Positions 1-64,000 of a stretch of DNA of 64,000 nucleotides are shown here, one piece after another (within the stretch, counting starts at the first letter, position 1; each line of letters starts with the position of its first letter). The stretch is from a candidate division CPR3 bacterium GWF2_35_18 (GTDB lineage: Bacteria; Patescibacteriota; CPR3; GWF2-35-18). Both the position numbers and the translations under genes were made by a program. The notes below the pieces were generated by a model. It saw only the letters and a program-made list of their open reading frames with translations, made no database searches and was not told where the DNA came from. The stretch spans positions 17,467-81,466 of the forward strand of contig MESW01000005.1 in assembly GCA_001771135.1 (NCBI GenBank). The letters run 5' to 3'.

Positions 1-771
1 TTGTCCGACAAAAGGAAAAATCAAGGTATCAAAATTAATATTTTCCAAAGGTATCTGCAGCTCCTTAGTAATAAAATCAATCAAGCTATTACGATCTTTG
101 AAGTTACTCTTCATCAAAACATTGTTAATTAGAACTTGGAAATTATTGTTTTTTAGAAATTTAATACTTTTAATTGTTCTTGCAAAAGAACCTTTGATAC
201 CGGTAATTTCTTCGTGGACGTTTTCCTTATCACTGTATAAAGAAAACTGGAAAATCGGTTTCCATTTTTTGAACTTCAAAATCTCTTTTTGAATTATTTG
301 GTTCGTGGCTAGTAGATATCCATTGGTAAGGATTGAAACCGTAATATTCTGCTGACTTTTCTCAATCGTATGCAGTATTTCAAAAAAATGTGGACTTAAA
401 AAAACGTCACCGCCAGAAAAGGTAATATGCTCAATTCCCCAATCTAATAATCTTTGTAGAATAATCCGTGATTGTTCTAAGGAAATTGATTTTTCAAGAG
501 GATTTAAATTCTGATAACAGTGCTTACAATTAAGACTGCATTTTAGGGTTAAAATCCAGGTAACATTTTTCTTGGCGGAAAGAATCAAACCTTCTTCTTT
601 TAAATACTTTACAAATTCTTTTTCTTGATCATCCAAACTGGAAAATGTTTTTTCACCTTTTACTAATGATTGAAAAAATTTAAAACCTTCAGGGCTTATA
701 TCCCATTCCTGTCCGCTAAACGGATCATAAATAATATTATTCCTATACCATAAAGATGGGATATTAATCAT
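1..771 (-). CDS. Radical SAM enzyme with N-terminal RRE/PqqD-like domain (RiPP-maturase-like). It is partial: the 3' end runs off the window start.
   Basis: I hand-translated the minus strand from ATG 771..769 and found no stop down to base 1 (at least 257 aa). It has a CxxxCxxC cluster (CSLNCKHC) about 75 aa from the N-terminus and a glycine-rich FSGGD SAM motif. The N-terminal 75 aa look like a winged-helix RRE (GEKTFSSL...KEFVKYLKEEGLI). The ORF track omits it because no stop falls inside the window. Confidence 0.65.
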   Translation of the reverse strand, partial: MINIPSLWYRNNIIYDPFSGQEWDISPEGFKFFQSLVKGEKTFSSLDDQEKEFVKYLKEEGLILSAKKNVTWILTLKCSLNCKHCYQNLNPLEKSISLEQSRIILQRLLDWGIEHITFSGGDVFLSPHFFEILHTIEKSQQNITVSILTNGYLLATNQIIQKEILKFKKWKPIFQFSLYSDKENVHEEITGIKGSFARTIKSIKFLKNNNFQVLINNVLMKSNFKDRNSLIDFITKELQIPLENINFDTLIFPFVGQ

Positions 772-799
772 ATAAGTTAAAATATATTAGATGAACTAA

Positions 800-835
800 A
801 ATAATCAGCCATTTAATAAAAAAAGGCTGATTATT
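800..835 (-). promoter_or_regulatory. Stem-loop between the peptide sORF and the radical SAM gene: an 11-bp perfect stem with a 14-nt U-rich loop, likely an attenuator or processing site.
   Basis: aataatcagcc (800-810) and ggctgattatt (825-835) are perfect reverse complements. Confidence 0.45.
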
Positions 836-864
836 CATGTAAAAAAGAAACTTACGTATAAAAA

Positions 865-972
865 TTAGTTATTAAAAACAGCTTTATTTGAGCTATTTGA
901 GCAAAGACTCATTTTAGCAATAGAAACTTTTTTTCGTGCTTTAATAGTAAGTTTTCTACTTTGTTTATTCAT
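865..972 (-). CDS. 35-aa sORF, a candidate RiPP precursor peptide (MNKQSRKLTIKARKKVSIAKMSLCSNSSNKAVFNN).
   Basis: Hand translation gives ATG 972..970 and TAA 867..865. A GGAGG Shine-Dalgarno sits 5 nt upstream (plus 976-980 cctcc). The peptide has a basic N-terminal half and a Cys/Ser/Asn-rich C-terminal half. It lies about 95 nt upstream of the rSAM-RRE gene on the same strand. Confidence 0.4.
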   Translation of the reverse strand: MNKQSRKLTIKARKKVSIAKMSLCSNSSNKAVFNN

Positions 973-1000
973 TTTGCCTCCATATATTAATATTTTATAT

Positions 1001-2062
1001 TTATTTTGTTGTTATCTCTCCACACCAATCGGTTTGTATCATTTTTTCAATCTTTTGTCTATTTTTTTCTTCACCTAAAACAACCATTAATTTCGTTAAG
1101 GCAGCTGTTGAGGTCATATCAATTGCTGAAATAATACCTAAATCTCCGCCGACTTTTCCCCCATAATAAATAGAAAAATCTATTGAACCACTAAAAGAAG
1201 CTCGAGCAGCTACAATAATCATCCCTTTATCAGTAGCCTTTTTTAATACGTCCACGATATGAGGAGGAAACTCTCCCATAAAATAAGGAACTATTAATAA
1301 GCCACGATAATGATTTTCTACTAGCACTTCAAATAACTTTGGATCAATTTGAGGATATAACTTTAAATAACCAACTTTTTTCTCAATGTTCTTCATTACT
1401 CTCAATTTTTTATCCAAATCTCTTTTAAAACGATGTGGAGAAAGATCTAATCCGAATTGAACTTCACCAAGCGCTTCGAACTCTCCTGAACCAAATATAT
1501 CACTTCCAAAGAGATCAACTACAGAGGTTCTATTTGCTCTAAGCAATTTTTTCCCAAAAAGGATACAGACTTCACTTAGATCCATAGTGGCAGCCTGAAC
1601 CGCGTTGATTAAATTACTTCTTGCCTCAATACTTCCCATCGTATTCTTATAAATATCTTTATGAGTATTGAAGATTACATTCGCTTCTTTTTCATTTGGA
1701 GGAAATCTTGAACCAGTAAAAATAACCGGCTTTCCTAAATTCCTTAGAAGAAATGAGACTGCAGATGCAGTATAAACTATCGTATCTAAACCATGTGTAA
1801 TAACAAAGCCATCACAATCTTTATAGTTTTCGTAGATTGATTCTGCGATCTGCAACCAATGTTTTGAACTAATTTCATAACCGGAAACATTAAATAAGTT
1901 AATTGGATGAATTTCTGCAATCAAGTTAATTTCTGGAATTTCCAACATCCATTCATTAAAATCACAAGAACTTAACATTTTTAAAGTTTTAGGATCTCTT
2001 CTAGCAGCTATTCCTCCTCCTGTTAGAATTAATCCAATTTTCGGTCTTTTATTCATAGACAT
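1001..2062 (-). CDS. L-asparaginase / GatD-like amidohydrolase family protein.
   Basis: The N-terminal motif GLILTGGGIAA (TGGTIAG-like) and the hGTDT motif (VITHGLDTIV) are typical of the asparaginase family. Length is 353 aa. Confidence 0.65.
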   Translation of the reverse strand: MSMNKRPKIGLILTGGGIAARRDPKTLKMLSSCDFNEWMLEIPEINLIAEIHPINLFNVSGYEISSKHWLQIAESIYENYKDCDGFVITHGLDTIVYTASAVSFLLRNLGKPVIFTGSRFPPNEKEANVIFNTHKDIYKNTMGSIEARSNLINAVQAATMDLSEVCILFGKKLLRANRTSVVDLFGSDIFGSGEFEALGEVQFGLDLSPHRFKRDLDKKLRVMKNIEKKVGYLKLYPQIDPKLFEVLVENHYRGLLIVPYFMGEFPPHIVDVLKKATDKGMIIVAARASFSGSIDFSIYYGGKVGGDLGIISAIDMTSTAALTKLMVVLGEEKNRQKIEKMIQTDWCGEITTK

Positions 2063-2094
2063 GTGAATATTTTATCATAAAATAGAACTAATCT

Positions 2095-2415
2095 CTATTT
2101 ATCAACATTCTCGGCTTGCTTTTGATACAAAACTACTGCCTCTTCTAGAACCGTAATCATAAAACCATCGTTATTTTTTTTTAATATTTCAAATTCTTTC
2201 TCTGTATAAAATAGTGGGTTAATAATTAAAACCGATTTATTAAGTTTAAGAATGCTTTTAATCCGTTCGATAAATCGTAATTTTGTTTCTCCGATTACTA
2301 AAATATCCATAGCTGCATGTTTACGAGACCTTCCTCGAGCATAAGAACCGAATAAATAAATTCTTTCTGGATCAAATTCTTTGACAATCTTTGATACGAG
2401 GCTTTTCAATTTCAT
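2095..2415 (-). CDS. Minimal nucleotidyltransferase (MNT/MntA-like antitoxin). I prefer the start at the internal Met; the track's start at 2490 would overlap the HEPN gene by 55 nt.
   Basis: LFGSYARG...DILVIG is a GS-x(n)-D-x-D pol-beta nucleotidyltransferase motif. The protein is about 107 aa from M26. Confidence 0.6.
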   Translation of the reverse strand: MKLKSLVSKIVKEFDPERIYLFGSYARGRSRKHAAMDILVIGETKLRFIERIKSILKLNKSVLIINPLFYTEKEFEILKKNNDGFMITVLEEAVVLYQKQAENVDK

Positions 2416-2435
2416 CCGGATATTTTTGTTTTTAA

Positions 2436-2834
2436 TTAGTAGATCAAGGTCTGAATTCTCTGTAAGATCAACCTCGCTTCGCGTAGGCATTCTTGCGCCT
2501 CCTTGTCATTAATAAATTCATGTGGAGTCATAATTTCCTGAGGGATTGCTAAAGGATAACGTGAAATAAAAGTAATCGCTTCTAAATTGTCATGCTCAAG
2601 ATACACCTTTCTAAATTCTGGATTTGCCTTTTGGCACATTTTATACAAAATAGAAACACGATGAACTCGAGGAATTTTGTTACCGCAAAAAACGAGATAT
2701 GCTTTTAAAGATTTTTCGGCTGTTTGTTGTGCCTGAAAACAAGCCCACTCATAATAACCGTTGCTAAACGATAGATTAGCGGCTTGAAAATCAAAATCAG
2801 CTTGTTTGAGCCAGATAAGCTGTGTCTCAATCAT
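2436..2834 (-). CDS. HEPN domain protein (HepT-like toxin partner of the MNT).
   Basis: AQQTAEKSLKAYL is a HEPN helix, and there is an R-x(n)-H-like motif (PRVHRV). It sits immediately upstream of the MNT gene in the same operon. Confidence 0.6.
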   Translation of the reverse strand: MIETQLIWLKQADFDFQAANLSFSNGYYEWACFQAQQTAEKSLKAYLVFCGNKIPRVHRVSILYKMCQKANPEFRKVYLEHDNLEAITFISRYPLAIPQEIMTPHEFINDKEAQECLREARLILQRIQTLIY

Positions 2835-2836
2835 AG

Positions 2837-3415
2837 TTAACGAAGAGAAAACTTCTCTCGATCTCCAAAAAGCACAATAATATCCTGTTTGAGAAATTTA
2901 GTTAAAAAAGGGGCTTTAGTTTGCTTCATGCTATTAAATTCTTCTTCGGAAAGCAGGGTGTAGTTGATCTCTTTTTTAACCTTTGTCTCATATTTTGAAA
3001 TTATCTCAGAAAGTAATTTTAAAGGAAGACTTCCAATAATTAATAAATCTACTTCTGAATGAGCTCTTTCTCGATTAGAATACCATTCACTAGCAACACC
3101 GATATATTTTACCTTTGATAAATCAACACTCTTTTTACTAAATTCTTCTCCGATTCCAAATTCTTTGATAAGCATTCGAAACATTTCTGGATAGAAAATA
3201 AAATTCTTCTTCAAAAAGTAGTAAACTCTGTTGCCTCTTTTTTCACGTCCCAGAAGCTTAACTTTGTAAAGTCGCGAAAGCTCTCGACGGACTGCATTGA
3301 TCTCTTCGCTAATCTGACGAGTAATATCACGCACATGATACCTCTCAACATTCGACAAGAAAAAAAGTTTTAAAATTTTGACTCGAACTTTGGAGGTAAA
3401 AAAAGTTTCTAACAT
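2837..3415 (-). CDS. Winged-HTH domain fused to a degenerate nucleotidyltransferase-like domain.
   Basis: The N-terminal wHTH signature is VKILKLF...VRDITRQISEEINAVRRELSRLYKVKLLGREKRGNRVYYFL. The C-terminal HSEVDLLIIGSL segment resembles an NTase core. It ends 2 nt before the HEPN gene. Confidence 0.45.
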   Translation of the reverse strand: MLETFFTSKVRVKILKLFFLSNVERYHVRDITRQISEEINAVRRELSRLYKVKLLGREKRGNRVYYFLKKNFIFYPEMFRMLIKEFGIGEEFSKKSVDLSKVKYIGVASEWYSNRERAHSEVDLLIIGSLPLKLLSEIISKYETKVKKEINYTLLSEEEFNSMKQTKAPFLTKFLKQDIIVLFGDREKFSLR

Positions 3416-3547
3416 AGACCCTCCTTTAAATTAAATTTAGAGTGAACTTGTACAGAATGTTTTTTTATATTTAATTTCTAAGTTCACTTGATAAAGATTC
3501 TCAATTAGAGAACCTAACATTCTGTTTTAAATCGTTATATATATAAA

Positions 3548-4897
3548 TTAATACACAATCTCCGAACCAATCGGTAAAACGGAAATCCAAGTACGTCCTC
3601 GGTTAAATTCTATCTCTGTACCAGACTCATCGTAATAAATAGTTCGCGATACTCTCTCTGACTTTTTCCATTTTACTTTAATTACCTCTCCATCTCTAAA
3701 AATATAAGCATCTCCTTCTCCAATCAAATCGTAAATAAGACGTGATTTTGAATCCGTGTCTACGGTAAAACTAGCAGGATTAAGTTGCAAAATAATATTC
3801 TTGGCTGATATCTGATCACCAGTCTCGGCATCTGTATGTTTGACTGTATTCTGTTCTCTAAAATAGAGATTTTGCTCGGCGTCAAAAGTCCATTTAACAC
3901 TATAATCTGTTACTCCCCAAGTCTGCCAATTAAATGAAATCTCATCTATCTCTCCCAAAGTTGCCTGCTCTGAATCTTCTTTAAACTGCCATCTTGTAAG
4001 ATCTACAATTCCTGTCCAACCTTTGTCTTCTGCTTTTTGCCAAAGATCTTTCACCGAAGCATAAGCATTATGAGGAGCAACTTTAGTAGAAACTCTCCAA
4101 AAATTATTAGGAACAAAAAGTCCTAGAGATTTAATGTTATAATTGTAAATATAACCTAAAGCATCGGTATCAGGGTTATCTGTATCTGCATAACCGATAT
4201 GCATCACAAGTCCATCTCGAAGCTCGGCGATAAAATCAAGAAAATATTTTCGCAGTGAACGCACTGGACCCACTTTATCCGGAGCATTCTCAAGATAAAT
4301 CGCTTCAAAACGCGAAATTCCTCCTTCAGCTAAAGCTTCCCAAACAAGATCCGCATCATTAAGTCCAGATTGGGGACGGGCATCAACGTGATTCTCAATA
4401 ATCACTCCCATTGGTCTTCTTTCTACAATTTCATCATACTTTGTTTTGGTAATCAGAGTTCCGGTTAATGGGGATTCATGATCTTTTGATTCGTTTTTAT
4501 CTGTCGCGCTTTTAGTTGCTTCTGACTGATTTACAACCGGATTATCATTTTCCCACTTCCCCAGACCTAGAGCCTTAAATAAAAAGATACTTCCAAAGAT
4601 AAATATCCCCAAAAGAACCACCAATAAAACAGAATAAATAATCTTCTGAGTTTTATTTAAAGAACGAAACCATGTAACAATTTTTGATGGCTTCTTTCTA
4701 GTATCCGAAATTCCTGTCTCTTCTTTAATTTCTTTTCCTTCCACATCAAGTTTGATAATCTTTTCTTCACCTGTTTTTTTTGATGTTGATAAGTCTTTAT
4801 TCAATTCTGGAGAGATGGATTCAGTATCAATAACCTCTTTTTTTATTTCAGAAGTTTTTTCAGCTTTTAAATCACCTTTTTTATTTTTTTGGGGCAT
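3548..4897 (-). CDS. Membrane-anchored protein resembling the DUF3048 (YerB-like) family.
   Basis: It has a single TM after a charged N-terminal tail. The motif RPMGVIIENHVDARPQSGLNDADLVWEALAEGGISRFEAIY resembles the DUF3048 core. Confidence 0.45.
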   Translation of the reverse strand: MPQKNKKGDLKAEKTSEIKKEVIDTESISPELNKDLSTSKKTGEEKIIKLDVEGKEIKEETGISDTRKKPSKIVTWFRSLNKTQKIIYSVLLVVLLGIFIFGSIFLFKALGLGKWENDNPVVNQSEATKSATDKNESKDHESPLTGTLITKTKYDEIVERRPMGVIIENHVDARPQSGLNDADLVWEALAEGGISRFEAIYLENAPDKVGPVRSLRKYFLDFIAELRDGLVMHIGYADTDNPDTDALGYIYNYNIKSLGLFVPNNFWRVSTKVAPHNAYASVKDLWQKAEDKGWTGIVDLTRWQFKEDSEQATLGEIDEISFNWQTWGVTDYSVKWTFDAEQNLYFREQNTVKHTDAETGDQISAKNIILQLNPASFTVDTDSKSRLIYDLIGEGDAYIFRDGEVIKVKWKKSERVSRTIYYDESGTEIEFNRGRTWISVLPIGSEIVY

Positions 4898-4917
4898 ACT
4901 GTAATCCTCCTAAAAAA

Positions 4918-5376
4918 TTATTTCTTTGAAATTTTTGCTTGGGATAGCACTTCCTGCTCTTCCTTTGATAATTTATGATTTACAATTTCTCCCTTCCGAA
5001 TCAGCTTTGCATACACGCGAGTATTTTCACGCCCATGCAAAGAACTTATGACAACTCCATTATCTCCTTCATCTAGAAGTGCCCAAACAAAACTTTGATC
5101 TCCACCAGTATCTCCAAAAGGGTTAAATCTTAAAAAGGCTGTCTTTTGAAAAAAAGATGCCTTTTCTTTTTTCAGGTAATCTGTTTCATGCTCTAACTTT
5201 GAAACTTTATTATTCAAACTTTCCGATTGAACAAAAAACTTCTGCAAAGCCTCTTGCAAAGTTTTTCCAGAACTTCCCTTAAAAATTTTTTTAGATGAAA
5301 GGTAAATATATAGGATAAAAAGCGTTAGAAATATATTCCAAAAGAAAATTATGATCAAAAAAGTATTATTCATCAA
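4918..5376 (-). CDS. Small membrane protein, DUF4446-like.
   Basis: It has an N-terminal TM. FNPFGDTGGDQSFVWALLDEGDNGVVISSLHGRENTRVYAK resembles the DUF4446 signature. Confidence 0.35.
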   Translation of the reverse strand: MMNNTFLIIIFFWNIFLTLFILYIYLSSKKIFKGSSGKTLQEALQKFFVQSESLNNKVSKLEHETDYLKKEKASFFQKTAFLRFNPFGDTGGDQSFVWALLDEGDNGVVISSLHGRENTRVYAKLIRKGEIVNHKLSKEEQEVLSQAKISKK

Positions 5377-5772
5377 AGATATTGTAGCAAAAAATCTTAA
5401 TTTGAGGAAATTTTGTCTACATTATACAGTAAGACTATTTCAGATTGCAAAAATTATTATTATTACATTTGTCTTAAGCGGACAGAACGATCTAAACTTC
5501 TTTCAAAAAAATGAATAAAAATATATATTAATCTCAAATTAAATAGACATTTATTAGATATAAACAAATAATTCTCATGTAACTATAGGTTCCTAAGAAC
5601 ATAAAATCCAAATCTATTTAATTTTAGGCTTTTGAAGAGTCTCCATTTCTCATAACTGTGTCATGTCAAGTATAACCTAAAGACTTTTATTTATGTATCC
5701 TCTACCCTTTATTTAGGAATATTTTGACGTCATAATTTACAATTTTGAAGAATTCTGTTATATAATATACCC

Positions 5773-6081
5773 ATGAGTAAAAAGAAAAGGAAAAATATTG
5801 ATAGTGTTGCTCTAAGACGTGAAATTGAAGCTCTAAAAGCTCAACTTAAAGAGCATGGAGTCGAACCAACTCCTATAAAAAGTGAAGCGAAAGAAACTTC
5901 CAGCTTTGATTATCGAAAAATCAGTAAAACTTCTACCCGAGCTCAAATTCGCGAACAACCAATTGATCTTCAAAAACTTGGCAAAGCAAGTTACCTTAAA
6001 AAGGATATTCTCAGAACTACGTTAATCTCTGTTTTTATTATCTCCAGCGTGATCATAATAAAAATTCTCAAACTTTTCTAA
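5773..6081 (+). CDS. Hypothetical tail-anchored protein with a basic coiled-coil N-terminus and a C-terminal TM. It may be leaderless.
   Basis: This is one of only two plus-strand ORFs. A TATAAT box at 5761-5766 lies 6 nt before the ATG and there is no SD. Confidence 0.3.
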   Translation: MSKKKRKNIDSVALRREIEALKAQLKEHGVEPTPIKSEAKETSSFDYRKISKTSTRAQIREQPIDLQKLGKASYLKKDILRTTLISVFIISSVIIIKILKLF

Positions 6082-7613
6082 AACTCTATCTTCGGTCGAT
6101 ACTGAAGCGCTTCGGCTACATGACTCAGCTGAATCTCTTCTGACTCGCTTAAATCTGTAATTGTTCGAGCTACTTTGAGGGTTCGATAGTAGCTACGCGC
6201 GGAAAGACGCAACTGGGAAACAGCCTGACGCATCAAATTCAGAACATCATTTGATAATTGGCAAAACTTTTCAATTTCTTTAATTCGCATTTCTGCATTA
6301 GAAAATATCCCAGAATCGGAAAATCTTTTAACCTGTTTATCCCGTGCATTTTGTACTCTTTTTGCTACCGTCTTCGAATCTTCCACTTTTATTCCTTCTT
6401 CAGTATTAGTTAATTTTTCCACCTTGACTGCCGGAACTTCTAGAATCAGATCAATTCTGTCCAGAATTGGACCGGAGATCTTTTTTTGATAACGAGAAAT
6501 AGCTGTAGGTAAACAGGTACATTCCCGAGTTTCATCTCCCAAAAATCCACAAGGGCAAGGATTACTAGCTGCAATCAGCATAAATTTGGCTGGAAAAGCA
6601 ACCGTTCCTTTGGCGCGTGAGACTTGAATAATTCCATCTTCAAGAGGCTGACGCATAGCTTCAAGCACCTGACGCGGAAACTCCGGAAATTCATCCAAAA
6701 ATAACACTCCACGATGAGCTAAAGAAATCTCTCCTGGTTTTGGATTGACACCACCACCCACAAGACCTACATGACTAGTTGTGTGATGTGGAGCACGAAA
6801 AGGTCGTATTTTTACAATTGCCTGCTTTTGTGACAACAAGCCCGAGACTGAATAAACTTTGGTCACTTCTAAAGCCTCTTCAAGAGTCAATCTGGGTAAT
6901 ATCGTCGGAATGGTTCGCGCCAGTAAAGTTTTACCAGCACCAGGAGGTCCAGAAAAAAAGATGTTGTGGCCACCAGCTGCCGCAATCTCAATCGCTCTCT
7001 TTGCCTGTTCCTGCCCTCTAATACGAGACAAATCATAATCACTCATAACGTCATTACTAAAAAGATTTTCTAAATTACCCTGTTGATATGACGGAATTAA
7101 CTTATCTCCTAACAAATGATAATAAAGATCAAGAAGGCAATTAACCGGCACAATTTCAATCCCCGGAATTATCGCCGCCTCAGGACCGTTAACCGCTGGA
7201 ACAAACACTTTTTTAAAACCATGATTTTTAGCAAGCTGCACTTGGGGTAAAACCCCATTGGTGTGACGTAATGATCCATCTAATGATAATTCTCCCAGGA
7301 AAAAAGAATCGGAAAAATCTCCTTTTAATTGCTCTGAAGCAATAAGAAGTCCCACGGCAATTGGAAGATCATAAGCTGGACCTTCCTTCGGCAGATCGGC
7401 AGGAGCAAGATTTACCGTAATTCGAGAAACAGGCATCTTCGCTCCAGAATTTTTAATCGCCGAACGCACCCGTTCTTTTGATTCTTCAACGGCTTTATCA
7501 GGCAGTCCGACAATATTAAATTTTGGAAGGTTTCCGCGAGAAACGTCGACTTCAACATCTACAGAAATGGATTCTAAACCGAAAGTCGCTCCGGAAGAGA
7601 TTTTTGATAACAT
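6078..7613 (-). CDS. comM: YifB/ComM family Mg-chelatase-like AAA+ ATPase.
   Basis: An N-terminal Lon-like domain is followed by Walker A (GPPGAGKT) and a C-terminal ChlI-like region. Length is 511 aa. Confidence 0.9.
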   Translation of the reverse strand: MLSKISSGATFGLESISVDVEVDVSRGNLPKFNIVGLPDKAVEESKERVRSAIKNSGAKMPVSRITVNLAPADLPKEGPAYDLPIAVGLLIASEQLKGDFSDSFFLGELSLDGSLRHTNGVLPQVQLAKNHGFKKVFVPAVNGPEAAIIPGIEIVPVNCLLDLYYHLLGDKLIPSYQQGNLENLFSNDVMSDYDLSRIRGQEQAKRAIEIAAAGGHNIFFSGPPGAGKTLLARTIPTILPRLTLEEALEVTKVYSVSGLLSQKQAIVKIRPFRAPHHTTSHVGLVGGGVNPKPGEISLAHRGVLFLDEFPEFPRQVLEAMRQPLEDGIIQVSRAKGTVAFPAKFMLIAASNPCPCGFLGDETRECTCLPTAISRYQKKISGPILDRIDLILEVPAVKVEKLTNTEEGIKVEDSKTVAKRVQNARDKQVKRFSDSGIFSNAEMRIKEIEKFCQLSNDVLNLMRQAVSQLRLSARSYYRTLKVARTITDLSESEEIQLSHVAEALQYRPKIEF

Positions 7614-7702
7614 GGTACAACGAGGTTAAATTACAAAACCTATTATACCTAAAATATGTTCGATTGAAAAGGATTCAAGAAATAAAAATGAATTTCTAAT
7701 GA

Positions 7703-8149
7703 TTAGCTTTTGTGTTCACGATGAGCATGTGCTCCAGTTTCGGTTGGATTAACCTCTTGTGGTTTAGCACTTCTGTCAAAGATGGTTCCGGCGGCGGAAA
7801 TCACCGCTTCTTGTTTTTCAGATTCTACGGAAACACCAAATGGAGAAGATTGCGTAACCACAACTTTTTCCTGCATTCCAGATACAGTAGTTGTTTCAAC
7901 AACTTGACTTGAAGCTTCAGAAACGGTCACACCCCATTCGCCTTCAGAATTAAGTTCTGTGGTGTAGCTTTCTACCTGTCTACCTCCAGATTCAGCTTCT
8001 GCCATTAATTGATCAATTTCCATTTGAAAAGAAGTTCTTTGATCTCCAGCCAAAGATTCTGGATTCCAAGGACTACCATCTGTAACTCCAAGATAAGTTT
8101 CTCCTTGTCCTGGTACTCCTGATTTTTCAAAATTTCCTCTTTGAGTCAT
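7703..8149 (-). CDS. Hypothetical acidic protein, low-complexity and predicted disordered (G/S/T/E/Q/V-rich), in a locally GC-elevated segment.
   Basis: A GGGAGG SD lies 9 nt upstream of the ATG. It has no TM or signal peptide. Composition differs from the neighbouring genes. Confidence 0.4.
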   Translation of the reverse strand: MTQRGNFEKSGVPGQGETYLGVTDGSPWNPESLAGDQRTSFQMEIDQLMAEAESGGRQVESYTTELNSEGEWGVTVSEASSQVVETTTVSGMQEKVVVTQSSPFGVSVESEKQEAVISAAGTIFDRSAKPQEVNPTETGAHAHREHKS

Positions 8150-8162
8150 ATATATAGCCTCC

Positions 8163-8456
8163 CTATGCTTTTATTCTCTCATCATTGGTGACGATTCCGC
8201 CACCCCAACTCATAAATTTACGTAGTTTATCATCTCTTAATTGTCCTGATCTTTCAAAACGCGCCTCATATTCCTTTTTGGCTGGAGTATATTCAGAAAC
8301 AAAACGGTATCTTTTCCAACAGGTTTGACACTCTCTTTTATTTGCAAAACCATATGCAAAACAACTGTCATCCTCAATTTGTTTGAAGTGACAGCTGGTT
8401 TTTATTTTGAAACTTATCTCTATTGATTTATTTTTCTCTTCTTTCTCTTTCATCAC
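8163..8456 (-). CDS. Hypothetical small protein with four Cys in a zinc-ribbon-like arrangement (C-x9-C-x10-C-x2-C).
   Basis: An AAGGAG SD sits in the loop of a 5-bp hairpin (CAGGG/CCCTG) just upstream. It is co-oriented with the 7703..8149 gene and 13 nt upstream of it. Confidence 0.45.
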   Translation of the reverse strand: MMKEKEEKNKSIEISFKIKTSCHFKQIEDDSCFAYGFANKRECQTCWKRYRFVSEYTPAKKEYEARFERSGQLRDDKLRKFMSWGGGIVTNDERIKA

Positions 8457-8718
8457 AGGGACTCCTTTTTTAACCCTGACCTCATCTTAATTCCTTATTA
8501 AGTCTACTAGTTTCCTATCTATCAACCTAAATCAACTTAACGGCGCAGTATAACATATTAAAGCACATGATGCAACATTGAATTATTATCCTATAGTTGA
8601 ATAATATTTATACTGATTTAACTTCACACTATACTTATTATTAACCGAAACACCAACACAGAAAATCCTTTACTATCTTTCATAATAAATTCGTTTGGAG
8701 TATAATATATCTCTCTTT

Positions 8719-8978
8719 GGGAAAAAGGATGATTGCTCTATCGCAAGGTAGAGAGGAAAGTCCAGACAGCATAAAGCACGGTACCTTGTGTAAACAAGGA
8801 CGGGTAACCGCTAGTCTAGAGCAACAGAAACGAGTCCCGCCTATGGCGAGGAATGAAACGGGCAATCCTTACCGGCTGCAACTTATAGTAGTTATTTGCT
8901 ACCGCTTGTAGTAACTACAAAAACAAGGCATTAGACAGATGATCATCACAAAACAGAATCTGGCTTACTCTTTTCCCA
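8719..8978 (+). ncRNA. rnpB: RNase P RNA (rnpB), a reduced form of about 260 nt.
   Basis: P1 pairs GGGAAAAAG (5' end) with CUUUUCCC (3' end). A P3 hairpin CUCUA-ucgcaagg-UAGAG is followed by the universally conserved GAGGAAAGUCCAGAC (P4 5' strand). GAGCAACAGAAACGAGUCCCGCC resembles the P10/P11 region. ACAGAAUCUGGCUUA near the 3' end matches the conserved ACAGAAnCCGGCUUA P4 3' strand. A TATAAT box lies at 8701-8706. Confidence 0.75.
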
Positions 8979-9308
8979 AATAAATTAGAGGTTAATACAG
9001 AATAATCATGTGTATTCTGATCTTCTGGATTAACAAAGTCATATCCAGGTTCTTATTTACAGAATATTATAACTCATAACTATCAGTTATAATATAACTA
9101 AATCTAGAGAATATTCTTTTACTTACAAAATTAGACCTTCCAGCCTAAACACTATTAGAATAAAAAAAACTCTATCAACAGTTTTCCGAGTCATAAAACT
9201 ACTTAAAATATGTCCCTAATTATTTGATCAACTAACACCTACTATCACCAGAAATCCTTGATTGGTAAAATTTGGAAACTCTTACATACTAGATTCTGAA
9301 ACGGCTTA

Positions 9309-12300
9309 TTAACCTTCTAAACTAAGATCTTGATTGTTATCAAAACTTTCCTGATTCTGATCTGTTATGGGAGCAGGAGTCTCCTCAGGTTCAATTTCAA
9401 CCGAAGGTGGTGTTTTTTCAGGATACAATCTACTCTGCATAAACTCTCTTAATTGTGCAAAATATTTAGCTGCTTGAGAAGGATCATACCAAACATTTGT
9501 ATTATCAAATTCAGGAAATATTAAACTACCAGAGTCAGGATGGCGCATCACTTCTAAAGCTGGTTCAGTAGCCTCTGGAGAGATCTGAAATCTCTGGAAT
9601 TGAGGAACCAAGGAACTATTTACATTACCTTCGGCTGCTAAACGAATTAAATTCCCTAAATTTTTCGGGTCTTTCATAGACATTAACGCTATCTGCATAA
9701 AATCTGAAAACATCTTTGACTTTTGACCTTCTTGATCAGTATCAGGATCATTAAATTCGAGATTCCAAGTCATTCTTAATGACCCATCTTCTTCCAAAGA
9801 TTCGAAATCTTGAGTCATACGAATCAAATTCAGAATTGCTTGAGGGGCTTTTAAAGGATCCTGTAAATCTCTTGTTAACTGATCAGCTATTGCTTCAAGA
9901 AGTTGAGTCATCGTTCCGGAAGCTCTTTGTTCTCGGTCAAAATAACCTTGAGCTGATGACATTCTTGATCTTACAAAAGCCAATAATTCTGTTCCGGAAA
10001 AATTATAAGTTTCGCCGTCTTTAAACTCAGTGTATTTTCCATTCAAGTAACCCGCAAGAAATTCATCGGGAATAAATCCTTCACCTTCTTCAATTCTAAT
10101 ATCGATACCTTGAGGGAAAAGCGTATCTATTATTTGAGAAAATCCATTCATATCTGTTTCTAAAACGCCATCAAATGGTAAACCAAAGGCATCTTCAAAA
10201 ACATCTCTGGCAATTTCTCGATCAATCTGTTGGTATCCTTCTCCACGAGCAAGTGCTTCTTGATCGATCCAGGTTATACCATTTGCTGATACTCCATTTA
10301 ATTCAGGCAGTTTTAGATGTCTTGGAATAGTGAGAATTGTGATGGAATTATTTTTAATATCGTAACACAAACCATGGAACTGATCTGCATGTCCAAATTC
10401 TGTATCTCTACCTTCTGCTCCTGAATCCTTACCAAGTAAACCGAAACATATAATATTATTGTTTAATCTTTCTGCCCCACCAATCTTTGCAAGATATTCG
10501 GTCTGTTCTTCAGGAGTCATTCCTTCAACTCTGTCTAACCTTGCACTAAGAAATTCATTCCAGACACTACCTCCAAAAATAAACTCCGGAAGAGTTAAGG
10601 TTTCTTCATGCTCTGGAGTAGCTACTGTTTCTGCATCAGAAACAAGTTGCTGTTCTGCATCTCTATCATCATTTAAAATATTGTCCTGATCTGAAGTTTC
10701 TGTTGTCTTTGAAGTATCTGTTGGGATAGCATCATCGGAAGCAGTATCCGTTCCGAAAATTTCTGTTTCTGATAAAGATGCCTCCTGTGTCAACTGCGTT
10801 AACCTATCCAAATTCCCTTCTGTGGTAGCTGTTGGAGAACCAGTATTCAACTGAAATCCTGTCTCATCATTAGAAGAAGATAGAAGCGTTTTAAAAAAGG
10901 TAACAACATCTTCACTATGATGCCATAAATCCATACCAAATTCTTTAACATTTTCAAATAAATTAGATTCATCGGGATTATTTATTTGATGAAAATCTGA
11001 TCCTTCCAAGGACTGTTGTAGATGTCCTTCACCAACATATGGTAGATCACCCAAATCCTGTTCCGGAGATAATGTAGAAGCTATACCTGCAGCAGCTCCT
11101 CCCAAAATAGATACTAAACGTAACCCGTTAATAATTTTTAATCTCAAAGCATTTCTGCGTTCATATTCTTCACTGTTATAACTTGCTAATTCCGCATTAT
11201 ATCTACCCTCAAGAGAATCTGAAGTCTCTTGAAGATATTTATCTAACTTCTGCTGCACTTTTCCCGGTTGACGTAAATTTTCGGCACGGCTATGCCAACC
11301 CACACGATCCCATACTTGAGCCCACCTTTCATTACCTCGTCTTTCCCTTTCTGCATGTGCGGAGAATTTTTGCCCCTGCTTTTTATCTAAAGCTTTCTGT
11401 TCAAACATTTTATGGCGACGCGATTCGTACTGTTTTCTTAGCTCCGGAGTTAACCATTTTTGACCTAGGATGTAATCAACCCTATCTAATTCTTCTCCCT
11501 CAAAATGACCATATTGTAAATCGTGTAATTCTTCAAGAGCAGCAGCTAAAGAAGATTCATCATGGACTAATTCCCGCAGTTCATTAATTTTTTCATGAGT
11601 TTCTTCAGATTGATGAAAAATATCTTCATCACCTCGTAAATTTGTAGAAATCCTTTGAATATACTGTGTAATAATTTCTTGTTCTCTTTTTATCAAATAA
11701 ACTCTTATCTGATTTTCTCTCTCTGATAATTGATCTGGACTTGCATTAACAATCTGCCTCTCCCTATCAGAATATCGAGGTAAAATGCCTCTTTCCACAA
11801 ATTGATTATGAAAATATTGCTGTCTATCTCTATCTAAATCTGCCCAGATAATATCTGCAACTTCATGCTTCCAATGAAGCTCTTCTTCTTCCGCAATCAA
11901 TAAATATCCCGGATTTTCTGATTCTAATCTTTCCTGTAAAGCAGCTATCTTTATCGTTGATTGCAACTCGGAATTTAGTTGATCAACAGAAACATCAGAC
12001 AAAGTAGGTTGCAGAGATAAAGCAGAAAGAACAATCCGTGACATCAAATGATCCGTTTGTCCATCAGGAATAGTGCCTATAATTTCTTCTAAATAATCTG
12101 AAACGCGATCACCAATGGCATGGAAAATACCATCTTGCTCCATAGAATCTGGAGTGAATTTTATAACTTCATCCTGAATTTTTTTAACAATAGGGAACAG
12201 CTGTTTTTCAAAAAATGCTTGCGGTAAATTTGCAAATCTCTCTTGACTCCTCAAAGTTAAAATGACAGCTTGCCAAGGACTATTACTGACTTTTACCGAC

Positions 12301-13154
12301 TCTTCCACGGAAATAGTCCCCATTTCTTTGCGTCGTGATTCTAATGACCTTAAGGCCAAGGCTTGAAATTTATTTTCTGCTGTCCTTTTACGGGAATCAA
12401 CGTCACGAACATCTCCAAGATTCTCAATTAATTTGTCTAATGCATCTGGATCAAGATGACCTTCCCGATCAACTCCAACCTCACTTAATATTCTGTATTG
12501 TAGATATGAACGACCCTCTGAGGACAAACTTGTACGGTGCGTACTGGGATCTGTATCCACCATCCAATCAAAAATATCTGCACTAACTGTATCACACTGC
12601 GAATTACGTGCTTCTTTTACCTGTTTACGTAAAATTCTGGCAATTGTCGCATTATATTGTTGCTCATTATTGCGAAGGTTCTGTTTAATACCTTGATAAT
12701 CTTCTTCAAGTCTGTGAACATATTCTTCTAATCGATCTAAGTTAACGGTATTCCCATCTCCAACAATCGTACCCAAACGTGCTTGCAATTCCATCCAACC
12801 ATCGTGTGTAAGCTGACGATATGCTTGTTTATACTCTTTAGTGGGATCAACATAAAATAATTGTCCGTATTCTATTTTCCATTTTATTTCTTGATTTAGA
12901 GCTTCTTGAATTGCAGGTAGAACTTTTTCTCTTTTCAAGATAGAAGGAGCAACATCTGCTTGTCCATGATATGTTTGACTCCAAGACTCTCTTACAATAG
13001 GTTCACGATCTGCAATATCTACTAAAACTTCATCCGGACTATCTGCATTTTGCCGATGCGCTTCAATTCTATCAATAATTGCTTCCCTAGGAGAAACTAT
13101 TTCGCTTCCATGTTCTCCACCCTTTTTCCTAAAAATACCGTTAAAAAATCCCAT
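9309..13154 (-). CDS. Giant (1281 aa) LCP (LytR-CpsA-Psr) family protein. It has a roughly 660-aa acidic N-terminal region with no recognisable domain and no apparent signal peptide, then one TM-like segment (LVSILGGAAAGIASTL), an S/T/D/E-rich linker, and a C-terminal LCP domain.
   Basis: LCP signatures are ICFGLLGKDSGAEGRDTEF...ITILTIPRHLKL and FSGTELLAFVRSRMSSAQGYFDREQRASGTMTQLL. The gene appears more GC-rich than the window background. Confidence 0.65.
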   Translation of the reverse strand: MGFFNGIFRKKGGEHGSEIVSPREAIIDRIEAHRQNADSPDEVLVDIADREPIVRESWSQTYHGQADVAPSILKREKVLPAIQEALNQEIKWKIEYGQLFYVDPTKEYKQAYRQLTHDGWMELQARLGTIVGDGNTVNLDRLEEYVHRLEEDYQGIKQNLRNNEQQYNATIARILRKQVKEARNSQCDTVSADIFDWMVDTDPSTHRTSLSSEGRSYLQYRILSEVGVDREGHLDPDALDKLIENLGDVRDVDSRKRTAENKFQALALRSLESRRKEMGTISVEESVKVSNSPWQAVILTLRSQERFANLPQAFFEKQLFPIVKKIQDEVIKFTPDSMEQDGIFHAIGDRVSDYLEEIIGTIPDGQTDHLMSRIVLSALSLQPTLSDVSVDQLNSELQSTIKIAALQERLESENPGYLLIAEEEELHWKHEVADIIWADLDRDRQQYFHNQFVERGILPRYSDRERQIVNASPDQLSERENQIRVYLIKREQEIITQYIQRISTNLRGDEDIFHQSEETHEKINELRELVHDESSLAAALEELHDLQYGHFEGEELDRVDYILGQKWLTPELRKQYESRRHKMFEQKALDKKQGQKFSAHAERERRGNERWAQVWDRVGWHSRAENLRQPGKVQQKLDKYLQETSDSLEGRYNAELASYNSEEYERRNALRLKIINGLRLVSILGGAAAGIASTLSPEQDLGDLPYVGEGHLQQSLEGSDFHQINNPDESNLFENVKEFGMDLWHHSEDVVTFFKTLLSSSNDETGFQLNTGSPTATTEGNLDRLTQLTQEASLSETEIFGTDTASDDAIPTDTSKTTETSDQDNILNDDRDAEQQLVSDAETVATPEHEETLTLPEFIFGGSVWNEFLSARLDRVEGMTPEEQTEYLAKIGGAERLNNNIICFGLLGKDSGAEGRDTEFGHADQFHGLCYDIKNNSITILTIPRHLKLPELNGVSANGITWIDQEALARGEGYQQIDREIARDVFEDAFGLPFDGVLETDMNGFSQIIDTLFPQGIDIRIEEGEGFIPDEFLAGYLNGKYTEFKDGETYNFSGTELLAFVRSRMSSAQGYFDREQRASGTMTQLLEAIADQLTRDLQDPLKAPQAILNLIRMTQDFESLEEDGSLRMTWNLEFNDPDTDQEGQKSKMFSDFMQIALMSMKDPKNLGNLIRLAAEGNVNSSLVPQFQRFQISPEATEPALEVMRHPDSGSLIFPEFDNTNVWYDPSQAAKYFAQLREFMQSRLYPEKTPPSVEIEPEETPAPITDQNQESFDNNQDLSLEG

Positions 13155-13158
13155 ATAT

Positions 13159-13473
13159 TTAACTTTCCTTTAATTTTCCTGTATTAATTAAAAACTGAAC
13201 TTTCTGTCGCACTTTTTGATTAGAACCATCTTGATCATCCCAATTAATTAATACAACTAAATCCGTTAACTCTTGAAAATATTGATCATAATCATTAACT
13301 ACACGCTTAATCTCTTCTATCGTCATATGTGGATGTAGCGTATCTAAAACTAAATTTGCAATATTTTGAGCTGTTTCTGCTTTCATATCACGATTAACTA
13401 GTTTTTCTTCTATAATGTTTAGAATCTCTTCTTCAATTTGTAATCGATAATCCTCGGGGTTAATTTGATTCAT
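13159..13473 (-). CDS. Hypothetical acidic 104-aa protein immediately upstream of the giant LCP gene (4-nt gap).
   Basis: ORF; operon position. Confidence 0.4.
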   Translation of the reverse strand: MNQINPEDYRLQIEEEILNIIEEKLVNRDMKAETAQNIANLVLDTLHPHMTIEEIKRVVNDYDQYFQELTDLVVLINWDDQDGSNQKVRQKVQFLINTGKLKES

Positions 13474-13849
13474 TTCCTCTTCTCAATTTCTGGGGTTTAT
13501 TATTTCTATTTTTCAATTTATCAAAATACAAATTTGAAATGAAGTAATCTAATCTTTTATATAATCGATATTCGTAATCAGGAATATTCATCAAACTTTT
13601 TATAATTAGGGGGTAGGCCTGTGAAAAACGATCAAGAGAACTAGCCTCTTTTTCTTCTATTTCAATAATTCTCTGACTTAATGATAAAAATTCTTTATCA
13701 TTAATATGGTCTTCTACAAAACGGATAATTTCGTCATGAACTAAACCGTAGATCTCGATATACTTCTTATGATCTTGAATTTGATTTGCAGGGTTTAAAA
13801 ATAAACCAAATTTATCTTTAATCTTTCTATCGATATAAATAGATATCAT
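13460..13849 (-). CDS. Hypothetical 129-aa protein; overlaps the next gene by 14 nt.
   Basis: ORF; operon position. Confidence 0.4.
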   Translation of the reverse strand: MISIYIDRKIKDKFGLFLNPANQIQDHKKYIEIYGLVHDEIIRFVEDHINDKEFLSLSQRIIEIEEKEASSLDRFSQAYPLIIKSLMNIPDYEYRLYKRLDYFISNLYFDKLKNRNNKPQKLRRGNESN

Positions 13850-13881
13850 AATATTTAGTAATATAATTTATTGGTCAAATA

Positions 13882-14841
13882 CTATTTTGACATAAAATAA
13901 TCTATATATGCAATCATTTCTACAAATAAAAAAGAATTATCTAAAACAAACCATCTGATTCTTTTATCTTTATTAAACCAGGTCAGTTGACGCCGAATAT
14001 AGGCATGAGTACTAAATTTCAATCTCTCAACACAGGAAGATAACAAAGCTTTTTCCTCAAAAAAAGGTTTTAACTCAATATAACCAATTGTATTTAAAGC
14101 CGATAGGTCCCAACTATAACCTTGATGAAGTAAATTGGAAATTTCTAAGATTAATCCTTGTTCAAACATTTTATCAACTCTTTTATCTACCCTATTATAT
14201 AAGGCTTTACGCTCCCAATTAATTCCGATGAAAAGAGGCTCAAAATTCCGAATGTTTTTAGGTTTTAAAGGAATCTCATTCTTTTGCGCTTTGGCAATTT
14301 CGATAGCACGAATAATTCGTCGCGGGTTTTGAGCGTCAATACTTTGGGCTTTTTTGACATCTATTTTTTCCAGTTCTTGCCAAAGAGCTCCCACTCCTTT
14401 CTCCTGAAATAGTTTTTCTAATTTATTTCGTAAAATAGAATCAGGGGGAATATTTGCGGTTTCTATTCCGTCAATAATGGATTTTATATAAAAACCTGTT
14501 CCTCCCACAAGAAAGGGAATTTTACCTTGAGCTAATATTTTGGGGAGATATTCTTTGAAAACTTTATCTTCAAAAATAGATACCGAAAATTCTTCATTAG
14601 GCTTTACAATATCGTAACCATAAACATCAATTCCATTGACTATGTAACGATCTTTTTTCTTTTTTATTTCAAAACCATCCTGTGGAAGCTCTTTGCCTGT
14701 TCCGATATCCATCTGACTATATACCTGTCTAGAATCAGCGGAGATCATCGCTCCGTTGTATTTCCGACAAAGATCCATCGCAATTCCACTCTTACCACTT
14801 CCAGTCGGACCACAGATGATGATGATTTTTTGATTTTGCAT
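13882..14841 (-). CDS. miaA: tRNA dimethylallyltransferase.
   Basis: N-terminal P-loop IIIICGPTGSGKS with the DSRQVY...GTGK motif. Length 319 aa. Confidence 0.9.
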   Translation of the reverse strand: MQNQKIIIICGPTGSGKSGIAMDLCRKYNGAMISADSRQVYSQMDIGTGKELPQDGFEIKKKKDRYIVNGIDVYGYDIVKPNEEFSVSIFEDKVFKEYLPKILAQGKIPFLVGGTGFYIKSIIDGIETANIPPDSILRNKLEKLFQEKGVGALWQELEKIDVKKAQSIDAQNPRRIIRAIEIAKAQKNEIPLKPKNIRNFEPLFIGINWERKALYNRVDKRVDKMFEQGLILEISNLLHQGYSWDLSALNTIGYIELKPFFEEKALLSSCVERLKFSTHAYIRRQLTWFNKDKRIRWFVLDNSFLFVEMIAYIDYFMSK

Positions 14842-14885
14842 ATTATTAATCTTTCATTATTTTATTTGTCTTATGAAAGGTAGTA

Positions 14886-16031
14886 TTAACTTTTTGAATC
14901 TTCTATTACTTTTAATAATCTTTGATGTCTCTTTTTCTTTTCACTCTTGAGAATATTATCTTTTAGCTTTGCTGCCGCAGTTCCTTCCCGAGCAGAATAG
15001 ATTGAAACAAAAGCAACATTGAATTTCACTTCTTCACATAGCTTCACGGTGTTCTCAAAAGCTTCTTTAGTTTCTCCGGGAAAACCGACGATAATGTCGG
15101 TTCCAATGTGAATTTCCGGAACTCTCTCTCTAATTTTTTTGATCAATGAGATAAATTCAACAGCAGTGTGTCGACGATTCATTTTTTTAAGAATCTCATC
15201 ATCTCCGGATTGCACCGCAATATGAACGTAACGATCCATCTTTTCTAAAGCTAAAACGTCAACCAAATCATTGGTAAAATCAAAAGGATTACTGGATAAA
15301 AAACTGATCTTAGTGATTTCGGAAATATTGTGAACTTCACGCAGCAAAGAAGTAAATGGTAACTTTTTATTAGAACCACTTCGAATCTTGAATTTTTCTT
15401 CTTTATTCAAATTCCAGGAGTTTACATTCTGTCCAAGGAAAGTAACTTCGGTAATTCCACTGGTAACTAACTCGTCAATTTCCTTTAATATATCTCCTTT
15501 TGAACGACTCACTTCTGCTCCTCGAGCATATGGAACTACACAGTAAGTACAAAAATTATCACAACCTACGGAGATATTTACATAGGCATGTTTCAATCCT
15601 TTTGAGATTAGATGTAATGAACCTTTTGTAATATCTGGTTTTATTTCGTGAATTAATCCTAGAGAGTAGAGAATCTCCGGAAGTCTTTGAATTTGAGACT
15701 GTGGTAAAATATAATCCACCCAAGACAACCTATTTTCTAGAGTTTTGTAAGAAAACCTCTTTCGAGATCCTAGCGTAGAACCGACCATACAACCTGTAAC
15801 AATTACTTTAATATTATTACCCTTTTCTCGAAGCAAATTCACCTCTCTCCCCAGTCCATATATTTTATCCTCTGAAGCTTGCCTTACACTGCAAGAATTT
15901 AAAACAAGTAGGTCTGATTTCCGCCACGAAGAAGCTTTTTTCAATCTTGAGTTTACAAGAATTGTTTCTATTTCCTCGGAATCTCTTTCGTTTTGCTGAC
16001 AACCGTAAGTACGGATAAAATACGTTTTCAT
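14886..16031 (-). CDS. miaB: MiaB-like tRNA methylthiotransferase (radical SAM, MTTase family). I prefer the internal ATG start; the track's start at 16097 is a TTG.
   Basis: It has an MTTase N-terminal Cys motif (TYGCQQNERDSE), a radical SAM CDNFCTYC motif, and sits adjacent to miaA. Confidence 0.75.
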   Translation of the reverse strand: MKTYFIRTYGCQQNERDSEEIETILVNSRLKKASSWRKSDLLVLNSCSVRQASEDKIYGLGREVNLLREKGNNIKVIVTGCMVGSTLGSRKRFSYKTLENRLSWVDYILPQSQIQRLPEILYSLGLIHEIKPDITKGSLHLISKGLKHAYVNISVGCDNFCTYCVVPYARGAEVSRSKGDILKEIDELVTSGITEVTFLGQNVNSWNLNKEEKFKIRSGSNKKLPFTSLLREVHNISEITKISFLSSNPFDFTNDLVDVLALEKMDRYVHIAVQSGDDEILKKMNRRHTAVEFISLIKKIRERVPEIHIGTDIIVGFPGETKEAFENTVKLCEEVKFNVAFVSIYSAREGTAAAKLKDNILKSEKKKRHQRLLKVIEDSKS

Positions 16032-16157
16032 AAACTGATTATATCCATATAACTCCAATTTGCAATTTATTAGGTTTTTATATGGTTTAATACTCAACTA
16101 CATTTATTACAATCTCGAGTTTGCTGAATATATATCATCATACTTGAATTGGAATAT

Positions 16158-16556
16158 TTATTGAGAGGTAATAATCTGAACAAATTCTATTATTCTTGGA
16201 ATAAAGATTACGACTCCTACGATAATAGAACCAAGTACGGCTAGTAAAACTCCACCCGCAGTCACATCTTTGGCGAATTTTGCCTCCTCACGCCATTCAC
16301 TGGTAATCAGATCTACAGTAGCTTCCATGGCAGTATTGGCCATCTCTGCCACCATCACCACAAAACAGATGAAAATAATGACCACCCATTCTAATCTGGA
16401 AATCTGAAAAATAAATGAAAACGCCATTACGATTAAAGTAGCTAAAAAGATAATTTTTAAGTTCGGTTGACTTTTGTAGGCGGCTTTTATACCATCAAGA
16501 GCATGTAAAAAGGAAATTGTATGTTTGGAATGAAAAGTTTTAACTTCTTTTTGCAT
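16158..16556 (-). CDS. dgkA: Diacylglycerol kinase / undecaprenol kinase family (prokaryotic DAGK).
   Basis: Three TMs and the motif VAEMANTAMEATVDLITSEWREEAKFAKDVTAGGVLLAV typical of DgkA. Confidence 0.7.
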   Translation of the reverse strand: MQKEVKTFHSKHTISFLHALDGIKAAYKSQPNLKIIFLATLIVMAFSFIFQISRLEWVVIIFICFVVMVAEMANTAMEATVDLITSEWREEAKFAKDVTAGGVLLAVLGSIIVGVVIFIPRIIEFVQIITSQ

Positions 16557-16720
16557 AGATTGAATACATTCTACAATATTTTATAGTAAACTCAAAACAA
16601 AATGTCGTTTCTAATTTCATTTTGATTTTACTTAATATCGATTTTCAATCACTAAATCTTCCATTCTGTTTTGGAATCGCTATATTAGAAGATGCGAGAA
16701 ATTTCTACCATAAAAAAAAG

Positions 16721-16760
16721 CCCCCCAATTTTCACTAAGGAGGGCTTTTTAGTATCTTTT
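16721..16760 (-). terminator. Rho-independent terminator downstream of hup.
   Basis: The minus strand reads GCCCUCC-uuagugaaaauu-GGGGGGC followed by a U8 tract. It also has an A-tract on the other side, so it may be bidirectional. Confidence 0.6.
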
Positions 16761-16776
16761 TGTTAAGAATCTAGAA

Positions 16777-17049
16777 TTACTTAACAGCAGATTTTAATGC
16801 TTTACCAGCGGTAAAAGCAGGAATCTTGGTTGCAGGAATCTTAAGAGGAGCACCAGTCTGAGGATTACGTCCCATTCTTTCACGTCGTGATCTTACGAGG
16901 AAGGTTCCAAATCCAGTGATAGTGACTTTGTCTCCTTTTGAAAGTGCACCAGTGACGGTTTCTAATACAGCTTCGAGAGCGTCCCCAGCGGCTTTTTTGG
17001 TAAGACCGGTTTTGCTGGCAATTTTTTCAACTAAGTCTGTTTTGGTCAT
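16777..17049 (-). CDS. hup: HU family DNA-binding protein.
   Basis: MTKTDLVEKIA...GFGTF...RNPQTG, 90 aa. AAAGGAGG SD. Confidence 0.9.
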   Translation of the reverse strand: MTKTDLVEKIASKTGLTKKAAGDALEAVLETVTGALSKGDKVTITGFGTFLVRSRRERMGRNPQTGAPLKIPATKIPAFTAGKALKSAVK

Positions 17050-17365
17050 TTTGAATTTTCACCTCCTTTTTAAGAAATCTTGCAGATATAATGAAAGTAG
17101 TGTGTAAGTTGTTCTAATAAATAATATCACTCTAGTCGAAATAATTAAAGACAAACTATTTAGAAAAAATTTAAGTATGTCTTTACGTTAATCAAATTTA
17201 ATATCAGAATGTTTACGATGTGATTGATTAACTATAGCACTTTCATTTTTAATTGATTTATCAGTATTTGTCAATATTTATTAGCTATATATCAAAATTA
17301 CGAAAATTTGAAGTTTAAGATATTGCTAATTTAAATACGACTTAGCTGTATTTTTCAAGCCAAAA

Positions 17366-18160
17366 TTAACTAAGAACATCCACGTTAACCAACCTAATTT
17401 TTTTAGTAATCCCCTTCGAATCAATTTCAGCAAAAACCCCATTTAAAGCCGTTTTACCCTCTTCTTCAAGAGTATATCGATGTGGGGTTTTTAGTTTATA
17501 ATGCTCCAAAATTGAATTAATATTTTCACCTAGTATTGAATCTTTAGTTCCCACCATACCAAGATCGGTAATATAACCGGTACCTCTTTTAAGAATCATC
17601 GCGTCATTAGTTTGAATATGAGTATGTGTTCCCACAATCAAGGAAACTTTACCATCAAGATAATATGAAAGAGCTTTTTTCTCACTGGTTGCCTCGGCGT
17701 GAAAATCTATAATAATCGCTGCAAATTTCACATCTTTAAACTGTTCTAAAATCTCATCGATTTTTTTAAATGGAGAATCTAAGGTATCACGTAAAAACAC
17801 CTGTCCCATTAAGTTAATTAACAATACCTGTCCTAATTTTCCAAGATCAATCACATCAAAGCCCCTTCCGGGAGATACTTCAGGATAATTTGCCGGTCGT
17901 AAAACTGGAAGATTTTTATCATCAAGATCTTTGAGAAATTCCTTGAAACGATAGACATGATCACCATTGGTAAAGTAATCCACTCCGTAATGCATCAGTT
18001 CTTCGACCTTGTCTCTGGTAGTTCCAATTCCATGAGTAACGTTATCAACGTTAACGATAACTAAATCTAATTTATACTTTTTCTTAAATTCCGGTAAAGC
18101 TTTTTTGATCGCATTTCGACCAGGTGATCCCACCACATCGCCTAAAAAAAGAACATTCAT
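17366..18160 (-). CDS. ymdB: YmdB-like 2',3'-cyclic-nucleotide 2'-phosphodiesterase (metallophosphoesterase, TIGR00282 family).
   Basis: MNVLFLGDVVGSPGR...GDH..., with conserved rny-ymdB synteny. The start is moved to M5. Confidence 0.8.
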   Translation of the reverse strand: MNVLFLGDVVGSPGRNAIKKALPEFKKKYKLDLVIVNVDNVTHGIGTTRDKVEELMHYGVDYFTNGDHVYRFKEFLKDLDDKNLPVLRPANYPEVSPGRGFDVIDLGKLGQVLLINLMGQVFLRDTLDSPFKKIDEILEQFKDVKFAAIIIDFHAEATSEKKALSYYLDGKVSLIVGTHTHIQTNDAMILKRGTGYITDLGMVGTKDSILGENINSILEHYKLKTPHRYTLEEEGKTALNGVFAEIDSKGITKKIRLVNVDVLS

Positions 18161-18210
18161 TTTCACCCTCATTTCTAAGTCGAGTATTCCTCGACATTAA
18201 CTATTTTAGA

Positions 18211-19758
18211 CTATTTTGCCACTTCTACCGCTCGAGATTCGCGGATTACCGTTACCTTTACTGTTCCTGGATAAACAATATCGGAATGTATTTTATTCGC
18301 AATATCGTGAGCTACTTTGGTAATTCCAGAATCAGATATTTTGCTGGGAATGGCAATCACCCGAACTTCACGTCCGGCCTGAATAGCATAAGCTTTGTCA
18401 ACACCTTCAAAGGAAGTTGCGATATTTTCCATATCCGAAACTCTCTTTAAATAACTTTCAAAATCTTCATATCTAGCTCCAGGTCTGGCACCGGAAATAG
18501 CATCAGCTACTTGCACCAGAATCGCTTCTACAGTTTTAAAGGTAACATCTTCATGATGAGCTTCTACCGCATGAATTACACTGTCTTGAATCTTGAATCG
18601 CTTTAAAAAGTCTACCCCTATCTGAACGTGAGACCCTTCATTATCCTCTTGTAAGACTTTCCCAATATCATGTAGTAAACAAGCAGTTTTTACAATCTTG
18701 ACATTCGCTCCAAGTTCGGTTGCCAAAACCTTCCCGATATTTACAACTTCCATGGTATGAGCCACCATATTCTGACCATAAGAGGTGCGAAATTTAAATC
18801 TTCCCAAAACATCAATCACCTCTCGAGGCAAACCTCCCACTCCCACATCGTAAACCAGCTTTTCTCCGGCTTCGTGGACTATTTTATCCACCTCTTTTTG
18901 CGCTTTTTCAACAACCTCTTCAATACGTGAAGGTTGAATTCGACCGTCAGTAATGAGCTTCTCCATGGCGCGTCGAGCAACTTCACGACGGAGACTGTTG
19001 AAAGAAGAAAGTTTAATCACTCCAGGTGTTTCATCAATATTCACATCAACACCAGAAGCTTTTTCAAAGGCTTTAATATTCCGACCTTCTCTTCCAATGA
19101 TCCGCCCCTTGATTTCATCATCAGGAATATTCACACTGGAACTTGTGTATTCGGCTACGTAATCAGTTCCACCCGCTTGTATTGCCTGAGCAATAATCTC
19201 CCGCGCTTTCTCTTCTGACTTATTTTTAATTTCCTCTTCGGTTTCTTTGATTCGGCGTGAAGTTTCATCAGAAAGATTTTTTTCTACTGCATCCAAGATA
19301 ATCTTTCGCGCTTCATCTTGAGTCATTACTGCAACTCGTTGTAATTTATCGAGCTGTCTTTTTTTGATCTCTTCTATTTCTTTTTCTTTATCATTTAGCT
19401 TGGTTTCTTGATTTTTGAAAAACCGTTCTCTTTCTTCTAAAGCTCCCAGTTTCTTTCCCAAACTGGTATTTTCCTGTTCAATTTTTCTCTCATAATCAGC
19501 TAAATCTCGACGCACTTTATCGCTCTCTACTTCCGCCTGACGTTTAATTTGATGTGCACGATCTTTAGCATCCACAACGATTTCCTTGGCATGAGTTTGA
19601 GCTTCTTTGATAATCTCTTCACTTTTTGCCGCTGACTCATTAGATGCTCCTAAAGGAACATTTCTCCGAGATTGTTGTCTTAAAAGAACAACTACCGCTG
19701 AAAGGGCTCCACCTGAAAAAAGGATAGTAATTCCCCATAAAAAATACATTGGATCCAT
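18211..19758 (-). CDS. rny: Ribonuclease Y.
   Basis: N-terminal TM, coiled coil, KH domain and HD domain (LLHDIGK). AAAGGAG SD. Confidence 0.9.
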   Translation of the reverse strand: MDPMYFLWGITILFSGGALSAVVVLLRQQSRRNVPLGASNESAAKSEEIIKEAQTHAKEIVVDAKDRAHQIKRQAEVESDKVRRDLADYERKIEQENTSLGKKLGALEERERFFKNQETKLNDKEKEIEEIKKRQLDKLQRVAVMTQDEARKIILDAVEKNLSDETSRRIKETEEEIKNKSEEKAREIIAQAIQAGGTDYVAEYTSSSVNIPDDEIKGRIIGREGRNIKAFEKASGVDVNIDETPGVIKLSSFNSLRREVARRAMEKLITDGRIQPSRIEEVVEKAQKEVDKIVHEAGEKLVYDVGVGGLPREVIDVLGRFKFRTSYGQNMVAHTMEVVNIGKVLATELGANVKIVKTACLLHDIGKVLQEDNEGSHVQIGVDFLKRFKIQDSVIHAVEAHHEDVTFKTVEAILVQVADAISGARPGARYEDFESYLKRVSDMENIATSFEGVDKAYAIQAGREVRVIAIPSKISDSGITKVAHDIANKIHSDIVYPGTVKVTVIRESRAVEVAK

Positions 19759-19783
19759 AAAAAACTCCTTTTAATACATCACC

Positions 19784-19804
19784 TCCCAATGTTCAGAATT
19801 GGGA
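19784..19804 (-). promoter_or_regulatory. Hairpin in the rny 5' leader (UCCCAAU-7 nt-AUUGGGA).
   Basis: Perfect 7-bp inverted repeat about 25 nt upstream of the rny start. Confidence 0.3.
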
Positions 19805-20071
19805 AATGAGATATATTTGTAATTGACCAAACAGGAAAATTAACCCTGATTTGAAGGGGAAGAGGTTATCTTTAAATGTAAATACTCAAAAGATATTGAA
19901 TTAATTGTTAAATTGGGAGATTCCAAGTATTTTATCAGTGTATTATCCATAATTCTGCACCATTTTAACAAACAGGTTTCCTCTTTTATCTATCCTCTTT
20001 GATCAAATTTTATAATTATTTATTAGCAAAAAAGCAGGATTTTCCTACTTTCAATCGTCAATCATACCTAC

Positions 20072-20707
20072 TTACGCTTTTTTAGTCAAGAAATTTTCTA
20101 TAGCCAAGGCCACGTCTTCCCATTCAAAACCCCGACGAAGAAGCAAATCCTGCATCTTTTTTTTCATTTTTAGTTTGTCACTATCCTTAAATCTCCAACG
20201 ATTTTTTTCTAAGACCGCTCCAGCCTCATCATATCCAGCCAAGACCTCCTCTTGTAATAAACGCTCGACAAGCTTACTATCAAGCCCCTTTACATACAGC
20301 TCTTGTTTAATTAAATTTTTACCCTTTTTAACTTTTGTTCGTTGTTCAATAAACCATTTTCCAAACTCAACATCATCAACATAGTGCAATTTCTCGAGTC
20401 TCTTTATGATCCCTTCCTGTTCGACATCAGTAATACCAACCTTCGTAGAGATATTTTGTAGCTTGATGATAACTTCCTTTTGCGATCGGGGACGAAAACT
20501 CAAAAAATGAAGAATTTTATCCCAAACTTTTTGGATACTATCATCATCCTTTAATTTACTAATCTCGTCTTGTGATAAATTATCACCCAGTTTGATTTTT
20601 TGAATTTCCCAAAGATCAGCCGAAACTCCAAAAGCGAATTTTTCATCCAAATAAATATTCAGACGTTTTCGATTCTTCTGGCTTTTTACGGCTGTAAGTT
20701 GAGGCAT
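20072..20707 (-). CDS. recX: Regulatory protein RecX.
   Basis: Immediately downstream of recA; RecX-like helical repeats, about 211 aa. Confidence 0.75.
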   Translation of the reverse strand: MPQLTAVKSQKNRKRLNIYLDEKFAFGVSADLWEIQKIKLGDNLSQDEISKLKDDDSIQKVWDKILHFLSFRPRSQKEVIIKLQNISTKVGITDVEQEGIIKRLEKLHYVDDVEFGKWFIEQRTKVKKGKNLIKQELYVKGLDSKLVERLLQEEVLAGYDEAGAVLEKNRWRFKDSDKLKMKKKMQDLLLRRGFEWEDVALAIENFLTKKA

Positions 20708-20712
20708 AAAAC

Positions 20713-21774
20713 TTATTCTTCTTCAGATTCCATATCTTTATTTTTTTTGCCTGTATCTTCCATACCTACTTCCATCTCATCAACACCGTTTTTGACCTGT
20801 TCCCTAATCCTAGCTTCAATCTGAGCAGTAAGAGGTTTATTCTCTTTCATAAAAATCTTAGCCGCTTCCCGTCCCTGACCAAGTCTAGTTTCTCCAAATT
20901 GATACCATGAACCTGATTTACTTACTACTTTAAGATCCACACCCACGTCCAAAAGGCTTCCCTCTTTTGAAACACCTTCAAGATACATAATGTCAAACTC
21001 GGCCATACGGAAAGGTGCCGCCAATTTATTTTTGACAATCTTTACTCGATGTCTTCCACCAATATTTTCCCCGTGTTCTTGGATCTGTCCAACCCGACGA
21101 ATATCAATCCGGATTGAAGAATAAAATTTCAAAGCGCGACCACCAGGAGTAGTTTCGGGATTTCCAAACATCACTCCAATCTTTTCGCGCAATTGATTGG
21201 TAAAAATTACACAGGTTTGAGATCTCGAAATCGCACCCGTTAATTTTCTTAAAGCCTGAGACATCAACCTTGCCTGAAGACCCATATGTGAATCACCCAT
21301 CTCTCCTTCGATCTCTGCTCGAGGCACAAGAGCAGCTACAGAATCAACCACAATTAAATCAATTCCTCCGGATCTCACTAAAGTTTCGGTAATTTCTAAA
21401 GCCTGTTCACCAGTATCCGGCTGCGAGATAAAAAGATCTTTAATATTCACTCCAATTTTTTGTGCATACATAGGGTCAAGGGCATGTTCTGTATCAATAT
21501 AAGCTGCGACCCCACCTCTTTTTTGCACCTCGGCCACAATATGAGAACAAACAGTCGTCTTTCCTGAAGATTCCGGACCAAAGATCTCGACAATACGACC
21601 TTTTGGTACTCCACCGATTCCCAGAGCCAAATCAATTGCGATTGAACCGGTAGGAATAACATCAACACTAAGATGCCTATTATCTCCTAGCTTCATAATT
21701 GATCCTTTTCCAAATTGTTTTTCAATCTGAGCAATCGCATTTGCTATTGCTTGTTTTTTACCATCATCAACCAT
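20713..21774 (-). CDS. recA: Recombinase RecA.
   Basis: [12 protein letters not shown]...GPESSGKTT...; 353 aa with an acidic C-terminus. Confidence 0.95.
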
Positions 21775-21816
21775 TATAAAAATACCTCCTTAGGCAGATA
21801 TAAAATTATTTTAGAT

Positions 21817-23013
21817 TTATGATTCTAGAAAATCTTTAACGGTTTTCATATACGTATAGGCAGTTGGAATAAGATCATCGAGATACACACACTCATCTTT
21901 TCCGTGTAAATTTTCAAACCGGCAACCAAAACCGCAAATAACGGGAATCTTTAGCTTCGAAGCCAAAACATTACCATCATTGGCTGGGCCACAAACAGAT
22001 AAAGGAATTTTTTTATTCAATGTTTCCTGGGCGTTCTTTTGAAAAATCTGAATAATATTGGCATTCTGATCTGATAAATATGGTTCTTCCGCTCCCAATA
22101 AACTAAATTCGTAATGGAAATCGGTTTGTTTACTTTTAACTTCTTCTATTAAAGCTCTAATCTCTGAGACCACTTCTTCAGATTTTTGAGAAGGAACTGT
22201 CCGGATATCCAAAGATATTTCACAACGGTCAGGAACCACATTGATCGCACTTCCCCCATTTACAATTGAAATTGTTAGCTTTGGACCAAAAGGAAAAAGT
22301 GGATTTTTATGGTATTTTAATTGATGATTTGCAAGCTGCTGTAATAAAGGGATGGCTTTTGTAATTGCGTTAATTCCCAGATGCTTTCGCGAACCGGTAT
22401 GCGCTGATTTCCCATAAACGGCGATTTTAATTCTCACATATCCTCGGGAACCGATAAAAATTTCCTTATCATTGGGATATCCAATAAGTGAAGCATCTGC
22501 TTTGATCCCTTCATCCAAAATACTTTTTAAACCCGAGAAGTCTCCGTTATGTTCTCCACCATCAAAAGCCACAACTACCTGACCCTTTAGATTGGGATAG
22601 ACCTCATGTAAAGCCTTAAAACCATAGATATAAAAAGCTATGGTTGCCTTACAATCAGCGCTACCACGACCAAAAAGTTTTCGATCTTCAATAACTCCGG
22701 AAAAAGGTGGGGACTTCCAATCTGATTCTGTTCCCGGTCTGGCAGTGTCTAGAGGAGCCGATAACCAAAGAGTCTTTCCTTTACCGGTGAAAGGATAATA
22801 CAACACTGAATAATCCGCACCACGCCCGAGTAAATGGGAATCATAATTTAAAACAGTTAGTTTTTGGGCCACAAAATCAGCTAAGGCGTTCGCTCCTTGG
22901 GTATCATAGGAAGGAATCTTGACCATCTCCTGTAAAAAAGAGATCATTTGCGGTTCGTACTTTTTGATTTGGTTGAAAAGCTTTCCATCCATAGATGCGT
23001 AACTTGTGAACAT
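21817..23013 (-). CDS. M20 family metallopeptidase (ArgE/DapE/acetylornithine deacetylase-like).
   Basis: Metal-ligand motifs GRGSADCK, H...D and the dimerisation domain are typical of M20. Length 398 aa. Confidence 0.7.
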   Translation of the reverse strand: MFTSYASMDGKLFNQIKKYEPQMISFLQEMVKIPSYDTQGANALADFVAQKLTVLNYDSHLLGRGADYSVLYYPFTGKGKTLWLSAPLDTARPGTESDWKSPPFSGVIEDRKLFGRGSADCKATIAFYIYGFKALHEVYPNLKGQVVVAFDGGEHNGDFSGLKSILDEGIKADASLIGYPNDKEIFIGSRGYVRIKIAVYGKSAHTGSRKHLGINAITKAIPLLQQLANHQLKYHKNPLFPFGPKLTISIVNGGSAINVVPDRCEISLDIRTVPSQKSEEVVSEIRALIEEVKSKQTDFHYEFSLLGAEEPYLSDQNANIIQIFQKNAQETLNKKIPLSVCGPANDGNVLASKLKIPVICGFGCRFENLHGKDECVYLDDLIPTAYTYMKTVKDFLES

Positions 23014-23117
23014 GTAAATTTGTAACTCGATTCATTTTGGCGTATACCTTTAATATTAAGCCAAATAAACGAACTTGCTCCGAGGAAGAGATACCACAGA
23101 TTTTATTCTGTGGTAAT

Positions 23118-23193
23118 TCATTATACCCGAATTACTCCTCATTTGCATTATGCAAATCCATCTTTTGTAATTTAAAATGTGATTAATTCGGGT
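23118..23193 (-). promoter_or_regulatory. Candidate promoter/operator of the M20 peptidase gene.
   Basis: A perfect TATAAT (minus strand, 23123..23118) overlaps a 10-bp inverted repeat ACCCGAATTA / TAATTCGGGT (23123-23132 and 23184-23193). These flank a perfect 8+1+8 palindrome ATTTGCATtATGCAAAT (23139-23155). Confidence 0.45.
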
Positions 23194-23238
23194 TATACTC
23201 AACTACCCTTTATCCCAAATCTAAAAAAGTTGAGTATA
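23194..23238. repeat. Inverted repeat TATACTCAACT - 23 nt - AGTTGAGTATA, one member of a recurring motif (see 47053-47094 and 16086-16097).
   Basis: Perfect 11-bp arms. Confidence 0.6.
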
Positions 23239-23449
23239 TACTTAAAAAAGACAGATTTGGTAATGAGAGAAAACAATAATTATAGCTCTTAGCTTTTGAC
23301 CTCTGTATTTACTACAAACTAATGATTATTATTTATTACTTTTCTATAAACTCAATTAATTTAGGTATATCACACTAATTTGCGTTTGTCTTTGTATCGC
23401 AATACAAATTCGTATTTATGGGCGTCATATCAACCACAAAAATGACAGA

Positions 23450-23917
23450 TTATGTAAAGAAAAAATCAGCCAAGCTAAAAAGGATAAAGATTAGAAAAAA
23501 CCTAATTGTATCTTCAGTTATTAACCACTGTGTTGTATCACTCTTGATCTTCTTGATACCAAAAGTAATTAAAATCACGCTACTAATAAGCTCTGCTAAA
23601 CTCCATCCTAAATTGTTAACTCCTTGAATTAAGTAAATGACCAAAAAAACAAAGAATTGCATCAGATAAATAAAATATACTGTTCCAGGCATTTTCAATA
23701 TTTCGCGCGCGCGAATTCTAACCGTATCAATGACTAAAGCTTTGATCCATAAATAGAGAGCTACAAGAAAGAGAGGATTATTAAAAATGAAGTCAGTTGG
23801 CTGCGAAAATGGAACCACGATAATGAGAATTACAATGGAAATTAAACCAAAAAGGAAAAAGAAAATAGTAATATAGAGTTCCGAGATCTCTTTGATGAAA
23901 TTATTTTTTTTAATCAT
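23450..23917 (-). CDS. Hypothetical integral membrane protein (4 TM).
   Basis: Hydrophobic segments in the ORF. Confidence 0.45.
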   Translation of the reverse strand: MIKKNNFIKEISELYITIFFFLFGLISIVILIIVVPFSQPTDFIFNNPLFLVALYLWIKALVIDTVRIRAREILKMPGTVYFIYLMQFFVFLVIYLIQGVNNLGWSLAELISSVILITFGIKKIKSDTTQWLITEDTIRFFLIFILFSLADFFFT

Positions 23918-23920
23918 TAC

Positions 23921-24721
23921 TTATTCCGTTAACTCTTTTAAAACATACGGAATTTCGGCAACTAAGTCGGAAGCGTTGAAAAAGAAGGAAACTTTCTTTT
24001 TCAATCTATCCCCAGCATAACCATTGATAAAGACCCCAGCCTTGGCAGCAAGACAAAGTTCGTTTTTGGCCGCCAAAGCAGTAATAAGACCTGACAACAC
24101 GTCTCCGGTTCCACCTTTGGTCATCCCAGCATTTCCGGTCACGTTTTCCCAAAGATCCTCACCATCTGAAACATAATCTTTCTGTCCTTTCAAAAGAATA
24201 ATTGCATGATATTGCTTACTCATCATAAACACATTTTCTGAAGTCGCGGGCAGGTGAAAAAGAATTTCAAATTCTTTGGCATGTGGAGTCAAAATACAAT
24301 GCCGGTTTAAAAAACTTTTATCAACCATCTTAATTGCATCGGCGTCGATCACGACTTTTTTCTCTGGATAGTATTTCAAAAAGTTATTGATAGTGTCTTC
24401 TGTTTCTTTTGTCTGCTCCATCCCTATCCCAATCAAAACCACGTCAACTAAAGGAATGTATTGGGGAAGATCGACCGAAGTTAAAATAATAAACTCTGCT
24501 AGCTCGCTTTTCATCTTTTTGACAATCTCATTATTGGTAATCGCGGAGAAGAAATAAACTACATCCACAATCTTACTAGCCATTTTCGCGGCCAGAATCG
24601 GCGCCCCATGATACTTTTCACTTCCTCCAATTATCAGAATTCTGCCATTATTACCTTTATGTGAGGAAGGAAGTGGTTGAACTAAATTTTTTACAATCTC
24701 GGAATTAATTTGGGTAATCAT
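23921..24721 (-). CDS. nnrD: ADP-dependent NAD(P)H-hydrate dehydratase (YjeF C-terminal domain / Nnr2).
   Basis: GRILIIGGSEKYHGAPILAAKMA, TPHAKEF and GGTGDVLSGLI motifs. Confidence 0.75.
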   Translation of the reverse strand: MITQINSEIVKNLVQPLPSSHKGNNGRILIIGGSEKYHGAPILAAKMASKIVDVVYFFSAITNNEIVKKMKSELAEFIILTSVDLPQYIPLVDVVLIGIGMEQTKETEDTINNFLKYYPEKKVVIDADAIKMVDKSFLNRHCILTPHAKEFEILFHLPATSENVFMMSKQYHAIILLKGQKDYVSDGEDLWENVTGNAGMTKGGTGDVLSGLITALAAKNELCLAAKAGVFINGYAGDRLKKKVSFFFNASDLVAEIPYVLKELTE

Positions 24722-24726
24722 ATATT

Positions 24727-24778
24727 CTCACGGAAAAATCCGTGCTCCTCTTTCTCTTTTTCGTTAACCGTGAGAGAG
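24727..24778. promoter_or_regulatory. Inverted repeats in a divergent intergenic region: TCTCACGG...CCGTGAGA (8 bp, 34-nt spacer) nested with CACGG-aaaaat-CCGTG.
   Basis: Seen directly in the sequence, between the divergently transcribed nnrD and hydrolase genes. Confidence 0.35.
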
Positions 24779-24854
24779 AATAAAAAAATTATCTCATATT
24801 GAAGAATAAAATTACAAAATAGCTTTAATTCAATAATTATAATAAGATGAAGGA

Positions 24855-25682
24855 ATGCAAAAAAAATATTCAAAAAGTTTTGATGGAGCAAAGATCTTTT
24901 ATCACAAAACCCAAAATGATCCCAAAAAATGGCTGATATTTTTACATGGTCTGGGTGGAGATCTGACGGCCTGGGAAAAAGAAAGAAGATACTTCGACCA
25001 TTTAGGAATCTCTACTCTGGCAATTGATCTGCGAGGACACGGCCTTTCTGAAAGAGGAAAAAACAAAAACTTCTACAAATTAAAAAACCATATTTACGAT
25101 GTTAAAGTGATCCTCGAAAAGGAACAGATCCAAAAACCGGTTATTGTCGGTCATTGCTTTGGCGGAATGGTCTCGATAAATTACGGGGCGTATTTTCCCA
25201 GAGAAGTTGATGCTTTAGTCTTAGTTGATACTAGCTACAAGCTCCCCTTTTTCAGCAAACATAAGACCTGTGCTATCTTTTTGGAAAACATTTTGGAGCA
25301 GTTAGCAAAGATCTCACCGGAAAGACATATTGAAAGACATACTCACTTCAAAAACTTTTATGATACTTCGGACGTGGATTTTCGCCGATTATTATCAGAT
25401 GTTTTGCATGCCTCGATAAAAAGTTATCTGTTTTTATGCTCCAACTTAATTGAATATGACGCCGAAAGTTTATTGAAAAAGATTGTTGATCCGACTCTAG
25501 TAGTTGAAGGAACTCGAGACAGCATCTTTCCTCCCAAAATTGCTGCACTCTTAAAAGAAAGACTGATAAATTCGGAGATGGATCTAATTCCTGAAGCCAA
25601 TCACATCCTAATCATTAATTCTCCCAAAGAACTAAACCAAACTATCGACAGCTATCTCAAAAAAATTAGCTTCTTGAAGTAG
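24855..25682 (+). CDS. Alpha/beta-fold hydrolase.
   Basis: IFLHGLGGDLTAWE and the nucleophile elbow GHCFGG. Length 275 aa. Confidence 0.7.
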   Translation: MQKKYSKSFDGAKIFYHKTQNDPKKWLIFLHGLGGDLTAWEKERRYFDHLGISTLAIDLRGHGLSERGKNKNFYKLKNHIYDVKVILEKEQIQKPVIVGHCFGGMVSINYGAYFPREVDALVLVDTSYKLPFFSKHKTCAIFLENILEQLAKISPERHIERHTHFKNFYDTSDVDFRRLLSDVLHASIKSYLFLCSNLIEYDAESLLKKIVDPTLVVEGTRDSIFPPKIAALLKERLINSEMDLIPEANHILIINSPKELNQTIDSYLKKISFLK

Positions 25683-26883
25683 ATCTATTTTGTAACTCAT
25701 CCAGATAGTTCTTAACGTTTAGCGCACCGGAAAAATTATAATCTGTTTTTACAAATCCTTCATGAATTTTCAGTAAAGAATCTCTATCGTTCAAGTATTC
25801 CCAAAGTGTATTTTTAATTTCTGAATAATATTTAACCGGAGCTTGTGACTGCAGCAAACAATACATATCTACTTCCTGAGGCCCATGCGGGGAGCTAAGA
25901 AGATGCGGAATTCCCGTGGCTAAAGAATAAAAAACTAGTTCACTGGGACGAGAAACAATTAGGTTAACGTCCTTCATCATCCATTCATGTCCTACATCAA
26001 CAAGCTCTTTTGGAGACGAAACATACTGCTTATCAATATATTTCTCGAGTTCTAATCTTTGAATGACATCATCAACATCGTGTTTATACTCATCATGACC
26101 ACAAGAAATCACTTTTACTTTGACTTTATCTGCTTTGATCTGAGGGGCTAATTCCGTCAGAATATTTATATTATCTTCAATTTGTGATCTCGGACAAAAT
26201 AATCCCATATAAATTCCGATCGTAAATTTCTGTTTATATAAGTCGTTGTAAACTCGCTTTTGAATCTCCTTCCGTTTCTCCAAAATCCGCGGATCAAGCG
26301 GATGCCCAATCACTTTCAAGTTTTTTTCGGGGAGTCCGCAGCTATTCAAACAAACATGCATCGCCTTTGAATTTACGAGATTAAGAAGTCCGTCTGCCCG
26401 GTAAAAATCACCCGCCAAAACTCCAGTTTCATCAGGAATCACATTCAGAAGTGGGGTCTTTAGTTTCTGCATATGGAGATAGCTTCTTGCAGCAGAAGTG
26501 GTGATCGGATGCAAGGAAATAATAAGATCATACTGTTCAAATTGATACAGATTTCCGATACTTCTACCCAACATTCGACTCAAAAAATCAAGCAGGTTGA
26601 AAATAACAAATCGCGAAAAATAATATTTGAAGTCACAGGTATAATTAATTTTAGTGTGAAAAATTCGGGTTGGTTTGGTCATCGCTTTCAAAGCAATCTG
26701 GTTAATTAAAAAGTGATACAGCTGCGACCAAAACCGGGTTTTAAAAGAGGGAAAGTTTTTGAGTCCTTCCAACATCTCAATATAGGTAATCTTATGCCCC
26801 GCTTTTGCAAGCTCAATCCCGATTGAGTAGGATTCGCGGTAGTGACCGATACCGGTAAGTAGATACAGAATAGCAACTTTCAT
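25666..26883 (-). CDS. GT-B glycosyltransferase, MGDG-synthase/UgtP-like (GT28-like).
   Basis: The N-terminus MKVAILYLLTGIGHYRESYSIGIELAKAGH is a G-x-GH motif, and there is a C-terminal GT-B nucleotide-sugar binding region. Confidence 0.5.
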   Translation of the reverse strand: MKVAILYLLTGIGHYRESYSIGIELAKAGHKITYIEMLEGLKNFPSFKTRFWSQLYHFLINQIALKAMTKPTRIFHTKINYTCDFKYYFSRFVIFNLLDFLSRMLGRSIGNLYQFEQYDLIISLHPITTSAARSYLHMQKLKTPLLNVIPDETGVLAGDFYRADGLLNLVNSKAMHVCLNSCGLPEKNLKVIGHPLDPRILEKRKEIQKRVYNDLYKQKFTIGIYMGLFCPRSQIEDNINILTELAPQIKADKVKVKVISCGHDEYKHDVDDVIQRLELEKYIDKQYVSSPKELVDVGHEWMMKDVNLIVSRPSELVFYSLATGIPHLLSSPHGPQEVDMYCLLQSQAPVKYYSEIKNTLWEYLNDRDSLLKIHEGFVKTDYNFSGALNVKNYLDELQNRSTSRS

Positions 26884-26887
26884 AGAA

Positions 26888-27370
26888 TTATTTCTCCTTC
26901 ACAATTTGGATCACATTCTTTAAATGAAACTTGACCTGAATATATTTATCTAGCTTTAACTTTAACATCGGAAACATTGGCTGATTCAGTGCAGCGGTAT
27001 CAAAATTTATTTCCGGATATTTTTGCATAAAGTTAGTAAATCCTTTGGGAAGCACAAATTCAATGTGCTCGAGAGCTGAAGGACAGATCTGATCTTTTTT
27101 GGGCGCTACAAGTTCGATGGCCGAGATTATGTAATTTTTGTAAACTAATGGCTTTTTAAAAGCCACAATTCCCACTCTCCGACCACCCACAATCTCTTCG
27201 GACAAAGATTCTCCCAAGGATAGAAACTCTGGCTTTAGTTTATCATAATCCGCATCCGACGACGCTTGATAACCAAGATGGTCAAGTTCGTAGTTAGAAA
27301 CATCAATTTTTAACTCGGACAGCTTTTGAAAAACTAAATCTAAAAATTGTTCGTAATGATCAAGAATCAT
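26888..27370 (-). CDS. YecM-like VOC-superfamily protein.
   Basis: The LDHLGYQ, LEHIEFVLP and KFHL motifs parallel E. coli YecM (DHISLR, HIEIVLPG, KFHP). Confidence 0.45.
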   Translation of the reverse strand: MILDHYEQFLDLVFQKLSELKIDVSNYELDHLGYQASSDADYDKLKPEFLSLGESLSEEIVGGRRVGIVAFKKPLVYKNYIISAIELVAPKKDQICPSALEHIEFVLPKGFTNFMQKYPEINFDTAALNQPMFPMLKLKLDKYIQVKFHLKNVIQIVKEK

Positions 27371-27386
27371 AGAAACTCCTTATCGT

Positions 27387-27728
27387 TTAAAAATTAGAGG
27401 CACAAAGACAACCTTTATTTTTTAAGATCTCTTTCTGTTCAATAATCGTGTTTAGAAATTGATTCTGAACAGCGTTACCAACAGCGAATTTCGAATCAAG
27501 TGGAGTGTGGTGCTGATAACCACGGCGCTGAAATTCAGAGACCAAAGCCTCATGCCGCAAATACAGAGCTTTTTCTTTTCCTACCCAACGTAGCATTTCC
27601 GGATGTTTGGAGTATCCACCTTTCCCGCCATGCTTTACCAGAATATTCCAGAGCCCATGTAGCTCGCGGTGTTCAGCAACAAGATGTTTCTGGCACAGAT
27701 ATTTCGGTTCAAGATCCCAAATCCGCAT
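27387..27728 (-). CDS. Pyrimidine-dimer DNA glycosylase (endonuclease V / DenV-like, Pyr_excise family).
   Basis: The N-terminus MRIWDLEPKYLCQKHLVAEHRELHGLW matches the family hallmark MRLWSLHPKYLD..GLVA.WRE. Confidence 0.55.
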   Translation of the reverse strand: MRIWDLEPKYLCQKHLVAEHRELHGLWNILVKHGGKGGYSKHPEMLRWVGKEKALYLRHEALVSEFQRRGYQHHTPLDSKFAVGNAVQNQFLNTIIEQKEILKNKGCLCASNF

Positions 27729-27748
27729 GAATTAATTCCAATTAAAGG

Positions 27749-28150
27749 TTAAATCTTCAACAATCTCATCAAATAAAAAACCACCGTCGTCGTAAAACCA
27801 GAAATAATGGCCCCCCAAGCAAGATCTACAACAACAATAATAAAAGGCCAGTCTTTAATCGTTGCATAATTGGTAAGATCATAGGTAGCGTATGAAACCA
27901 GCCCAAAAAACATTCCGGATAACAACATCGTAGTCAGGCTACCCTGCTCTTTATTTGGCATAATTACAAAAAAGACAATGCCACCCACAAAAAGTAGATA
28001 AAAGATCAACGCCGCCAAAAGATTGGGATCATCGCGCATCAAAAAACCCAGATGTTCTCCATAAAAATCTTTGGCAATTAGCGATAACCACAAAAAATCA
28101 ATCGCCAGAAAAACCACCAAAGCTAAACCATATATTTTGACTACATTCAT
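27749..28150 (-). CDS. DUF2177-like small membrane protein (4 TM).
   Basis: LALVVFLAIDFLWLSLIAKDFY N-terminal pattern; 133 aa. Confidence 0.4.
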   Translation of the reverse strand: MNVVKIYGLALVVFLAIDFLWLSLIAKDFYGEHLGFLMRDDPNLLAALIFYLLFVGGIVFFVIMPNKEQGSLTTMLLSGMFFGLVSYATYDLTNYATIKDWPFIIVVVDLAWGAIISGFTTTVVFYLMRLLKI

Positions 28151-28165
28151 TTTTAACTCCTGAAG

Positions 28166-28771
28166 TTATCTATAACTTCGAATTTTTTCTTCGACACTTT
28201 TGGCTAATTTGACAAGCAACTCATTGCTAACTAACTTTGCTGAAGAACGGCCGATACGCACAAACTTTATCTCCGGATCAACCACCATATAGATATCAAG
28301 ATACTCACCTGGAGCTTTATCGGAAATCGAAATAAAGTTTTCCAAACCGATCGAAGGTTCGGAAACAATAGTTCGATCCAATATTTCCAAACCTTTTTTC
28401 TGCTTTTCCGCCTGACCATACCCAACATCCACCACCACAAAATCTACCTTATCGGTGTAGTAATTACATCCTACTGACATACTGTTTGAATAATCTTCAG
28501 TTTTTACAATCGTTTTATCTATCGCTACACCGGCCATCTCTTTGGTAAATTCATTACAGACATCGAGACCAAAAGAATACTGTCCGGTTTTTATAAAATC
28601 ACCGTTTGAATTAGTGTTGGAATTGTTGTTTGAGTTGTTGGAATTATTATTCCCGGAATTATTATTTCCGGAATTGTTGCTGATGGCTTGATAGGCAAAA
28701 AATCCGCCTCCAGCAACAACAGCAACAGCTAAAATTCCAATGACTAATTTGTTAGTTAGAAGTGCTTTCAT
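28166..28771 (-). CDS. Hypothetical secreted or membrane-anchored protein with an Asn/Ser-rich low-complexity linker (NSGNNNSGNNNSNNSNNNSNTNSN).
   Basis: N-terminal signal anchor. The DNA-level short tandem repeats at 28600-28680 encode the linker. Confidence 0.5.
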   Translation of the reverse strand: MKALLTNKLVIGILAVAVVAGGGFFAYQAISNNSGNNNSGNNNSNNSNNNSNTNSNGDFIKTGQYSFGLDVCNEFTKEMAGVAIDKTIVKTEDYSNSMSVGCNYYTDKVDFVVVDVGYGQAEKQKKGLEILDRTIVSEPSIGLENFISISDKAPGEYLDIYMVVDPEIKFVRIGRSSAKLVSNELLVKLAKSVEEKIRSYR

Positions 28772-28789
28772 AAGGAAACCTCCTTTAAT

Positions 28790-29368
28790 TTAGAGTAGTT
28801 TTATCTCCATGCTGGATTTAAAATAACAGTTTTCAATAGTTATTCGGCTATCTGGGACAGAACCATTTGAATTAATTTCGGTGACTTCTCCGGAAAAAGT
28901 TCCTTCAATATTGCTACCATTAAATTTAGTGACATCCACTTTAAAAGAATCCCCGTTATCAAAATCGGTCCCAAAACTTTTGGAGACACCATCACCATAA
29001 CTGATTCCGACATTACTTTCGGCTTTTGTCTGCGTATAGCTGCTAACTGAATTTGCCGGAATTGCGACCTGCAAACTGTGAGGCGTTCCTCCGTTTTCGA
29101 CATCTTCTCCTGCCATTAGTAGAATAGATTCTCTTTTTGTCGTCGCATCTACAAAAGAATTCACGATAATCATCTTATGGTAAACATCTTTACGGTTATC
29201 AATATCACACTTAATATAATTATCGGTCAGAATATTAGTATTAGAATTTGTCTCGTTTGAAGAGCTTGGGGAAGAATTTTTGTTTTTGAAAAAGAAAAAG
29301 TAGATCAGAAAAAAGATAATAAGTAACAGCAAAAAAAGAATCACAAAAAGTAGTTTTTTGTTTTTCAT
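28790..29368 (-). CDS. Hypothetical secreted protein with a signal anchor and S/N/T-rich linker. I prefer the start at M25 with an AAGGAG SD.
   Basis: MKNKKLLFVILFLLLLIIFFLIYFFF is a TM anchor. The longer track ORF would overlap the upstream gene. Confidence 0.45.
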   Translation of the reverse strand: MKNKKLLFVILFLLLLIIFFLIYFFFFKNKNSSPSSSNETNSNTNILTDNYIKCDIDNRKDVYHKMIIVNSFVDATTKRESILLMAGEDVENGGTPHSLQVAIPANSVSSYTQTKAESNVGISYGDGVSKSFGTDFDNGDSFKVDVTKFNGSNIEGTFSGEVTEINSNGSVPDSRITIENCYFKSSMEIKLL

Positions 29369-29432
29369 GGACGGCTCCTTGAGCATAAATATATATCTAG
29401 ATTTTAACAGGAAGGAAGAAAAGAGGAAAGAG

Positions 29433-30302
29433 CTAGACAATCCGACCGCCCTCTTTGATCATCCAGGCATAAAAGTCCCCCGGGCGGGAATGAGCAAAAC
29501 CGATATCAAAGCGTAAGAAAATATCTTTATAATCAGTATTGATAAATACAGTTCGGAATTTATCCTCAAGACCATCGAAACTGACGCCATAGGGATCGGG
29601 AAGAAGGTTGAAAACTTCTGCCCGCGTTAACGTGGTCTCGATGTCAAACTGCATCACTGGCACTTTGTTGTAATCGGAATAAACAAATTCGAACTTCGGA
29701 TTGCGATTTACTGTGGTATTCGTGATCCCTTTTTCATTTTCGGCTTTGGTACAGGGAATGATAAACGGCCACTCCTCACCCTCCGGGTAACGGACAAGGT
29801 AACAACTTTCCGCAATCATTTCCCGAAAGGAAAGATATTCTTTTTCCGGGATATCCACGCTCGAAAAGTTCATTCCGGTATGATTCACCTCTTTGCATTT
29901 TCCTTTGAATCGCGAAAGTAACTGTGCTAGCGTCAACTGATAATATTTCTTACGATTAGCGGTAACGACGCAATATTCGCCCGCTGCATCTTTTTTGATT
30001 TCAAATTTTTTATTTGAATCAGAAGCCGATTGTAATTTCGGTACATTGAAACCAAAGCGCAAACCACCAGCTTGATAGAGTTTTTGTGGTATTTCCGGAT
30101 CCTGAAATGAAACCGATACCGCTTCTTCGTCAAAAAATATTTCCGTGGTAGGAAGAAGTTTCCGACTACCGAGAGTTATAGTCTTGTCATTAAGCATTTT
30201 CACGTTATGGCAAGATGATAATAACGAAATGAAATCAGCAGCAAAGCTCTGATTCCAAGGAGCAGTAGATTTTCTGAGTTTGAGTTGGATGTTATTAATC
30301 AT
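29433..30302 (-). CDS. Hypothetical 289-aa cytoplasmic protein, the last gene of the hsd-linked gene string.
   Basis: ORF. It lies 29 nt downstream of the receiver-like gene with the same orientation. Confidence 0.45.
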   Translation of the reverse strand: MINNIQLKLRKSTAPWNQSFAADFISLLSSCHNVKMLNDKTITLGSRKLLPTTEIFFDEEAVSVSFQDPEIPQKLYQAGGLRFGFNVPKLQSASDSNKKFEIKKDAAGEYCVVTANRKKYYQLTLAQLLSRFKGKCKEVNHTGMNFSSVDIPEKEYLSFREMIAESCYLVRYPEGEEWPFIIPCTKAENEKGITNTTVNRNPKFEFVYSDYNKVPVMQFDIETTLTRAEVFNLLPDPYGVSFDGLEDKFRTVFINTDYKDIFLRFDIGFAHSRPGDFYAWMIKEGGRIV

Positions 30303-30331
30303 AAAATTATACTTCTAAAATATATTATTTT

Positions 30332-30721
30332 TTAAATCTGATTTGCTTGCTGATCATCAAAAAAGCGTTTTATTTCGTTTGATAATTGTTCCAATGTCAA
30401 AGATGATTTTATAAGAAATTTGATCGCTCCAAGTTTTAAACACTCATTAACTATTTGTTCATTACCGAGATTTGAACAGACCATGATAGGAGTATTTTTT
30501 GAAATGTCATTCGATTTAATTCTTTTTATTACTTGCATTCCGTCAAATTTTGGAAGCATTATGCAAGTGATAATTAAATCGTACTTATTAGTAAAAGCTA
30601 AGTTAATGCCTTTTTCACCATCCAGAGCAAAATCAACAGTATAACCTGCTCCTTCGAATGACTCTTTCAAAATTGAAACTAAATAATCACTATCTTCAAT
30701 CCAAAGTATTTTTTTAGGCAT
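30332..30721 (-). CDS. Stand-alone CheY-like receiver (REC) domain with Cys in place of the phospho-acceptor Asp (atypical or pseudo-receiver).
   Basis: Aligning to CheY, the acidic pocket is WIEDSD (CheY VVDDFS), the conserved Lys is in FLIKS, and YDLIITCIMLPKFDG aligns with YGFVISDWNMPNMDG. This places Cys at the D57 position. Thr87 is also replaced (MVCSN). It starts 6 nt after the hsdR stop. Confidence 0.6.
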   Translation of the reverse strand: MPKKILWIEDSDYLVSILKESFEGAGYTVDFALDGEKGINLAFTNKYDLIITCIMLPKFDGMQVIKRIKSNDISKNTPIMVCSNLGNEQIVNECLKLGAIKFLIKSSLTLEQLSNEIKRFFDDQQANQI

Positions 30722-30726
30722 AAAAA

Positions 30727-33165
30727 TTATTTATATAAATATTCAGAATTTATTTTTGCATACAGATTTTTCTGAAACGCAAAGAAAATTGATCTAATAT
30801 CTTCAACATCACCAAGAGACTCTTCTGCATTTGCAATTGCTTGATATTTTAGATTCAACAATACTGGTAGTTTTTCTTCGTCCAATTCTTCAACACCCTT
30901 TTCTTCATATTTAGATAAAACAAAATCCAAGAATTCTTTTTGTTTTGTATCTAAACCTTTGTAAATTTTATCTTTTGATTGTTCAACTCGCTGCACCCTC
31001 GTAATCGGTTGAGTTAAAAATGATATGTATGAAAGTACGTCGAATAAATCACTCTGTTCTGCATCAATCATTTTTTGTAATGTTTCTAGTTCATCCCTAC
31101 CATAACCAATTTCCGCTATTTTATCTAAAAATGCCTTACGAGTTGTCGGGTTGGACCAAATCTTTCGGAGCTCTTCTTCACTTTGGAAAAACTCCGGCAT
31201 GGTACCAAACATCTTATCCATAAACTCCTGAATTGAAATCGGTTTTCCATCGGCACTCCAAAATGAAGTTGCAATCATGTGTTTTATCTCTCGTTCTTTC
31301 CCATCCCGTAATTTAATTTTCAATATTTTTTTCGGTGTATTTCCACATTGACATGGAAATTTCCCGCATACAGGACATAATGCATGTTCTTTAATACATA
31401 CGCATGGTTCTTGCCCACAAACCGGACAAATTCTAGGAGGCTTTACATCACAAATACAAGGATCCTTTCCACACTTTAAACAAATTTCAGCCATTGATTC
31501 ACCATCCCATTCCGGATCAGAAAAATGCTTGTGAGCATCAACAAAGTCATATATCGTAAAATATTCTTTTCCGTCAAAAAGTCTCGTTCCTCGACCAATA
31601 ATCTGTTTGAACTCAATCATGGAATTGATTGGTCTCATCAAAACAATATTTCGGATATTACGTGCGTCCACTCCGGTAGAAAGTTTTTGTGAAGTCGTGA
31701 GAATTGTGGGTATTGTTTTTTCATTATCTTGAAATTCACGTAAAAACTGATCTCCTCGAGCTCCATCATTGGCAGTAACGCGGACACAATAATTTGGATC
31801 TTTACTATCTTTCATTTGATTAATTAAGTCTCGAACCGCCAGCGCATGATCTTGGGTGGCGCAGAATATAATCGTCTTTTCGTTTTGGTTTATTTCATCT
31901 AATATTACACGAACTCTTTTGGCCTCACGCTCTTTGATAACAATAATTCGATTGAAATCAGGTTCTTCATAAATTTTGCCTTCTTCTACTTCTCCTTCAA
32001 TTATTTGATCGTCAGAAGTATACACATAATCATCAATTGTGGTTTTGATTCGTTTAATTTTGAAAGGTGTCAGAAATCCATCGTTTACACCTTCTTTGAG
32101 AGAATAAATATATACTGGTTCTCCAAAATATTTATAAGTATCAATATTATCTTTTCTTTTTGGAGTAGCCGTGAGACCAAGCTGAACTGCTGGAGAAAAA
32201 TATTCCATAATCCCTCGCCAATTACCTTCATCATTTGCCCCGCCACGATGACATTCGTCAATAATAATAAAATCAAAGAAGTCAGGAGGATAATCGCCAA
32301 AATATGGCGAACCATTTGGACCGCTCACAAAAGTTTGGAAAATCGTAAAATAAACACTCCCACTCATTGGAACTCCACCTTTTTTACGAATATCAAGGGT
32401 ATTGATACGAACTAGCGCATCAGAAGGAAATGCGGAAAAGTTATTGTATGCTTGATCAGCTAAAATATTTCTATCAGCCAAAAATAATATTCTTGGTCTA
32501 CGAGCTCCATCTCGTTTCAGATTCCAACGAGTTTGAAAAAGTTTCCAAGCTACTTGAAAAGCCACGGCAGTTTTTCCGGTTCCAGTTGCCATGGTCAAAA
32601 GAATTCTAGGTTTTTCTTCTGATACTGCATTCAAAATATTATTGATGGCAATTTCTTGATAATACCGTTTTCCGTATTCGCCTTCATTAGGTATGCTGGC
32701 AAATTTATCTTTCCATTCATTCCAACCCGCTTTGCCAGCAGGTAGGTCTAAAAATGTTTTATTCCATAATTCTAAAGGAGTCGGAAAACTGGCAATATTT
32801 CCTTCTTTTCCAGTTTCCATGGAGATTTCATAAAGCTCTTTACCATTAGTGGAATAGGTATAGTTAATCTTCATTTTTTGCGCATACGCTTTGGCTTGAG
32901 CCACACCTTCAGTCGCTTCAAAGTTTTCAGCTTTAGCTTCTATGACTGCAATTTTGCGATTTTTATATACCAAAATATAATCAGCAATCTCTGATTTACT
33001 TCGAACTCCCCCGGACTGAATTCTTCCTTCGGTAATACGATATTCACGCAGGATTTTTGATCCTTCGACTTCACCCCAACCACTAGCTTTTAATTTTGGA
33101 TCAATATATTCGGCTCTTGTTTCTGATTCGTTCATATTATTTCCTAAATAGTTTAATATAATCAT
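30727..33165 (-). CDS. hsdR: Type I restriction enzyme R subunit (EcoEI/type IB-like, 812 aa), with an unusual Cys-rich triple CPxCGxxPCxC insertion.
   Basis: The N-terminal HSDR_N PD-(D/E)xK nuclease has D...IEAK. The SF2 helicase motifs are I (TMATGTGKT), II (DECHR) and VI (QIIGRGTR). The C-terminal region is EcoEI_R_C-like. Confidence 0.85.
31348..31482 (-). other. Cys-rich zinc-ribbon-like insertion inside HsdR (residues about 562-606). It holds three tandem C-P/K-x-C-G-x-x-P-C-x-C units.
   Basis: [22 protein letters not shown] and [11 protein letters not shown] sit between the helicase C-terminal motif VI and the EcoEI_R_C-like tail. Confidence 0.5.
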
Positions 33166-34279
33166 CCATCACAAAAATACGGTTTCGGGAAAAACCTGTT
33201 TTTTCCTTTAGAATACCTAAGGTTACAAAATCCTGCACTAGGTTATTTGCAGCGACATACTGAATATCAAGAATTTTTTCCACGTTTTTAATACTTATCA
33301 CCGGTTCAGAAAACAAATTTATGAGGAGATCTCGTCCTCTCTTGGACTTTTTACCCAAGGTGGAAATCTTACCCTCAAAGATACTTCGAAGGGTAATAAT
33401 ATTCTCAAAGGTTCTTTTTGATTTTTTTGCGGTCTCGGTCACACCTTCCAAGAAAAATAAAATCCACTGCCCCAAATCATCACTTCTTCTTACCTTATCA
33501 AGAGAGTCATAATAAGATTGTCTATGTGTCTCAAAAAAATCAGATATGTACAGAACAGGATATTTCAAAAACTTTTTCTCAATAAGCTGAAGAGAAATAA
33601 CTAAACGACCAATACGCCCATTACCGTCTAAAAATGGATGAATAGTTTCGAATTGATAGTGTCCAATTGCTATTTTAATAAGGACAGGTATGTCGAGAGA
33701 ATTGTTATGCCAAAACTTTTCCCAATCAGATAGTAATTCCGGAAGATGCTGAATATGTGGGGGAACGAAATGGGCGGTATCTATAGATGCACCACCAATC
33801 CAATTTTGACTTGTGCGAACTTCTCCGGGGCGTTTAACTTCTCCCCGCACACCAGACAAAAGAATATGATGCACTTCTTTAACCAAACGCATGGAAACAG
33901 GTAACTGCTTCAAATTACTAATCGCTTGATTCATGGCCGTTATGTAATTCTGAACTTCTTTCCAATCATCTCTTTTTTCTGGATCAATTTCATCCTCTGA
34001 GAGAAGAGCTTCATCCATTCCCGTCTTTGTGCCTTCAATCTTTGACGAACTCACTGCCTCAGACATCACATGCATCTGGATAAAAAAATCTACATCCGGC
34101 ACGAGCGTCCCGTAAGCATTGAGCTCCCCCAAAAGTCGCGTAGCTTCTTCCAAAGAGACCAATATCTTTTTATTATCTATATCAAAGTCATGATTAACGA
34201 GTGTCGGTAAAAAATACTCATAATGATGAGCTGTGTTCGGTTCAAAAACTATATTTTTACCTGATGTATAATTCTTCAT
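33137..34279 (-). CDS. fic: Fic family protein (Fic/Doc adenylyltransferase fold), embedded between hsdS and hsdR.
   Basis: Canonical Fic motif [12 protein letters not shown]. It overlaps the hsdR start by 29 nt. Confidence 0.85.
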
Positions 34280-34394
34280 AAAAGTAATATAACATTCCTT
34301 ATTATTATTTGCAAGGCTAAAAGATAATATAAATAATCATACTATCTTTTGAATTCTGCCAAAAATCTATAATTCTACACCAAAAACTCTTTCG

Positions 34395-34445
34395 TCATTG
34401 TCATTCCCGTCCCCGCCTTCGCGAGGATAAACTCCAGCGGGAATC
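34395..34445. repeat. GC-rich structured patch with nested inverted repeats (ATTCCCG...CGGGAAT and CCCGC...GCGGG) in the hsdS-fic intergenic region.
   Basis: gtcattcccgtccccgccttcgcgaggataaactccagcgggaatcc is compositionally unlike its AT-rich surroundings. Confidence 0.35.
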
Positions 34446-34450
34446 CAGAT

Positions 34451-35632
34451 TTATAGTTCTCCATTAAAAGCTTTTTTGAGAACTGATTTTTTCAGTTCTT
34501 CTAGATCTGCTATTTTTTGTTTATATATTGCTTCCAGCTTTTTGGTTTCAGCAGAAAGCGCATCGAGTTTGGCGACGATGGATTTTTGTTCGGGAATAGA
34601 TGGAATATCAATTTTTTGAATTTTAAAAATTGCATGCGTAATGTCTGGTTGAGCCACTCTTCCAGCTAGATCTAAAATTTTGGATTTAAAAATTGGATTT
34701 TGTAACCAAATAAACAAATAATCCTTGGTTAATACTGATTTCGGTACAATCTTAAATGAGTTGTTATGCAAAATACCTTTCCTACCCCTAAAAACTAACC
34801 CTAATGAGCCCGTTCTTGTATAAATAATGTCTGATTCGTTTACGAGAGCATTTTTAGGGTAATTATTAGGATCAATATATTGTTCTTCTGTATTATTTTT
34901 TAAGTCCTTAATCCTTAATAAGGGTAAATTACTTTTTTTAACTAATGCATGTTTAGTTTTAGCATTTATAGCTATTCCTTGGTATAAATCACAAACATCG
35001 CCCAAACTTTTTTCTTCCCAATCCTTCCCCGGATTTGCAAAGACACTCTGCAAATACGATTCAAAAAGCTCTTTTGTATTTTGGAGATTTTTTCCCGCAT
35101 TTTCTTTCGCTTTTTCTATCTTTTCAAAAACCTCATCCAGGATTTTGACGATGCGGTGTTGTTCGGAGAGGGATGGGAGAGGGATTTTTATTTGTTTTAA
35201 AATCTTAACTGAAGCAACGTTTTTAATTGCCACCCCTTTTGAAATTTTTTTTAGACTATCTTGAAAGCCTTTGCTTTGCATCCATAACTTCAAAAATTCA
35301 TTTGATATTTGTTTTGATGGGGTTAATTTCAGCAATGCTTGATTAATTATTCCTTTTTTAATGTTTTTTGGAGCTATTGCTATTTTTCCCATTGTTCCCG
35401 AACAGCTCATTATTAAATCACCTGATTTTAATTCAAATCTTTCCATTTCTTTAAATTTTTTTTCATCAATAAAGTATCGGCTATTATCAAATTGATTGTA
35501 AATTGCATGCTGTTGCTCATAAACCGCATAACCGTCTTTCTTGAAAATAGATTTCGTAAGACTTCCCCCGAAAGGTCCTCTTACAAAATCACAAACCTCA
35601 CCGAGTTTTTTTGTTTGCCAGTTAGTTTTCAT
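34451..35632 (-). CDS. hsdS: Type I restriction-modification specificity subunit with two target-recognition domains.
   Basis: Duplicated TRD architecture with conserved central and C-terminal spacer repeats (LPSLSEQHRIVKILDEVF... and IPSIPEQKSIVAKLDAL...). Confidence 0.85.
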   Translation of the reverse strand: MKTNWQTKKLGEVCDFVRGPFGGSLTKSIFKKDGYAVYEQQHAIYNQFDNSRYFIDEKKFKEMERFELKSGDLIMSCSGTMGKIAIAPKNIKKGIINQALLKLTPSKQISNEFLKLWMQSKGFQDSLKKISKGVAIKNVASVKILKQIKIPLPSLSEQHRIVKILDEVFEKIEKAKENAGKNLQNTKELFESYLQSVFANPGKDWEEKSLGDVCDLYQGIAINAKTKHALVKKSNLPLLRIKDLKNNTEEQYIDPNNYPKNALVNESDIIYTRTGSLGLVFRGRKGILHNNSFKIVPKSVLTKDYLFIWLQNPIFKSKILDLAGRVAQPDITHAIFKIQKIDIPSIPEQKSIVAKLDALSAETKKLEAIYKQKIADLEELKKSVLKKAFNGEL

Positions 35633-37617
35633 ACTTTTCTTGTTAAATCAATAATCATTGGGACATTTGATTTTACTGCCTTTCCTGCAACTATTGCGTT
35701 GTATTGTTTTAAATTTGGCAACGTCAACACAAGATCTTTTCCAACATAATTACCTAAAAAATTAAAACTTGTTTCATCAAATGCTTGGAAACAGATTACT
35801 GTATTACATTGAGTCAAAATTGTTTTTGAGACATTTGCCGTTCTCTGTGCAATAACAAGCAAACCAATTCCATATTTTCTTCCCTGTAGAGCTATTTGCC
35901 CCATTTTATTTACAATTGCCTTGCTATCGAAATTATTAACTCCTAAAAAGGATGCTTCTGGTACTATTGTATGAGCTTCTTCTAATACAAGAGATATTTT
36001 TGTGGGGGTTTTTTCATCATATTTCTTTTTTGAAAAATTAAATATTGCTTCAAAAAGTTTCTCGGTTGCATTTATAACTTCAACTGTATTACTCATTACT
36101 GGCAATTCAACGATACCAATTTTATCTGAACCATTTAGAAAATTATCAATATTGTCTTTATTTAAAACTGTAACAATAACTTTAATATTTTCTAATTCCG
36201 TTTTCCATTCGCCGGTAAAATCAACACAGATAATTTTAGTATCTTTTGTAAGTTCTTTTATAATTTCGCGGGCTAGAAAAGATTTTCCCGATCCAGTTAC
36301 CCCTAAAAGTGCCATATGATGACTAACAGCATGATCTAGGTTAATAACAGAGGGTAGTGTCGTATTTGGGATTATCCCGAGTTTGTATTCAGGATATTTA
36401 AAACTTTTCACCTTTATATCAGATGTATTTGCTTTAAAAACTGGAGTATTGATAGACGGAACCCAACCAAATTTTTGAAATGATAATTTATCATTTTGCC
36501 ATTCTCCAAGCTGAATTGCTTCACCCTCAATAAAGCCAGTTTCGTTTTGGGCTTCTAACTTCTCTTTTTCAGTACTACCTGCAATTACTTGATAAAATAA
36601 TCTCTTATCGCCGACCTTTAATTCAAGCAAATCACCTTCCTGTAAGTCATCACTCTTTTTTGAATACTCAAATTTAATTTTTCCAATAGTAGAGTTTTCA
36701 ATAACTATGCCCACAAGACTATCAACATTTAATTCTTTATTTGTTGTATCAACCTCCTCAGAGTCAATTATTTTATAAACCATGTTTTTTTCTAGCTTTC
36801 CACCTTTTTTTTCAATTTCTCCTAATTGAAGAATTTTTGCCCATTTTCCCTGATTTAGTAAATATGTATCAAAAACTATTCCTGTAATAATAAAATCTAT
36901 TGTATCTTGCATGGAATACATAAACTTAACCACATCAAATTTTTTTATACTCTTTCTGTCCTTAAGAAGCTTTACAAGAAAAATCTTTTTTGACTGAACG
37001 CCAAATATTTCCCCAATCTGATCCCCTACGTCCTTTTTAATAGAAATGGCGAAACTTCCGTGAATATTTTTCGGATTTATTGATAAAATACAAAACCACA
37101 AAATGAATAAAATCAGAGTGTAGAGATTCTGAATTGAATGGTACGTTAGTAAAAAATAAATAAAGACAGAAGAATAAAGTACTCGCCCCTGCCCAATAAT
37201 AACCACAACATCTTTAAGTTTAGTTGCTACTTTATTTCCCCAATAATCTGGACTTTTATCCTTATCATCAAGAGAAAGTGCAATTATGGAGGCGGCGAGA
37301 AGTAGAATCAATATAACAATCGTTGTCCACCAAAACACTATATTCTCAAAAGAAGTTTTAATTGCGAGGAATACCAATAAAAGTGGAATTACGTTTGTGA
37401 TGACATTTTTCGGCGAGGTGTAATAGGGTTCAACGAATAAAATAGAAAACATAATCATAAAAATGCCTGAATAAAACCATAGATCTTTAGTTTCTGTGCT
37501 TGGTAAAAAAGTTCCAAAAGAAAAATATTGGACAATCACAAAAACAACAAAAAAAATGCCAAATATTATGAATCTATTTTTCGTTAAAAAACTAATATTT
37601 TTAAATAAATCTTTCAT
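35629..37617 (-). CDS. Membrane-anchored HerA/DUF87-like P-loop ATPase. It has about 6 N-terminal TMs and a HAS-barrel-like segment. The ATPase core has Walker A (GVTGSGKS) and Walker B (LVLEEAHT). It is embedded between hsdM and hsdS.
   Basis: HHMALLGVTGSGKSFLAREI and QGRKYGIGLLVIAQRTANVSKTILTQCNTVICFQAFDETSFNFLG match the HerA/DUF87 core. The first 200 aa are six hydrophobic helices. It overlaps both neighbours by 4 nt (ATGA), indicating translational coupling. Confidence 0.65.
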   Translation of the reverse strand: MKDLFKNISFLTKNRFIIFGIFFVVFVIVQYFSFGTFLPSTETKDLWFYSGIFMIMFSILFVEPYYTSPKNVITNVIPLLLVFLAIKTSFENIVFWWTTIVILILLLAASIIALSLDDKDKSPDYWGNKVATKLKDVVVIIGQGRVLYSSVFIYFLLTYHSIQNLYTLILFILWFCILSINPKNIHGSFAISIKKDVGDQIGEIFGVQSKKIFLVKLLKDRKSIKKFDVVKFMYSMQDTIDFIITGIVFDTYLLNQGKWAKILQLGEIEKKGGKLEKNMVYKIIDSEEVDTTNKELNVDSLVGIVIENSTIGKIKFEYSKKSDDLQEGDLLELKVGDKRLFYQVIAGSTEKEKLEAQNETGFIEGEAIQLGEWQNDKLSFQKFGWVPSINTPVFKANTSDIKVKSFKYPEYKLGIIPNTTLPSVINLDHAVSHHMALLGVTGSGKSFLAREIIKELTKDTKIICVDFTGEWKTELENIKVIVTVLNKDNIDNFLNGSDKIGIVELPVMSNTVEVINATEKLFEAIFNFSKKKYDEKTPTKISLVLEEAHTIVPEASFLGVNNFDSKAIVNKMGQIALQGRKYGIGLLVIAQRTANVSKTILTQCNTVICFQAFDETSFNFLGNYVGKDLVLTLPNLKQYNAIVAGKAVKSNVPMIIDLTRKV

Positions 37618-39065
37618 ATAAGTTTTTTAATATTACTTAAAATATTACCACTCTCCTCGTCCAGCTTCCTCATCTCTTTTAGTATATCCTTCGGTTCTCT
37701 CAAAACCACTTCATCATTTTTATTCGGATTTTTGACTGATAAATCAAATGTTTTTTGATCAATATTCTTCACATCCTCACTCCACGAATTTCCACTATCT
37801 GCCTTCGTCTTTTGCAATTCCACAAATTCCGCCAAATCGTTTTCATTTAAGGGATGACCTTTACCGAGATTACGAGCGAGATTGAGCTGGTAGAACCACA
37901 CTTTTTTCGTCGGCGCGCCTTTTTCGAAAAACAAGACCACAGTCTTTACCCCAGCTCCAGCAAAAACCCCACCAGGTAAATCAAGCACCGTGTGCAGATT
38001 ACAATTCTCTAGAAGGAGTTTGCGCAAAGAAACAGAGGCATTATCAGTATTGCTTAGAAAAGTATTCTTGATAACAATACCAGCCTTCCCGCCAGCTTTT
38101 AGAATTTTAATAAAATGTTGGAGAAAAAGAAAAGCCGTTTCGCCAGTCTTGATCGGGAAGTTTTGTTGGATTTCTCGTCCGATACCAGCACCAAAAGGTG
38201 GATTAGCAAGAACTACATCGTAACGATCTTTTTCTTGAATATCGTTAATATTTTCCGAAAGCGTATTCATATGTCTGATATTCGGCGCTTCAATACCGTG
38301 CAGGATCATATTCATGATGCCGATGATGTAAGCGAGAGATTTTATCTCTTTACCATAAAAAGTTTTATTTTGAAGTCTTTCCATCTCACCCGAAGAAAGC
38401 GTGGATTTATTCTGCATAAGATAATTATAAGATTCCACCAAAAATCCTGCGCTTCCACAAGCGCCATCATAAATAGTTTCACCAATCTTCGGTTTCACTA
38501 CCTTAACAATAGTTTTAATAAGTGGCCGTGGCGTGTAGTATTCACCACCGTTTCGTCCGGCGTTCCCCATATTCTTAATTTTCGCCTCATAGAGATGAGA
38601 AAGCTCGTGTTTCTCTTCGTACAAGCGAAAATGCATACCATCCACAATATTCAAAATCTTCCGTAAGGTATAACCGCTCACTATTTTATTTTTCAGCTCA
38701 TGAAAAATCTCACCAATTTTATACTCAATAGTGTTTGGTTCTTCTGCTCTGAATTTCTTAAGATAGGGAAAAAGTTTGTTGTTTACGAAATCTTTAAGAT
38801 CATCACCATCCAGCGCTTTGTTGTGATCCAATTTACCATCGCCATTTTTGGGACAAGCCCATGTGTTCCATCGGTATTCTGGAGATAAAATATATTCGTA
38901 TTTCTTACCAGCTAGAGCTGCTTCTGTCTTTTTGGTCTCCTCGAGATCATCCAGATATTTTAGAAATAGAATCCAGGAAGTTTGTTCAACATAATCAAGT
39001 TCCGTAGCACAACCAGAATCAGTACGAAGAATATCATCAATGTTTTTAAAGGATTGTTCAAACAT
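37614..39065 (-). CDS. hsdM: Type I restriction-modification N6-adenine DNA methyltransferase subunit.
   Basis: HsdM N-terminal domain, the YYTPRPLIKTIV motif, a SAM-binding DGACGSAGFL motif and the catalytic NPPFG. Confidence 0.9.
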   Translation of the reverse strand: MFEQSFKNIDDILRTDSGCATELDYVEQTSWILFLKYLDDLEETKKTEAALAGKKYEYILSPEYRWNTWACPKNGDGKLDHNKALDGDDLKDFVNNKLFPYLKKFRAEEPNTIEYKIGEIFHELKNKIVSGYTLRKILNIVDGMHFRLYEEKHELSHLYEAKIKNMGNAGRNGGEYYTPRPLIKTIVKVVKPKIGETIYDGACGSAGFLVESYNYLMQNKSTLSSGEMERLQNKTFYGKEIKSLAYIIGIMNMILHGIEAPNIRHMNTLSENINDIQEKDRYDVVLANPPFGAGIGREIQQNFPIKTGETAFLFLQHFIKILKAGGKAGIVIKNTFLSNTDNASVSLRKLLLENCNLHTVLDLPGGVFAGAGVKTVVLFFEKGAPTKKVWFYQLNLARNLGKGHPLNENDLAEFVELQKTKADSGNSWSEDVKNIDQKTFDLSVKNPNKNDEVVLREPKDILKEMRKLDEESGNILSNIKKLI

Positions 39066-39082
39066 AGTTTTTATTTGTTAAA

Positions 39083-39120
39083 TACTACTGTAGTATAAGT
39101 CTTTTTGATTATTCAGACAA
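39083..39120 (-). promoter_or_regulatory. Candidate sigma70-like promoter of the hsd operon with a perfect 15-bp palindrome over the -10 and TSS.
   Basis: On the minus strand, TTGTCT (-35) is followed by a 17-nt spacer and TATACT (-10). The palindrome ATACTAC-A-GTAGTAT (39083-39097) lies 18-32 nt upstream of the hsdM ATG. Confidence 0.45.
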
Positions 39121-39152
39121 TAAAAAACAGGAAAATATCTATTTGATAGGCC

Positions 39153-39629
39153 TTACAATCCCCACTTCTTCATCTCATACCTTCCACTCTTCTCAAGCAA
39201 ACTAATCTCCTCTTTGATCACCTTAATATCTTCATCATTAAGTGGAATGAAGGGATCGTAGAAACCAGTGGCGCGGTCGGGGAGATAGACGGATTCCGGA
39301 AGAGGCTGATATTTCACGCCCAGAACCCGACCAAAAACATGCATATGTAAAACCGGCTTTTTATTTTGCTTCCACGCCCAATTTCCCATCTCCTGATAGT
39401 TAATCTTAAGAACCGGTATTCCCCGCCTATTCATGCCTTTATAGAGCGCTTCCCCCATCATCGAGTATAGACGTATATATTCAATCGCCTGACGCGGAGT
39501 CAACATCGTGCAGTCTTGGATAGACTCGTCAAGCGAATAAACGCGCAGATGCCCGCCTTCTTCACGGCTCACAAACGGTTTTGGGTGTGGATGCACTGTA
39601 AAATTTTCGGTTTTGTAGATTTCAATCAC
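39153..39629 (-). CDS. HIT-like (histidine triad superfamily) protein; divergent member.
   Basis: FTVHPHPKPFVSREEGGHLRV and LHMHVFGR form a partial HxHx motif. Confidence is low. Confidence 0.4.
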   Translation of the reverse strand: MIEIYKTENFTVHPHPKPFVSREEGGHLRVYSLDESIQDCTMLTPRQAIEYIRLYSMMGEALYKGMNRRGIPVLKINYQEMGNWAWKQNKKPVLHMHVFGRVLGVKYQPLPESVYLPDRATGFYDPFIPLNDEDIKVIKEEISLLEKSGRYEMKKWGL

Positions 39630-39760
39630 TTTTTATTAATATATTTCAATAAAGCAACAATGCCAAGAATCAACAACGTTACAACAAGAAGATAAATAAT
39701 CCAAGAGAAAAACATCACACCTCCACCACTACCACCCATCATATATCCATAATCCATCAT
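39626..39760 (-). CDS. Possible 44-aa single-TM micro-protein, overlapping the HIT-like gene by 4 nt. The longer track ORF runs into the tRNA and is rejected.
   Basis: MMDYGYMMGGSGGGVMFFSWIIYLLVVTLLILGIVALLKYINKK. Confidence 0.25.
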   Translation of the reverse strand: MMDYGYMMGGSGGGVMFFSWIIYLLVVTLLILGIVALLKYINKK

Positions 39761-39793
39761 AATATTTCTCACCTCCCTTTGTAATCCAGATAC

Positions 39794-39870
39794 TGGTCGG
39801 GGATACTGGACTCGAACCAGCGACCTTACGCACCCCATGCGTACGTTCTAGCCATCTGAACTAATCCCCG
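39794..39870 (-). tRNA. tRNA-Pro (anticodon GGG), 77 nt with encoded CCA.
   Basis: Folded by hand. The acceptor stem is CGGGGAT/ATCCCCG, the D-stem GTTC/GAAC, the anticodon stem TACGC/GCGTA with loop A-T-GGG-G-T, and the T-arm GCTGG-TTCGAGT-CCAGT, with discriminator A plus CCA. Confidence 0.85.
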
Positions 39871-39917
39871 GGACAGTGATAGTATACGAGAAATAGGCAA
39901 AAATCTCAATGGAAGAA

Positions 39918-39948
39918 CAAAAAAGCACGCGGTTACGCGTGCTTTTAT
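39918..39948 (-). terminator. Rho-independent terminator after rpsI (it also reads as bidirectional).
   Basis: AGCACGCG-GTTA-CGCGTGCT is a perfect 8-bp stem, flanked by A6 on one side and T4 on the other. Confidence 0.65.
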
Positions 39949-39968
39949 AAATTTCAAAATGAAGAACC

Positions 39969-40520
39969 TTAACGTTTTGGAGAAGCTTTGTGCTTGCGTG
40001 CTCCCATGAGTCCGAACTTGTGACGTTCTTTTTCTCGAGAATCACGGGTCAGAAAATCTTGTTTGCGTAAAATTTTATGAAATTCGCTATCAAATTTATC
40101 CAAAGCTCGGGAAACTCCATGAATGATTGCGCCTACCTGTGCATGTACACCACCACCAAGGACTTTGATCGATCCGTCAAAACGGTTACGACGACCAACA
40201 GCAATAAAAGGTTTTTCGAAATGATGGATGGCGTTTGGTCCCACCCCTTTTAAAAATTCTATAGCGGGGATACCGTTAATGGTAATTTCGCCTTTACCTT
40301 CCCATAGTCGCACTCGGGAAATCGAGGTCTTGCGGCGACCGACAGCATAAACATATTTATAAGCAGCCACAACTTTTTCGACTTTTTCCGGTGTTTCGAT
40401 CTTTTCCACTACTTTTACCGCTTTTTCTGGTTTCTCAGTTTTTACAACCACTTTTTCTGGCTTTTGCTTTGGTTCAACTTTTGCGTGTTTTTTATCACTT
40501 ACTTTTTTTACTGGTTTCAC
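39969..40520 (-). CDS. rpsI: 30S ribosomal protein S9 with a 55-aa Lys-rich N-terminal extension.
   Basis: The C-terminal GGG...RKQDFLTRDSREKERHKFGLMGARKHKASPKR signature. Confidence 0.9.
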   Translation of the reverse strand: MKPVKKVSDKKHAKVEPKQKPEKVVVKTEKPEKAVKVVEKIETPEKVEKVVAAYKYVYAVGRRKTSISRVRLWEGKGEITINGIPAIEFLKGVGPNAIHHFEKPFIAVGRRNRFDGSIKVLGGGVHAQVGAIIHGVSRALDKFDSEFHKILRKQDFLTRDSREKERHKFGLMGARKHKASPKR

Positions 40521-40522
40521 TT

Positions 40523-40972
40523 TTACTCCTCTACCTTTAAGGTTTTCAATTCTTTACTTTGATATTTATGATTAGCATCATTAAAAATATGGACTTTTTT
40601 GAGCATCGCTTTTCCCATTCTGGTTTTTGGGGTCATCCCAGAAATTGCATTTTCTAGAACTTTTCTCGCATCTTTAGCTCGTAGCTGTTTCAAAGTCGCG
40701 GTTTTTAGTCCACCTGGAAATCCGGAGTGATGATGATAAAGCTTATCTTCTTCTTTGTTTCCGGAAACGGCAATCTTTTTGGCATTGATTATTACTACAT
40801 TATCGCCCATGTCCATATAAGGAACGTAGTTTACCTTTAATTTCCCGGAGATCACCTCCGCCACAGTTTTGGCCAGTCTCCCCAAGATTTTATTTTCCGC
40901 ATCGATAATATACCAGTTTGAAACTTGATCTTTCTTTTTGGTATATGAAGTTTTGTTATTATAAGTCTTCAT
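40523..40972 (-). CDS. rplM: 50S ribosomal protein L13.
   Basis: WYIIDAENKILGRLA motif. Confidence 0.9.
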   Translation of the reverse strand: MKTYNNKTSYTKKKDQVSNWYIIDAENKILGRLAKTVAEVISGKLKVNYVPYMDMGDNVVIINAKKIAVSGNKEEDKLYHHHSGFPGGLKTATLKQLRAKDARKVLENAISGMTPKTRMGKAMLKKVHIFNDANHKYQSKELKTLKVEE

Positions 40973-41439
40973 TATTTCTGCTCCTTACTCTCTTTAGTTT
41001 CCTTGGTTTCTTTTTTGGCTTCCTTAGTCTTGACCTCTTTTTTTGCTTCTTTGGTTTTCTTTTCCGGTTTTGCTTTACCTTCTTTTCTAATGATAAGCTC
41101 TAAAATCGCCATTGGAGTCCGATCAGATTTTCGGGGGCCAAGCTTCAAAATTCTTAAATATCCACCGGCATGGTCTTTAAAACGTAAGGAAATATCTTTA
41201 TATAATTTTTCGGCCGCTTCTTCAGTATAGAGAAAAGCGGAGATACGACGACGGGAGGAAAGATCTTGTTTTTTGGCTCGAGTAATCAGCTTTTCCGCAA
41301 TTGGACGCACAATTTTGGCTTTGGCCAAGGTCGTGGTAATCCTTTCGCTTAAAAATAATGATTGAACTAAATTACGATAAAGGCTATCTCGTTCCCCTTT
41401 TGATCGATTAAATTTTTTCTTTTTTATTCCATGTCGCAT
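40972..41439 (-). CDS. rplQ: 50S ribosomal protein L17 with a Lys/Glu-rich C-terminal tail.
   Basis: MRHGIKKKKFNRSKGERDSLYRNL N-terminus. Confidence 0.9.
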   Translation of the reverse strand: MRHGIKKKKFNRSKGERDSLYRNLVQSLFLSERITTTLAKAKIVRPIAEKLITRAKKQDLSSRRRISAFLYTEEAAEKLYKDISLRFKDHAGGYLRILKLGPRKSDRTPMAILELIIRKEGKAKPEKKTKEAKKEVKTKEAKKETKETKESKEQK

Positions 41440-41464
41440 AGTTTTTTATCTTTTCTTAATTAAA

Positions 41465-42424
41465 TTACTCTTTAAAGGATAATCCCATCTCATCTAATTT
41501 AGCTTTGATCTCTTTGATTGATTTCGCGCCCAAATTTTTGATTTTAGAAACTTCTTTTTCTTTTTTGGCTACAAGTTCGCCGATAGTTTTGATTCCAGCA
41601 CTACCCAAGCTATTTACTACTCTCATAGGTAAATCAAGCTCTTCGATCAAGACATCCTGTTCCACCTTTTCTTCTTTGATCTCTTCGCTAGGCATCTCGT
41701 CAACCTCTTCCGGAGACACCACGAAGCTGTAGTAATCGCGAAGAATTTCCGCGGCTTTTTTCAAGGCTTCTTGAGGTTCGATCTCTCCGGTTGTCGTTAC
41801 TCTCATCACCAATTTATCAAAGTTGGTTTTGCCACCGACACGAGTATCGGAAACTGAATAATCAGCGTCAAGTACCGGAGTAAAAATACCATCAACCGGA
41901 ATCACTCCAAGCTCTTCAATCTGTTGTTCTTCAGCTGGTAAATATCCCTTGCCCATTTGAACTTTGAATTCGATTTTCAAAGTAGTTTTTTTATCGGCTA
42001 AGGTCGTAATATACTGATCCGGATTCAAGACTTTGAGTCCGGAAGGACATTCGATATCGGAAGCTTTGACCTCTCCGGGACCTTTTTTCACTAAAGTCAT
42101 TGTCCCTTCTGTTTTACCTTCGAGTTTAACCTCAATTTTTTTGATATTGAGAACTAGATCGACCATATCTTCTTTTACCCCAGGTAAGGTCGTAAATTCG
42201 TGTTTGGCTCCATCAATTTTGATGCTGGTAATAGCTGCCCCTTCCAAAGAAGTCAAAAGAACACGTCGGAGTGAATGTCCGAGAGTGAGACCAAAACCAT
42301 TTGGTAATGGTTCGATCACAAATTCGGCATATTTCGCTTTTTCGTTTGTCTTGCTTAGGTTAGGTTTTACTTCAAAAATCATATATTGCTCCTTGTCGAA
42401 AATTTTATCTAGAATAATATTCAA
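41465..42424 (-). CDS. rpoA: DNA-directed RNA polymerase subunit alpha.
   Basis: EPLPNGFGLTLGHSLRR motif. The start may be an internal Met, since the track ORF overlaps rpsD by 20 nt. Confidence 0.9.
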   Translation of the reverse strand: MNIILDKIFDKEQYMIFEVKPNLSKTNEKAKYAEFVIEPLPNGFGLTLGHSLRRVLLTSLEGAAITSIKIDGAKHEFTTLPGVKEDMVDLVLNIKKIEVKLEGKTEGTMTLVKKGPGEVKASDIECPSGLKVLNPDQYITTLADKKTTLKIEFKVQMGKGYLPAEEQQIEELGVIPVDGIFTPVLDADYSVSDTRVGGKTNFDKLVMRVTTTGEIEPQEALKKAAEILRDYYSFVVSPEEVDEMPSEEIKEEKVEQDVLIEELDLPMRVVNSLGSAGIKTIGELVAKKEKEVSKIKNLGAKSIKEIKAKLDEMGLSFKE

Positions 42425-42989
42425 CGACTAATTGTTCGTTTAAAGTTAAATCAATATCTTCGCGTTCCGGAATCCGATCAACCTTAATCATTGGCCCTTT
42501 CTTCTTCAGCCAAGTAGGAAGGTCTTTATTCTCTTCCTTCATCTGTTTAAGTACTTGAACATTGTCTAAAGTTTTGGTTTTTAAGGTAATCACGTCGTCT
42601 TTTTTGAGTCCGTAAGAAGGAATCGTCACTTTCTTATCATTCACAATTACATGTCCATGACTGACAAATTGACGCGCCATTCGATTGGTTTTCACAAGTC
42701 CGGAAAGGAACAAAACTCGATCTAAACGGGTTTCGAGTAATTGCAAAAGTCGTACTCCGGTTTGTCCTTTGGTCCGAAAAGCCATCTTCATATAACGAGC
42801 AAATTGGCGTTCGGAAACTCCGTATATAAATTTAATTTTCTGTTTTTCCTCTAAACGAATTCCATACTCAGACTTTCGCTTTGGACGAGTAGTACGAGCT
42901 TGAGTACGATAGTTTTTCTGTACTTCTTCAGTAGCAATAAGTCCAAAACGTCGCAGTTTCTTCTTTACCGGACCTGTATAACGTGACAT
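42405..42989 (-). CDS. rpsD: 30S ribosomal protein S4.
   Basis: MSRYTGPVKKKLRRFG N-terminus. Confidence 0.9.
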   Translation of the reverse strand: MSRYTGPVKKKLRRFGLIATEEVQKNYRTQARTTRPKRKSEYGIRLEEKQKIKFIYGVSERQFARYMKMAFRTKGQTGVRLLQLLETRLDRVLFLSGLVKTNRMARQFVSHGHVIVNDKKVTIPSYGLKKDDVITLKTKTLDNVQVLKQMKEENKDLPTWLKKKGPMIKVDRIPEREDIDLTLNEQLVVEYYSR

Positions 42990-43025
42990 TTTATAAAAAC
43001 CTCCAAAAAAAATTAAATACTAATT

Positions 43026-43463
43026 TTAAACTCTTCTTCTTCCTTTGGGACGGCATCCGTTGTGTGGAATCGGAGTTACATCTGCTAAGGAAACGATCTT
43101 TAAACCTGCATTTTTAACGGATTTAACCGCTGCATCTCTACCCATTCCCGGACCGGAAATAATCACATCAACCTGCTTCATTCCACCTTCGGCCATCTTA
43201 GCCGCCAGGTTTTCAGTAGCCTGCGAAGCCGCATAAGGAGTGGATTTTCGGGCTCCTTTAAAACCAACTTTTCCAGTCGAACCCCAACCTAAAGCATTTC
43301 CGTTCAAATCAGTAATTGTGATAATGGTATTGTTAAAAGACGCTGTAATAAAAACTTTTCCATGGAAAGGAATAATTTTTTCGCGTTTCTTCTTCACCGT
43401 TTCTTTCGGTTTATTTTTGATCACTCTCTTAATAACGTTTTTGTTTTTATCTTTTTTGCCCAT
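43026..43463 (-). CDS. rpsK: 30S ribosomal protein S11.
   Basis: ASFNNTIITITDLNGNALGWGSTG motif. Confidence 0.9.
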   Translation of the reverse strand: MGKKDKNKNVIKRVIKNKPKETVKKKREKIIPFHGKVFITASFNNTIITITDLNGNALGWGSTGKVGFKGARKSTPYAASQATENLAAKMAEGGMKQVDVIISGPGMGRDAAVKSVKNAGLKIVSLADVTPIPHNGCRPKGRRRV

Positions 43464-43487
43464 AATTATTTTTAGTTAATTTATACT

Positions 43488-43871
43488 TTAGGTTTTTTCG
43501 AGTTTACGTTTCATCCCACCGACGGTAACACGACGACCTCTTTTGGTTCGCGCATTGTGTCTGGTTCTCTGACCACGTGCCGGAAGTTTCTTTTCGTGAC
43601 GTTGTCCACGATATGATTTGATCTCGCTATAACGACGAATATTATCACGAATTTCGCGGCGCAAATCTCCTTCGATCTGATAATCTTTATCAATAATCTT
43701 TTGAATTCGTGCCACCTCATCTTCATTTAGATCTTTGGCACGCTTATCAATATCGATCTTCGCTGCTGCCAAGATTTTCCTCGAAGAAGTAACACCAACC
43801 CCAAAAATATAGGTTAAGGAGTACTCGACTCTTTTATTGTTTGGAATGTCTACACCTGAAATTCTAGCCAT
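43488..43871 (-). CDS. rpsM: 30S ribosomal protein S13.
   Basis: MARISGVDIPNNKRVEYSLTYIFGVG. Confidence 0.9.
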   Translation of the reverse strand: MARISGVDIPNNKRVEYSLTYIFGVGVTSSRKILAAAKIDIDKRAKDLNEDEVARIQKIIDKDYQIEGDLRREIRDNIRRYSEIKSYRGQRHEKKLPARGQRTRHNARTKRGRRVTVGGMKRKLEKT

Positions 43872-43877
43872 AATAAA

Positions 43878-43994
43878 TTATCCTTGTCTTTGTTTATGTT
43901 TAGGATTTTTCTTACAAATTACACGAATAACGCCATGTCTTTTGACAACCTTACAGTCACGGCAAAATTGTTTTACTGACGATCGAACTTTCAT
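43878..43994 (-). CDS. rpmJ: 50S ribosomal protein L36, 38 aa. It is not in the ORF track because it is below the length cutoff.
   Basis: Hand translation gives [38 protein letters not shown]. It has the C-x2-C...C...H zinc motif in the expected position between infA and rpsM. Confidence 0.85.
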
Positions 43995-44061
43995 TATTTA
44001 TCTTCTCTTTTTTTAATCTGAATTATTTAATCTGCAACTCAGATTCGAATTTTATCTTAAT

Positions 44062-44301
44062 TTATTTAAATCTAAAGGTTATTCTCCCGCGCGTTAGGTC
44101 GTAAGGAGAAACTTCTACTTTTACTTTGTCTCCAGGTAAGATCTTGATATAATTCATTCGCATTTTCCCGGAGATATGAGCCAAAACAACCTTCCCATTG
44201 GGAAGCTCTACTCTAAAATATGCGTTTGGTAAAGTTTCAACCACAACCCCTTCGGTTTCTAGTTTTTCCTCTTTTTGAATTGTATCTTTTGGTTGTTGCA
44301 T
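44062..44301 (-). CDS. infA: Translation initiation factor IF-1.
   Basis: S1-like fold. [35 protein letters not shown]. Confidence 0.9.
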
Positions 44302-44337
44302 AGTAAGAACTTAACAAAACGGTATTTTAACAGGATA

Positions 44338-45087
44338 TTAGGCTTTGGTCAATACATAAGGACCTTTATCGGTAATGGCGACGGTGTGTTCAAAAAGACC
44401 ACCTAGACTACCATCTGCTGTTCTGGCTGTCCAACCGTCATCATCAACAATCACTTCTGCACTGCCCGAAGCATAAATCACCTCAATTGCTAAAACCATA
44501 TTCGGCTTTAAAAGTTCCCCATGCCCCTTTTTCCCATAACAATATATCGAAGGATCTTCATGCAAATCACGTCCTACCCCATGTCCCGTAAAAATCTTGG
44601 AAACGGAGTATCCATCTTTTTCGACTTCAAACTGCATCGCGGCTGAGATATCACCGACCCGATTCCCTGGCTTTGCCTCTTTAATTGCTTTTGTCAAAGA
44701 TCTCTGTCCCGTCTCTAAAAAACGTACTTTTTGCGGATCTTTAATCCCACCCACAATCATAGTATGCGCCATATCTGTGTGAAATCCGGCGTAAATAAGT
44801 CCGATGTCAATGGTAAACACGTCCCCTTCCTGTAAAACATAGTCATTCGGAATTCCATGTACCAGCCCGTCATTAGTAGCAATACAAATTGTGGCCGGAA
44901 ATCCTTCGTAACCTTTAAAAGAAGGTTTGCCTCCGGTTTCCCTTAACATCTTTTCCGCAATAACGTCAAGTTCTAACGTTGAAATTCCTGGACGTGACAT
45001 ATTAAGTAAAGTATTTAAAGTACGAGAGAGCAAACTCCCACCCTCTTTCATCAATCTTATCTCATTTTCGGTTTTGACGTTGATCAC
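44338..45087 (-). CDS. map: Type I methionine aminopeptidase.
   Basis: Metal ligands are in the conserved D, D, H, E, E positions; 249 aa. Confidence 0.9.
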   Translation of the reverse strand: MINVKTENEIRLMKEGGSLLSRTLNTLLNMSRPGISTLELDVIAEKMLRETGGKPSFKGYEGFPATICIATNDGLVHGIPNDYVLQEGDVFTIDIGLIYAGFHTDMAHTMIVGGIKDPQKVRFLETGQRSLTKAIKEAKPGNRVGDISAAMQFEVEKDGYSVSKIFTGHGVGRDLHEDPSIYCYGKKGHGELLKPNMVLAIEVIYASGSAEVIVDDDGWTARTADGSLGGLFEHTVAITDKGPYVLTKA

Positions 45088-45089
45088 AG

Positions 45090-45662
45090 TTATTCCTTCA
45101 CTTTGGAGTAAATATCAGCATCGATTTCCTCAATGCTTTTTTCTCCATTGATCTCTTCCAAAATCCCCTTCTGACGGTAAAATTCTAAAACTTCCGCTTC
45201 TTTTTCTTTATATCTTTTTAATCTTTCTTGAATTCTCTTCGGATCATCATGTAGAGAGCCATCCGGAGAACGTCGTCCCCTTTTCAAAAGTCTTTTAATC
45301 GCTTCGTCTTCAGACACTTTTAAGTAAAAAACTCGATCAACATCCTGATTATATTTATTTAATTTATCTTCCAAAAAATTCACCTGTGTTATATTGCGAG
45401 GAAAACCGTCAATAACCCAACCCTTTTGGCAATCTGGCTCTTTCAAACGAAACTTCCACAAGACAAACATCTCCGTATCCGCAACATAATGACCTAGTGA
45501 CAACGCTTCGCGGCAGATATCTCCCATCAGTCCCTGATCTTTTTGAGCCATCCGACGAACCAAATCTCCAGAAACTAAATGCGGAATACCCAATTTCTTA
45601 GCCAGCAGTTTTCCCTGCGTAGTTTTTCCGCTTCCTTCAGAACCATAAAAAATATAATACAT
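45090..45662 (-). CDS. adk: Adenylate kinase.
   Basis: P-loop GSEGSGKTTQGKLLA, 190 aa, in the spc operon position. Confidence 0.85.
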   Translation of the reverse strand: MYYIFYGSEGSGKTTQGKLLAKKLGIPHLVSGDLVRRMAQKDQGLMGDICREALSLGHYVADTEMFVLWKFRLKEPDCQKGWVIDGFPRNITQVNFLEDKLNKYNQDVDRVFYLKVSEDEAIKRLLKRGRRSPDGSLHDDPKRIQERLKRYKEKEAEVLEFYRQKGILEEINGEKSIEEIDADIYSKVKE

Positions 45663-45686
45663 TTATTATCCTTTTTAAATTATAAA

Positions 45687-45715
45687 ATGGCGATTTCAAA
45701 TATGTGTATCGCCAT
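45687..45715 (-). terminator. Hairpin followed by U-tract between secY and adk, a possible attenuator.
   Basis: ATGGCGAT-13 nt-ATCGCCAT is a perfect 8-bp stem, followed by UUUUAU on the minus strand. Confidence 0.4.
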
Positions 45716-45758
45716 AAAATGACTCATCATAAAATTTGTAATGTTTTTTGTCTTGAGT

Positions 45759-47027
45759 TCATTTTAAAAAGCTATCGTAATCTCGCATTGTAAGCTGCGA
45801 TTCAATCTGCTTCATAGTCTCTACAATTACGGAAACCACAATCAAAATTCCCGTTCCACCAAGGACTATCGAATTAACACCGGTTAAACTTTGACCTACA
45901 AAAGGTAGTATCGCAATTACTCCTAAAAAAATTGCCCCTAAAAAAGTTACCCGAGTTAAAATTAAGTTCAAATAGGATTCGGTTGCTTTCCCTGGTCTAA
46001 TCCCCGGGATAAAACCACCGTATTTTTTGATATCTTCCGCAATCTTCTCGGGATTAAAAGTCACCGCGGTGTAAAAATAGGTAAATCCTACGACTAATAT
46101 AAAATATAAAATACTGTAAAAAACCTGATCATTAAAAAGTGCGACAACCTTTTTGGCAATATCGGCGATCACAGCGACATTGACATTTTGTAAATATGAT
46201 CCCAACATTCCTGGCAAAAGCATCATCGACATCGCAAAAATAATAGGAATCACCCCCGCCTGATTAATACGCATTGGTAAGTAATTACGTCCACCCTTAA
46301 TTCCATGACCTTGAATCTTACGGGCATATTGGACTTCAATCTTTCGCTCGGCCTCATTAACAAAAATTATCCCAGCAATTACCAAGATAAAAATTACCAC
46401 AAATAAAATCAAATTCAAAAAATTATCCTGACCGGCCACAGAGAAACTCCGAGCAAAATCTAGAGGCATACTCGCGAGAATTCCCACTCCGATAATCAGA
46501 GAAATTCCATTTCCCACTCCATACTCGGATATGAGCTCTCCAATCCACATCAAAAACATCGTTCCCGCCGTTAAAGTAACTACCAAGGAAATCAAAGTCA
46601 CAATCGATAGCTGCCCAATCACCCCTTGATTTCGTAGGAGTATGTACATCCCAAAAGCTTGAACTAGAGCTAAAGGCACTGTTAGCCATCTGGTATATTG
46701 GTTCAACTTCTGTCTCCCGTAATCTCCTTCTTTTGCCAAAGCTTCTAAGGAAGGAAAAACCATTTGTAAAAGCTGAAAAATGATCGAGGCGTTAATGTAA
46801 GGATTAAGACCCAATGTAATCACGGAAAAATCACGCATTGTTCCCCCTGAAAACATGTTCAAAAATCCTAAAAGTTGATTCTGACTAAATAACGACGATA
46901 AAGCATCATGATCAACACCAGGAATAGGGATATGAGAAACAAAGCGGAAAATTACTAACAGTAAAAAGGTTAATAAAAATTTTCTCCGTAGCTCTTTAGT
47001 TTTCCAAATATTCTTTAAAGTATTCAT
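45759..47027 (-). CDS. secY: Preprotein translocase subunit SecY.
   Basis: 10 TMs; 422 aa. Confidence 0.9.
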
Positions 47028-47049
47028 TGATGAATATTACTGAAGTTTT

Positions 47050-47094
47050 AATATACTCAACTTAATCAAGTTTGTTAAAAATGTAGTTGAGTAT
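47050..47094 (-). promoter_or_regulatory. Candidate internal promoter for secY overlapping an inverted repeat, ATACTCAACT-22 nt-AGTTGAGTAT.
   Basis: On the minus strand, TTAACA (47078..47073) is followed by a 17-nt spacer and TATATT (47055..47050). The IR arms are 47053-47062 and 47085-47094, the same motif as at 23194-23238. Confidence 0.4.
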
Positions 47095-47172
47095 GACCCA
47101 TATAATAACATTATAAATTAGAATAATATGGGTATAAATTCAATCTATTTTTAAACTGCTATTTCAGTTACA

Positions 47173-47601
47173 CTACTTCTCAACTTTTCCACCCATTTTT
47201 TCAATCTTTATTACCGCACTTTTTGAGCAAGAAATCCCTTTAACAATAATTTTTTTCTGCAGCTCTCCATCACCCAAAATCTTGACGCCATGGTTCCAAT
47301 TGGTTGGGATAAGTTTCCATTCCACCAAATTCTCTAAATTAATTTCACTACCATCTTCAACGTAATTAAGGATATTTAAATTCAAAATTAAAGGTTTTTT
47401 GGATAAACTTTTGAATCCTCTTTTGTAAGGAAGTCTGCGAATAAAAGGAAGCTGTCCTCCTTCGAAGCCTAAACGAACCTTTCCGCGGGCTTTTTGTCCT
47501 TTGGTACCACGACCAGAAGTTTTGGCTCTACCAGAACCATAACCAAGTCCAATTCTTTTCTTCTTTTTGTGAGTTGTTTTTACTAAATTATTAATTGCCA
47601 T
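47173..47601 (-). CDS. rplO: 50S ribosomal protein L15.
   Basis: Glycine-rich N-terminus GRGTKGQKARG. Confidence 0.9.
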   Translation of the reverse strand: MAINNLVKTTHKKKKRIGLGYGSGRAKTSGRGTKGQKARGKVRLGFEGGQLPFIRRLPYKRGFKSLSKKPLILNLNILNYVEDGSEINLENLVEWKLIPTNWNHGVKILGDGELQKKIIVKGISCSKSAVIKIEKMGGKVEK

Positions 47602-47603
47602 AT

Positions 47604-48134
47604 TTATTTACTTTCTTTCGTCTTTTGTTTAATTGCTTGTCTTTCTCCCATACGCTGATTCCTTATTTCATTCCAAGAGCCTAATTTTTTCAAAGCTTTA
47701 AAAGTAGTATAAACATTAGCCATTTGATTATTACTTCCCAAAACTTTTGACAAAATATCTCGGATTCCAGCCACTTCGATTACAGCTTTTACTGGCCCCC
47801 CGGCAATGACTCCGGTTCCTGGAGCAGCAGGTTTAAGAAAAACTAAAGCCGCACCGTTTTTAAAACTAATTTCTCGAGCGATTGTATTTCCCTTTAAGGG
47901 GACTCTAATCATTTTCTTTTTCCCATTTGCCGAAGCTTTTCGCATCGCTTCTGGAACTCCAGAGGCTTTCCCAAGACCAATTCCGACTCTTCCTTTTTTA
48001 TCTCCCACAACCATCAGTACCGAGAAAGAAAGTTTGTTTCCACCTTTTGTTTTTTTGCTTACTCGGCTAATTTGAATTACTTTTTCTTCAAATTCTTTTT
48101 CATTTTTTTTGTTGTCCGCAAAATTTTTGGCCAT
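47604..48134 (-). CDS. rpsE: 30S ribosomal protein S5.
   Basis: VVGDKKGRVGIGLGKA motif. Confidence 0.9.
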   Translation of the reverse strand: MAKNFADNKKNEKEFEEKVIQISRVSKKTKGGNKLSFSVLMVVGDKKGRVGIGLGKASGVPEAMRKASANGKKKMIRVPLKGNTIAREISFKNGAALVFLKPAAPGTGVIAGGPVKAVIEVAGIRDILSKVLGSNNQMANVYTTFKALKKLGSWNEIRNQRMGERQAIKQKTKESK

Positions 48135-48167
48135 TTATTTACTACCTTTTTCTTTCTTTATACTATA

Positions 48168-48527
48168 CTAAAATTGTAAACCACCTTTTCGCGCGCCTTC
48201 GGCGAGTGCTTTTACCCTACCATGATAGTTATAAGCTCCACGATCAAAAACGACTTTTTTAATCTTTTGTTTTTCGGCTTTTTTCGCGAGAGATTCACCC
48301 ACCAAATTAGCTCTTTCAGTTTTAGTCTTTTTCTGATCGTTTTCACTCAGATCTTTTTCAGAAGCAGCAACCAGAGTAACTTTTTTCCAATCATCAATAA
48401 TCTGAGCATAACAATATTTATTAGAGCGAAAAACCGACAAACGGTAACGCTCTAGCCGTTTTAAAAGTGATTTTCTAACTCTTAATTTTCTTTTTTCTTT
48501 AATATTTTTGTATTTATGAAATGCCAT
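48168..48527 (-). CDS. rplR: 50S ribosomal protein L18.
   Basis: Conserved L18 C-terminus FDRGAYNYHGRVKALAEGARKGGLQF. Confidence 0.9.
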   Translation of the reverse strand: MAFHKYKNIKEKRKLRVRKSLLKRLERYRLSVFRSNKYCYAQIIDDWKKVTLVAASEKDLSENDQKKTKTERANLVGESLAKKAEKQKIKKVVFDRGAYNYHGRVKALAEGARKGGLQF

Positions 48528-48582
48528 ATTTAAATCCTTCAGCCAGAGGCTGACCAGCTTTCAGCTGGAAATTTTAATTACT

Positions 48583-49137
48583 TTATGATGCTCCGGCAGC
48601 TTTTGCTGCTTTTCCAACTTTACGACGGATTACTTCACCAACATACTTAATTCCTTTACCTTTGTAAGGCTCACACGGCTTTAGCTTTCGAATTGTAGCC
48701 GCAACTTGTCCCACAATCTGTTTATCTATTCCACTGATCGTAATTTTGGTTTCTTCTTCAACTTTGACTTCGATTCCCTCTGGAATTTTATAAGTAACCG
48801 GTGATGAATATCCAATATTCAAGATCAAACTATCTTTTGCTTGAATCTTGGCTTTGTATCCAACTCCTGACATCTCTAGTTCTTTAATAAATCCTTTTGT
48901 GACACCCAAAACCATTCCGGAGAGTAAACTTCGGAAAAGACCATGATAAGCTCTTGTTTGACTCAAATCATTGGTTCGAGTAAGGATAATGTTGTTATCT
49001 TTAATTTCTAATTTAATTTCCGGTTTAACTTCAAGATGAAGCTCTCCTTTAGGTCCTTTGACGGAAATTTTATTCCCATCAATTTTAACTTCAACTCCTT
49101 CAACTATTTTTACCGGTAATTTTCCAATTCTAGACAT
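48583..49137 (-). CDS. rplF: 50S ribosomal protein L6.
   Basis: MSRIGKLPVKI N-terminus. Confidence 0.9.
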   Translation of the reverse strand: MSRIGKLPVKIVEGVEVKIDGNKISVKGPKGELHLEVKPEIKLEIKDNNIILTRTNDLSQTRAYHGLFRSLLSGMVLGVTKGFIKELEMSGVGYKAKIQAKDSLILNIGYSSPVTYKIPEGIEVKVEEETKITISGIDKQIVGQVAATIRKLKPCEPYKGKGIKYVGEVIRRKVGKAAKAAGAS

Positions 49138-49162
49138 ATTTTATACCTTTAATGAAATAAAT

Positions 49163-49543
49163 TTACCAAATTTCACACAAAACTTCGCCGCCCATCTTTT
49201 CTTTTCGGGCTTGATTATCTGTCATCAAACCTTTAGGGGTGGAAACAATTTGCATTCCGTGTCCACCTAAAGTCTTTTTTATCCCTTTACTTTTACGGTA
49301 AATACGCACCCCGGGTTTCGAAATACGTTTAATTCTTTGAATTACAAAATCTTTATCATAATATTTCAAGAAGATTTTAATAACTCGATCCTCTAATTTA
49401 TAATCTGTAATATACAAACTATCTTTAAGAACTTTTAAGATCTCTAGTTTAATTTTTGAGGTAGGAGTTTCAACAATTTTATTTTTTGCTGCTCCACCAT
49501 TTCTTATTGTCGTTAACATGTCCGCAATGGGATCACTGATCAT
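49163..49543 (-). CDS. rpsH: 30S ribosomal protein S8.
   Basis: MISDPIADMLTTIRNG. Confidence 0.9.
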   Translation of the reverse strand: MISDPIADMLTTIRNGGAAKNKIVETPTSKIKLEILKVLKDSLYITDYKLEDRVIKIFLKYYDKDFVIQRIKRISKPGVRIYRKSKGIKKTLGGHGMQIVSTPKGLMTDNQARKEKMGGEVLCEIW

Positions 49544-49568
49544 ATATATTCCTTTCAGAAATATTTTT

Positions 49569-49754
49569 TTACCAAGAAGATTTCTTTACACCAGGAATTT
49601 CTCCCCGGGATGCCATCTCTCTCAAGCAGATCCGGCAAAGGCCAAAAAAACGATAATACCCTCTTTTTCGGCCACAATTTGTACAACGATTAGTTTCTTT
49701 CACTTTGTATTTTTTTGTTTTTTTTGATCTTTCTATCTGTGATGTTTTTGGCAC
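49569..49754 (-). CDS. rpsN: 30S ribosomal protein S14, type Z (zinc-binding, 61 aa).
   Basis: CTNCGRKRG...CRIC. Confidence 0.9.
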
Positions 49755-49767
49755 AATTTAATCCTTT

Positions 49768-50322
49768 TTATCTTTTTTTATCTTTTTTCTCAAATGGTAA
49801 ACCCAATCTTTGCAATAAAAGCTTCGCTTGCTCATCAGAATTTGTATTGGTCACGATCGTAATCTGTAATCCGCGAATCTTATCAATTTTTCCAAATTCA
49901 ATTTCCAGAAACACGATCTGTTCTCTCATCCCGATAGAATAATTTCCTTGACCGTCAAAAGCATTCAAAGGTAAACCTTGAAAGTCGCGAACGCGGGGAA
50001 AAACCAAAGTAAAAAGCTTGTCTAAAAAAGCATACATGCGATCTCCACGAAGAGTTACTTTGGTTCCAATTTCATTTCCCTGTCTTACTTTAAAAGCGGC
50101 GATTGATTTTTTCGCTCTTGTAAAGGCCGGTTTCTGACCACAAATTAACGCTAAATCTGACATCGCTCCTTCAAGATCCTTTTTATTGGTAACCGCTGAT
50201 CCCACTCCAATAGAAACTACTACTTTTTTTACCATTGGAACTTCATAAGGATTCTGAAGTTCAAATTCTTTGACCAAGGCGGGACGTATTTCTTTGATGT
50301 ATTTTTCTTTTAAACGATTCAT
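49768..50322 (-). CDS. rplE: 50S ribosomal protein L5.
   Basis: Conserved L5 C-terminal core motif. Confidence 0.9.
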   Translation of the reverse strand: MNRLKEKYIKEIRPALVKEFELQNPYEVPMVKKVVVSIGVGSAVTNKKDLEGAMSDLALICGQKPAFTRAKKSIAAFKVRQGNEIGTKVTLRGDRMYAFLDKLFTLVFPRVRDFQGLPLNAFDGQGNYSIGMREQIVFLEIEFGKIDKIRGLQITIVTNTNSDEQAKLLLQRLGLPFEKKDKKR

Positions 50323-50324
50323 AA

Positions 50325-50639
50325 TTATTTAGTTAAAACCTCTTTACATTTTTTACAGTAACGATATTTTTGACCTGTTTCTTTTTTATCATAACCAATT
50401 CGAGTCGGCTTTCCACATTTGGGACAAATTATTTTTAAGTTTTCAACTCGAAGAGGTCTTGTGATCGAGATAATTCCACCGGGATCTTTATCCCCTCGAG
50501 ATTTCTGATGTTTTTTATAAACATTTATCCCTTCGACAATTACTCGATTTTCTTTAGGTAAAGTTTCTTTAACGATACCCTCTTTTCCGGCATCTTTTCC
50601 TTTAAGTACTTTTATTTTATCACCACTTTTAATTTTCAT
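50325..50639 (-). CDS. rplX: 50S ribosomal protein L24, with a C-terminal Cys4 zinc-ribbon variant.
   Basis: KOW motif KGKDAGKEG plus CPKCGK...CKKC. Confidence 0.9.
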   Translation of the reverse strand: MKIKSGDKIKVLKGKDAGKEGIVKETLPKENRVIVEGINVYKKHQKSRGDKDPGGIISITRPLRVENLKIICPKCGKPTRIGYDKKETGQKYRYCKKCKEVLTK

Positions 50640-50642
50640 AGG

Positions 50643-51011
50643 TTACAAAACTTCCTTTGCTAGTGAAATAATCTTACTATATCCCTTTTCCCGAAGTTCA
50701 CGCGCCACCGGTCCAAAAATACGAGTACCACGAGGCATTCCGTCTTTATCAATAACCACAACCGCATTATCATCAAAACGAATATAGCTACCATCATTAC
50801 GACGAACCTCTTTTCGAGTCCGGACAATAACCGCGTCTGCTTTTTCGTGAGTTTTTACGATTCCAGTTGGATCGCCCAAATCAACACTGACTTTTATTTT
50901 GTCTCCGATAGTGGCGGTACGATTCTTACTAGCACCGGGAATTCCAATGCATTTTACAATTCTCGCTCCACTATTATCGGCCACTTTTAAACGTGTTCCT
51001 CTTTGAATCAC
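50643..51011 (-). CDS. rplN: 50S ribosomal protein L14.
   Basis: [16 protein letters not shown]. Confidence 0.9.
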
Positions 51012-51259
51012 TTTAATTCTCCATTTTTGTTAATAATTTCTTTGACAATAAACTTCTTATCTTTAGACATTGGTTTTACCTCTTCAAGAATAACCATATC
51101 TCCTAAAACTGCTCCCAATTCGTTGTGTGCTTTATATTTTTTATGACGGCGCATCCTTTTTTGATAAATAGGATGAACTTTCATGCCTTCGACAGAAACA
51201 ACAACAGTCTTTTCCATTTTGTCTGAAACAACCAATCCCTGTATTATTTTTTTAGACAT
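51008..51259 (-). CDS. rpsQ: 30S ribosomal protein S17.
   Basis: [14 protein letters not shown]. Confidence 0.9.
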
Positions 51260-51290
51260 AAACTGTGCTCCTTAAGTTTACAAAAACAAA

Positions 51291-51515
51291 TTACTTCTTA
51301 ATAAATTTTTTTAAATTTAATTTCGTTTCTAATCTAGCAATCTCTTTTCTCAACATATTGATTTCATGCGGATTTTTGAGTTTGCCCATGCGTAAATCAA
51401 TTTTTAAATCCAACATTTTTCTTTTTTTCTCTTTAATTTCGGTGATTGACTCATTTCCATTAAGATCCGCTTTAACTACTTTTTCAGTTTTTTGTTTATC
51501 TTTTTTATCGGTCAT
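51291..51515 (-). CDS. rpmC: 50S ribosomal protein L29, with an N-terminal extension.
   Basis: L29 helical core ELRELTDEELVEKL-like; position in the operon. Confidence 0.8.
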   Translation of the reverse strand: MTDKKDKQKTEKVVKADLNGNESITEIKEKKRKMLDLKIDLRMGKLKNPHEINMLRKEIARLETKLNLKKFIKK

Positions 51516-51517
51516 AA

Positions 51518-51937
51518 TTATAATTGTGTGGTTTCTTTACTTACAAATTTTGTTTCAATCGATAACTTGTGTGATGCTAATCTAAAAGCTTCTTTGGCAA
51601 TATCAATAGTGACTCCACCGATTTCAAAAAGTATTTTTCCTCTTTTGACAACTGCTACATAATGATCAACATCACCCTTACCACCACCCATTCTAACTTC
51701 AAGAGGTTTTTGGGTAACTGGTTTATGTGGAAAAACTCGAATCCATACTTTTCCACCTCTTTTGGTGTAGTGAGAGATAGCTCGACGCGCTGATTCTAAT
51801 TCTCGCGCTCTTACCCAACCGTTTCCCGCTGCTTTCAAACCAAACTCTCCAAAAGAAAGAGTAAAACCTCTTTTGGCCATTCCCTTACGACGATCTCTAA
51901 ATTGTTTGCGATATTTGGTTCTTTTTGGTTGTAACAT
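51518..51937 (-). CDS. rplP: 50S ribosomal protein L16.
   Basis: [11 protein letters not shown]. Confidence 0.9.
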
Positions 51938-51938
51938 T

Positions 51939-52622
51939 TTATTTTTCCGTATCTTTAGTCGCTGACGCTAATTTATTTTTTAATCCTTTTTTCCCAATCT
52001 CTTTTTTCCCTCGATTAATCCAGACTTTAATTCCTAATGTTCCATATTTTGTGTTTGACGTGTCTTCAGCAAAATCAATATCCGCTGATAAATTCTGTAA
52101 AGGAACTGATCCCTGAGCTAAATAAAGGGTTCGGGCAATTTCTTGACCTCCGACTCTACCACTAATTGCTACCTTTGCCCCAACAGCTCCGGCTTCCATA
52201 ATTTTCTCAATTGTCCCTTTTAAAATGCGTTTTTCCGGAACACGACGCTCTACCTGTCCCGCAATTTCCTGAGCCATAATCTTCGCTGATAAAAACGGTT
52301 TTTTCACTTCGGTAACAGCAAGCTGAATCTTCTCCGATTTGGTTAACTTTGCTAATTCATTTTTTAAAGAATCTATTCCTGCTCCACCTCGACCAATGAT
52401 TAACCCTGGTTTGCTGACATAAAGAGATATCTTGGTCTTTTTCATCGAACGTTCAATTTCTACTCTGGACAAACCCATTCTCTTTAATTTGTTAAATAAA
52501 TATTTACGAATTTTAATGTCTTCAGTCAAGAAATCCTTAAAACTACCTAAAGAAAACCATTTTGCACTCCAGGTATGTTGGATTCCTAGTCTAAAACTAA
52601 TAGGATGTGTTTTATTCCCCAT
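51939..52622 (-). CDS. rpsC: 30S ribosomal protein S3.
   Basis: [13 protein letters not shown]; KH domain. Confidence 0.9.
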
Positions 52623-52623
52623 C

Positions 52624-53121
52624 TTACTTTAGCTCCTTTTTGTCCAAAGCTTTTTTCGTATCTGTTTTCTTTGTATTCTTAACTTTTTCAGTACTATCTT
52701 CAGCCTTTTCTTTCTTTGACTCTTTCTTTTTAGAAAGATCTGAAGCTTTTGCTTCTAAGTAAATTTTAATATTAGAAGTTCTTTTATTAATTCGACTAGC
52801 CATTCCGCGAGATCGAGCTCGAAATCTTTTTAAGGTAGGACCTTCACCGACTTCGATTTTTTTAACAATGAGATCGTCTTCGCGTAATCCAAAGTTATGA
52901 ACTGCATTAGCAATGGCTGATTTTAACACTTTTTCAATCAAATGAGAACTTTTCCTCTCCACGACAGTTAATCTATCTAAAGCATCACTTGCCTTCAATT
53001 TGCTAATTAGTCTGGCTACCATTCTCGCTTTAAAGGCAGAGATTCTGGCTTGACGATGCTCAGCAATAATTACTTGTGGAGAAATTACCGTTTTACTTGT
53101 ATTTTTATCCATGTGATTCAC
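52624..53121 (-). CDS. rplV: 50S ribosomal protein L22, with a Lys/Glu-rich C-terminal extension.
   Basis: ARMVARLI...; position in the operon. Confidence 0.85.
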
Positions 53122-53404
53122 CCTCTGCTTCTGGTTTTACATAACCTTTTCGGCTATGAGAACGGAACGTTCTGGTTAAAGAAAATTCACCTAGTTTATG
53201 TCCCACCATATTTTCAGTAATAAATACTGGAAAATGGACTCTACCGTTGTGTACACCTAAAGTGTGTCCTACCATCTCCGGAGAGATATCCGAGTATCGC
53301 GCCCAAGTTTTAATGATATCTTTACTACCTGTTTCTTTTTGTTTTAGAACTTTTTTCAATAATTTTTGATCAACGTAAGGACCTTTTTTTGAGCTTCTTC
53401 CCAT
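53105..53404 (-). CDS. rpsS: 30S ribosomal protein S19.
   Basis: [12 protein letters not shown]...GHKLGEF. Confidence 0.9.
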
Positions 53405-53458
53405 AGTTTATCGGTTAGTTAATAATTCTCTCGTGGAATAAAATCCAGGGAATAATAA

Positions 53459-54283
53459 CTAGGACTTCCTCCTTTTGATAATTAATTTGTTGCTGGCTTT
53501 TTTGTTTCGAGTTTTTACACCCATAGCTCTTTTTCCCCATGGAGTCTTTGGAGGCATACCAGTTCCGCTTTTTCCTTCTCCTCCACCATGTGGGTGAGCA
53601 TCCGGATGCATGGCCGTACCTCTAACACTCGGTCTAATTCCGCGAATTCTACTTCTACCGGCTTTTCCAAGTTTAATATTTTTGTGATCTATATTTGATA
53701 AAGAACCAAATGTTGCACAACATTCATTCAAGATTAAACGAACTTCACCTGAAGGCATTTTTATCTGAGTATATTTGTCTTCACGATTCATCAGAGTTGC
53801 AGAAGAACCAGCCGATCTAACTAATTGCCCACCTTTTCCAGGATACATCTCAATATTGTGAATGATACTTCCCAAAGGCATGTTAAGTAACGGCATACTG
53901 TTTCCAGTCTTCACCGGAGCTTTTTCCCCAGACATTACCTCATCACCAACATGTAAACCTTGAGGAGCTAAGATATATCTCTTTTCTCCATCTAAATAGT
54001 GAAGTAACGCTATAAATGAAGTCCTATTGGGATCATATTCTATACTAATCACTTTCGCTTTAATGTTACACTTATCTCTCTTAAAATCGATATCGCGATA
54101 AAATCTTTTATGTCGTCCCCCTTTGTGTCTGGTAGCAACTTTTCCACCACCTCGACCCAACATTTTGGAGATAGAGCTTAAAAGACTCTTTTCGGCTTTG
54201 ACACCAGTTAATTCCTTGCGATAATCAATTCCGATTCTATTTCTTTGTGAGTTTGTATTTTCTTTAAATACTTTAATTGCCAT
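53459..54283 (-). CDS. rplB: 50S ribosomal protein L2.
   Basis: Conserved L2 C-terminal motifs. Confidence 0.9.
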
Positions 54284-54298
54284 TTTATTATCCTAATA

Positions 54299-54601
54299 TT
54301 ATTTCTTCTCTTGCCCAAGATCAAAGGCATCGATCTTTTGTTCGGCTTTAATTGTTACAATTGCCTTTCTTTTATCTTCTTTTTTCCCTGCGATTCTTTT
54401 TTTCCCAAAAGTAACCTTTTTCCCGCGAATGTTTACAACTTTTACATCTAAAACATCAACACTAAATTTATTTTCGACTGCGTTTTTGATTTCATGCTTC
54501 GTTGCATTTTTGTGTACTTGAAAAGTGTATCGGTTTTTGGCCGTGTTATTCAAGCTTTTTTCACTAATTATTGGTCTAATAATAACACTCGTTAATTCCA
54601 T
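54299..54601 (-). CDS. rplW: 50S ribosomal protein L23. I prefer the start at the internal Met directly after the rplD stop.
   Basis: MELTSVIIRPIISEKS is an L23 N-terminus. The track ORF start at 54679 would overlap rplD by 73 nt. Confidence 0.85.
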   Translation of the reverse strand: MELTSVIIRPIISEKSLNNTAKNRYTFQVHKNATKHEIKNAVENKFSVDVLDVKVVNIRGKKVTFGKKRIAGKKEDKRKAIVTIKAEQKIDAFDLGQEKK

Positions 54602-54606
54602 AATCT

Positions 54607-55254
54607 TTATGCCTTCTTCTCTAAAAATGTTTTTTCTAAGATTTCGAAAGAGTCTTTTAACATTAAGATCGTGTCGCATTTCATCACATTATAAGTATTA
54701 ATCTGAGAAACAATCATACTTTCACATTTTTGAATATTGCGAAAAGAGTAATGTATATTATCATTTTTCTCCGGAATAATAACTAAAACACTTCTTTTAA
54801 TTTCTAATTTATTCAATAAATCTTTGACTCTTTTAGTCTGCGGTTTAGAAAGTTCAATCTTTTCTACTACTTTTAATTTATTTTCGGCTAACTTCTCTGA
54901 CAAAGCTGAGAAGAGAGCGGCTTTTTTCATTTTTTTGCTTAATTTACGCGAAAAATCGTGTGGATGCGGACCATGAGCAATTCCCCCTTTTGTCCAAATA
55001 GGAGAACGAGTTGATCCTTGTCTTGCCCTACCAGTTCCCTTTTGCTTCCAAGGTTTTTTTCCTCCACCAGAAACATCCCCTCGATCTTTAGTATTGGCTG
55101 TCCCGCGTCTTTGATTGGCTAAATATACCTTTACCGCCTGAGCCATTAGTTCTGGATTTACCTTTGCACCAAAGATCATTTCAGGTAAAGTAAAAGTTCC
55201 GACTTTTTCACCTTCAAAACTATATAAATCTGTAGTTAAATCTTTTTTGTTCAT
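54607..55254 (-). CDS. rplD: 50S ribosomal protein L4.
   Basis: Conserved L4 motifs. Confidence 0.9.
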   Translation of the reverse strand: MNKKDLTTDLYSFEGEKVGTFTLPEMIFGAKVNPELMAQAVKVYLANQRRGTANTKDRGDVSGGGKKPWKQKGTGRARQGSTRSPIWTKGGIAHGPHPHDFSRKLSKKMKKAALFSALSEKLAENKLKVVEKIELSKPQTKRVKDLLNKLEIKRSVLVIIPEKNDNIHYSFRNIQKCESMIVSQINTYNVMKCDTILMLKDSFEILEKTFLEKKA

Positions 55255-55883
55255 TAATTTACTTTTATAATTGTTAAAATGGAGCCACGATAACCGGGAA
55301 CAGCTCCCTTTATTTTCATTTGATTGTTTTTTTCATCAATGGCAATAACTTCTAATCCTTTGACAGTTATTCTCTCATCACCCATATGCCCACCCATTTT
55401 TTTGCCTTTGTAGACTCTTCCAGGATCAGTTCTTCCACCAATTGAACCAGGAGCACGGTGACGATCAGATTGTCCATGTGTTTTTGGTCCACCATGAAAT
55501 CCATGTCTTTTTACGACTCCAGCAAAACCCTTTCCCTTGGAAACTCCCATCACTTGAACTTTATTTCCCACTGTAAAAATATCTGATATCTGAAACTCTT
55601 TTCCCACTTTTAAATCCTCTTCTATCTGCGAAACCGGAAATTCCTTTAAAATAGCTGGTTTAGAACGGATATTTTTAAAGTGTCCGTAGAGTGATTTTTT
55701 CAAGTTTTTAGGTTTTCGATTACCAAATCCAAGCTGTAGAGAGGAATAATTCTCTTTATTCTCATTTTTAATCTGGGTGACCACACAAGGCCCAACCTCT
55801 AAAACAGTAACTGGAACTAAAGACCCATCTTCCTTAAAAACCTGAGACATTTCAATTTTTTTTGCAATTAAACCATTTAACAT
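55254..55883 (-). CDS. rplC: 50S ribosomal protein L3.
   Basis: Conserved L3 motifs. Confidence 0.9.
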   Translation of the reverse strand: MLNGLIAKKIEMSQVFKEDGSLVPVTVLEVGPCVVTQIKNENKENYSSLQLGFGNRKPKNLKKSLYGHFKNIRSKPAILKEFPVSQIEEDLKVGKEFQISDIFTVGNKVQVMGVSKGKGFAGVVKRHGFHGGPKTHGQSDRHRAPGSIGGRTDPGRVYKGKKMGGHMGDERITVKGLEVIAIDEKNNQMKIKGAVPGYRGSILTIIKVN

Positions 55884-56017
55884 AATGAAAAAGAAAAGAA
55901 GCGATTCACTTTATTTTAAAAGCAAATCACTTCTCCCTAAGATAAACACAAATTATAGTTTTCTTAAAGATTAATCAATTGAGAAGATAACCCTCCTCAT
56001 TAAATTTAAAAAATATA

Positions 56018-56326
56018 CTACATCTTAATTTCAATATCCACACCCGCTGGAAGATCCAAATGCATTAATGCATCAATCGTTTTTGGAGTCGGAATCAATA
56101 TATCAATAAGTCGTTTATGAATCCTCATTTCAAAATGTTCTCTGGAATCTTTATCAATATGTGGACCACTAATCACGCACCACTTCTTCATCTCAGTTGG
56201 TAAAGGAATCGGTCCTGCAACCTTAGCTCCAGTTCGAATTGCCGTATCCAAAATTTCTTCGGCGGCGATGTCGATAACTCGATGATCGTATGATTTTAAA
56301 CGTACTCTAATACGTCCTTTTGCCAT
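56018..56326 (-). CDS. rpsJ: 30S ribosomal protein S10.
   Basis: [14 protein letters not shown] motif. Confidence 0.9.
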
Positions 56327-56423
56327 AATTTTTCTTTTTTAGAGCCAAAACTATAGGGACAATACCTTTGACTCAACCTAAATATTATTTATAACTTATA
56401 AACCTTTTAACTTTAAAGCAAAT

Positions 56424-56451
56424 ATACCAAGCCGTAATTGGTCTTGGTATA
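56424..56451 (-). promoter_or_regulatory. Perfect 9-bp hairpin (UAUACCAAG-10 nt-CUUGGUAUA) in the S10-operon leader.
   Basis: Seen directly in the sequence, about 100 nt upstream of rpsJ. Confidence 0.35.
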
Positions 56452-56469
56452 TTAATGCTTTGATCATTT

Positions 56470-57675
56470 TTATTTTACAACCTTAGATACTACTCCCGCT
56501 CCCACAGTGTGTCCACCTTCTCGAATTGCGAAACGCAAACCCTCTTCTAAAGCAACCGGTTGAATTAATTTAACTTTAAATTTCACACTATCTCCTGGCA
56601 TAACCATTTCTACTCCTTCAGGAAGATCAACTTCTCCGGTAATATCAGTAGTCTTTACATAGAATTGAGGTCGATAACCCTTAAAAAAAGGAGTGTGTCG
56701 TCCACCTTCTTCTTTATTCAAAATATACACTTCGGATTCAAATTCGGTATGAGGCTTTACAGAACCGGGTTTGGCTAAGACCATTCCTCTTTCTACGTCA
56801 GTTCTTTCAACTCCACGAAGAAGACAACCAACATTATCTCCAGCCTGACCCTCATCGAGTAACTTTCGGAACATTTCTACACCAGTAACCACGCTCTTTT
56901 GAATTTTATCTTTAATACCAATAATCTCAATTTCTTCGTTAACTTTAACAATTCCACGTTCAATTCTTCCAGTAACAACAGTACCACGACCGGAAATAGA
57001 GAAAACATCTTCTACTGGCATCAAAAATGGCTTATCAACTGGTCGAACGGGAACAGGGATATAATTATCGATTGCATCAAGTAATTCCCAGATTGGTTTA
57101 GCCCATTTATCTTCTCGAGATAAATCTTCTGATTCTAAAGCTTTTAAGGCTGAACCTCTAATTATAGGTACTTCATCTCCAGGGAATTGATATTTTGTCA
57201 AAAGCTCTCGAACTTCCATTTCAACTAAGTCAAGCAGTTCAGCATCTTCAACCATATCTACCTTATTTAAGAAAACAACCACTTTAGGAACATTTACCTG
57301 ATAAGCAAGCAAGATATGTTCTCTAGTTTGAGGCATTGGTCCATCAGGAGCAGCAACCACGAGGATTGCACCATCCATTTGAGCAGCACCAGTAATCATA
57401 TTTTTAATATAGTCTTGATGTCCAGGACAATCCACGTGTGCATAGTGAAATTTATCAGTTCGATATTCCAAGTGAGAAATAGAAATCGTAATTCCTCTTT
57501 CTTTCTCTTCTGGAGCATTATCAATCTGATCATACGCAAAATATTGCGCTTTTCCTTGTTTTGCAAGTACTTTAGTAATCGCTGCGGTTAATGTAGTTTT
57601 CCCATGATCAACATGTCCGATAGTTCCCACATTTTTGTGTGGAAGATCTCTTGAAAACTTCTCTTTTTCTGCCAT
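56470..57675 (-). CDS. tuf: Elongation factor Tu.
   Basis: [10 protein letters not shown] and DCPGH motifs; 401 aa. Confidence 0.95.
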
Positions 57676-57748
57676 TTTAAAACTCCTTTTGAAAAGTATA
57701 AATTAGCTTTATGTAAAAAATTTAATAAATACAAATTACAACTTAGGC

Positions 57749-57777
57749 ATTCTAGCATGGAGGCTCTTTGAAGTCAA
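57749..57777 (-). promoter_or_regulatory. Strong sigma70-like promoter for tuf.
   Basis: On the minus strand, TTGACT is followed by a 17-nt spacer and TAGAAT. It lies about 90 nt upstream of the tuf ATG. Confidence 0.5.
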
Positions 57778-57820
57778 CAGCTTTTATGCCACTACAAGGG
57801 GAAATACTTCTAAAACTAAA

Positions 57821-59962
57821 TTATTTGCGTGTATCTCCTTCTTGTTTCTCCCCGATAATTTTCTCCTGAACATTTCGTGGTGTTTCTTGATAATGGGATG
57901 GCTCCATTGTATAGGAAGCTCTTCCTTGAGTCAAAGATCTTAAATTCGTAGCATAACCAAACATTTCTGACAGCGGAACTAAAGCCGTAACTAAGCGGGC
58001 ATTTCCGATCTGATCCATTCCTTGAATTTGCCCTCGTTTTGAATTCAAGTCTCCAATAACATCTCCCATAAAATCTTCGGGGGTTGTTACTCCAACTTTC
58101 ATAATCGGTTCCAAAATAACCGGAGAAGCTCTACGTAATCCATCTTTTAAAGCCATAGCTCCTGCAATCTGGAAAGCAATATCGCTAGAATCAACATCAT
58201 GATACGAACCATCAAACAAAGTTGCTTTAAAATCAGTAGAAGGATAACCGGCTAAAACTCCAGAATCGAGAGCATTTCTGACACCTTTTTCAACCGAACC
58301 GATAAACTCCTGTGGAATTGATCCTCCTCTAACTGCATTAACAAATTCAAAACCCTCACCCCTGGCTTTTGGTTCTAACCTAAGGAGACAATGACCATAT
58401 TGTCCTTTTCCACCCGATTGACGAATATATTTTCCTTCTGACTCAATGCTTTTTTGAATAGTTTCTCTGAAAGCAACCTGTGGCCGACCTACATCAGCTT
58501 CTACTTTAAATTCTCGTTTCATTCGATCAACAAGAATATCTAGATGTAGCTCTCCCATACCCGCAATTGTTGTTTGTGCAGTTTCTTCATTATATTTTAT
58601 TTTAAAAGTTGGGTCTTCTTCAGAAAGACGATGTAAAGCATTTCCCAATTTTTCCTGATCCACCTTTGTTTTTGGTTCAATTGCAACGCTAATAACTGGA
58701 TCTGGGAATTCGATTGATTCTAAAACAATCGGACTACTCAAATCACATAAGGTATTTCCGGTAGTTGTCTGCTTAAGACCAGCAACAGCTCCAATCTCAC
58801 CCGCCCCTAGTTCTTGAACTTCCTCCTGATGAGCAGCATGCATCAAAAGAATTCTTCCCATTCTTTCTTTATCTTGTTTGGAAGCATTATAAACGTCCAT
58901 TCCACGGGTGACTTTTCCAGAATAGATACGGAAATAAGTTAATTTCATTTTTACAATCGGATCCATTTGAATTTTAAAGGCTAAAGCGCAGAATTTTTCA
59001 TTTTCAGAGACTTTACGAGTTTCTTCTACCCCAGTTTTTGGATTCAATCCTTTTATATATGGAACATCTAAAGGAGAAGGAAGATAATCGATAACAGCAT
59101 CTAGAAGAGGCTGTACCCCTTTATTTTTGAGTGAGGAACCGCATAAAATCAAAACCCTTTTATTAGTATCCTGCAAAACCACTTTTCGCAAACCTTTTTT
59201 AAGCTCTTCGATTGTCAGTGATTCACCGGCGAAATATTTTTCCATTAAAGAATCGTCTTTGTCCGCTGCGGCTTCGACTAATTTTTGACGGTATTCTTTG
59301 ACTTTTTCTTTATACTCTTCTGGAATATCTCCGTAAGTAATTTTTTCACCTTTTTCGTCCTTATAATACAAAGCTTTTTCCGATACTAAATCAATTACAC
59401 CTTGAAAATTATTTTCTTCTCCAATTGGAATATTTAAAGGAATCGGTTCAACGCCTAATCTTTCCTGAATCGATTTTCTATTATTCTCAAGTCTGGCTCC
59501 AAGTCCATCCATTTTATTAATAAAACAAATACGAGGAACATTATATTTATCAGCTTGATGCCAAACGGTTTCTGATTGTGGTTCAACACCCATCTTCCCA
59601 TCAAAAACAACAACTGCTCCGTCCAAAACACGTAAAGATCTTTCGACTTCAGCGGTAAAATCCACATGCCCCGGAGTATCAATAATATTAATTCGGTGAG
59701 TTTCAGGTAAATATTCTCTTTCTTCAGATAATGGCCAAAAACAGGTTGTCGCGGCTGATTGAATAGTGATACCTCTTTCTTTTTCCTGTTCCATCCAATC
59801 CATTTGTGTTGTTCCTTCGTCGATATCTCCGATTTTATAAGTCTTACCCGTATAATAGAGGATTCTTTCGGTCGTGGTCGTCTTTCCCGCATCAATATGC
59901 GCGATTATTCCGATATTGCGGATTTTATCTAAGCTAAATTTTTTGATTTCATCTGTAGGCAT
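57821..59962 (-). CDS. fusA: Elongation factor G.
   Basis: AHIDAGKTT and DTPGHVDF motifs; 713 aa. Confidence 0.95.
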
Positions 59963-59979
59963 AATAATAGTCCTTTAAA

Positions 59980-60882
59980 TTATCTTTTGTATCTTGCTGC
60001 TTTTTTTAAATTTTTTAATAATTCACTACCCACTTCAAATCCAGTACCGATTAAACCTAAACTTGTCCCGATTTTTTCTGATTCTCCATGAAAATCAGAT
60101 CCTCCTGTTACTACCATATTTAAATCGTGTGCCACTTTTTGGTAATATAAAACACATTCTTTGGTGCGGGATTCATTTTCAACAAAGTAAATCGCCTCAA
60201 TACCCATTAACCCTTTTCTCTTAAATTTCTTTAAAAATTCCAAACTTGTATCGCTTGGAGGCAAATCATAACCGGGATGAGCAATAACGGACACTCCTCC
60301 CAACTTTTTAATATATGTAATCCCTTTTTCAAACTCTAACTTTTCTTTAGGAACATTTGCAACTTTTCCGGCCACCATATATCTACTTATATAGTCGGAA
60401 ATGCTGGGAATACTCCCAAAAACTTCTTTCAACCTTTTCTCGTTTTCCCTATTTTCAATTACAGCTCTAGCAACATGTGGTTTCCCGACATTACCTTTTG
60501 CGATGTTTTTCACTTTCTGAATGTCAATTGTATACCCTTCTTTTTGTAAGATTATGATAATCTTTAAAGCTCTTTCATCACGAACCGCACTAAAGTGATG
60601 TAATAAATCCAGAAACCATTTTGCTTTAATATCAATATAATAACCTAAAAGGTGCAATTCTTTTCCCTGATATAATGTTGACAACTCAACTCCTGGAACA
60701 ACCTCTATCCCAAGCTTTTCCCCTGCATCCATAGCTTCACTTATTCCCGAAATACTATCATGATCAGTAACGGCGATAGCTGATAAACCTAAATTAAATC
60801 CCTTAATCACAAGCTCCGAAGGGCTTAATGCGCCATCAGAAGCGTTCGTGTGACAATGTAAGTCAATCAGTTTCTTGTGCAT
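59980..60882 (-). CDS. PHP-domain metal-dependent phosphoesterase (TrpH/YciV/RNase AM-like), inserted between rpsG and fusA. I prefer the ATG start at M3 of the track ORF.
   Basis: IDLHCHTNASDGALSPSELV...AVTDHD is the PHP signature. The track ORF start at 60888 is a TTG. Confidence 0.75.
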   Translation of the reverse strand: MHKKLIDLHCHTNASDGALSPSELVIKGFNLGLSAIAVTDHDSISGISEAMDAGEKLGIEVVPGVELSTLYQGKELHLLGYYIDIKAKWFLDLLHHFSAVRDERALKIIIILQKEGYTIDIQKVKNIAKGNVGKPHVARAVIENRENEKRLKEVFGSIPSISDYISRYMVAGKVANVPKEKLEFEKGITYIKKLGGVSVIAHPGYDLPPSDTSLEFLKKFKRKGLMGIEAIYFVENESRTKECVLYYQKVAHDLNMVVTGGSDFHGESEKIGTSLGLIGTGFEVGSELLKNLKKAARYKR

Positions 60883-60884
60883 GA

Positions 60885-60938
60885 TCAAAAAACACGGGAA
60901 GTTTCCCGTGAATGAATCTCACACGGGCTAAGGCCCAT
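60885..60938 (-). promoter_or_regulatory. 17-codon upstream ORF (MGLSPCEIHSRETSRVF) with an AGGAAG SD. It spans alternative hairpins and a terminator-like stem plus U6, and ends 2 nt before the PHP ATG. This is a candidate leader-peptide attenuator or coupling element.
   Basis: On the minus strand the RNA reads GGGCcuuaGCCC, then the antiterminator candidate CCCGUG...CACGGG, then the terminator CACGGGAAACUUCCCGUG with UUUUUU. The uORF stop UGA is followed by UC and then the AUG. Confidence 0.4.
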
Positions 60939-61089
60939 GTTATCTTCCTACCTACCAACAAGTCTTTCAGAAAACTACTTGAAATACTGTGTTTAAAGTT
61001 ACAAACGGATTATTCTAAAGACTCTAAGCTGGTAGAAAGTTATCTTAAACCTGACTCATTTTCAAATGTGTAAAATGTTTTAATGAAGA

Positions 61090-61569
61090 TTACCACTTAA
61101 AAAACGCAAACGCTTTATTAGATTCTGCCATTTTATGCACGAGTTCTTTCTTTTTAATTGCTTCACCTTCATTTTTTGAAGCTGCAATAATTTCTACCGC
61201 TAATTTCTCGACCATTGTTTTGTACTCTTTGTTATCTTTTGATCTGGCAGCATCGACTATCCAACGAATAGAGAGAGAGTCACGACGATTTCCTTTAACT
61301 TCCATCGGAACCTGATAAGAAGCTCCCCCAACTCTTCGCGCTTTGACTTCAATTTTGGGATTTACATTTTTTAAAGCGTTATTAAAAACATCTAAAGGAT
61401 CTTTTTTCTCTTTCTCTTTAATAAAAGAGAAAGCATCATAGACGATTTTTTGCGCTACTGATTTTTTCCCAGACCACATAATTTTATTTATGAGTTTGGA
61501 AACCATTCGGCTTTTATAAACTAAATCTGGTTCGGTTAATTTTTTCTTGATTTTTCCTGATCTTGGCAT
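61090..61569 (-). CDS. rpsG: 30S ribosomal protein S7.
   Basis: [10 protein letters not shown]...; 159 aa. Confidence 0.9.
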
Positions 61570-61594
61570 AATATTTAATATTAATTTTAGTTAT

Positions 61595-62020
61595 TTATTC
61601 GGCAGCTTTTACTACCTCTCTCTTTGCTCCATAGCGAGAACGACCTTTTTTCCTCTTTTTTACTCCTGAAGCGTCAAGTACTCCACGAACAATGTGGTAT
61701 TTTACTCCAGGAAGATCTCGTACTCTACCTCCACGAACAAGAACCACAGAATGTTCGGCAAGCTCATGTCCGATACCAGGAATATAAGCAGTTACTTCAA
61801 CCTGATTCGAAAGCTTTACTCTGGATACTTTTCGTAATGCTGAGTTTGGCTTTTTCGGAGTCATAATTTTAACCACTGTGCAAACACCTCTTTTAAAAGG
61901 ATTTGAGGCTGGTTTTACTCGTTTGCGCAAAGAATCATAATCTTTACGTAATGCGGTAGCTTTTACTTTTTTTATTGCTTTTTTACGACCTTTTCTAATT
62001 AGTTGTGATATCGTTGGCAT
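61595..62020 (-). CDS. rpsL: 30S ribosomal protein S12. I prefer the start at [14 protein letters not shown].
   Basis: Canonical S12 N-terminus at the internal Met. The track ORF adds 21 aa upstream. Confidence 0.9.
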
Positions 62021-62067
62021 AGTTACCTTTTTAAAATCTAATCTAAAAGTTGATTTTGTGTTTGGTG

Positions 62068-62096
62068 ATTGTAACAAAGACATTCACCTATTGCAA
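62068..62096 (-). promoter_or_regulatory. Sigma70-like promoter of the str operon (rpsL-rpsG).
   Basis: On the minus strand, TTGCAA is followed by a 17-nt spacer and TACAAT. It lies about 50 nt upstream of the rpsL ATG. Confidence 0.5.
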
Positions 62097-62137
62097 GAAC
62101 CTTTACAATAAGACATTACACTATATGAATTTTGTCT

Positions 62138-64000
62138 TTAGTTCTCATTCAAAACTCTTTCACCGGTAGGAATCAATCTTCCGATGATAACATTCTCCTT
62201 AAGTCCTCGCAGATAATCAATCTTTCCTTTAGAAGCCGCGTCCGTTAGAACTTTTGTGGTTGTCTGGAAAGACGAAGCAGATAAGAATGATTCTGTATAT
62301 AATGCTGATCTGGTGATTCCCAAGATAAGCTGTTCCCCTTCAGCAATTTCACCTTTAAGGTCCTGAATCTTTTTATTCACTTCGTCTAAGGCAAATTGAG
62401 TAGTTACGTCTTGATAAATATAATCAGTATCTCCGACTTTGGTAATTCTTATCTTATCGAACATTTTTTTCACAATTACTTCAATATGCTTGTCGGCGAT
62501 CTTAATTCCTTGAGTTTGGTAAACAAGTTGAATTCCTTTAATTATATATTCGTACACCGCTTCAATTCCTCTAGTTGCCATAATATCTTGAAGATCAATA
62601 TGTCCTTCAGTAAGCTGTTGTCCTATTCTGACCTCATCGCCAGACTTTACCAAAATTTTACGATTAGCTTCAACAAGATATTCATCTTTAGCTTCAATCT
62701 CTTTAATCAATTTGATAGAATTTTTGGAAACTTCAACCACACCAATATATGGAGCTCTTACCGGTTTCTTTTTCCCATTTATAAAAATAGTCTCTGTTTC
62801 TGACATTAACTGACCATCTTTCACTTTGACTTCCTCATCTCCAATTAAATGGTATTCCTTTACGTCTTTTTTCTTACGTAGTAAAGTCAAAATTTTTTCC
62901 TCACCTTTTTCAATTAGAGTAACTCTACCATCTCCAAGAGCGATAGCGGCTTTATCTTTTGGTACTCGAGACTCAAAAAGCTCTTCAACTCTAGGTAATC
63001 CTTGAGTAATATCTGTCCCGGCAATTCCTCCCTTATGAAAAGTTCGAAGTGTCAGCTGTGTTCCTGGTTCTCCAATTGACTGAGCAGCAATGACTCCTAC
63101 AGTCGTCCCGATTTTCACATGGTTACCGGTTGCCAAATCTTTTCCGTAACACTTGCAACAAACACCCCAAGAAGTCTTACAATATAATACTGATCTCACT
63201 TTTAGTTTGCTAAATCCTAGTTTAAAGATTTCTAAAGCTTTCTTGATGGAAATTTCTTCATCTTTAGAACAGATAACATTTCCTTTTTTATCTTTAAGAT
63301 CCTCCACTAAAAATCTACCTTCTAAACGAGTCACAAAATCTTCCTCATTCGGTTCAAAGATTGTTAATCCTTCATCCGATCCACAATCTTCTTCTTTAGT
63401 AATAATATCGTGAGCAACATCAACTAGTCTACGAGTCAAATATCCTGCTTCAGCAGTCATCAAAGCTGTATCAATAAGACCTTTACGAGCGGCTCTATTT
63501 GAAATAAATCCGTCGAAAGTACTACAACCTTCAATAATATTTGTTTTAATAGGTGTCTCGATGATTCTCCCAAAGGAGTCTGTCATTACTCCACGCATTC
63601 CTGCAAGCTGTCGAACCGTATCTGGTGTCGCTCTAGAAGATTTTGAGGCGATTACCATATCCATCATTGAGTTTTTCTTAATCTCTTTCCAAGCTTTCTG
63701 GAAGACATCTTCCGTCACTTTTTCCCAAAGTTGAATAATTAGATTTCTTCTTTCTGCAGATGTCATTAATCCACGGCGGAAATCATTTTCAATTTCTTCT
63801 AATTCACCATCGGCTTTTTCAATCATTTGCTCACGTTCTTTTGGAGTTTGTAAATCAAAAATTGAGAAACTTGCTCCTGCAATTGTGGCATAATGACGTC
63901 CGAGATTTTTAATATCGTCGATAAATTTTACTGTTTCTTCTTTACCATGATTTAGAAAAGACTCAGAAAGTAAATCTTGTAAAACGCCTTTATCAACCGA
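62138..64000 (-). CDS. rpoC: DNA-directed RNA polymerase subunit beta prime, C-terminal portion. The 5' end lies beyond the window end.
   Basis: The ORF stays open through base 64000 (hand-translated ...SVDKGVLQDLLSESFLNHGKEETVKFIDDIKNLGRHYATIAGASFSIFDLQ...). The beta-prime C-terminal motifs are present. Confidence 0.9.
   Translation of the reverse strand, partial: SVDKGVLQDLLSESFLNHGKEETVKFIDDIKNLGRHYATIAGASFSIFDLQTPKEREQMIEKADGELEEIENDFRRGLMTSAERRNLIIQLWEKVTEDVFQKAWKEIKKNSMMDMVIASKSSRATPDTVRQLAGMRGVMTDSFGRIIETPIKTNIIEGCSTFDGFISNRAARKGLIDTALMTAEAGYLTRRLVDVAHDIITKEEDCGSDEGLTIFEPNEEDFVTRLEGRFLVEDLKDKKGNVICSKDEEISIKKALEIFKLGFSKLKVRSVLYCKTSWGVCCKCYGKDLATGNHVKIGTTVGVIAAQSIGEPGTQLTLRTFHKGGIAGTDITQGLPRVEELFESRVPKDKAAIALGDGRVTLIEKGEEKILTLLRKKKDVKEYHLIGDEEVKVKDGQLMSETETIFINGKKKPVRAPYIGVVEVSKNSIKLIKEIEAKDEYLVEANRKILVKSGDEVRIGQQLTEGHIDLQDIMATRGIEAVYEYIIKGIQLVYQTQGIKIADKHIEVIVKKMFDKIRITKVGDTDYIYQDVTTQFALDEVNKKIQDLKGEIAEGEQLILGITRSALYTESFLSASSFQTTTKVLTDAASKGKIDYLRGLKENVIIGRLIPTGERVLNEN

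What the first reader, a model, noticed from the sequence alone, without database searches (positions are those of the whole stretch)
1..972. RiPP-like locus: SD-bearing 35-aa peptide sORF, stem-loop, then a radical-SAM enzyme with N-terminal RRE-like domain
A 35-aa ORF with a near-perfect GGAGG SD (rare in this AT-rich sequence) sits about 95 nt upstream of a radical SAM gene on the same strand. The first 75 residues of that gene look like a PqqD/RRE peptide-recognition domain rather than a housekeeping rSAM N-terminus. An 11-bp perfect stem-loop separates the two genes. Together this is the classic precursor-hairpin-maturase layout of sactipeptide/ranthipeptide-type clusters. The peptide's C-terminal half (MSLCSNSSNKAVFNN) carries a single Cys plus Ser/Asn. 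The maturase continues past base 1, so a SPASM domain cannot be seen.
Basis: partly seen in the sequence, partly recalled or inferred. Interest (0 to 1): 0.7.

Follow-up and report, generated by a model that had tools for sequence, protein, structure and literature searches.

The report
Peptide plus radical-SAM maturase in CPR3
A tiny, conserved 35-residue peptide gene sits just upstream of a radical-SAM enzyme that carries its own peptide-docking domain, so this looks like a real, uncharacterised two-gene system for making a modified peptide in an uncultured, small-genome CPR3 bacterium.

The parts
865..972 (-). Precursor-peptide gene: 35 aa, MNKQSRKLTIKARKKVSIAKMSLCSNSSNKAVFNN, stop TAA at 865-867. 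The N-terminal ~23 residues are a basic putative leader with net charge +8. The C-terminal 12 residues are the putative core, with invariant Cys24, Phe33 and Asn35-COOH.
   Evidence: ORF list and sequence. Orthologues of 34-38 aa occur in 6 other lineages with the fixed motif C-x8-F-x-N-stop. Synonymous codon changes occur at the invariant Ser, Cys, Phe and Asn, and pN < pS in 21 of 21 pairs. No Pfam or NCBIfam match.
977..981 (-). Shine-Dalgarno GGAGG, 4 nt upstream of the peptide ATG.
   Evidence: Sequence. A GGAGG or AGGAGG also precedes the peptide start in all six other lineages. 45 of the 57 GGAGG sites in the window are on the coding strand.
800..835 (-). Stem-loop between the peptide and enzyme genes: 11 perfect pairs, extendable to 14-15 with one mismatch, a 6-nt loop and a U-rich 3' side. 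Probably a partial intrinsic terminator or attenuator.
   Evidence: Top inverted repeat of the window. MFE -19 kcal/mol, z = -5.4. Non-homologous GC-rich hairpins, mostly followed by U runs, sit in the same spacer in L008, L011, L009, L095 and L096 but not L007. The consensus terminator scan did not call it.
574..771 (-). [quoted passage not shown]
1..573 (-). Radical SAM core of the maturase, residues 67-257 of 400. The rest, including the SPASM domain, lies beyond base 1. The CX3CX2C cluster motif (C78, C82, C85) is at 517-540.
   Evidence: Translation. Pfam PF04055 E = 5e-21. The full gene is at L001 11292-12494, with SPASM PF13186 at 28.7 bits against a cut-off of 21.5. Ten Cys are invariant across 7 lineages: C78, C82, C85, C295, C313, C349, C352, C357, C360, C374.

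Best explanation
This is a minimal two-gene RiPP (ribosomally synthesised, post-translationally modified peptide) locus of candidate division CPR3. The 35-aa ORF is the precursor. Its basic, beta-strand-like N-terminal part (consensus L-x-[IV]-K-A-x-K-K-V-S-[IV]-x-K) would act as a leader that docks onto the enzyme's N-terminal RRE domain. The radical SAM/SPASM enzyme then uses a 5'-deoxyadenosyl radical to abstract a hydrogen in the C-terminal 12-residue core and installs a crosslink involving the invariant residues Cys24, Phe33 and Asn35. The hairpin between the genes would let the peptide transcript accumulate in excess of the enzyme transcript, as in other RiPP operons. Shown here: the peptide gene is real and under protein-level selection; the enzyme has RRE, radical SAM and 7-Cys SPASM domains; and the pair co-occurs in all seven lineages. 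Inferred: the peptide is the substrate (about 0.75; the confidence value given refers to this pair-level claim). Speculative: the chemistry. My first choice, at about 0.35 absolute, is a single thioether from the Cys24 sulfur to Phe33 or Asn35, of the sactionine or ranthionine type. That would give a 10-12-residue C-terminal macrocycle.
For: The peptide is conserved in 7 of 7 lineages whose enzymes are only 46-59% identical. Length is fixed at 34-38 aa, and K15, S17, C24, F33, N35 and the stop are invariant. Synonymous codons differ at the invariant S, C, F and N, and pN < pS in every pair. A peptide HMM finds nothing else in 98 loci or the window. The RRE fold is supported. The best whole-chain fold hits are the RRE-bearing RiPP maturases SkfB, SuiB and CteB. 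The best PDB sequence hit is SkfB at E = 4.5e-12. The SPASM domain shows the signature C295-x12-G-x4-C313, then C349-x2-C-x4-C-x2-C360, then C374. The nearest outgroup with readable context is an Enterococcus Rgg / radical SAM-SPASM / MFS operon of the streptide type. Hairpins occur in the peptide-enzyme spacer in 6 of 7 lineages without sequence homology. For the thioether guess there are four points. The single invariant Cys lies N-terminal to the invariant Phe and Asn. Cys-to-Phe (subtilosin Phe22, Phe31) and Cys-to-Asn (thurincin H Cys13-Asn19) sactionine links are known. SKF has a single thioether (PMC8172795). AlbA is the second-best NCBIfam hit, covering both core and SPASM.
Against: All seven loci share the same gene order (asparaginase, peptide, radical SAM, 182-aa protein, SecDF), so adjacency could be inherited rather than functional. 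A terminator-like hairpin could equally mean two separate transcription units. No protease, transporter or immunity gene is nearby. The Pfam PqqD model does not detect the N-terminal domain. The models rest on shallow alignments (6-13 sequences, pLDDT about 75). The leader is unusually basic for a RiPP leader. Nothing here discriminates between candidate chemistries: the enzyme is far below every curated family cut-off (HxsC 88 of 268 bits, AlbA 85 of 850), and its nearest relatives are unclassified radical SAM/SPASM proteins.
Confidence: 0.75

Rival explanations
1. The precursor-maturase pair is the same, but the enzyme makes a three-residue cyclophane (triceptide-type). This would be a C-C bond from the Phe33 ring to the beta-carbon of Asn35 on the invariant C-terminal F-x-N motif. 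Cys24 would serve another role, such as metal or cluster contact or a disulfide.
For: F-x-N is invariant and always exactly C-terminal in 7 of 7 peptides. Triceptides are defined by an aromatic-to-C-beta crosslink on omega1-X2-X3 motifs. Phe-containing motifs and single-motif precursors are known (PMC11499958). The top NCBIfam hit is HxsC, the maturase of the His-Xaa-Ser system, at 88 bits.
Against: The HxsC match covers only the generic radical SAM core and is far below its cut-off of 268 bits. This reading does not explain the invariant Cys or the fixed C-x8-F spacing. No curated family cut-off is reached, and the 25 best families listed contain no named triceptide-maturase model.
Confidence: 0.17
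2. The pair is the same, but the product is not a secreted crosslinked peptide. It is an intracellular, cofactor-like or otherwise processed product, in the style of mycofactocin or PQQ. The exact C-terminal residues would be the site of chemistry, or the enzyme would epimerise residues.
For: The locus is vertically inherited among housekeeping genes in a reduced genome. It has no transporter, protease or immunity gene. The C-terminus is exact and invariant, like MftA's C-terminal Val-Tyr (my own knowledge). MftC and PqqE models give weak matches. An amidohydrolase of the asparaginase family lies 28-97 nt upstream in the five lineages where the gap was measured, and the peptide ends in Asn.
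Against: MftC scores 48.7 of 265 bits and PqqE 57.8 of 381 bits, both far below cut-off. No MftD/E-like or PqqB/C-like genes are nearby. The asparaginase looks like an ordinary type I enzyme (TIGR00519, 214 bits).
Confidence: 0.13
3. The small ORF encodes a real, conserved, basic small protein, for example one that binds nucleic acid or the ribosome, but it is not the enzyme's substrate. The two genes are neighbours only through inherited synteny, and the hairpin simply terminates the asparaginase-peptide transcript.
For: Synteny extends over more than 10 kb in all seven loci. Terminator-like hairpins separate the two genes in 6 of 7 lineages. Peptide net charge is +6 to +10.
Against: An enzyme with an RRE needs a peptide partner, and no other candidate small ORF is conserved nearby. 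The peptide family was found only beside this enzyme family. An invariant Cys, Phe and C-terminal Asn at fixed spacing is typical of a RiPP core.
Confidence: 0.1
4. The small ORF is a chance open frame in an intergenic region and is not translated.
For: It is short, gene callers missed it in some records (L003, L005, L095, L096), and it has no database family.
Against: It stays open with the same ends in seven lineages, always behind a GGAGG site. It shows synonymous-only variation at invariant residues and pN < pS in 21 of 21 pairs. The flanking spacers are of unrelated length and sequence.
Confidence: 0.02

Closest known systems
CteB / SCIFF (CteA) ranthipeptide system of Clostridia
   Same: It is a minimal two-gene layout of a short precursor plus one enzyme with an N-terminal RRE, a radical SAM core and a two-cluster SPASM domain. 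CteB is among the best whole-chain and RRE-domain fold hits. In CteB, one SPASM cluster has an open site that binds the substrate Cys (PMC8172795).
   Different: SCIFF peptides carry six Cys; this peptide has one. No SCIFF-maturase model appears among the 25 best NCBIfam families listed. Sequence identity is about 17-18%. The host here is CPR3, not Firmicutes.
SkfB / SkfA (sporulation killing factor) sactipeptide system
   Same: SkfB is the best PDB sequence hit (E = 4.5e-12) and the best Foldseek hit (E = 8e-14). It has an RRE and a radical SAM core. It installs a single thioether from a Cys to a residue 8 positions downstream, Cys4-Met12 (PMC8172795); the spacing here is 9 (Cys24 to Phe33).
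   Different: SkfB has a Twitch domain with one auxiliary cluster, not a full SPASM domain. The skf operon also encodes a protease, a thioredoxin and exporters. The TIGR04403 score is 50 bits against a cut-off of 300.
AlbA / subtilosin A
   Same: AlbA has an RRE, a radical SAM core and a SPASM domain. It makes Cys-to-Phe alpha-carbon thioethers, with acceptors Phe22 and Phe31 (PMC8172795). It is the second-best NCBIfam hit and the match covers both core and SPASM.
   Different: The score is 85 bits against a cut-off of 850. Subtilosin has three crosslinks and head-to-tail cyclisation, and the alb operon is large.
Triceptide synthases (3-residue cyclophane-forming radical SAM enzymes; XncB, HtkB, HaaB and others)
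   Same: These are radical SAM/SPASM RiPP maturases acting on omega1-X2-X3 motifs. The invariant F-x-N here fits that motif (PMC11499958).
   Different: No sequence evidence places this enzyme in a triceptide family. Those precursors do not typically carry an invariant Cys at a fixed distance.
Streptide-type Rgg-controlled radical SAM RiPP operons of Firmicutes
   Same: One of the nearest outgroup proteins outside the family is P0009 from Enterococcus durans (25% identity). It sits in an Rgg / radical SAM-SPASM / MFS operon. SuiB is a top fold hit.
   Different: The CPR3 locus has no Rgg regulator or MFS exporter, and its peptide has no Trp or Lys-Trp motif.

Membership tests
Radical SAM superfamily | CX3CX2C motif binding the SAM-cleaving [4Fe-4S] cluster, and a match to PF04055 | tested here: met
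   C78-x3-C82-x2-C85 is invariant in 7 lineages. PF04055 scores 74-76 bits against a cut-off of 29.5.
SPASM subfamily of radical SAM enzymes | C-terminal 7-Cys motif (CX9-15GX4C ... CX2CX5CX3C ... C) for two auxiliary clusters, and a match to PF13186 | tested here: met
   Seen on the full gene from the source contig, not in the window: C295-x12-G308-x4-C313, C349-x2-C352-x4-C357-x2-C360, C374. All are invariant, and the inner spacings are one residue shorter than canonical. PF13186 scores 28.7 bits against a cut-off of 21.5.
RRE (PqqD-like RiPP recognition element) domain | Winged helix-turn-helix fold with three beta strands and three alpha helices | tested here: met
RRE (PqqD-like RiPP recognition element) domain | Sequence match to the Pfam PqqD model | tested here: not met
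   No Pfam family matched residues 1-69 even at E <= 10. This is common for divergent RREs, so fold evidence is used instead.
RRE (PqqD-like RiPP recognition element) domain | Binds the leader of the cognate precursor | not testable with these tools
   Needs a binding assay or co-folding. The only support here is weak charge complementarity: leader +4 to +8, RRE region -1 to -6 in 6 of 7 lineages.
RiPP biosynthetic locus (precursor + maturase) | A short precursor gene next to the modifying enzyme, co-oriented and conserved together with it | tested here: met
   7 of 7 lineages. Caveat: all of these loci are syntenic.
RiPP biosynthetic locus (precursor + maturase) | The peptide is actually modified by the enzyme | not testable with these tools
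   Requires co-expression and mass spectrometry.
Sactipeptide / sactisynthase (AlbA, SkfB, StsB families) | Family HMM cut-off reached | tested here: not met
   AlbA 85 of 850 bits, SkfB 50 of 300, StsB 56 of 625.
Sactipeptide / sactisynthase (AlbA, SkfB, StsB families) | Cys sulfur to alpha-carbon thioether in the product | not testable with these tools
   A donor Cys N-terminal to conserved candidate acceptors (Phe33, Asn35) is compatible with this (PMC8172795).
Ranthipeptide, SCIFF type | Precursor with six Cys in about 45 residues | tested here: not met
   All seven peptides have exactly one Cys.
Triceptide (3-residue cyclophane) systems | An omega1-X2-X3 motif (aromatic at position 1) in the precursor core | tested here: met
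   F-[NTG]-N is invariant at the C-terminus. Definition from PMC11499958.
Triceptide (3-residue cyclophane) systems | The maturase belongs to a known cyclophane-synthase family | tested here: inconclusive
   No curated model reaches its cut-off. HxsC is the top hit, but on the core only, at 88 of 268 bits. Only the best 25 of 53 weak hits were shown.
Mycofactocin (MftC) / PQQ (PqqE) cofactor maturases | Family HMM cut-off reached, with accessory genes nearby | tested here: not met
   MftC 48.7 of 265 bits, PqqE 57.8 of 381 bits. No MftB/D/E-like or PqqB/C-like genes are in the 20-kb locus.
Anaerobic sulfatase-maturating enzymes | Substrate motif C/S-x-P/A-x-R and no RRE | tested here: not met
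   None of the peptides has CxPxR or CxAxR after the Cys, and the enzyme has an RRE.

The most novel reading that the evidence does not exclude
The locus makes a new class of radical-SAM-modified peptide confined to candidate division CPR3. It would be a short, very basic peptide whose exact C-terminus (C-x8-F-x-N-COOH) carries a crosslink topology or combination not yet described. Examples are a Cys-to-C-terminal-residue thioether together with, or instead of, a Phe-Asn cyclophane. It would be kept by vertical inheritance in a reduced genome without export or immunity genes. That suggests a role in the cell's own physiology or in its dependence on a host, rather than as a classical bacteriocin.
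Probability: 0.3. Interest if true: 0.65.

Novelty: new member of a known kind. Interest (0 to 1): 0.48.

Why it matters
CPR/Patescibacteria are uncultured bacteria with very small genomes. [quoted passage not shown] My literature searches found no report of this locus. This is a conserved two-gene radical-SAM peptide system that has survived genome reduction across CPR3 lineages whose enzymes have diverged to about 50% identity. It is therefore likely to do something useful for the organism. It is also small enough (35 aa plus 400 aa) to test directly by co-expression. The enzyme family is sharply isolated from all others (697 to 182 bits), so its chemistry cannot be read from homology and could be new. 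It still fits the well-known RRE-radical SAM-SPASM template, and many such orphan families exist.

Tried and rejected
- **GTDB species-representative genomes.** I scanned them with the enzyme alignment and with a 26-base degenerate pattern for the peptide motif. Both found nothing, so no extra lineages or presence/absence contrasts came from there. The peptide pattern was validated first on all known loci.
- **JGI metagenome scan.** It returned only two true family members. The other 78 loci hold generic radical SAM/SPASM genes at 31% identity or less, and none carries the peptide.
- **NCBIfam classification.** I ran it on the enzyme and on ten of its nearest non-family relatives. No family cut-off was reached and nothing informed the chemistry.
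- **Rfam on 700-1100.** No riboswitch or known leader RNA was found.
- **Consensus terminator scan.** It did not call the hairpin. Energy and repeat analyses did.
- **The 182-aa gene downstream as a third cluster member.** Rejected as an obligate partner. It is a DNPH1/Rcl-like domain fused to a ribbon-helix-helix domain. It is more conserved than the enzyme (66-84% identity), and homologues at 42-51% identity sit in unrelated contexts without a radical SAM gene.
- **Uncalled enzyme gene in L005.** It is an assembly gap of 51 N, not a pseudogene.
- **Formylglycine (anSME-like) chemistry.** Rejected: there is no CxPxR motif and an RRE is present.
- **First structure job.** I re-ran it with the near-identical P0001.

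Full report
**Observation**

- A 35-codon ORF at 865-972 encodes MNKQSRKLTIKARKKVSIAKMSLCSNSSNKAVFNN.
- GGAGG lies at 977-981, four bases before the ATG.
- The spacer to the next gene is 93 nt.
- The spacer contains an inverted repeat with 11 perfect pairs. It extends to 15 nt per arm at 93% complementarity, with arms at 800-814 and 821-835 and a 6-nt loop. This is the top-ranked local inverted repeat in the 64-kb window.
- The spacer RNA folds at -19 kcal/mol against -7 +/- 2.2 for shuffles, z = -5.4. A simple consensus terminator scan did not call it.
- The next gene starts at 771 and runs off the window. It has CSLNCKHC at residues 78-85 and matches Pfam Radical_SAM at E = 5e-21.
- GGAGG is not enriched overall (57 found, 72 expected). 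But 45 of 57 are on the coding strand, often just ahead of start codons. It is therefore this genome's normal ribosome-binding site and a sign of a real gene.

**Source and full gene**

An exact-match look-up of the upstream asparaginase gene recovered the source contigs. The names attached to the proteins identify candidate division CPR3 bacterium GW2011_GWF2_35_18 and near-identical assemblies.

The full enzyme is 400 aa. Beyond the window it carries a SPASM domain, with PF13186 at 28.7 bits against a cut-off of 21.5. The domain shows the signature C295-x12-G-x4-C313, then C349-x2-C-x4-C-x2-C360, then C374. All ten Cys are invariant in seven lineages.

Downstream lie a 182-aa protein, SecD, SecF, RecJ and RelA/SpoT. 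Upstream lie a type I asparaginase, a HEPN/nucleotidyltransferase pair and others. No protease, ABC or MFS transporter, or immunity gene is present.

**Is the N-terminus an RRE?**

Sequence models do not detect it: no Pfam hit for residues 1-69 even at E <= 10. Structure prediction does.
- Both the full-length model (pLDDT 76) and the domain-only model (pLDDT 75) give three strands (8-10, 13-16, 21-24) followed by helices (27-37, 48-59).
- Foldseek on the domain returns TbiB1 (TM 0.68, prob 0.99), a lasso-peptide B1 protein, McbB and CteB as top hits.
- The full-length model's best hits are SkfB, SuiB and CteB, aligned over about 384-413 columns.

The caveat is that the alignments behind the models are shallow.

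**How big is the family, and does the peptide travel with it?**

The enzyme family is very small.
- Six clusters were found in a 5.8-billion-cluster protein collection, using a single sequence or a profile.
- Two contigs were found in JGI metagenomes.
- None was found in GTDB species representatives.
- In an exhaustive profile scan of 1.84 billion representatives, one representative scored 697 bits and the next protein 182 bits.
- Pairwise identities among the seven sequences are 46-59%.

Genomic context was readable for five lineages directly. Two more came through the conserved downstream gene.

In all seven, a 34-38-aa ORF with a GGAGG or AGGAGG site lies between the asparaginase and the enzyme. 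In two of them gene callers had missed it, and a peptide HMM built from the other five found it. The peptides are:
- MNKQSRKLTIKARKKVSIAKMSLCSNSSNKAVFNN
- MATKNNKSHNLEIKASKKASVVKADTCAEKPKKVAFTN
- MANTTSKLQVKATKKVSVVKMGTCASKPEKIAFNN
- MKKEKKLVVKAIKKVSFIKKGTCSNNPKKVVFGN
- MAKKQNLSIKTNAKKSIVKMGTCTGKPEQVAFGN
- (V)AKQYRKLTIRVKKKFSVTQIGTCSNKPERVVFGN
- MAKKEKVLQLKAKKKVSVAKVGTCDSKTAKVIFNN

Invariant across all seven are K15, S17, C24, F33, N35 and the stop immediately after Asn. The spacing C-x8-F-x-N-stop is fixed. The invariant Ser, Cys, Phe and Asn use different synonymous codons in different lineages, and pN < pS in all 21 pairs. The flanking spacers range from 21 to 263 nt and are unrelated in sequence. 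So this is a protein-coding gene under purifying selection.

The HMM found no other copy in the window or in 98 fetched loci, including about 80 loci with distant radical SAM/SPASM genes.

**The hairpin**

Stable GC-rich hairpins occupy the peptide-enzyme spacer in six of seven lineages: L001, L008, L011, L009, L095 and L096. Most are followed by U runs, and they show no sequence homology to one another. L007 has only a 21-nt spacer. This fits the attenuator arrangement seen after structural genes in RiPP operons. It fits equally well a plain terminator ending an asparaginase-peptide transcript.

**What it most likely does**

The evidence fits a minimal RiPP pair. The basic leader has net charge +4 to +8, with alternating hydrophobic and Lys residues. 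It would dock on the RRE, which is mostly acidic (net -1 to -6 in six of seven lineages) while the whole enzyme is usually basic. The radical SAM/SPASM enzyme would then modify the 12-residue core.

The chemistry cannot be read from homology.
- No curated NCBIfam cut-off is approached: HxsC 88 of 268 bits, AlbA 85 of 850, SkfB 50 of 300, MftC 49 of 265, PqqE 58 of 381.
- The nearest non-family relatives are themselves unclassified.

I therefore rank candidates by the peptide's invariant residues.
- **First choice (about 0.35 absolute):** one thioether from Cys24 to Phe33 or Asn35. The donor Cys precedes the acceptors, as in sactipeptides. Cys-to-Phe and Cys-to-Asn sactionine links and a single-thioether product (SKF, Cys4-Met12) are known, and CteB's SPASM cluster binds the substrate Cys (PMC8172795). 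SkfB and AlbA are the best characterised sequence matches.
- **Second (about 0.17):** a Phe33-to-Asn35 beta-carbon cyclophane, because F-x-N fits the omega1-X2-X3 definition of triceptides (PMC11499958). This leaves the invariant Cys and the fixed spacing unexplained.
- **Third (about 0.13):** cofactor-like or other intracellular processing at the exact C-terminus. This is suggested by the absence of export and immunity genes and by vertical inheritance among housekeeping genes.

**Weaknesses**

- All seven loci share the same gene order over more than 10 kb. Co-occurrence of peptide and enzyme is therefore not independent evidence of a functional link, and I could not find a lineage that has lost one or both.
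- The rival that the peptide is an unrelated small basic protein keeps about 0.1.
- The 182-aa downstream gene is probably not part of the system. It is a DNPH1/Rcl-like domain fused to a ribbon-helix-helix domain. It is more conserved than the enzyme (66-84% identity), and it occurs elsewhere without a radical SAM neighbour.

**Novelty and verdict**

The architecture (precursor, hairpin, RRE-radical SAM-SPASM enzyme) is a well-known kind. This enzyme family and this precursor family are uncurated and uncharacterised, annotated only as hypothetical or by generic domain names. Text searches found no paper on them.

[quoted passage not shown] I therefore file this as a new member of a known kind. 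There is a reasonable chance (about 0.3) that the product has a new crosslink topology and a non-bacteriocin role.

Interest is moderate.

Noticed in passing
window 8717-8983 (+): A bacterial class A RNase P RNA (Rfam RF00010, 120.9 bits, E = 1.8e-36). It spans the whole 367-position model in only 267 nt, so it is a strongly reduced RNase P RNA. It lies on the strand opposite to nearly all protein genes.
   Followed up: no
window 2095-2834 (-): An overlapping HEPN (2436-2834) and nucleotidyltransferase (2095-2490) gene pair, which looks like a toxin-antitoxin module. It is present between the 192-aa gene and the asparaginase in L001 and L007. It is absent at the same position in L009, L011 and L096, so it behaves like a mobile insertion in an otherwise syntenic region.
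   Followed up: partly
L001 12512-13060 (just beyond window base 1, same strand as the enzyme): A 182-aa protein that fuses a DNPH1/Rcl-like (nucleoside 2-deoxyribosyltransferase-like) domain to a C-terminal ribbon-helix-helix domain. The PDB match is 2khz, E = 1e-5. It has no Pfam or NCBIfam family. It is 66-84% identical across CPR3 relatives, more conserved than its neighbours, and also occurs in unrelated contexts. It may be a nucleotide-sensing regulator.
   Followed up: partly
window 1001-2062 (-) and 865-972 (-): A type I asparaginase-family gene ends 28-97 nt upstream of the peptide gene in the five lineages where the gap was measured. The peptide's invariant last residue is Asn. This may be coincidence or a functional link, for example deamidation of the C-terminal Asn. 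It was not tested.
   Followed up: no
window 39794-39870 (-) and 39921-39946: The only tRNA in the 64 kb is tRNA-Pro(GGG). A perfect 11-bp GC-containing hairpin, AAAAGCACGCG/CGCGTGCTTTT, lies just beside it.
   Followed up: no
window 9309-13154 (-): A very large ORF of 1281 aa whose product carries a LytR_cpsA_psr domain. In assembly L002 the same region is called as two genes, which suggests an assembly or frameshift difference.
   Followed up: no
GTDB species-representative collection: Neither the enzyme nor the peptide motif was found in 185,579 species-representative genomes. Yet the locus exists in at least four NCBI assemblies of this CPR3 organism. These assemblies appear not to be representatives, or the region is masked. 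Absence from that collection therefore says little about true distribution.
   Followed up: no

Follow-up and report, generated by a model that had tools for sequence, protein, structure and literature searches.

In type I restriction-modification (R-M) operons, the junction between hsdM and hsdS is normally kept intact. Genes nested within hsd operons and transcribed together with them are represented by PrrC (EcoprrI), RloC and the candidates obtained through 'guilt by embedding' by Payne et al. (2024). HerA-clade ATPases are known from archaeal HerA-NurA and from the anti-phage systems SIR2-HerA (Nezha) and DUF4297-HerA, in which the effector is encoded by a separate gene and docks on the HerA ring, and a HerA/FtsK domain within a restriction system has its precedent in DndH (PMC10853773). 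In the 64,000-nucleotide stretch of candidate division CPR3 DNA analysed here, referred to as the window, a type IB operon carries the gene of a 662-aa membrane-anchored HerA-clade ATPase, named X below, between hsdM and hsdS, and a fic gene between hsdS and hsdR. On balance, the locus appears to be a type IB hsd cassette that moves horizontally and offers two cargo slots, filled here by two independent passengers, X and a SoFic-like Fic protein. X itself is probably an autonomous single-gene defence module that is co-transcribed with whichever restriction system precedes it, as judged from its gene neighbourhoods.

Organisation of the operon

An earlier note on this DNA had described the gene string hsdM, X, hsdS, fic, hsdR, a receiver and a 289-aa ORF on one strand, and all seven ORFs were found in this form on the minus strand. 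The hsdM gene (37614..39065) encodes the 483-aa DNA methyltransferase subunit of a type I (IB) system, with matches to Pfam N6_Mtase (2e-63) and HsdM_N and to the PADLOC model MTase_I (9e-162). It is followed by X (35629..37617) and by hsdS (34451..35632), a specificity subunit of 393 aa with two target-recognition domains, which matches Pfam Methylase_S in two stretches (7.5e-42); the 4-nt ATGA overlaps noted at hsdM/X and X/hsdS can both be read in the sequence. The longest ORF of the restriction subunit hsdR covers 30727..33165 and reaches 806 bits with the NCBIfam equivalog of EcoAI/FtnUII type IB enzymes (NF046051, cutoff 550). Together with the domain pair of HsdM, the two recognition domains of HsdS and the arrangement in a single operon, this assigns the system to type I R-M family IB. 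Domain matches and layout thus support the earlier proposal of a type I operon in which a polytopic-membrane HerA-like ATPase and a Fic protein are embedded.

The second passenger, fic (33137..34279, minus strand), encodes a SoFic-like protein of 380 aa with the domains Fic_N and Fic and occupies the slot between hsdS and hsdR. It matches the PADLOC SoFic model over its full length (E = 1e-118) and contains the HxFx(D/E)GNGRxxR catalytic motif, which together with the two domains places it among the SoFic/Fic AMPylases, and the SSKIEG inhibitory motif is kept; with the NCBIfam SoFic equivalog it scores 203 bits, below the cutoff of 550. The 29-nt overlap reported for fic and hsdR exists for the longest hsdR ORF but not for the likely gene start: the homology of hsdR begins at Met11, so that Met11 at 33135 is likely the true start, and a single base then separates it from the fic stop. 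Between hsdS and fic lies a spacer of 171 nt (34280..34450, minus strand) with a GC-rich hairpin at 34401-34446 and promoter-like hexamers at 34362-34286 in its sequence. A second copy of the hairpin was not found in the window, and a repeat element was therefore rejected; the spacer bounds the second cargo slot.

The two downstream ORFs, both on the minus strand, had been counted as members of the system, and this membership is not supported for either of them. The stand-alone receiver domain (30332..30721; Pfam Response_reg 7.9e-20) starts 5 nt past hsdR and reads DLIITCIMLP, with Cys in the position of the phospho-acceptor Asp at the end of beta-3 that defines a response regulator. The Cys substitution is thus borne out within a Response_reg domain, but the sibling cassettes L020 and L043 lack the receiver, and it is not conserved alongside the cassette. 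The 289-aa ORF (29433..30302 in the ORF list) belongs to a family that is found in housekeeping contexts and not with sibling cassettes, with relatives adjoining yecM elsewhere. It is a core-genome gene of the Patescibacteria and lies outside the island.

Cargo slots in sibling cassettes

Relatives of the window HsdM with 86-90% identity occur commonly in CPR as well as in other lineages, and five cassettes with HsdM about 88-90% identical were drawn from them as a sibling set. Between hsdM and hsdS, these siblings carry RhuM together with an OLD-like ATPase, ABC ATPases, or TPR or unknown genes, joined by the same 4-nt overlaps, and two of the five (L063, L064) have a Fic gene between hsdS and hsdR. 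Because the nearest siblings hold unrelated cargo there, the hsdM|hsdS junction can be regarded as a general cargo slot in the type IB lineage of the window, which makes the cassettes of this lineage useful for finding further defence genes. The survey for the M-X-S arrangement suggested in the earlier note gave a divided result: the M-X-S-R cassette recurs in an Omnitrophota genome (L020) and a Spirochaetota genome (L043), but the arrangement is not special to X, as shown by the unrelated cargo of the siblings.

Architecture of X

The N-terminal residues 1-185 of X (37063..37617, minus strand) form a six-helix membrane domain according to hydropathy and the positive-inside count, in agreement with the approximately six transmembrane segments noticed previously. 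Since 12 Lys/Arg residues lie on the inside and one on the outside, the predicted topology is N-in and C-in with a cytoplasmic ATPase. The length of this domain is constant, and it contains conserved polar motifs, with WFYSG, EPYYTSPKNV, GQG.VLYS and NPK found in invariant columns. Residues 200-400 (36418..37020) form a beta-rich HAS-barrel-like region, as seen in the AF2 secondary structure, the alignment to HerA and the invariant columns, which include the motif DDLQEGDLLE. The RecA-like ATPase core follows at residues 410-662 (35632..36390). All motifs listed earlier for X (GVTGSGKS, LVLEEAHT, QGRKYGIGLLVIAQR and TQCNTVICF) were found in its sequence. Walker A corresponds to G439-S446, Walker B with the catalytic Glu to L543-T550, and R580 is the candidate Arg finger; among 66 diverse relatives, these residues show little or no variation. 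Pfam DUF87 (PF01935) is matched with 53.6 bits against a gathering cutoff of 23.2, and with a HAS-barrel followed by a RecA-like fold, DUF87, both Walker motifs and the Arg finger, X belongs to the HerA clade.

The AF2 monomer model, calculated from a 66-sequence alignment that includes distant relatives, has a pLDDT of 90.5 and replaced an earlier model from 20 close sequences with a pLDDT of 65. It aligns to HerA over 328 residues, barrel included, and fits HerA from archaea and from anti-phage systems far better than the coupling proteins of conjugation, so that the HAS-barrel-like segment and the HerA-type core recognised in the earlier note are confirmed by model and alignment. A search with the membrane domain yielded 265 clusters of relatives; DUF87 was present at the same position in all eight full-length relatives checked, and no other fusion partner of the membrane domain occurred among them. 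X is a highly conserved, previously undescribed family with a fixed architecture, in which a HerA-clade ATPase bears a fused six-helix membrane domain on its N-terminal (HAS-barrel) face.

Distribution and genomic neighbourhoods of X

Full-length homologues with 50-78% identity are present in more than ten phyla, with hosts that include CPR, Bacteroidota, Ignavibacteria, Elusimicrobia and Legionella, and this identity across phyla extends to the membrane domain. The homologues of X number roughly 940. The distribution is patchy, with 50 loci among 185,579 species genomes. No phage-borne copy was found in INPHARED or IMG/VR, and the plasmid sequences contained only distant DUF87 relatives from Bradyrhizobium, which are 38% identical over residues 301-656.

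An R-M gene lies within four ORFs of X in 26 of about 50 species loci (raw count), to be compared with a share of R-M genes of a few per cent of all genes at most. Type I accounts for 14 of these 26 loci, and the rest belong to types II, IIG, III and IV. The gaps between X and its neighbours are mostly between -25 and +26 nt. Homologues with 74-78% identity are located behind a DpnII type II system (L006), a fused M-S type I gene (L007) and a GmrSD type IV system (L035), and within type I operons the position of X varies between M-X-S, S-X-R, M-S-X and R-MS-X. In the phylogenetic tree of X, the genomic contexts are intermingled, and the window X is not the sister of the L020 sequence. Other neighbours are the genes of Avs4, PDC-M49A, HEPN and KAP NTPases, while stand-alone copies occur beside Thoeris on a Legionella ICE that encodes a coupling protein and TraC of its own, and near Shedu/Mrr. 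In a few cases (L025, L050), the genes nearby are housekeeping ones or unrelated. Across the approximately 50 loci, no partner family other than the R-M genes was conserved beside X, and a dedicated effector gene (NurA, Sir2, DUF4297) was not found either. The proposed tie of X to restriction systems and defence islands is thus a strong association (26 of about 50 loci, with Avs4, Thoeris, Shedu and HEPN as further neighbours). Because homologues follow other R-M types or stand alone, and because the siblings swap their cargo, X can be described as an interchangeable, autonomous passenger.

Possible function of X

Since X adjoins restriction systems of all types across many phyla, it is a good candidate for a new anti-phage gene. 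Should it protect cells, it would represent a widespread single-gene defence family with an undescribed architecture, a polytopic membrane domain combined with a HerA ring. Its occurrence behind every R-M type raises the question of whether restriction gains from a membrane-docked motor or whether R-M operons are mere expression platforms for cargo. The few copies with housekeeping neighbours count against a role in defence, and the identity of 50-78% across phyla is unusually high for a defence gene, so that X could have another conserved cellular role.

As an autonomous defence module, X might work as follows. Six copies would assemble into a HerA ring that 36 helices anchor to the inner membrane on its cytoplasmic side; the ring would bind linear DNA, either invading or restricted, and hydrolyse ATP. 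The hydrolysis would act on the membrane domain, which is placed where the NurA, Sir2 and DUF4297 effectors dock on other HerA rings, and this domain would then open or perturb the membrane, resulting in a response of the abortive-infection type. This specific membrane-effector mechanism is proposed tentatively, as possible rather than probable.

A role as a DNA conduit fits the same anatomy. X would then be a membrane DNA translocase similar in its logic to FtsK/SpoIIIE or the coupling proteins. In partnership with restriction enzymes, it would capture linear DNA that is invading or has been restricted, hold it at the inner membrane or pump it across, and the 36 helices would be a conduit and not a toxic pore. 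The polar motifs and the constant length of the membrane domain suggest a function beyond that of a plain anchor or toxin, the DNA-cutting systems with which X is co-transcribed are of all types, and DndH provides the precedent mentioned above. Moreover, DUF2779 proteins, which we take to be nuclease-like, adjoin X in L010, L016 and L017, a pairing that would, if so, recall HerA-NurA. However, X is also found without a nearby nuclease, a conserved partner gene was not found at the approximately 50 loci, and a monomer model is incapable of displaying a pore; we also know of no defence system that expels or sequesters DNA through the membrane, which counts against such a role. Overall, we consider a conduit unlikely, and quite unlikely the narrower version in which a membrane HerA motor seizes entering or cut linear DNA and blocks, exports or sequesters it, thereby boosting the co-transcribed R-M systems of types I-IV. 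If true, this DNA-pumping, restriction-coupled immunity would be a new class without a described precedent.

The earlier note had suggested that X could belong to a composite system with the Hsd complex as sensor, that is, as an integral accessory subunit of type I systems which, like PrrC, fires upon inhibition or engagement of the R-M system. The ATGA coupling on both sides, the same M-X-S-R cassette in L020 and L043 and the 14 type I operons among about 50 loci are consistent with such a subunit, but the distribution of X largely refutes it: homologues of 74-78% identity follow DpnII, GmrSD and fused M-S genes, others accompany types II, IIG, III and IV or stand alone, and the position of X varies among type I operons. 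In addition, the sibling slot holds unrelated genes with the same 4-nt overlaps and the window X is not sister to that of L020, all of which makes a Hsd-sensing subunit very improbable. It is likewise highly unlikely that X has no role in defence and hitch-hikes in variable regions while fulfilling another task for the cell or a mobile element, for instance in DNA uptake or transfer, secretion or membrane homeostasis. Such a role could be read from its very high conservation across phyla, its copy on the Legionella ICE, a weak P-loop similarity to TrwB and the few non-defence neighbourhoods (L025, L050). However, this ICE already comes with a coupling protein and TraC, the coupling-protein fold scores far below the HerA fold, the TrwB Pfam match is sub-threshold (19.1 against 20.5), linkage to a relaxase or T4SS was not seen elsewhere, and the neighbours are mostly defence genes.

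Comparison with known systems

No specific defence-family model for X was found in PADLOC 2023 or NCBIfam 2026, the PDC/HEC candidate models of PADLOC 2.0 gave no match to X, and the literature searched on DUF87/HerA in connection with transmembrane, restriction or defence contained no description of the family. The view of the earlier note that no described system matches X was therefore upheld by the profile searches and the literature. HerA, DUF87, "membrane" and "transmembrane" do not occur in the text of Payne et al. (bioRxiv 10.1101/2024.01.29.577857). CmdB of Streptomyces was considered as a membrane-located parallel and rejected, as it is VirB4-like and not comparable.

Like FtsK/SpoIIIE and TrwB/VirD4/TcpA, X combines membrane helices at the N-terminus with an ASCE ATPase of the FtsK-HerA superfamily, presumably hexameric, which would form a membrane-docked ring. 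A type IV coupling protein (VirD4/TraG/TrwB), which the earlier note had named as the alternative that would speak against its proposal, was nevertheless rejected in view of the TrwB score given above and the far better HerA fold, and there is no relaxase or T4SS linkage beyond the Legionella ICE. DndH/DptH (DndFGH) and MAD8 (MADS) are soluble parts of fixed multi-gene systems, with eight genes in the MADS operon, whereas X stands alone as a membrane protein whose neighbours change. The resemblance between X and mad8 in PADLOC is limited to the ATPase core, the MADS preprint contains no description of the mad8 domain, and the window HsdM and HsdS stay far below the MADS cutoffs (MAD2, 84.8 bits against 720; MAD5, 78.9 bits against 400). 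The window Fic agrees with the single-gene defence protein SoFic in its full-length match and in its catalytic and inhibitory motifs, and differs from it in being nested between hsdS and hsdR.

The likeness to PrrC, RloC and the candidates of Payne et al. consists in the nesting within an hsd operon and the co-transcription with it; X had no PrrC or RloC match in PADLOC, and in contrast to these two, in which an ABC ATPase is joined to an anticodon nuclease, it is a HerA-clade and not an ABC ATPase, has no nuclease domain and is integral to the membrane. Towards the anti-phage HerA proteins, X reaches 64.5 and 65.7 bits with the HerA_antiphage equivalogs NF042943 and NF042944 (cutoffs 800 and 850), and the PADLOC HerA models align only to its C-terminal part. 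Compared with SIR2-HerA (Nezha), DUF4297-HerA and archaeal HerA-NurA, X comes without a separate effector gene and carries a fused six-helix membrane domain at the position where the effector would dock.

Gene organisation of the locus

All seven ORFs of the previously noted gene string lie on the minus strand, and their identities were upheld by Pfam, PADLOC and NCBIfam. The string consists of hsdM (37614-39065; N6_Mtase and HsdM_N), the gene of the 662-aa protein named here X (35629-37617), hsdS (34451-35632; two Methylase_S stretches), fic (33137-34279; Fic_N and Fic, PADLOC SoFic 1e-118), hsdR (30727-33165; above the cutoff of 550 bits for the EcoAI/FtnUII type IB equivalog, with a score of 806), a receiver of 129 aa (30332-30721; Response_reg domain) and an ORF of 289 aa (29433-30302). 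The ATGA overlaps were read in the sequence at hsdM/X and X/hsdS, whereas the claimed overlap of 29 nt between fic and hsdR holds for the longest ORF but not for the likely hsdR start, as HsdR homology begins at Met11, one base past the fic stop. The Fic protein retains the 12-letter catalytic motif and the inhibitory motif SSKIEG. The hsdS-fic spacer of 171 nt contains promoter-like hexamers and a GC-rich hairpin found only once in the window; this inverted repeat of 46 nt (GGATTCCCG...CGGGAATGA, 34401-34446, minus strand), in a genome of about 35% GC, may be a terminator or a cargo-insertion scar.

The island is flanked by rpoA-rplQ-rplM-rpsI with a strong terminator upstream and by the core genes DUF2177, pyrimidine-dimer glycosylase and YecM downstream, and is therefore chromosomal; no integrase is in view around it in the window. 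Between the rpsI terminator and hsdM lies an ORF of 158 aa (39153-39629, minus strand) with no family match in Pfam, PADLOC or NCBIfam, in which the stretch HMHVF recalls a histidine-triad motif.

The type IB cassette and its cargo

The M-X-S-R type IB cassette recurs with the same 4-nt overlaps in two other genomes, one of Omnitrophota (L020; HsdM 76% and HsdR 71% identical to the window) and one of Spirochaetota (L043). In the latter, X and hsdR are interrupted, each being split into two ORFs (L043:2184-4189 and 6041-8358), and an IS200-like remnant lies between hsdS and hsdR; the copy is either in decay or affected by assembly errors.

Fic, the receiver and the 289-aa gene are all absent from these two cassettes. 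The stand-alone receiver starts 5 nt past the hsdR end and, as claimed, has Cys at the phospho-acceptor Asp position (DLIITCIMLP). The 289-aa protein has no known domain and belongs to a small family of 15 matches from Patescibacteria only. Its gene lies near yecM in a housekeeping region in the window and in one related contig; in two further loci (L059, L060) a serine recombinase gene is near it, and most of the surrounding genes have no Pfam match. Rather than part of a defence string, it is a core-genome gene whose family lies beside yecM in housekeeping regions of Patescibacteria.

The window HsdM has many relatives of 86-90% identity across CPR and WOR-1 lineages, and the loci of five of them (L061-L065) were compared. 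All five contain the same type IB cassette with differing genes between hsdM and hsdS, a junction that bears cargo in every one: RhuM and an OLD-like ABC-ATPase/TOPRIM protein in L061, which also shows 4-nt overlaps, an ABC ATPase in L062 and L065, a TPR protein with a 150-aa protein in L063, and a 959-aa protein without Pfam match in L064. The hsdS|hsdR junction is empty in L061 and L065 and holds a pair of small ORFs of 64 and 176 aa in L062, small ORFs of 51 and 36 aa followed by Fic in L063, and a 187-aa protein followed by Fic in L064, the latter of 381 aa with Fic_N and Fic like that of the window. Since the genes vary at both junctions, both are cargo slots of this cassette lineage, and X and Fic are two of the interchangeable passengers. 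The 959-aa protein and the TPR/150-aa pair are further candidate defence genes.

Architecture and fold of X

Every sequence motif quoted for X in the earlier note was found, and hydropathy gives six membrane segments, in line with the approximately six proposed. Lys/Arg residues number 12 across the N-terminus, loops two and four and the linker after TM6, as opposed to 1 in the other three loops, and X is therefore predicted to be N-in and C-in with a cytoplasmic ATPase. A first AF2 model, built on 20 close homologues, reached a poor pLDDT of 65; with an alignment of 66 sequences that included distant relatives, the pLDDT was 90.5 and the pTM 0.72. This model shows helices up to residue 178, a beta-rich part (200-395) and the ATPase core (410-660). 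In the fold comparison it scored highest with HerA of S. solfataricus (31.6; 328 residues aligned), followed by two anti-phage HerAs (25.7 and 25.1), D. radiodurans HerA (21.3), VirB4 (21.1), the DndH C-domain (20.6), TdpA (20.1), TcpA (18.1), TrwB (16.8) and FtsK (16.2). Judging from these modelled values, X is a true HerA-clade protein and not a coupling protein, for which the Pfam TrwB match is also below threshold. X matches the HerA models of PADLOC and the HerA_antiphage equivalogs of NCBIfam only in part and far under cutoff, and no other defence family among the PADLOC and NCBIfam models matched.

Distribution and neighbourhoods of X

A search of 5.8 billion proteins yielded 941 matches, the best 120 of which are full-length and 61-78% identical, bear no annotation beyond DUF87, ATP-binding or hypothetical, and belong to CPR groups, Omnitrophota, Phycisphaerae, Bacteroidia and Legionella pneumophila. 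Among 20 of these 120, the mean column identity is 68%, with long invariant stretches that include the membrane domain; across 43 species-level genomes, the mean pairwise identity is 50% for the membrane domain, 65% for the barrel and 66% for the ATPase. The membrane domain alone as query found 265 clusters (50% identity) among 1.84 billion representatives. As DUF87 occupies the same position in all eight full-length relatives checked, with no other fusion partner seen among them, the architecture is fixed. The protein occurs in a short form of about 660 aa (window) and a long form of about 700 aa (e.g., L020, L004, L005), in which about 40 extra residues follow the Walker A region (columns 515-555 of alignment A1); the window and L020 carry different forms at the same cassette position. 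With 50 loci in the 185,579 species genomes scanned, the distribution is patchy and crosses phyla. Phage genomes and IMG/VR contigs yielded no relatives, plasmids contain only distant ones, and no description of the family was found in the open literature.

In 11 further loci, X is part of a type I operon that belongs to another family and has it in another position, including S-X-R (L013, L021, L053, L055), S-X-RhuM-R (L019), M-S-X (L026, L029) and R-(fused MS)-X (L007, L048). In other loci it stands directly behind, or at most a few genes away from, type III Mod/Res (L010), MmeI (L030), AlwI systems (L008, L052), a DpnII system (L006), C5 methylases (L009, L012, L044), GmrSD (L016, L035), a RAMA/HSDR_N nuclease with a KAP NTPase (L031), Avs4 and PDC-M49A (L022), HEPN proteins (L004, L051), Thoeris in a Legionella ICE (L001), and Shedu with Mrr (L005). 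In L022, Avs4 is upstream and PDC-M49A downstream of X (678-4385 and 6855-8873), and L013 has PDC-M11A (6921-8453) inside a type I operon, next to X. R-M genes lie at most 4 ORFs from X in 26 of about 50 loci and some defence gene is near in about 31, with unrelated neighbours in a few (L025, L050). Between X and the adjacent genes of the same strand, the spacing is mostly -25 to +26 nt, and X is therefore usually co-transcribed with them. In the X tree the contexts are intermixed, and the closest homologues of the window protein (74-78% identical) stand behind DpnII, fused M-S and GmrSD. The sole recurrent non-R-M neighbour, a DUF2779 protein of about 500 aa, adjoins X in three unrelated genomes (L010, L016, L017) and may act as a nuclease partner at some of the loci.

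Possible function and relation to known systems

X is strongly associated and co-transcribed with restriction systems of all types and is interchangeable with known defence-type cargo. The defence role of this candidate gene and its mode of action are both inferred. On other HerA rings, NurA, Sir2 and DUF4297 dock at the barrel face, and it is on this face that the membrane domain of X is fused. By this analogy, the favoured reading is a HerA ring that would sense DNA and then drive a fused membrane effector. A DNA conduit or motor cooperating with restriction is a close rival to such a sensing ring. The Hsd complex as sensor, proposed in the earlier note, is not supported by the distribution of X; the interpretation given there is partly supported overall and the description of the locus confirmed. 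A coupling-protein or mobile-element role is contradicted by both fold and context.

X is thus best described as a candidate defence gene of HerA type that is embedded in R-M, unusual in its fused polytopic membrane domain and its high conservation. That HerA/FtsK domains can be part of restriction systems has a precedent in DndH (PMC10853773). The cargo pattern of the cassette is the "embedding" that bioRxiv 10.1101/2024.01.29.577857 describes for Hma and other systems; its text has no mention of HerA, DUF87, "membrane" or "transmembrane".

Follow-up and report, generated by a model that had tools for sequence, protein, structure and literature searches.

What becomes of a receiver domain when the aspartate on which it should be phosphorylated is replaced by a cysteine, and does its position directly behind a restriction gene tell us which system it serves? 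Both questions are raised by a small gene of an uncultured groundwater bacterium of candidate division CPR3, which we analysed within a 64-kb stretch of DNA (hereafter, the window; features in Table 1). Public annotation treats the encoded protein as an ordinary receiver and would wrongly imply phosphorelay signalling in a sparsely sampled candidate phylum. The original prediction for this locus, made from the sequence, had instead described an orphan receiver unable to be phosphorylated in the conventional way and belonging to a restriction-modification (R-M) operon. As detailed below, a pseudo-receiver working independently of phosphorylation is the most likely reading, a thiol switch centred on Cys53 is the main open alternative, and the R-M partnership is not conserved.

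Table 1. Position and supporting evidence of the features discussed in the text
Feature	Position	Strand	Evidence
Receiver gene, 129-aa stand-alone receiver	30332-30721	minus	ORF, PF00072, AF2 model, Foldseek; NCBI KKP69656.1, candidate division CPR3 bacterium GW2011_GWF2_35_18
Cys53 (codon TGC), acceptor-Asp position (CheY D57), directly after strand β3 (residues 49-52 in model)	30563-30565	minus	Alignments; orthologue codon TGT
E9 and D10, retained metal-binding acidic pair (CheY D12, D13)	30692-30697	minus	Alignments; invariant in orthologue
Cys82 (TGT; hydrophobic T-1 position, CheY V86) and Ser83 (TCA; T87 equivalent)	30473-30478	minus	Column statistics; CheY, PhoP, DrrD alignments
F102-K105 (FLIK), aromatic switch residue (CheY Y106) and conserved Lys (CheY K109)	30407-30418	minus	Alignments
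hsdR, EcoAI/FtnUII-family type I restriction subunit	30727-33165	minus	NF046051 806 bits; Pfam ResIII and EcoEI_R_C; absent upstream of orthologue
Spacer of 5 nt, hsdR stop to receiver start codon	30722-30726	minus	Homology with orthologue locus ends here; no terminator- or promoter-like site
Rest of composite defence island	33137-39065	minus	Pfam; PADLOC
SoFic-like Fic protein	33137-34279	minus	Pfam; PADLOC SoFic 1e-118
hsdS	34451-35632	minus	Pfam
TM-HerA/DUF87 ATPase	35629-37617	minus	Pfam; PADLOC HerA 5e-32
hsdM	37614-39065	minus	Pfam
tRNA-Pro(GGG), far island edge, possible integration landmark	39794-39870	minus	No att repeat found
orf289, downstream neighbour, VOC-superfamily-like Patescibacteria protein	29433-30302	minus	AF2 pLDDT 91.8; Foldseek

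A stand-alone receiver domain

The open reading frame was predicted at the correct place, but it lies on the minus strand, running from an ATG at 30721 to a stop codon at 30332-30334 and encoding 129 amino acids. Its product matches profile positions 1-108 of the 111 in Pfam PF00072 (E=7.9e-20; 71.5 bits, for a gathering cut-off of 30.2 bits). The structure predicted by AF2 (pLDDT 93.3, pTM 0.88) has a (βα)5 topology, with elements E4-8, H12-24, E28-32, H35-44, E49-52, H61-69, E79-83, H88-97, E99-104 and H110-128, and in this model the active-site residues lie at the C-terminal ends of β1, β3, β4 and β5, as the receiver fold demands. Foldseek matched the model to RR468, RpaA, ArlR and PhoB (TM 0.83-0.90, rmsd 1.2-1.7 Å). 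Profile score, model and structural matches thus all agree with the predicted domain assignment, and we are confident, on sequence and predicted structure, that the protein is a CheY-like receiver of the PF00072 family. It stops at the end of helix α5, without an output domain.

A cysteine at the acceptor position

The acceptor column was checked in four ways: by alignment with PhoP and DrrD, by BLASTP against E. coli CheY (YDLIITCIMLP opposite YGFVISDWNMP), by MAFFT alignment with canonical relatives, and in alignments of 403 receiver domains. Cys53 faces the acceptor Asp in all four, including the receiver-domain alignment that the original prediction had proposed as a check on its own claim of a D57-equivalent cysteine; another alignment, placing an Asp at the acceptor site, was rejected on the same grounds. 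Among the 403 domains, 393 carry Asp in this column and Cys is confined to the protein's own family (none of the 401 non-family domains sampled has it). The Asp that defines a true receiver at the CheY D57 position is thus replaced by Cys53, which supports the view that conventional Asp phosphorylation is impossible here.

The rest of the active site differs from what had been proposed in one respect. A second cysteine had been placed at the equivalent of CheY Thr87, which proved to be an error by one position: the T87 column (S in 223 and T in 158 of the 403 domains) holds Ser83, whereas Cys82 occupies the V86 column, which consists of L/I/V/F/M residues and contains Cys in 7 of the 403 domains. 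As the second cysteine falls outside the T87 position, the active site cannot be regarded as altered twice over and, with Ser83 in the T87 column, only one of its five catalytic residues has changed. The four that are intact are S83 together with E9, D10 and K105, the acidic pair and the lysine having been correctly recognised beforehand. The protein also keeps F102, Pro57 (D+4) and Gly61 (D+8); its T+1 residue is Asn, which is common to its canonical relatives. We considered an intramolecular Cys53-Cys82 disulfide, which is not supported by the position of Cys82 in the T-1 core column, where cysteine is found in the 7 domains mentioned above.

A small family under purifying selection

Could the cysteine have arisen from faulty sequencing or assembly, or could the protein be a functionless remnant of a lost two-component system? 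The missing kinase partner would fit such a reading, as would the tiny size of the family: clustering at 90% identity gives two clusters among 5.8 billion proteins, and clustering at 50% identity gives one among 1.84 billion representatives. However, independent assemblies contain the identical protein on at least 21-24 contigs, its ORF is intact and its predicted fold is confident. Moreover, the only divergent orthologue (P0002, at locus L001; 76% identity) keeps Cys53 but encodes it by TGT instead of TGC. Between the two genes dN/dS is 0.19 and dS is 0.70, with a highly significant excess of synonymous over non-synonymous changes (Fisher p=1e-9). Retention of Cys53 with a synonymous codon and the low dN/dS therefore rule out both faulty assembly and gene decay; this reading is largely refuted and has next to no likelihood left. 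The gene is real and is maintained under purifying selection.

Differences between the two orthologues cluster in helix α1, with changes at 9 of its 14 positions versus 21 of 111 elsewhere (p=7.6e-4). By contrast, helix α4 shows 2 changes in 10 positions, though it is as variable as α1 across receivers generally. Helix α1 is the kinase-docking helix. Both the α1 pattern and the conservation of the pocket are suggestive rather than significant, as they rest on two diverged sequences: at 24% divergence, the chance that the seven named sites all remain unchanged is about 15%.

The nearest canonical relative (L020:10001-10372) is 37% identical and has an Asp acceptor. It shares with the CPR3 receiver the N-terminus MPKKILW[IV]ED and the residues S-N-L at T, T+1 and T+2, and its gene starts 2 nt after that of a membrane histidine kinase (HisKA and HATPase_c). 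From this likeness and the adjoining kinase, we infer that the CPR3 receiver probably descends from a kinase-coupled single-domain regulator. Searches for longer contigs with the orthologue or close relatives gave only ordinary regulators of at most 42% identity in genome contigs and a best match of 37% identity in metagenomes. A search with ribosomal protein S9 gave, as nearest non-identical relative, a protein 72% identical on contigs under 3 kb. A phage origin was also considered and rejected, as no relatives were found in IMG/VR viral contigs.

If the ancestor was phosphorylated, might Cys53 itself now accept a phosphoryl group? An unlinked kinase, an Hpt or a small-molecule donor would then phosphorylate Cys53 by way of the Mg2+ site, Ser83 and Lys105, and the transfer of phosphoryl groups from His to Cys in the sugar phosphotransferase system provides an analogue. 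Such a relay would explain why the metal-binding pair, the S/T and the K are all kept, as these are needed only for phosphoryl chemistry. However, as predicted, there is no histidine kinase (HisKA/HATPase_c) among the approximately 45 ORFs scanned in the window, and no part of the protein evolves faster than the helix on which a kinase would dock. At T+1 there is an Asn instead of the small Ala or Gly that would leave the site accessible, but this Asn is also found in canonical relatives. Finally, phosphorylation on an acceptor-position Cys is not known from any natural receiver, and no post-translational modification besides phosphorylation by kinases has been described at this site (PMC4395418). 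We therefore consider an S-phosphocysteine relay very improbable.

Genomic neighbourhood and the proposed link to restriction-modification

The receiver gene lies directly downstream of hsdR, as had been noticed, with 5 nt between the stop and start codons. The two genes are likely to be co-transcribed, as nothing like a terminator or a promoter separates them, although counts in the scan for such sites were at chance level and the result is an absence of evidence only. This adjacency had been taken to mean that the receiver is part of an R-M operon rather than of a two-component system, which our results do not show. Short gaps are ordinary here, as 35% of same-strand gene gaps in this genome are of 5 nt or less, and nearly all genes of the window share one strand and are tightly packed. 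In addition, the nearest canonical relative is coupled to a kinase. The orthologue is preceded not by hsdR but by a CRISPR array of the Cas12a type; the final repeat of this array is degenerate and stops 13 nt short of the orthologue ATG. At this second locus, no CRISPR-DR family of Rfam was matched at the gathering threshold and the exact repeat had no match in the literature. Homology between the two loci starts exactly at the receiver start codon.

All hsdR-linked copies belong to one population (at least 99.7% nucleotide identity), and conserved co-occurrence with hsdR/M/S was not found across the homologues. As the orthologue follows a CRISPR array without hsdR, and as a gap of this size is commonplace, the receiver cannot therefore be counted as a conserved part of the R-M system, and its adjacency to hsdR is not a conserved partnership. 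It had been anticipated that the R-M proposal would fall if homologues revealed a common ALR-type pseudo-receiver unrelated to R-M; the protein is indeed an ALR and its R-M linkage is not conserved, but the Cys-ALR type is rare, not common.

The downstream orf289 has no Pfam match, and Foldseek aligned its model with HPPD, BphC and glyoxalase I at E~1e-5 but with TM~0.3; we rejected it as a conserved partner, as its homologues in other Patescibacteria have no receiver neighbour and its fold is VOC-like. Contig L066, in which hsdR seemed to be naturally disrupted and the receiver gene intact, was likewise discarded as a variant, because the breaks are scaffold N-runs. No att-like repeats of the tRNA-Pro were found to mark island boundaries. 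Scanning with Rfam revealed nothing near the receiver gene, the window containing RNase P RNA and this tRNA-Pro only.

A looser association with defence islands is conceivable, because both known copies abut defence loci and the GC3 of the receiver gene is like that of island genes. Under this hypothesis, the receiver would belong to, or regulate, mobile defence loci of various kinds, a type I R-M/HerA/SoFic island in one genome and CRISPR-Cas12a in the other, for example as a sensor or a brake expressed from the 3' end of a defence transcript. Each of the two copies directly follows the 3' end of a defence locus and reads in its direction, at a distance of 5 nt in one case and 13 nt in the other, and nothing resembling a terminator intervenes. 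GC3 is 0.23 for the receiver gene and 0.23-0.26 for hsdR, HerA and hsdS, versus 0.35-0.42 for the downstream genes, although GC profiles are only mildly informative as a guide to island boundaries. All contigs carrying the orthologue or a strain variant end 4-25 nt past the receiver stop codon, suggesting that the downstream side is variable too. A precedent also exists in Detocs, whose DtcB is a stand-alone receiver in a defence operon. On the other hand, these are two observations only, and co-orientation with short gaps is the default in a packed, nearly single-stranded window. PADLOC-DB v2 gave no significant match (only PD-T4-6, C-terminal region, with E=4e-4 and 17 bits, a generic receiver-like similarity), viral contigs contain no relatives, and the nearest relatives are ordinary kinase-coupled regulators. 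Furthermore, the R-M island and CRISPR-Cas12a have no common component on which a shared regulator could act, and Detocs requires DtcA, DtcC and an acceptor Asp, none of which is present. We thus regard a role as defence accessory as unlikely.

How the protein may work

The reading that we prefer, with moderate confidence, is that of an orphan, stand-alone Cys-ALR pseudo-receiver that works without Asp phosphorylation and is found next to hsdR owing to its position at the edge of an island. The protein fits the definitions of pseudo-receivers and ALRs given in PMC12632262 and PMC4395418, and that of Cys-ALRs (Cys at the former phospho-Asp position; PMC4395418) through Cys53, which is kept in the orthologue. 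Its lineage would have lost both the kinase partner and the acceptor Asp, leaving a small protein-protein interaction module that probably signals via the conserved α4-β5-α5 face. Activity would be set mainly by expression level, the gene probably being transcribed by read-through from whichever locus sits upstream. Adjacency to hsdR would then stem from a location at the margin of a defence-island slot whose content varies, in a genome with little space between genes, instead of from membership in a type I R-M system. Such a mode of action would not be exceptional, as the pseudo-receiver proteins characterised so far are mostly orphans, and many of them show constitutive activity and indirect regulation (PMC12632262).

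One feature is unusual for a pseudo-receiver: the remaining pocket is complete, whereas DD2 is non-acidic in about 80% of pseudo-receivers (PMC12632262). This hints at pocket chemistry or metal binding and favours a thiol switch, in which Cys53 would be the sensory residue of an intact acidic, metal-binding pocket and the protein a redox or metal sensor. Oxidation of Cys53 (to sulfenic or sulfinic acid), S-thiolation or a soft metal may mimic the charge and bulk of the acyl-phosphate, upon which Ser83 and Phe102 may flip (Y-T coupling) and the output face may switch. Apart from Cys53 the pocket is unchanged, and the two Y-T coupling residues are also kept, which is atypical for pseudo-receivers (PMC12632262), and Cys53 has been retained across a dS of 0.7. 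Redox sensing has been proposed for Cys-ALRs by Maule et al. (PMC4395418), redox-regulated pseudo-receivers are known, namely RitR and HP1021/CemR (PMC12632262), and an anionic thiophosphonate adduct of CheY D57C serves as a structural substitute for phospho-CheY (PDB 1C4W; PMC7012829). However, the reactive Cys of RitR, HP1021 and CemR is in the linker or at DD+19, away from the acceptor position. Cys82 and Cys94 of the CPR3 receiver are at unremarkable positions for a cysteine (7 and 31 of the 403 domains, respectively), so that there is no evident disulfide partner, and no redox genes adjoin. With two sequences only, retention of Cys53 is indistinguishable from general purifying selection. 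A thiol switch is thus possible, if rather less than probable.

The pocket and the neighbourhood might also be read together. Cys53 would then be a working thiol-based input (through oxidation, an S-adduct, a soft metal or S-phosphorylation) of a kinase-less single-domain switch expressed from the 3' end of the upstream defence locus, coupling cell state to defence. We attach only a slight probability to this combination. If true, the protein would be the first natural receiver to signal via non-Asp chemistry at the acceptor position, and a new defence-island accessory.

Pseudo-receivers represent several percent of a highly abundant domain, and their switching is largely unexplained (PMC12632262). 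The CPR3 protein is a convenient minimal test case, with 129 residues, no output domain, only the nucleophile changed and a canonical kinase-coupled relative for comparison. Were Cys53 chemically active, it would constitute a new way to drive the receiver switch; were the protein merely a constitutive adaptor, it would be an ordinary case of a known class. To our knowledge, no receiver with a Cys acceptor has been characterised.

Comparison with known systems

Canonical regulators of the CheY/Spo0F/RR468 type resemble the CPR3 receiver in fold (TM 0.85-0.9 for RR468), in size and in the DD, T, K and K-3 residues. They differ from it in that the CPR3 protein has a Cys acceptor and no adjoining histidine kinase, and diverges fastest in α1. 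In phosphono-CheY (CheY D57C, PDB 1C4W), too, a single-domain receiver carries a Cys as acceptor residue; this protein demonstrates that the fold tolerates the substitution and that an adduct on the thiol can imitate phosphorylation (PMC7012829). It is, however, a laboratory construct obtained by chemical alkylation, neither the protein nor the modification being natural.

Among natural proteins, RitR of S. pneumoniae and HP1021/CemR of Campylobacterota are similarly orphan, aspartate-less receivers, whose activity is controlled by a Cys thiol. Their cysteine is located in the linker (RitR) or at DD+19 (HP1021/CemR), and they possess DNA-binding domains and dimerise through disulfides (PMC12632262), whereas residues 25-31 of the CPR3 receiver (AGYTVDF) contain no Cys and the protein has no output domain. 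The Detocs protein DtcB shares with it a location in or beside an anti-phage locus and a stand-alone receiver architecture. DtcB is nevertheless a 'buffer' that needs its acceptor Asp, the DtcA kinase and the receiver-PNP effector DtcC (bioRxiv 10.1101/2023.01.24.525353), while the window contains neither a kinase nor a second receiver, and the acceptor of the CPR3 protein is Cys.

The closest counterparts are the Cys-ALRs, which amount to 26 of 74,816 unique receiver proteins with Cys at the acceptor position and are uncharacterised, redox sensing having been proposed for them (Maule et al. 2015, PMC4395418). Like them, the CPR3 protein has a PF00072 domain whose acceptor Asp is replaced by Cys, and it is a further example of this rare, already catalogued but unstudied class. 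Judging from their descriptions, the 26 have HTH, wHTH, DsbA, GGDEF, EAL, HDOD, HK and other architectures and were catalogued in cultured Proteobacteria, Actinobacteria and similar groups. By contrast, the present receiver stands alone, comes from a candidate division, keeps the whole rest of its active site and has defence loci as neighbours.

Identity and active site of the receiver

The stand-alone receiver protein of the window (hereafter REC) matches PF00072 over nearly the full profile (Pfam search, E=7.9e-20). Its AlphaFold2 model, built from an alignment of five sequences (pLDDT 93.3, pTM 0.88), predicts the canonical five beta-alpha units, and Foldseek matched this model to the solved receivers RR468, RpaA, ArlR, PhoB, and CheY (TM 0.83-0.90, rmsd 1.2-1.7 A). 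REC is identical to NCBI entry KKP69656.1 from candidate division CPR3 bacterium GW2011_GWF2_35_18 (assembly GCA_000990575.1), "hypothetical" being one of its NCBI labels, and to proteins on at least 21-24 contigs of independent assemblies from one groundwater site. The family comprises only two 90%-identity clusters in a word search of a whole database of 5.8 billion proteins, and 1.84 billion representatives scanned exhaustively with HMMER yielded no further relatives above about 37% identity. The candidate phylum CPR3 itself counts only nine taxa in NCBI.

The original prediction of a cysteine at the D57 equivalent is borne out: in each of four independent alignments, Cys53 falls in the column of the phospho-acceptor Asp. 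In a phmmer search of PDB chains, DLIITCIMLP of REC aligned with DLIVLDVMLP of PhoP and DVVILDIMLP of DrrD, BLASTP against E. coli CheY paired C53 with D57, and MAFFT with canonical relatives gave the same placement. Among 403 receiver-domain alignments, taken from the 150 best matches of the representative search, 393 have Asp in the acceptor column, and Cys is confined to the REC family. The predicted acidic pocket and Lys are also present (E9/D10 for CheY D12/D13, Lys105 for K109), and Phe102, equivalent to Y106, is retained. The cysteine assigned to the Thr87 equivalent was one residue off: CheY T87 aligns with Ser83, in a column with S in 223 and T in 158 of the 403 domains, while Cys82 falls one residue earlier, at a hydrophobic position of beta4 (CheY V86). 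The third cysteine, C94, lies in alpha4, at a position of small residues that is Cys in 31/403 domains. In terms of the positions named by Bourret et al. 2025 (PMC12632262), REC keeps DD1, DD2, T, K, K-3, D+4 (Pro57), and D+8 (Gly61), and departs at position D only. Its T+1 residue is Asn, which is common to two Asp-bearing relatives (P0003 and the regulator on contig L020) and is thus a lineage trait rather than decay.

Selection and origin

The one diverged orthologue of REC (P0002, 76% identity) keeps C53, C82, and C94. Over 125 codons, dS is 0.70 and dN 0.13 (dN/dS 0.19; synonymous versus non-synonymous changes, Fisher p=1e-9), and the two genes use synonymous codons for Cys53 (TGC vs TGT). 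These observations rule out both a misassembly and a pseudogene in decay, and that REC is an artefact or relic is scarcely credible. REC is a folded, selected receiver, with no kinase found among the ~45 window ORFs scanned, which, with its acceptor Asp replaced by Cys53, cannot form an acyl-phosphate, in agreement with the predicted lack of conventional phosphorylation; that it instead relays through S-phosphocysteine strikes us as very unlikely. It has the receiver fold and is a pseudo-receiver, or aspartate-less receiver (ALR), with Cys at the phospho-Asp position (Cys-ALR). It does not classify as a phosphorylatable receiver, an R-M accessory, a member of any PADLOC defence family, Detocs, or a RitR/HP1021-type regulator.

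Amino-acid differences between REC and P0002 cluster in helix alpha1 (9/14 vs 21/111 elsewhere, p=7.6e-4); helix alpha4 shows 2/10 changes, though it is equally variable across receivers generally (3.13 vs 3.23 bits). Work on kinase-regulator specificity has identified alpha1 as the main kinase-docking surface and alpha4-beta5-alpha5 as the usual output surface. The pattern fits a lost kinase partner and a retained output interface, but, drawn from only two sequences, can at most be suggestive.

Among Asp-bearing relatives whose gene context was usable, the closest (L020:10001-10372, 37% identity) has a normal acceptor Asp, and has the MPKKILW[IV]ED N-terminus and an S-N-L motif in common with REC. 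This single-domain regulator of 123 aa starts 2 nt after the gene of a membrane protein of 556 aa carrying HisKA and HATPase_c domains. Such kinase adjacency, together with the normal Asp, points to a derivation of the REC family from ordinary kinase-coupled single-domain regulators. The L020 regulator could also serve as an Asp-bearing comparator for REC.

Genomic context

Upstream of REC, its strand carries a composite defence island with hsdM, a HerA/DUF87 ATPase, hsdS, a SoFic-like Fic protein, and hsdR, bounded at its far edge by tRNA-Pro and a ribosomal-protein superoperon. Downstream genes look housekeeping (VOC-like orf289, two small membrane/secreted proteins, DUF2177, pyrimidine-dimer glycosylase, YecM, glycosyltransferase, and RecA). 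Feature coordinates are collected in the table.

Features of the window and of related contigs
Feature	Position	Strand	Remarks
REC ORF	30332-30721, ATG at 30721	minus	129 aa
orf289	29433-30302	minus	Patescibacteria-restricted family, no Pfam model
hsdR, EcoAI-family	upstream of REC	minus	NF046051, 806 bits
HsdR Cys-rich insert	~31340-31500, residues ~557-607	minus	repeated CxxCG / CPVCG motifs
SoFic-like Fic/DOC protein	33137-34279	minus	PADLOC SoFic E=1e-118
HerA/DUF87 ATPase, 662 aa	35629-37617	minus	PADLOC HerA 5e-32, also mad8 2e-17
158-aa ORF between tRNA-Pro and hsdM	39153-39629	minus	no Pfam or PADLOC match
Bacterial RNase P RNA	8717-8983	plus	RF00010, 120.9 bits
Kinase-regulator pair	L020:8328-10372		membrane HisKA/HATPase_c kinase, then 123-aa Asp-bearing regulator
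CRISPR array	L001:39-390, L002:19-299	same orientation as REC gene	36-nt repeats, GTTTATTCCTTATAAGAGATTTCTACTTTTGTAGAT

The REC start codon lies 5 nt past the hsdR stop codon, and co-transcription is likely, as no terminator-like or promoter-like site was found between them on the REC strand (the scan's counts were those expected by chance). Such a gap is usual in this genome: 35% of the 66 same-strand gaps in the window are of at most 5 nt (median 25 nt), and the minus strand encodes nearly all genes. Nor is the position beside R-M conserved. Two short contigs from the same aquifer project (L001 and L002) carry P0002 and, upstream of it, not hsdR but an array of at least six direct repeats with unique spacers of 25-29 nt, co-oriented with the gene; its last, degenerate repeat ends 13 nt ahead of the ATG. 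Homology between the two genomes starts precisely at the REC start codon. The suggested membership of REC in an R-M/defence operon is thus not supported for R-M.

REC may conceivably be associated more loosely with variable defence cargo, as both known copies abut a defence locus, GC3 of REC (0.23) resembles that of hsdR, HerA, and hsdS (0.23-0.26; downstream genes 0.35-0.42), and the three short contigs with the orthologue or a strain variant (L001, L002, and L003, from three assemblies) all stop 4-25 nt past the REC stop codon. That REC acts as a defence-island accessory is unlikely. None of the collections searched contained a longer contig of any close relative. The contig ends may be strain-variation breakpoints or simply reflect low coverage; the REC-side ends fall at window ~30307-30332, and the other end of L003 (31126) coincides with a scaffold gap (31125-31147) in L066, another contig with the REC gene.

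The repeat 3' end (GAUUUCUACUUUUGUAGAU) agrees with the standard Cas12a crRNA handle (AAUUUCUACUGUUGUAGAU, given as the Cas12a scaffold in 46 papers) at 17/19 positions, with the 5-bp stem intact. The array is thus putatively type V-A, a call made from the repeat on contigs without cas genes. Spacer ATTTTAATAAGGAGGATAATCCTATGC is tandemly doubled in L002, and L001 has a different spacer at that place. Each of 11 IMG/VR viral contigs (L080-L090) has a single copy of the 19-mer GATTTCTACTTTTGTAGAT, the Cas12a-type repeat end, which could there represent solitary repeat units, phage mini-arrays, or chance matches.

Several other features deserve mention. The HerA/DUF87 protein has a long multi-pass transmembrane N-terminus and a C-terminal ATPase domain, and its gene, between hsdM and hsdS, overlaps each by 4 nt, so that it appears integral to the type I R-M operon. 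The SoFic-like gene is inserted between hsdS and hsdR and abuts the hsdR start, making the island a three-system composite (type I R-M, HerA, and SoFic). The HsdR Cys-rich insert, between the helicase C-domain and EcoEI_R_C, is covered by no Pfam match and looks like tandem zinc-ribbon knuckles. GC3 of the 158-aa ORF is the region's highest (0.51 vs 0.23-0.42), and its HMHVFGR motif recalls a HIT histidine triad; the ORF could be of foreign origin or mark the island edge. The orf289 family has invariant NHxGxNF, YPxGEEWPF, and RNPKFE motifs, and the AF2 model (pLDDT 91.8) gave consistent low-TM (~0.3) matches to two-domain VOC enzymes (HPPD, BphC, and glyoxalase I). One relative adjoins a YecM gene, as orf289 nearly does; a receiver gene was never seen beside its homologues in other Patescibacteria. 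The RNase P RNA has only 267 nt against a 367-position model, and lies on the plus strand amid almost all-minus genes.

Mode of action and comparison with known receivers

We see an even chance that REC works as an interaction module acting without phosphorylation, as most characterised bacterial pseudo-receiver proteins do, its level probably being set by transcription of the upstream locus. Characterised bacterial pseudo-receiver proteins are overwhelmingly orphans and often indirectly regulated (PMC12632262). The main rival, in which Cys53 itself is the input, is possible, if doubtful. In its favour, REC keeps all of the metal-binding pair, Ser, and Lys, which is unusual among pseudo-receivers (DD2 is non-acidic in ~80% of them; PMC12632262), Maule et al. 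suggested that Cys-ALRs sense redox state (PMC4395418), and in CheY D57C with an engineered thiophosphonate adduct (PDB 1C4W), an anionic group on the thiol mimics phospho-Asp (PMC7012829). However, known redox pseudo-receivers carry their Cys elsewhere (PMC12632262), and in two sequences retention of Cys53 is inseparable from general constraint. The readings considered here do not exclude one another.

Receivers lacking the acceptor Asp represent ~4% of REC domains, and Cys is the seventh commonest replacement (26 of 2,976 ALRs, from 74,816 unique REC proteins; PMC4395418). The name Cys-ALRs was given in 2015 (PMC4395418), and a full-text literature search found no follow-up studies. For the specialist, REC is mildly interesting and not very surprising; it comes from a barely sampled candidate phylum, and defence loci adjoin it in both known genomes. 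With the Cys-ALRs (PMC4395418) it has in common the Cys at the acceptor position, and it belongs to a known, uncharacterised kind, of which it is a notable member, being a minimal domain that stands alone and whose active site is otherwise perfect.
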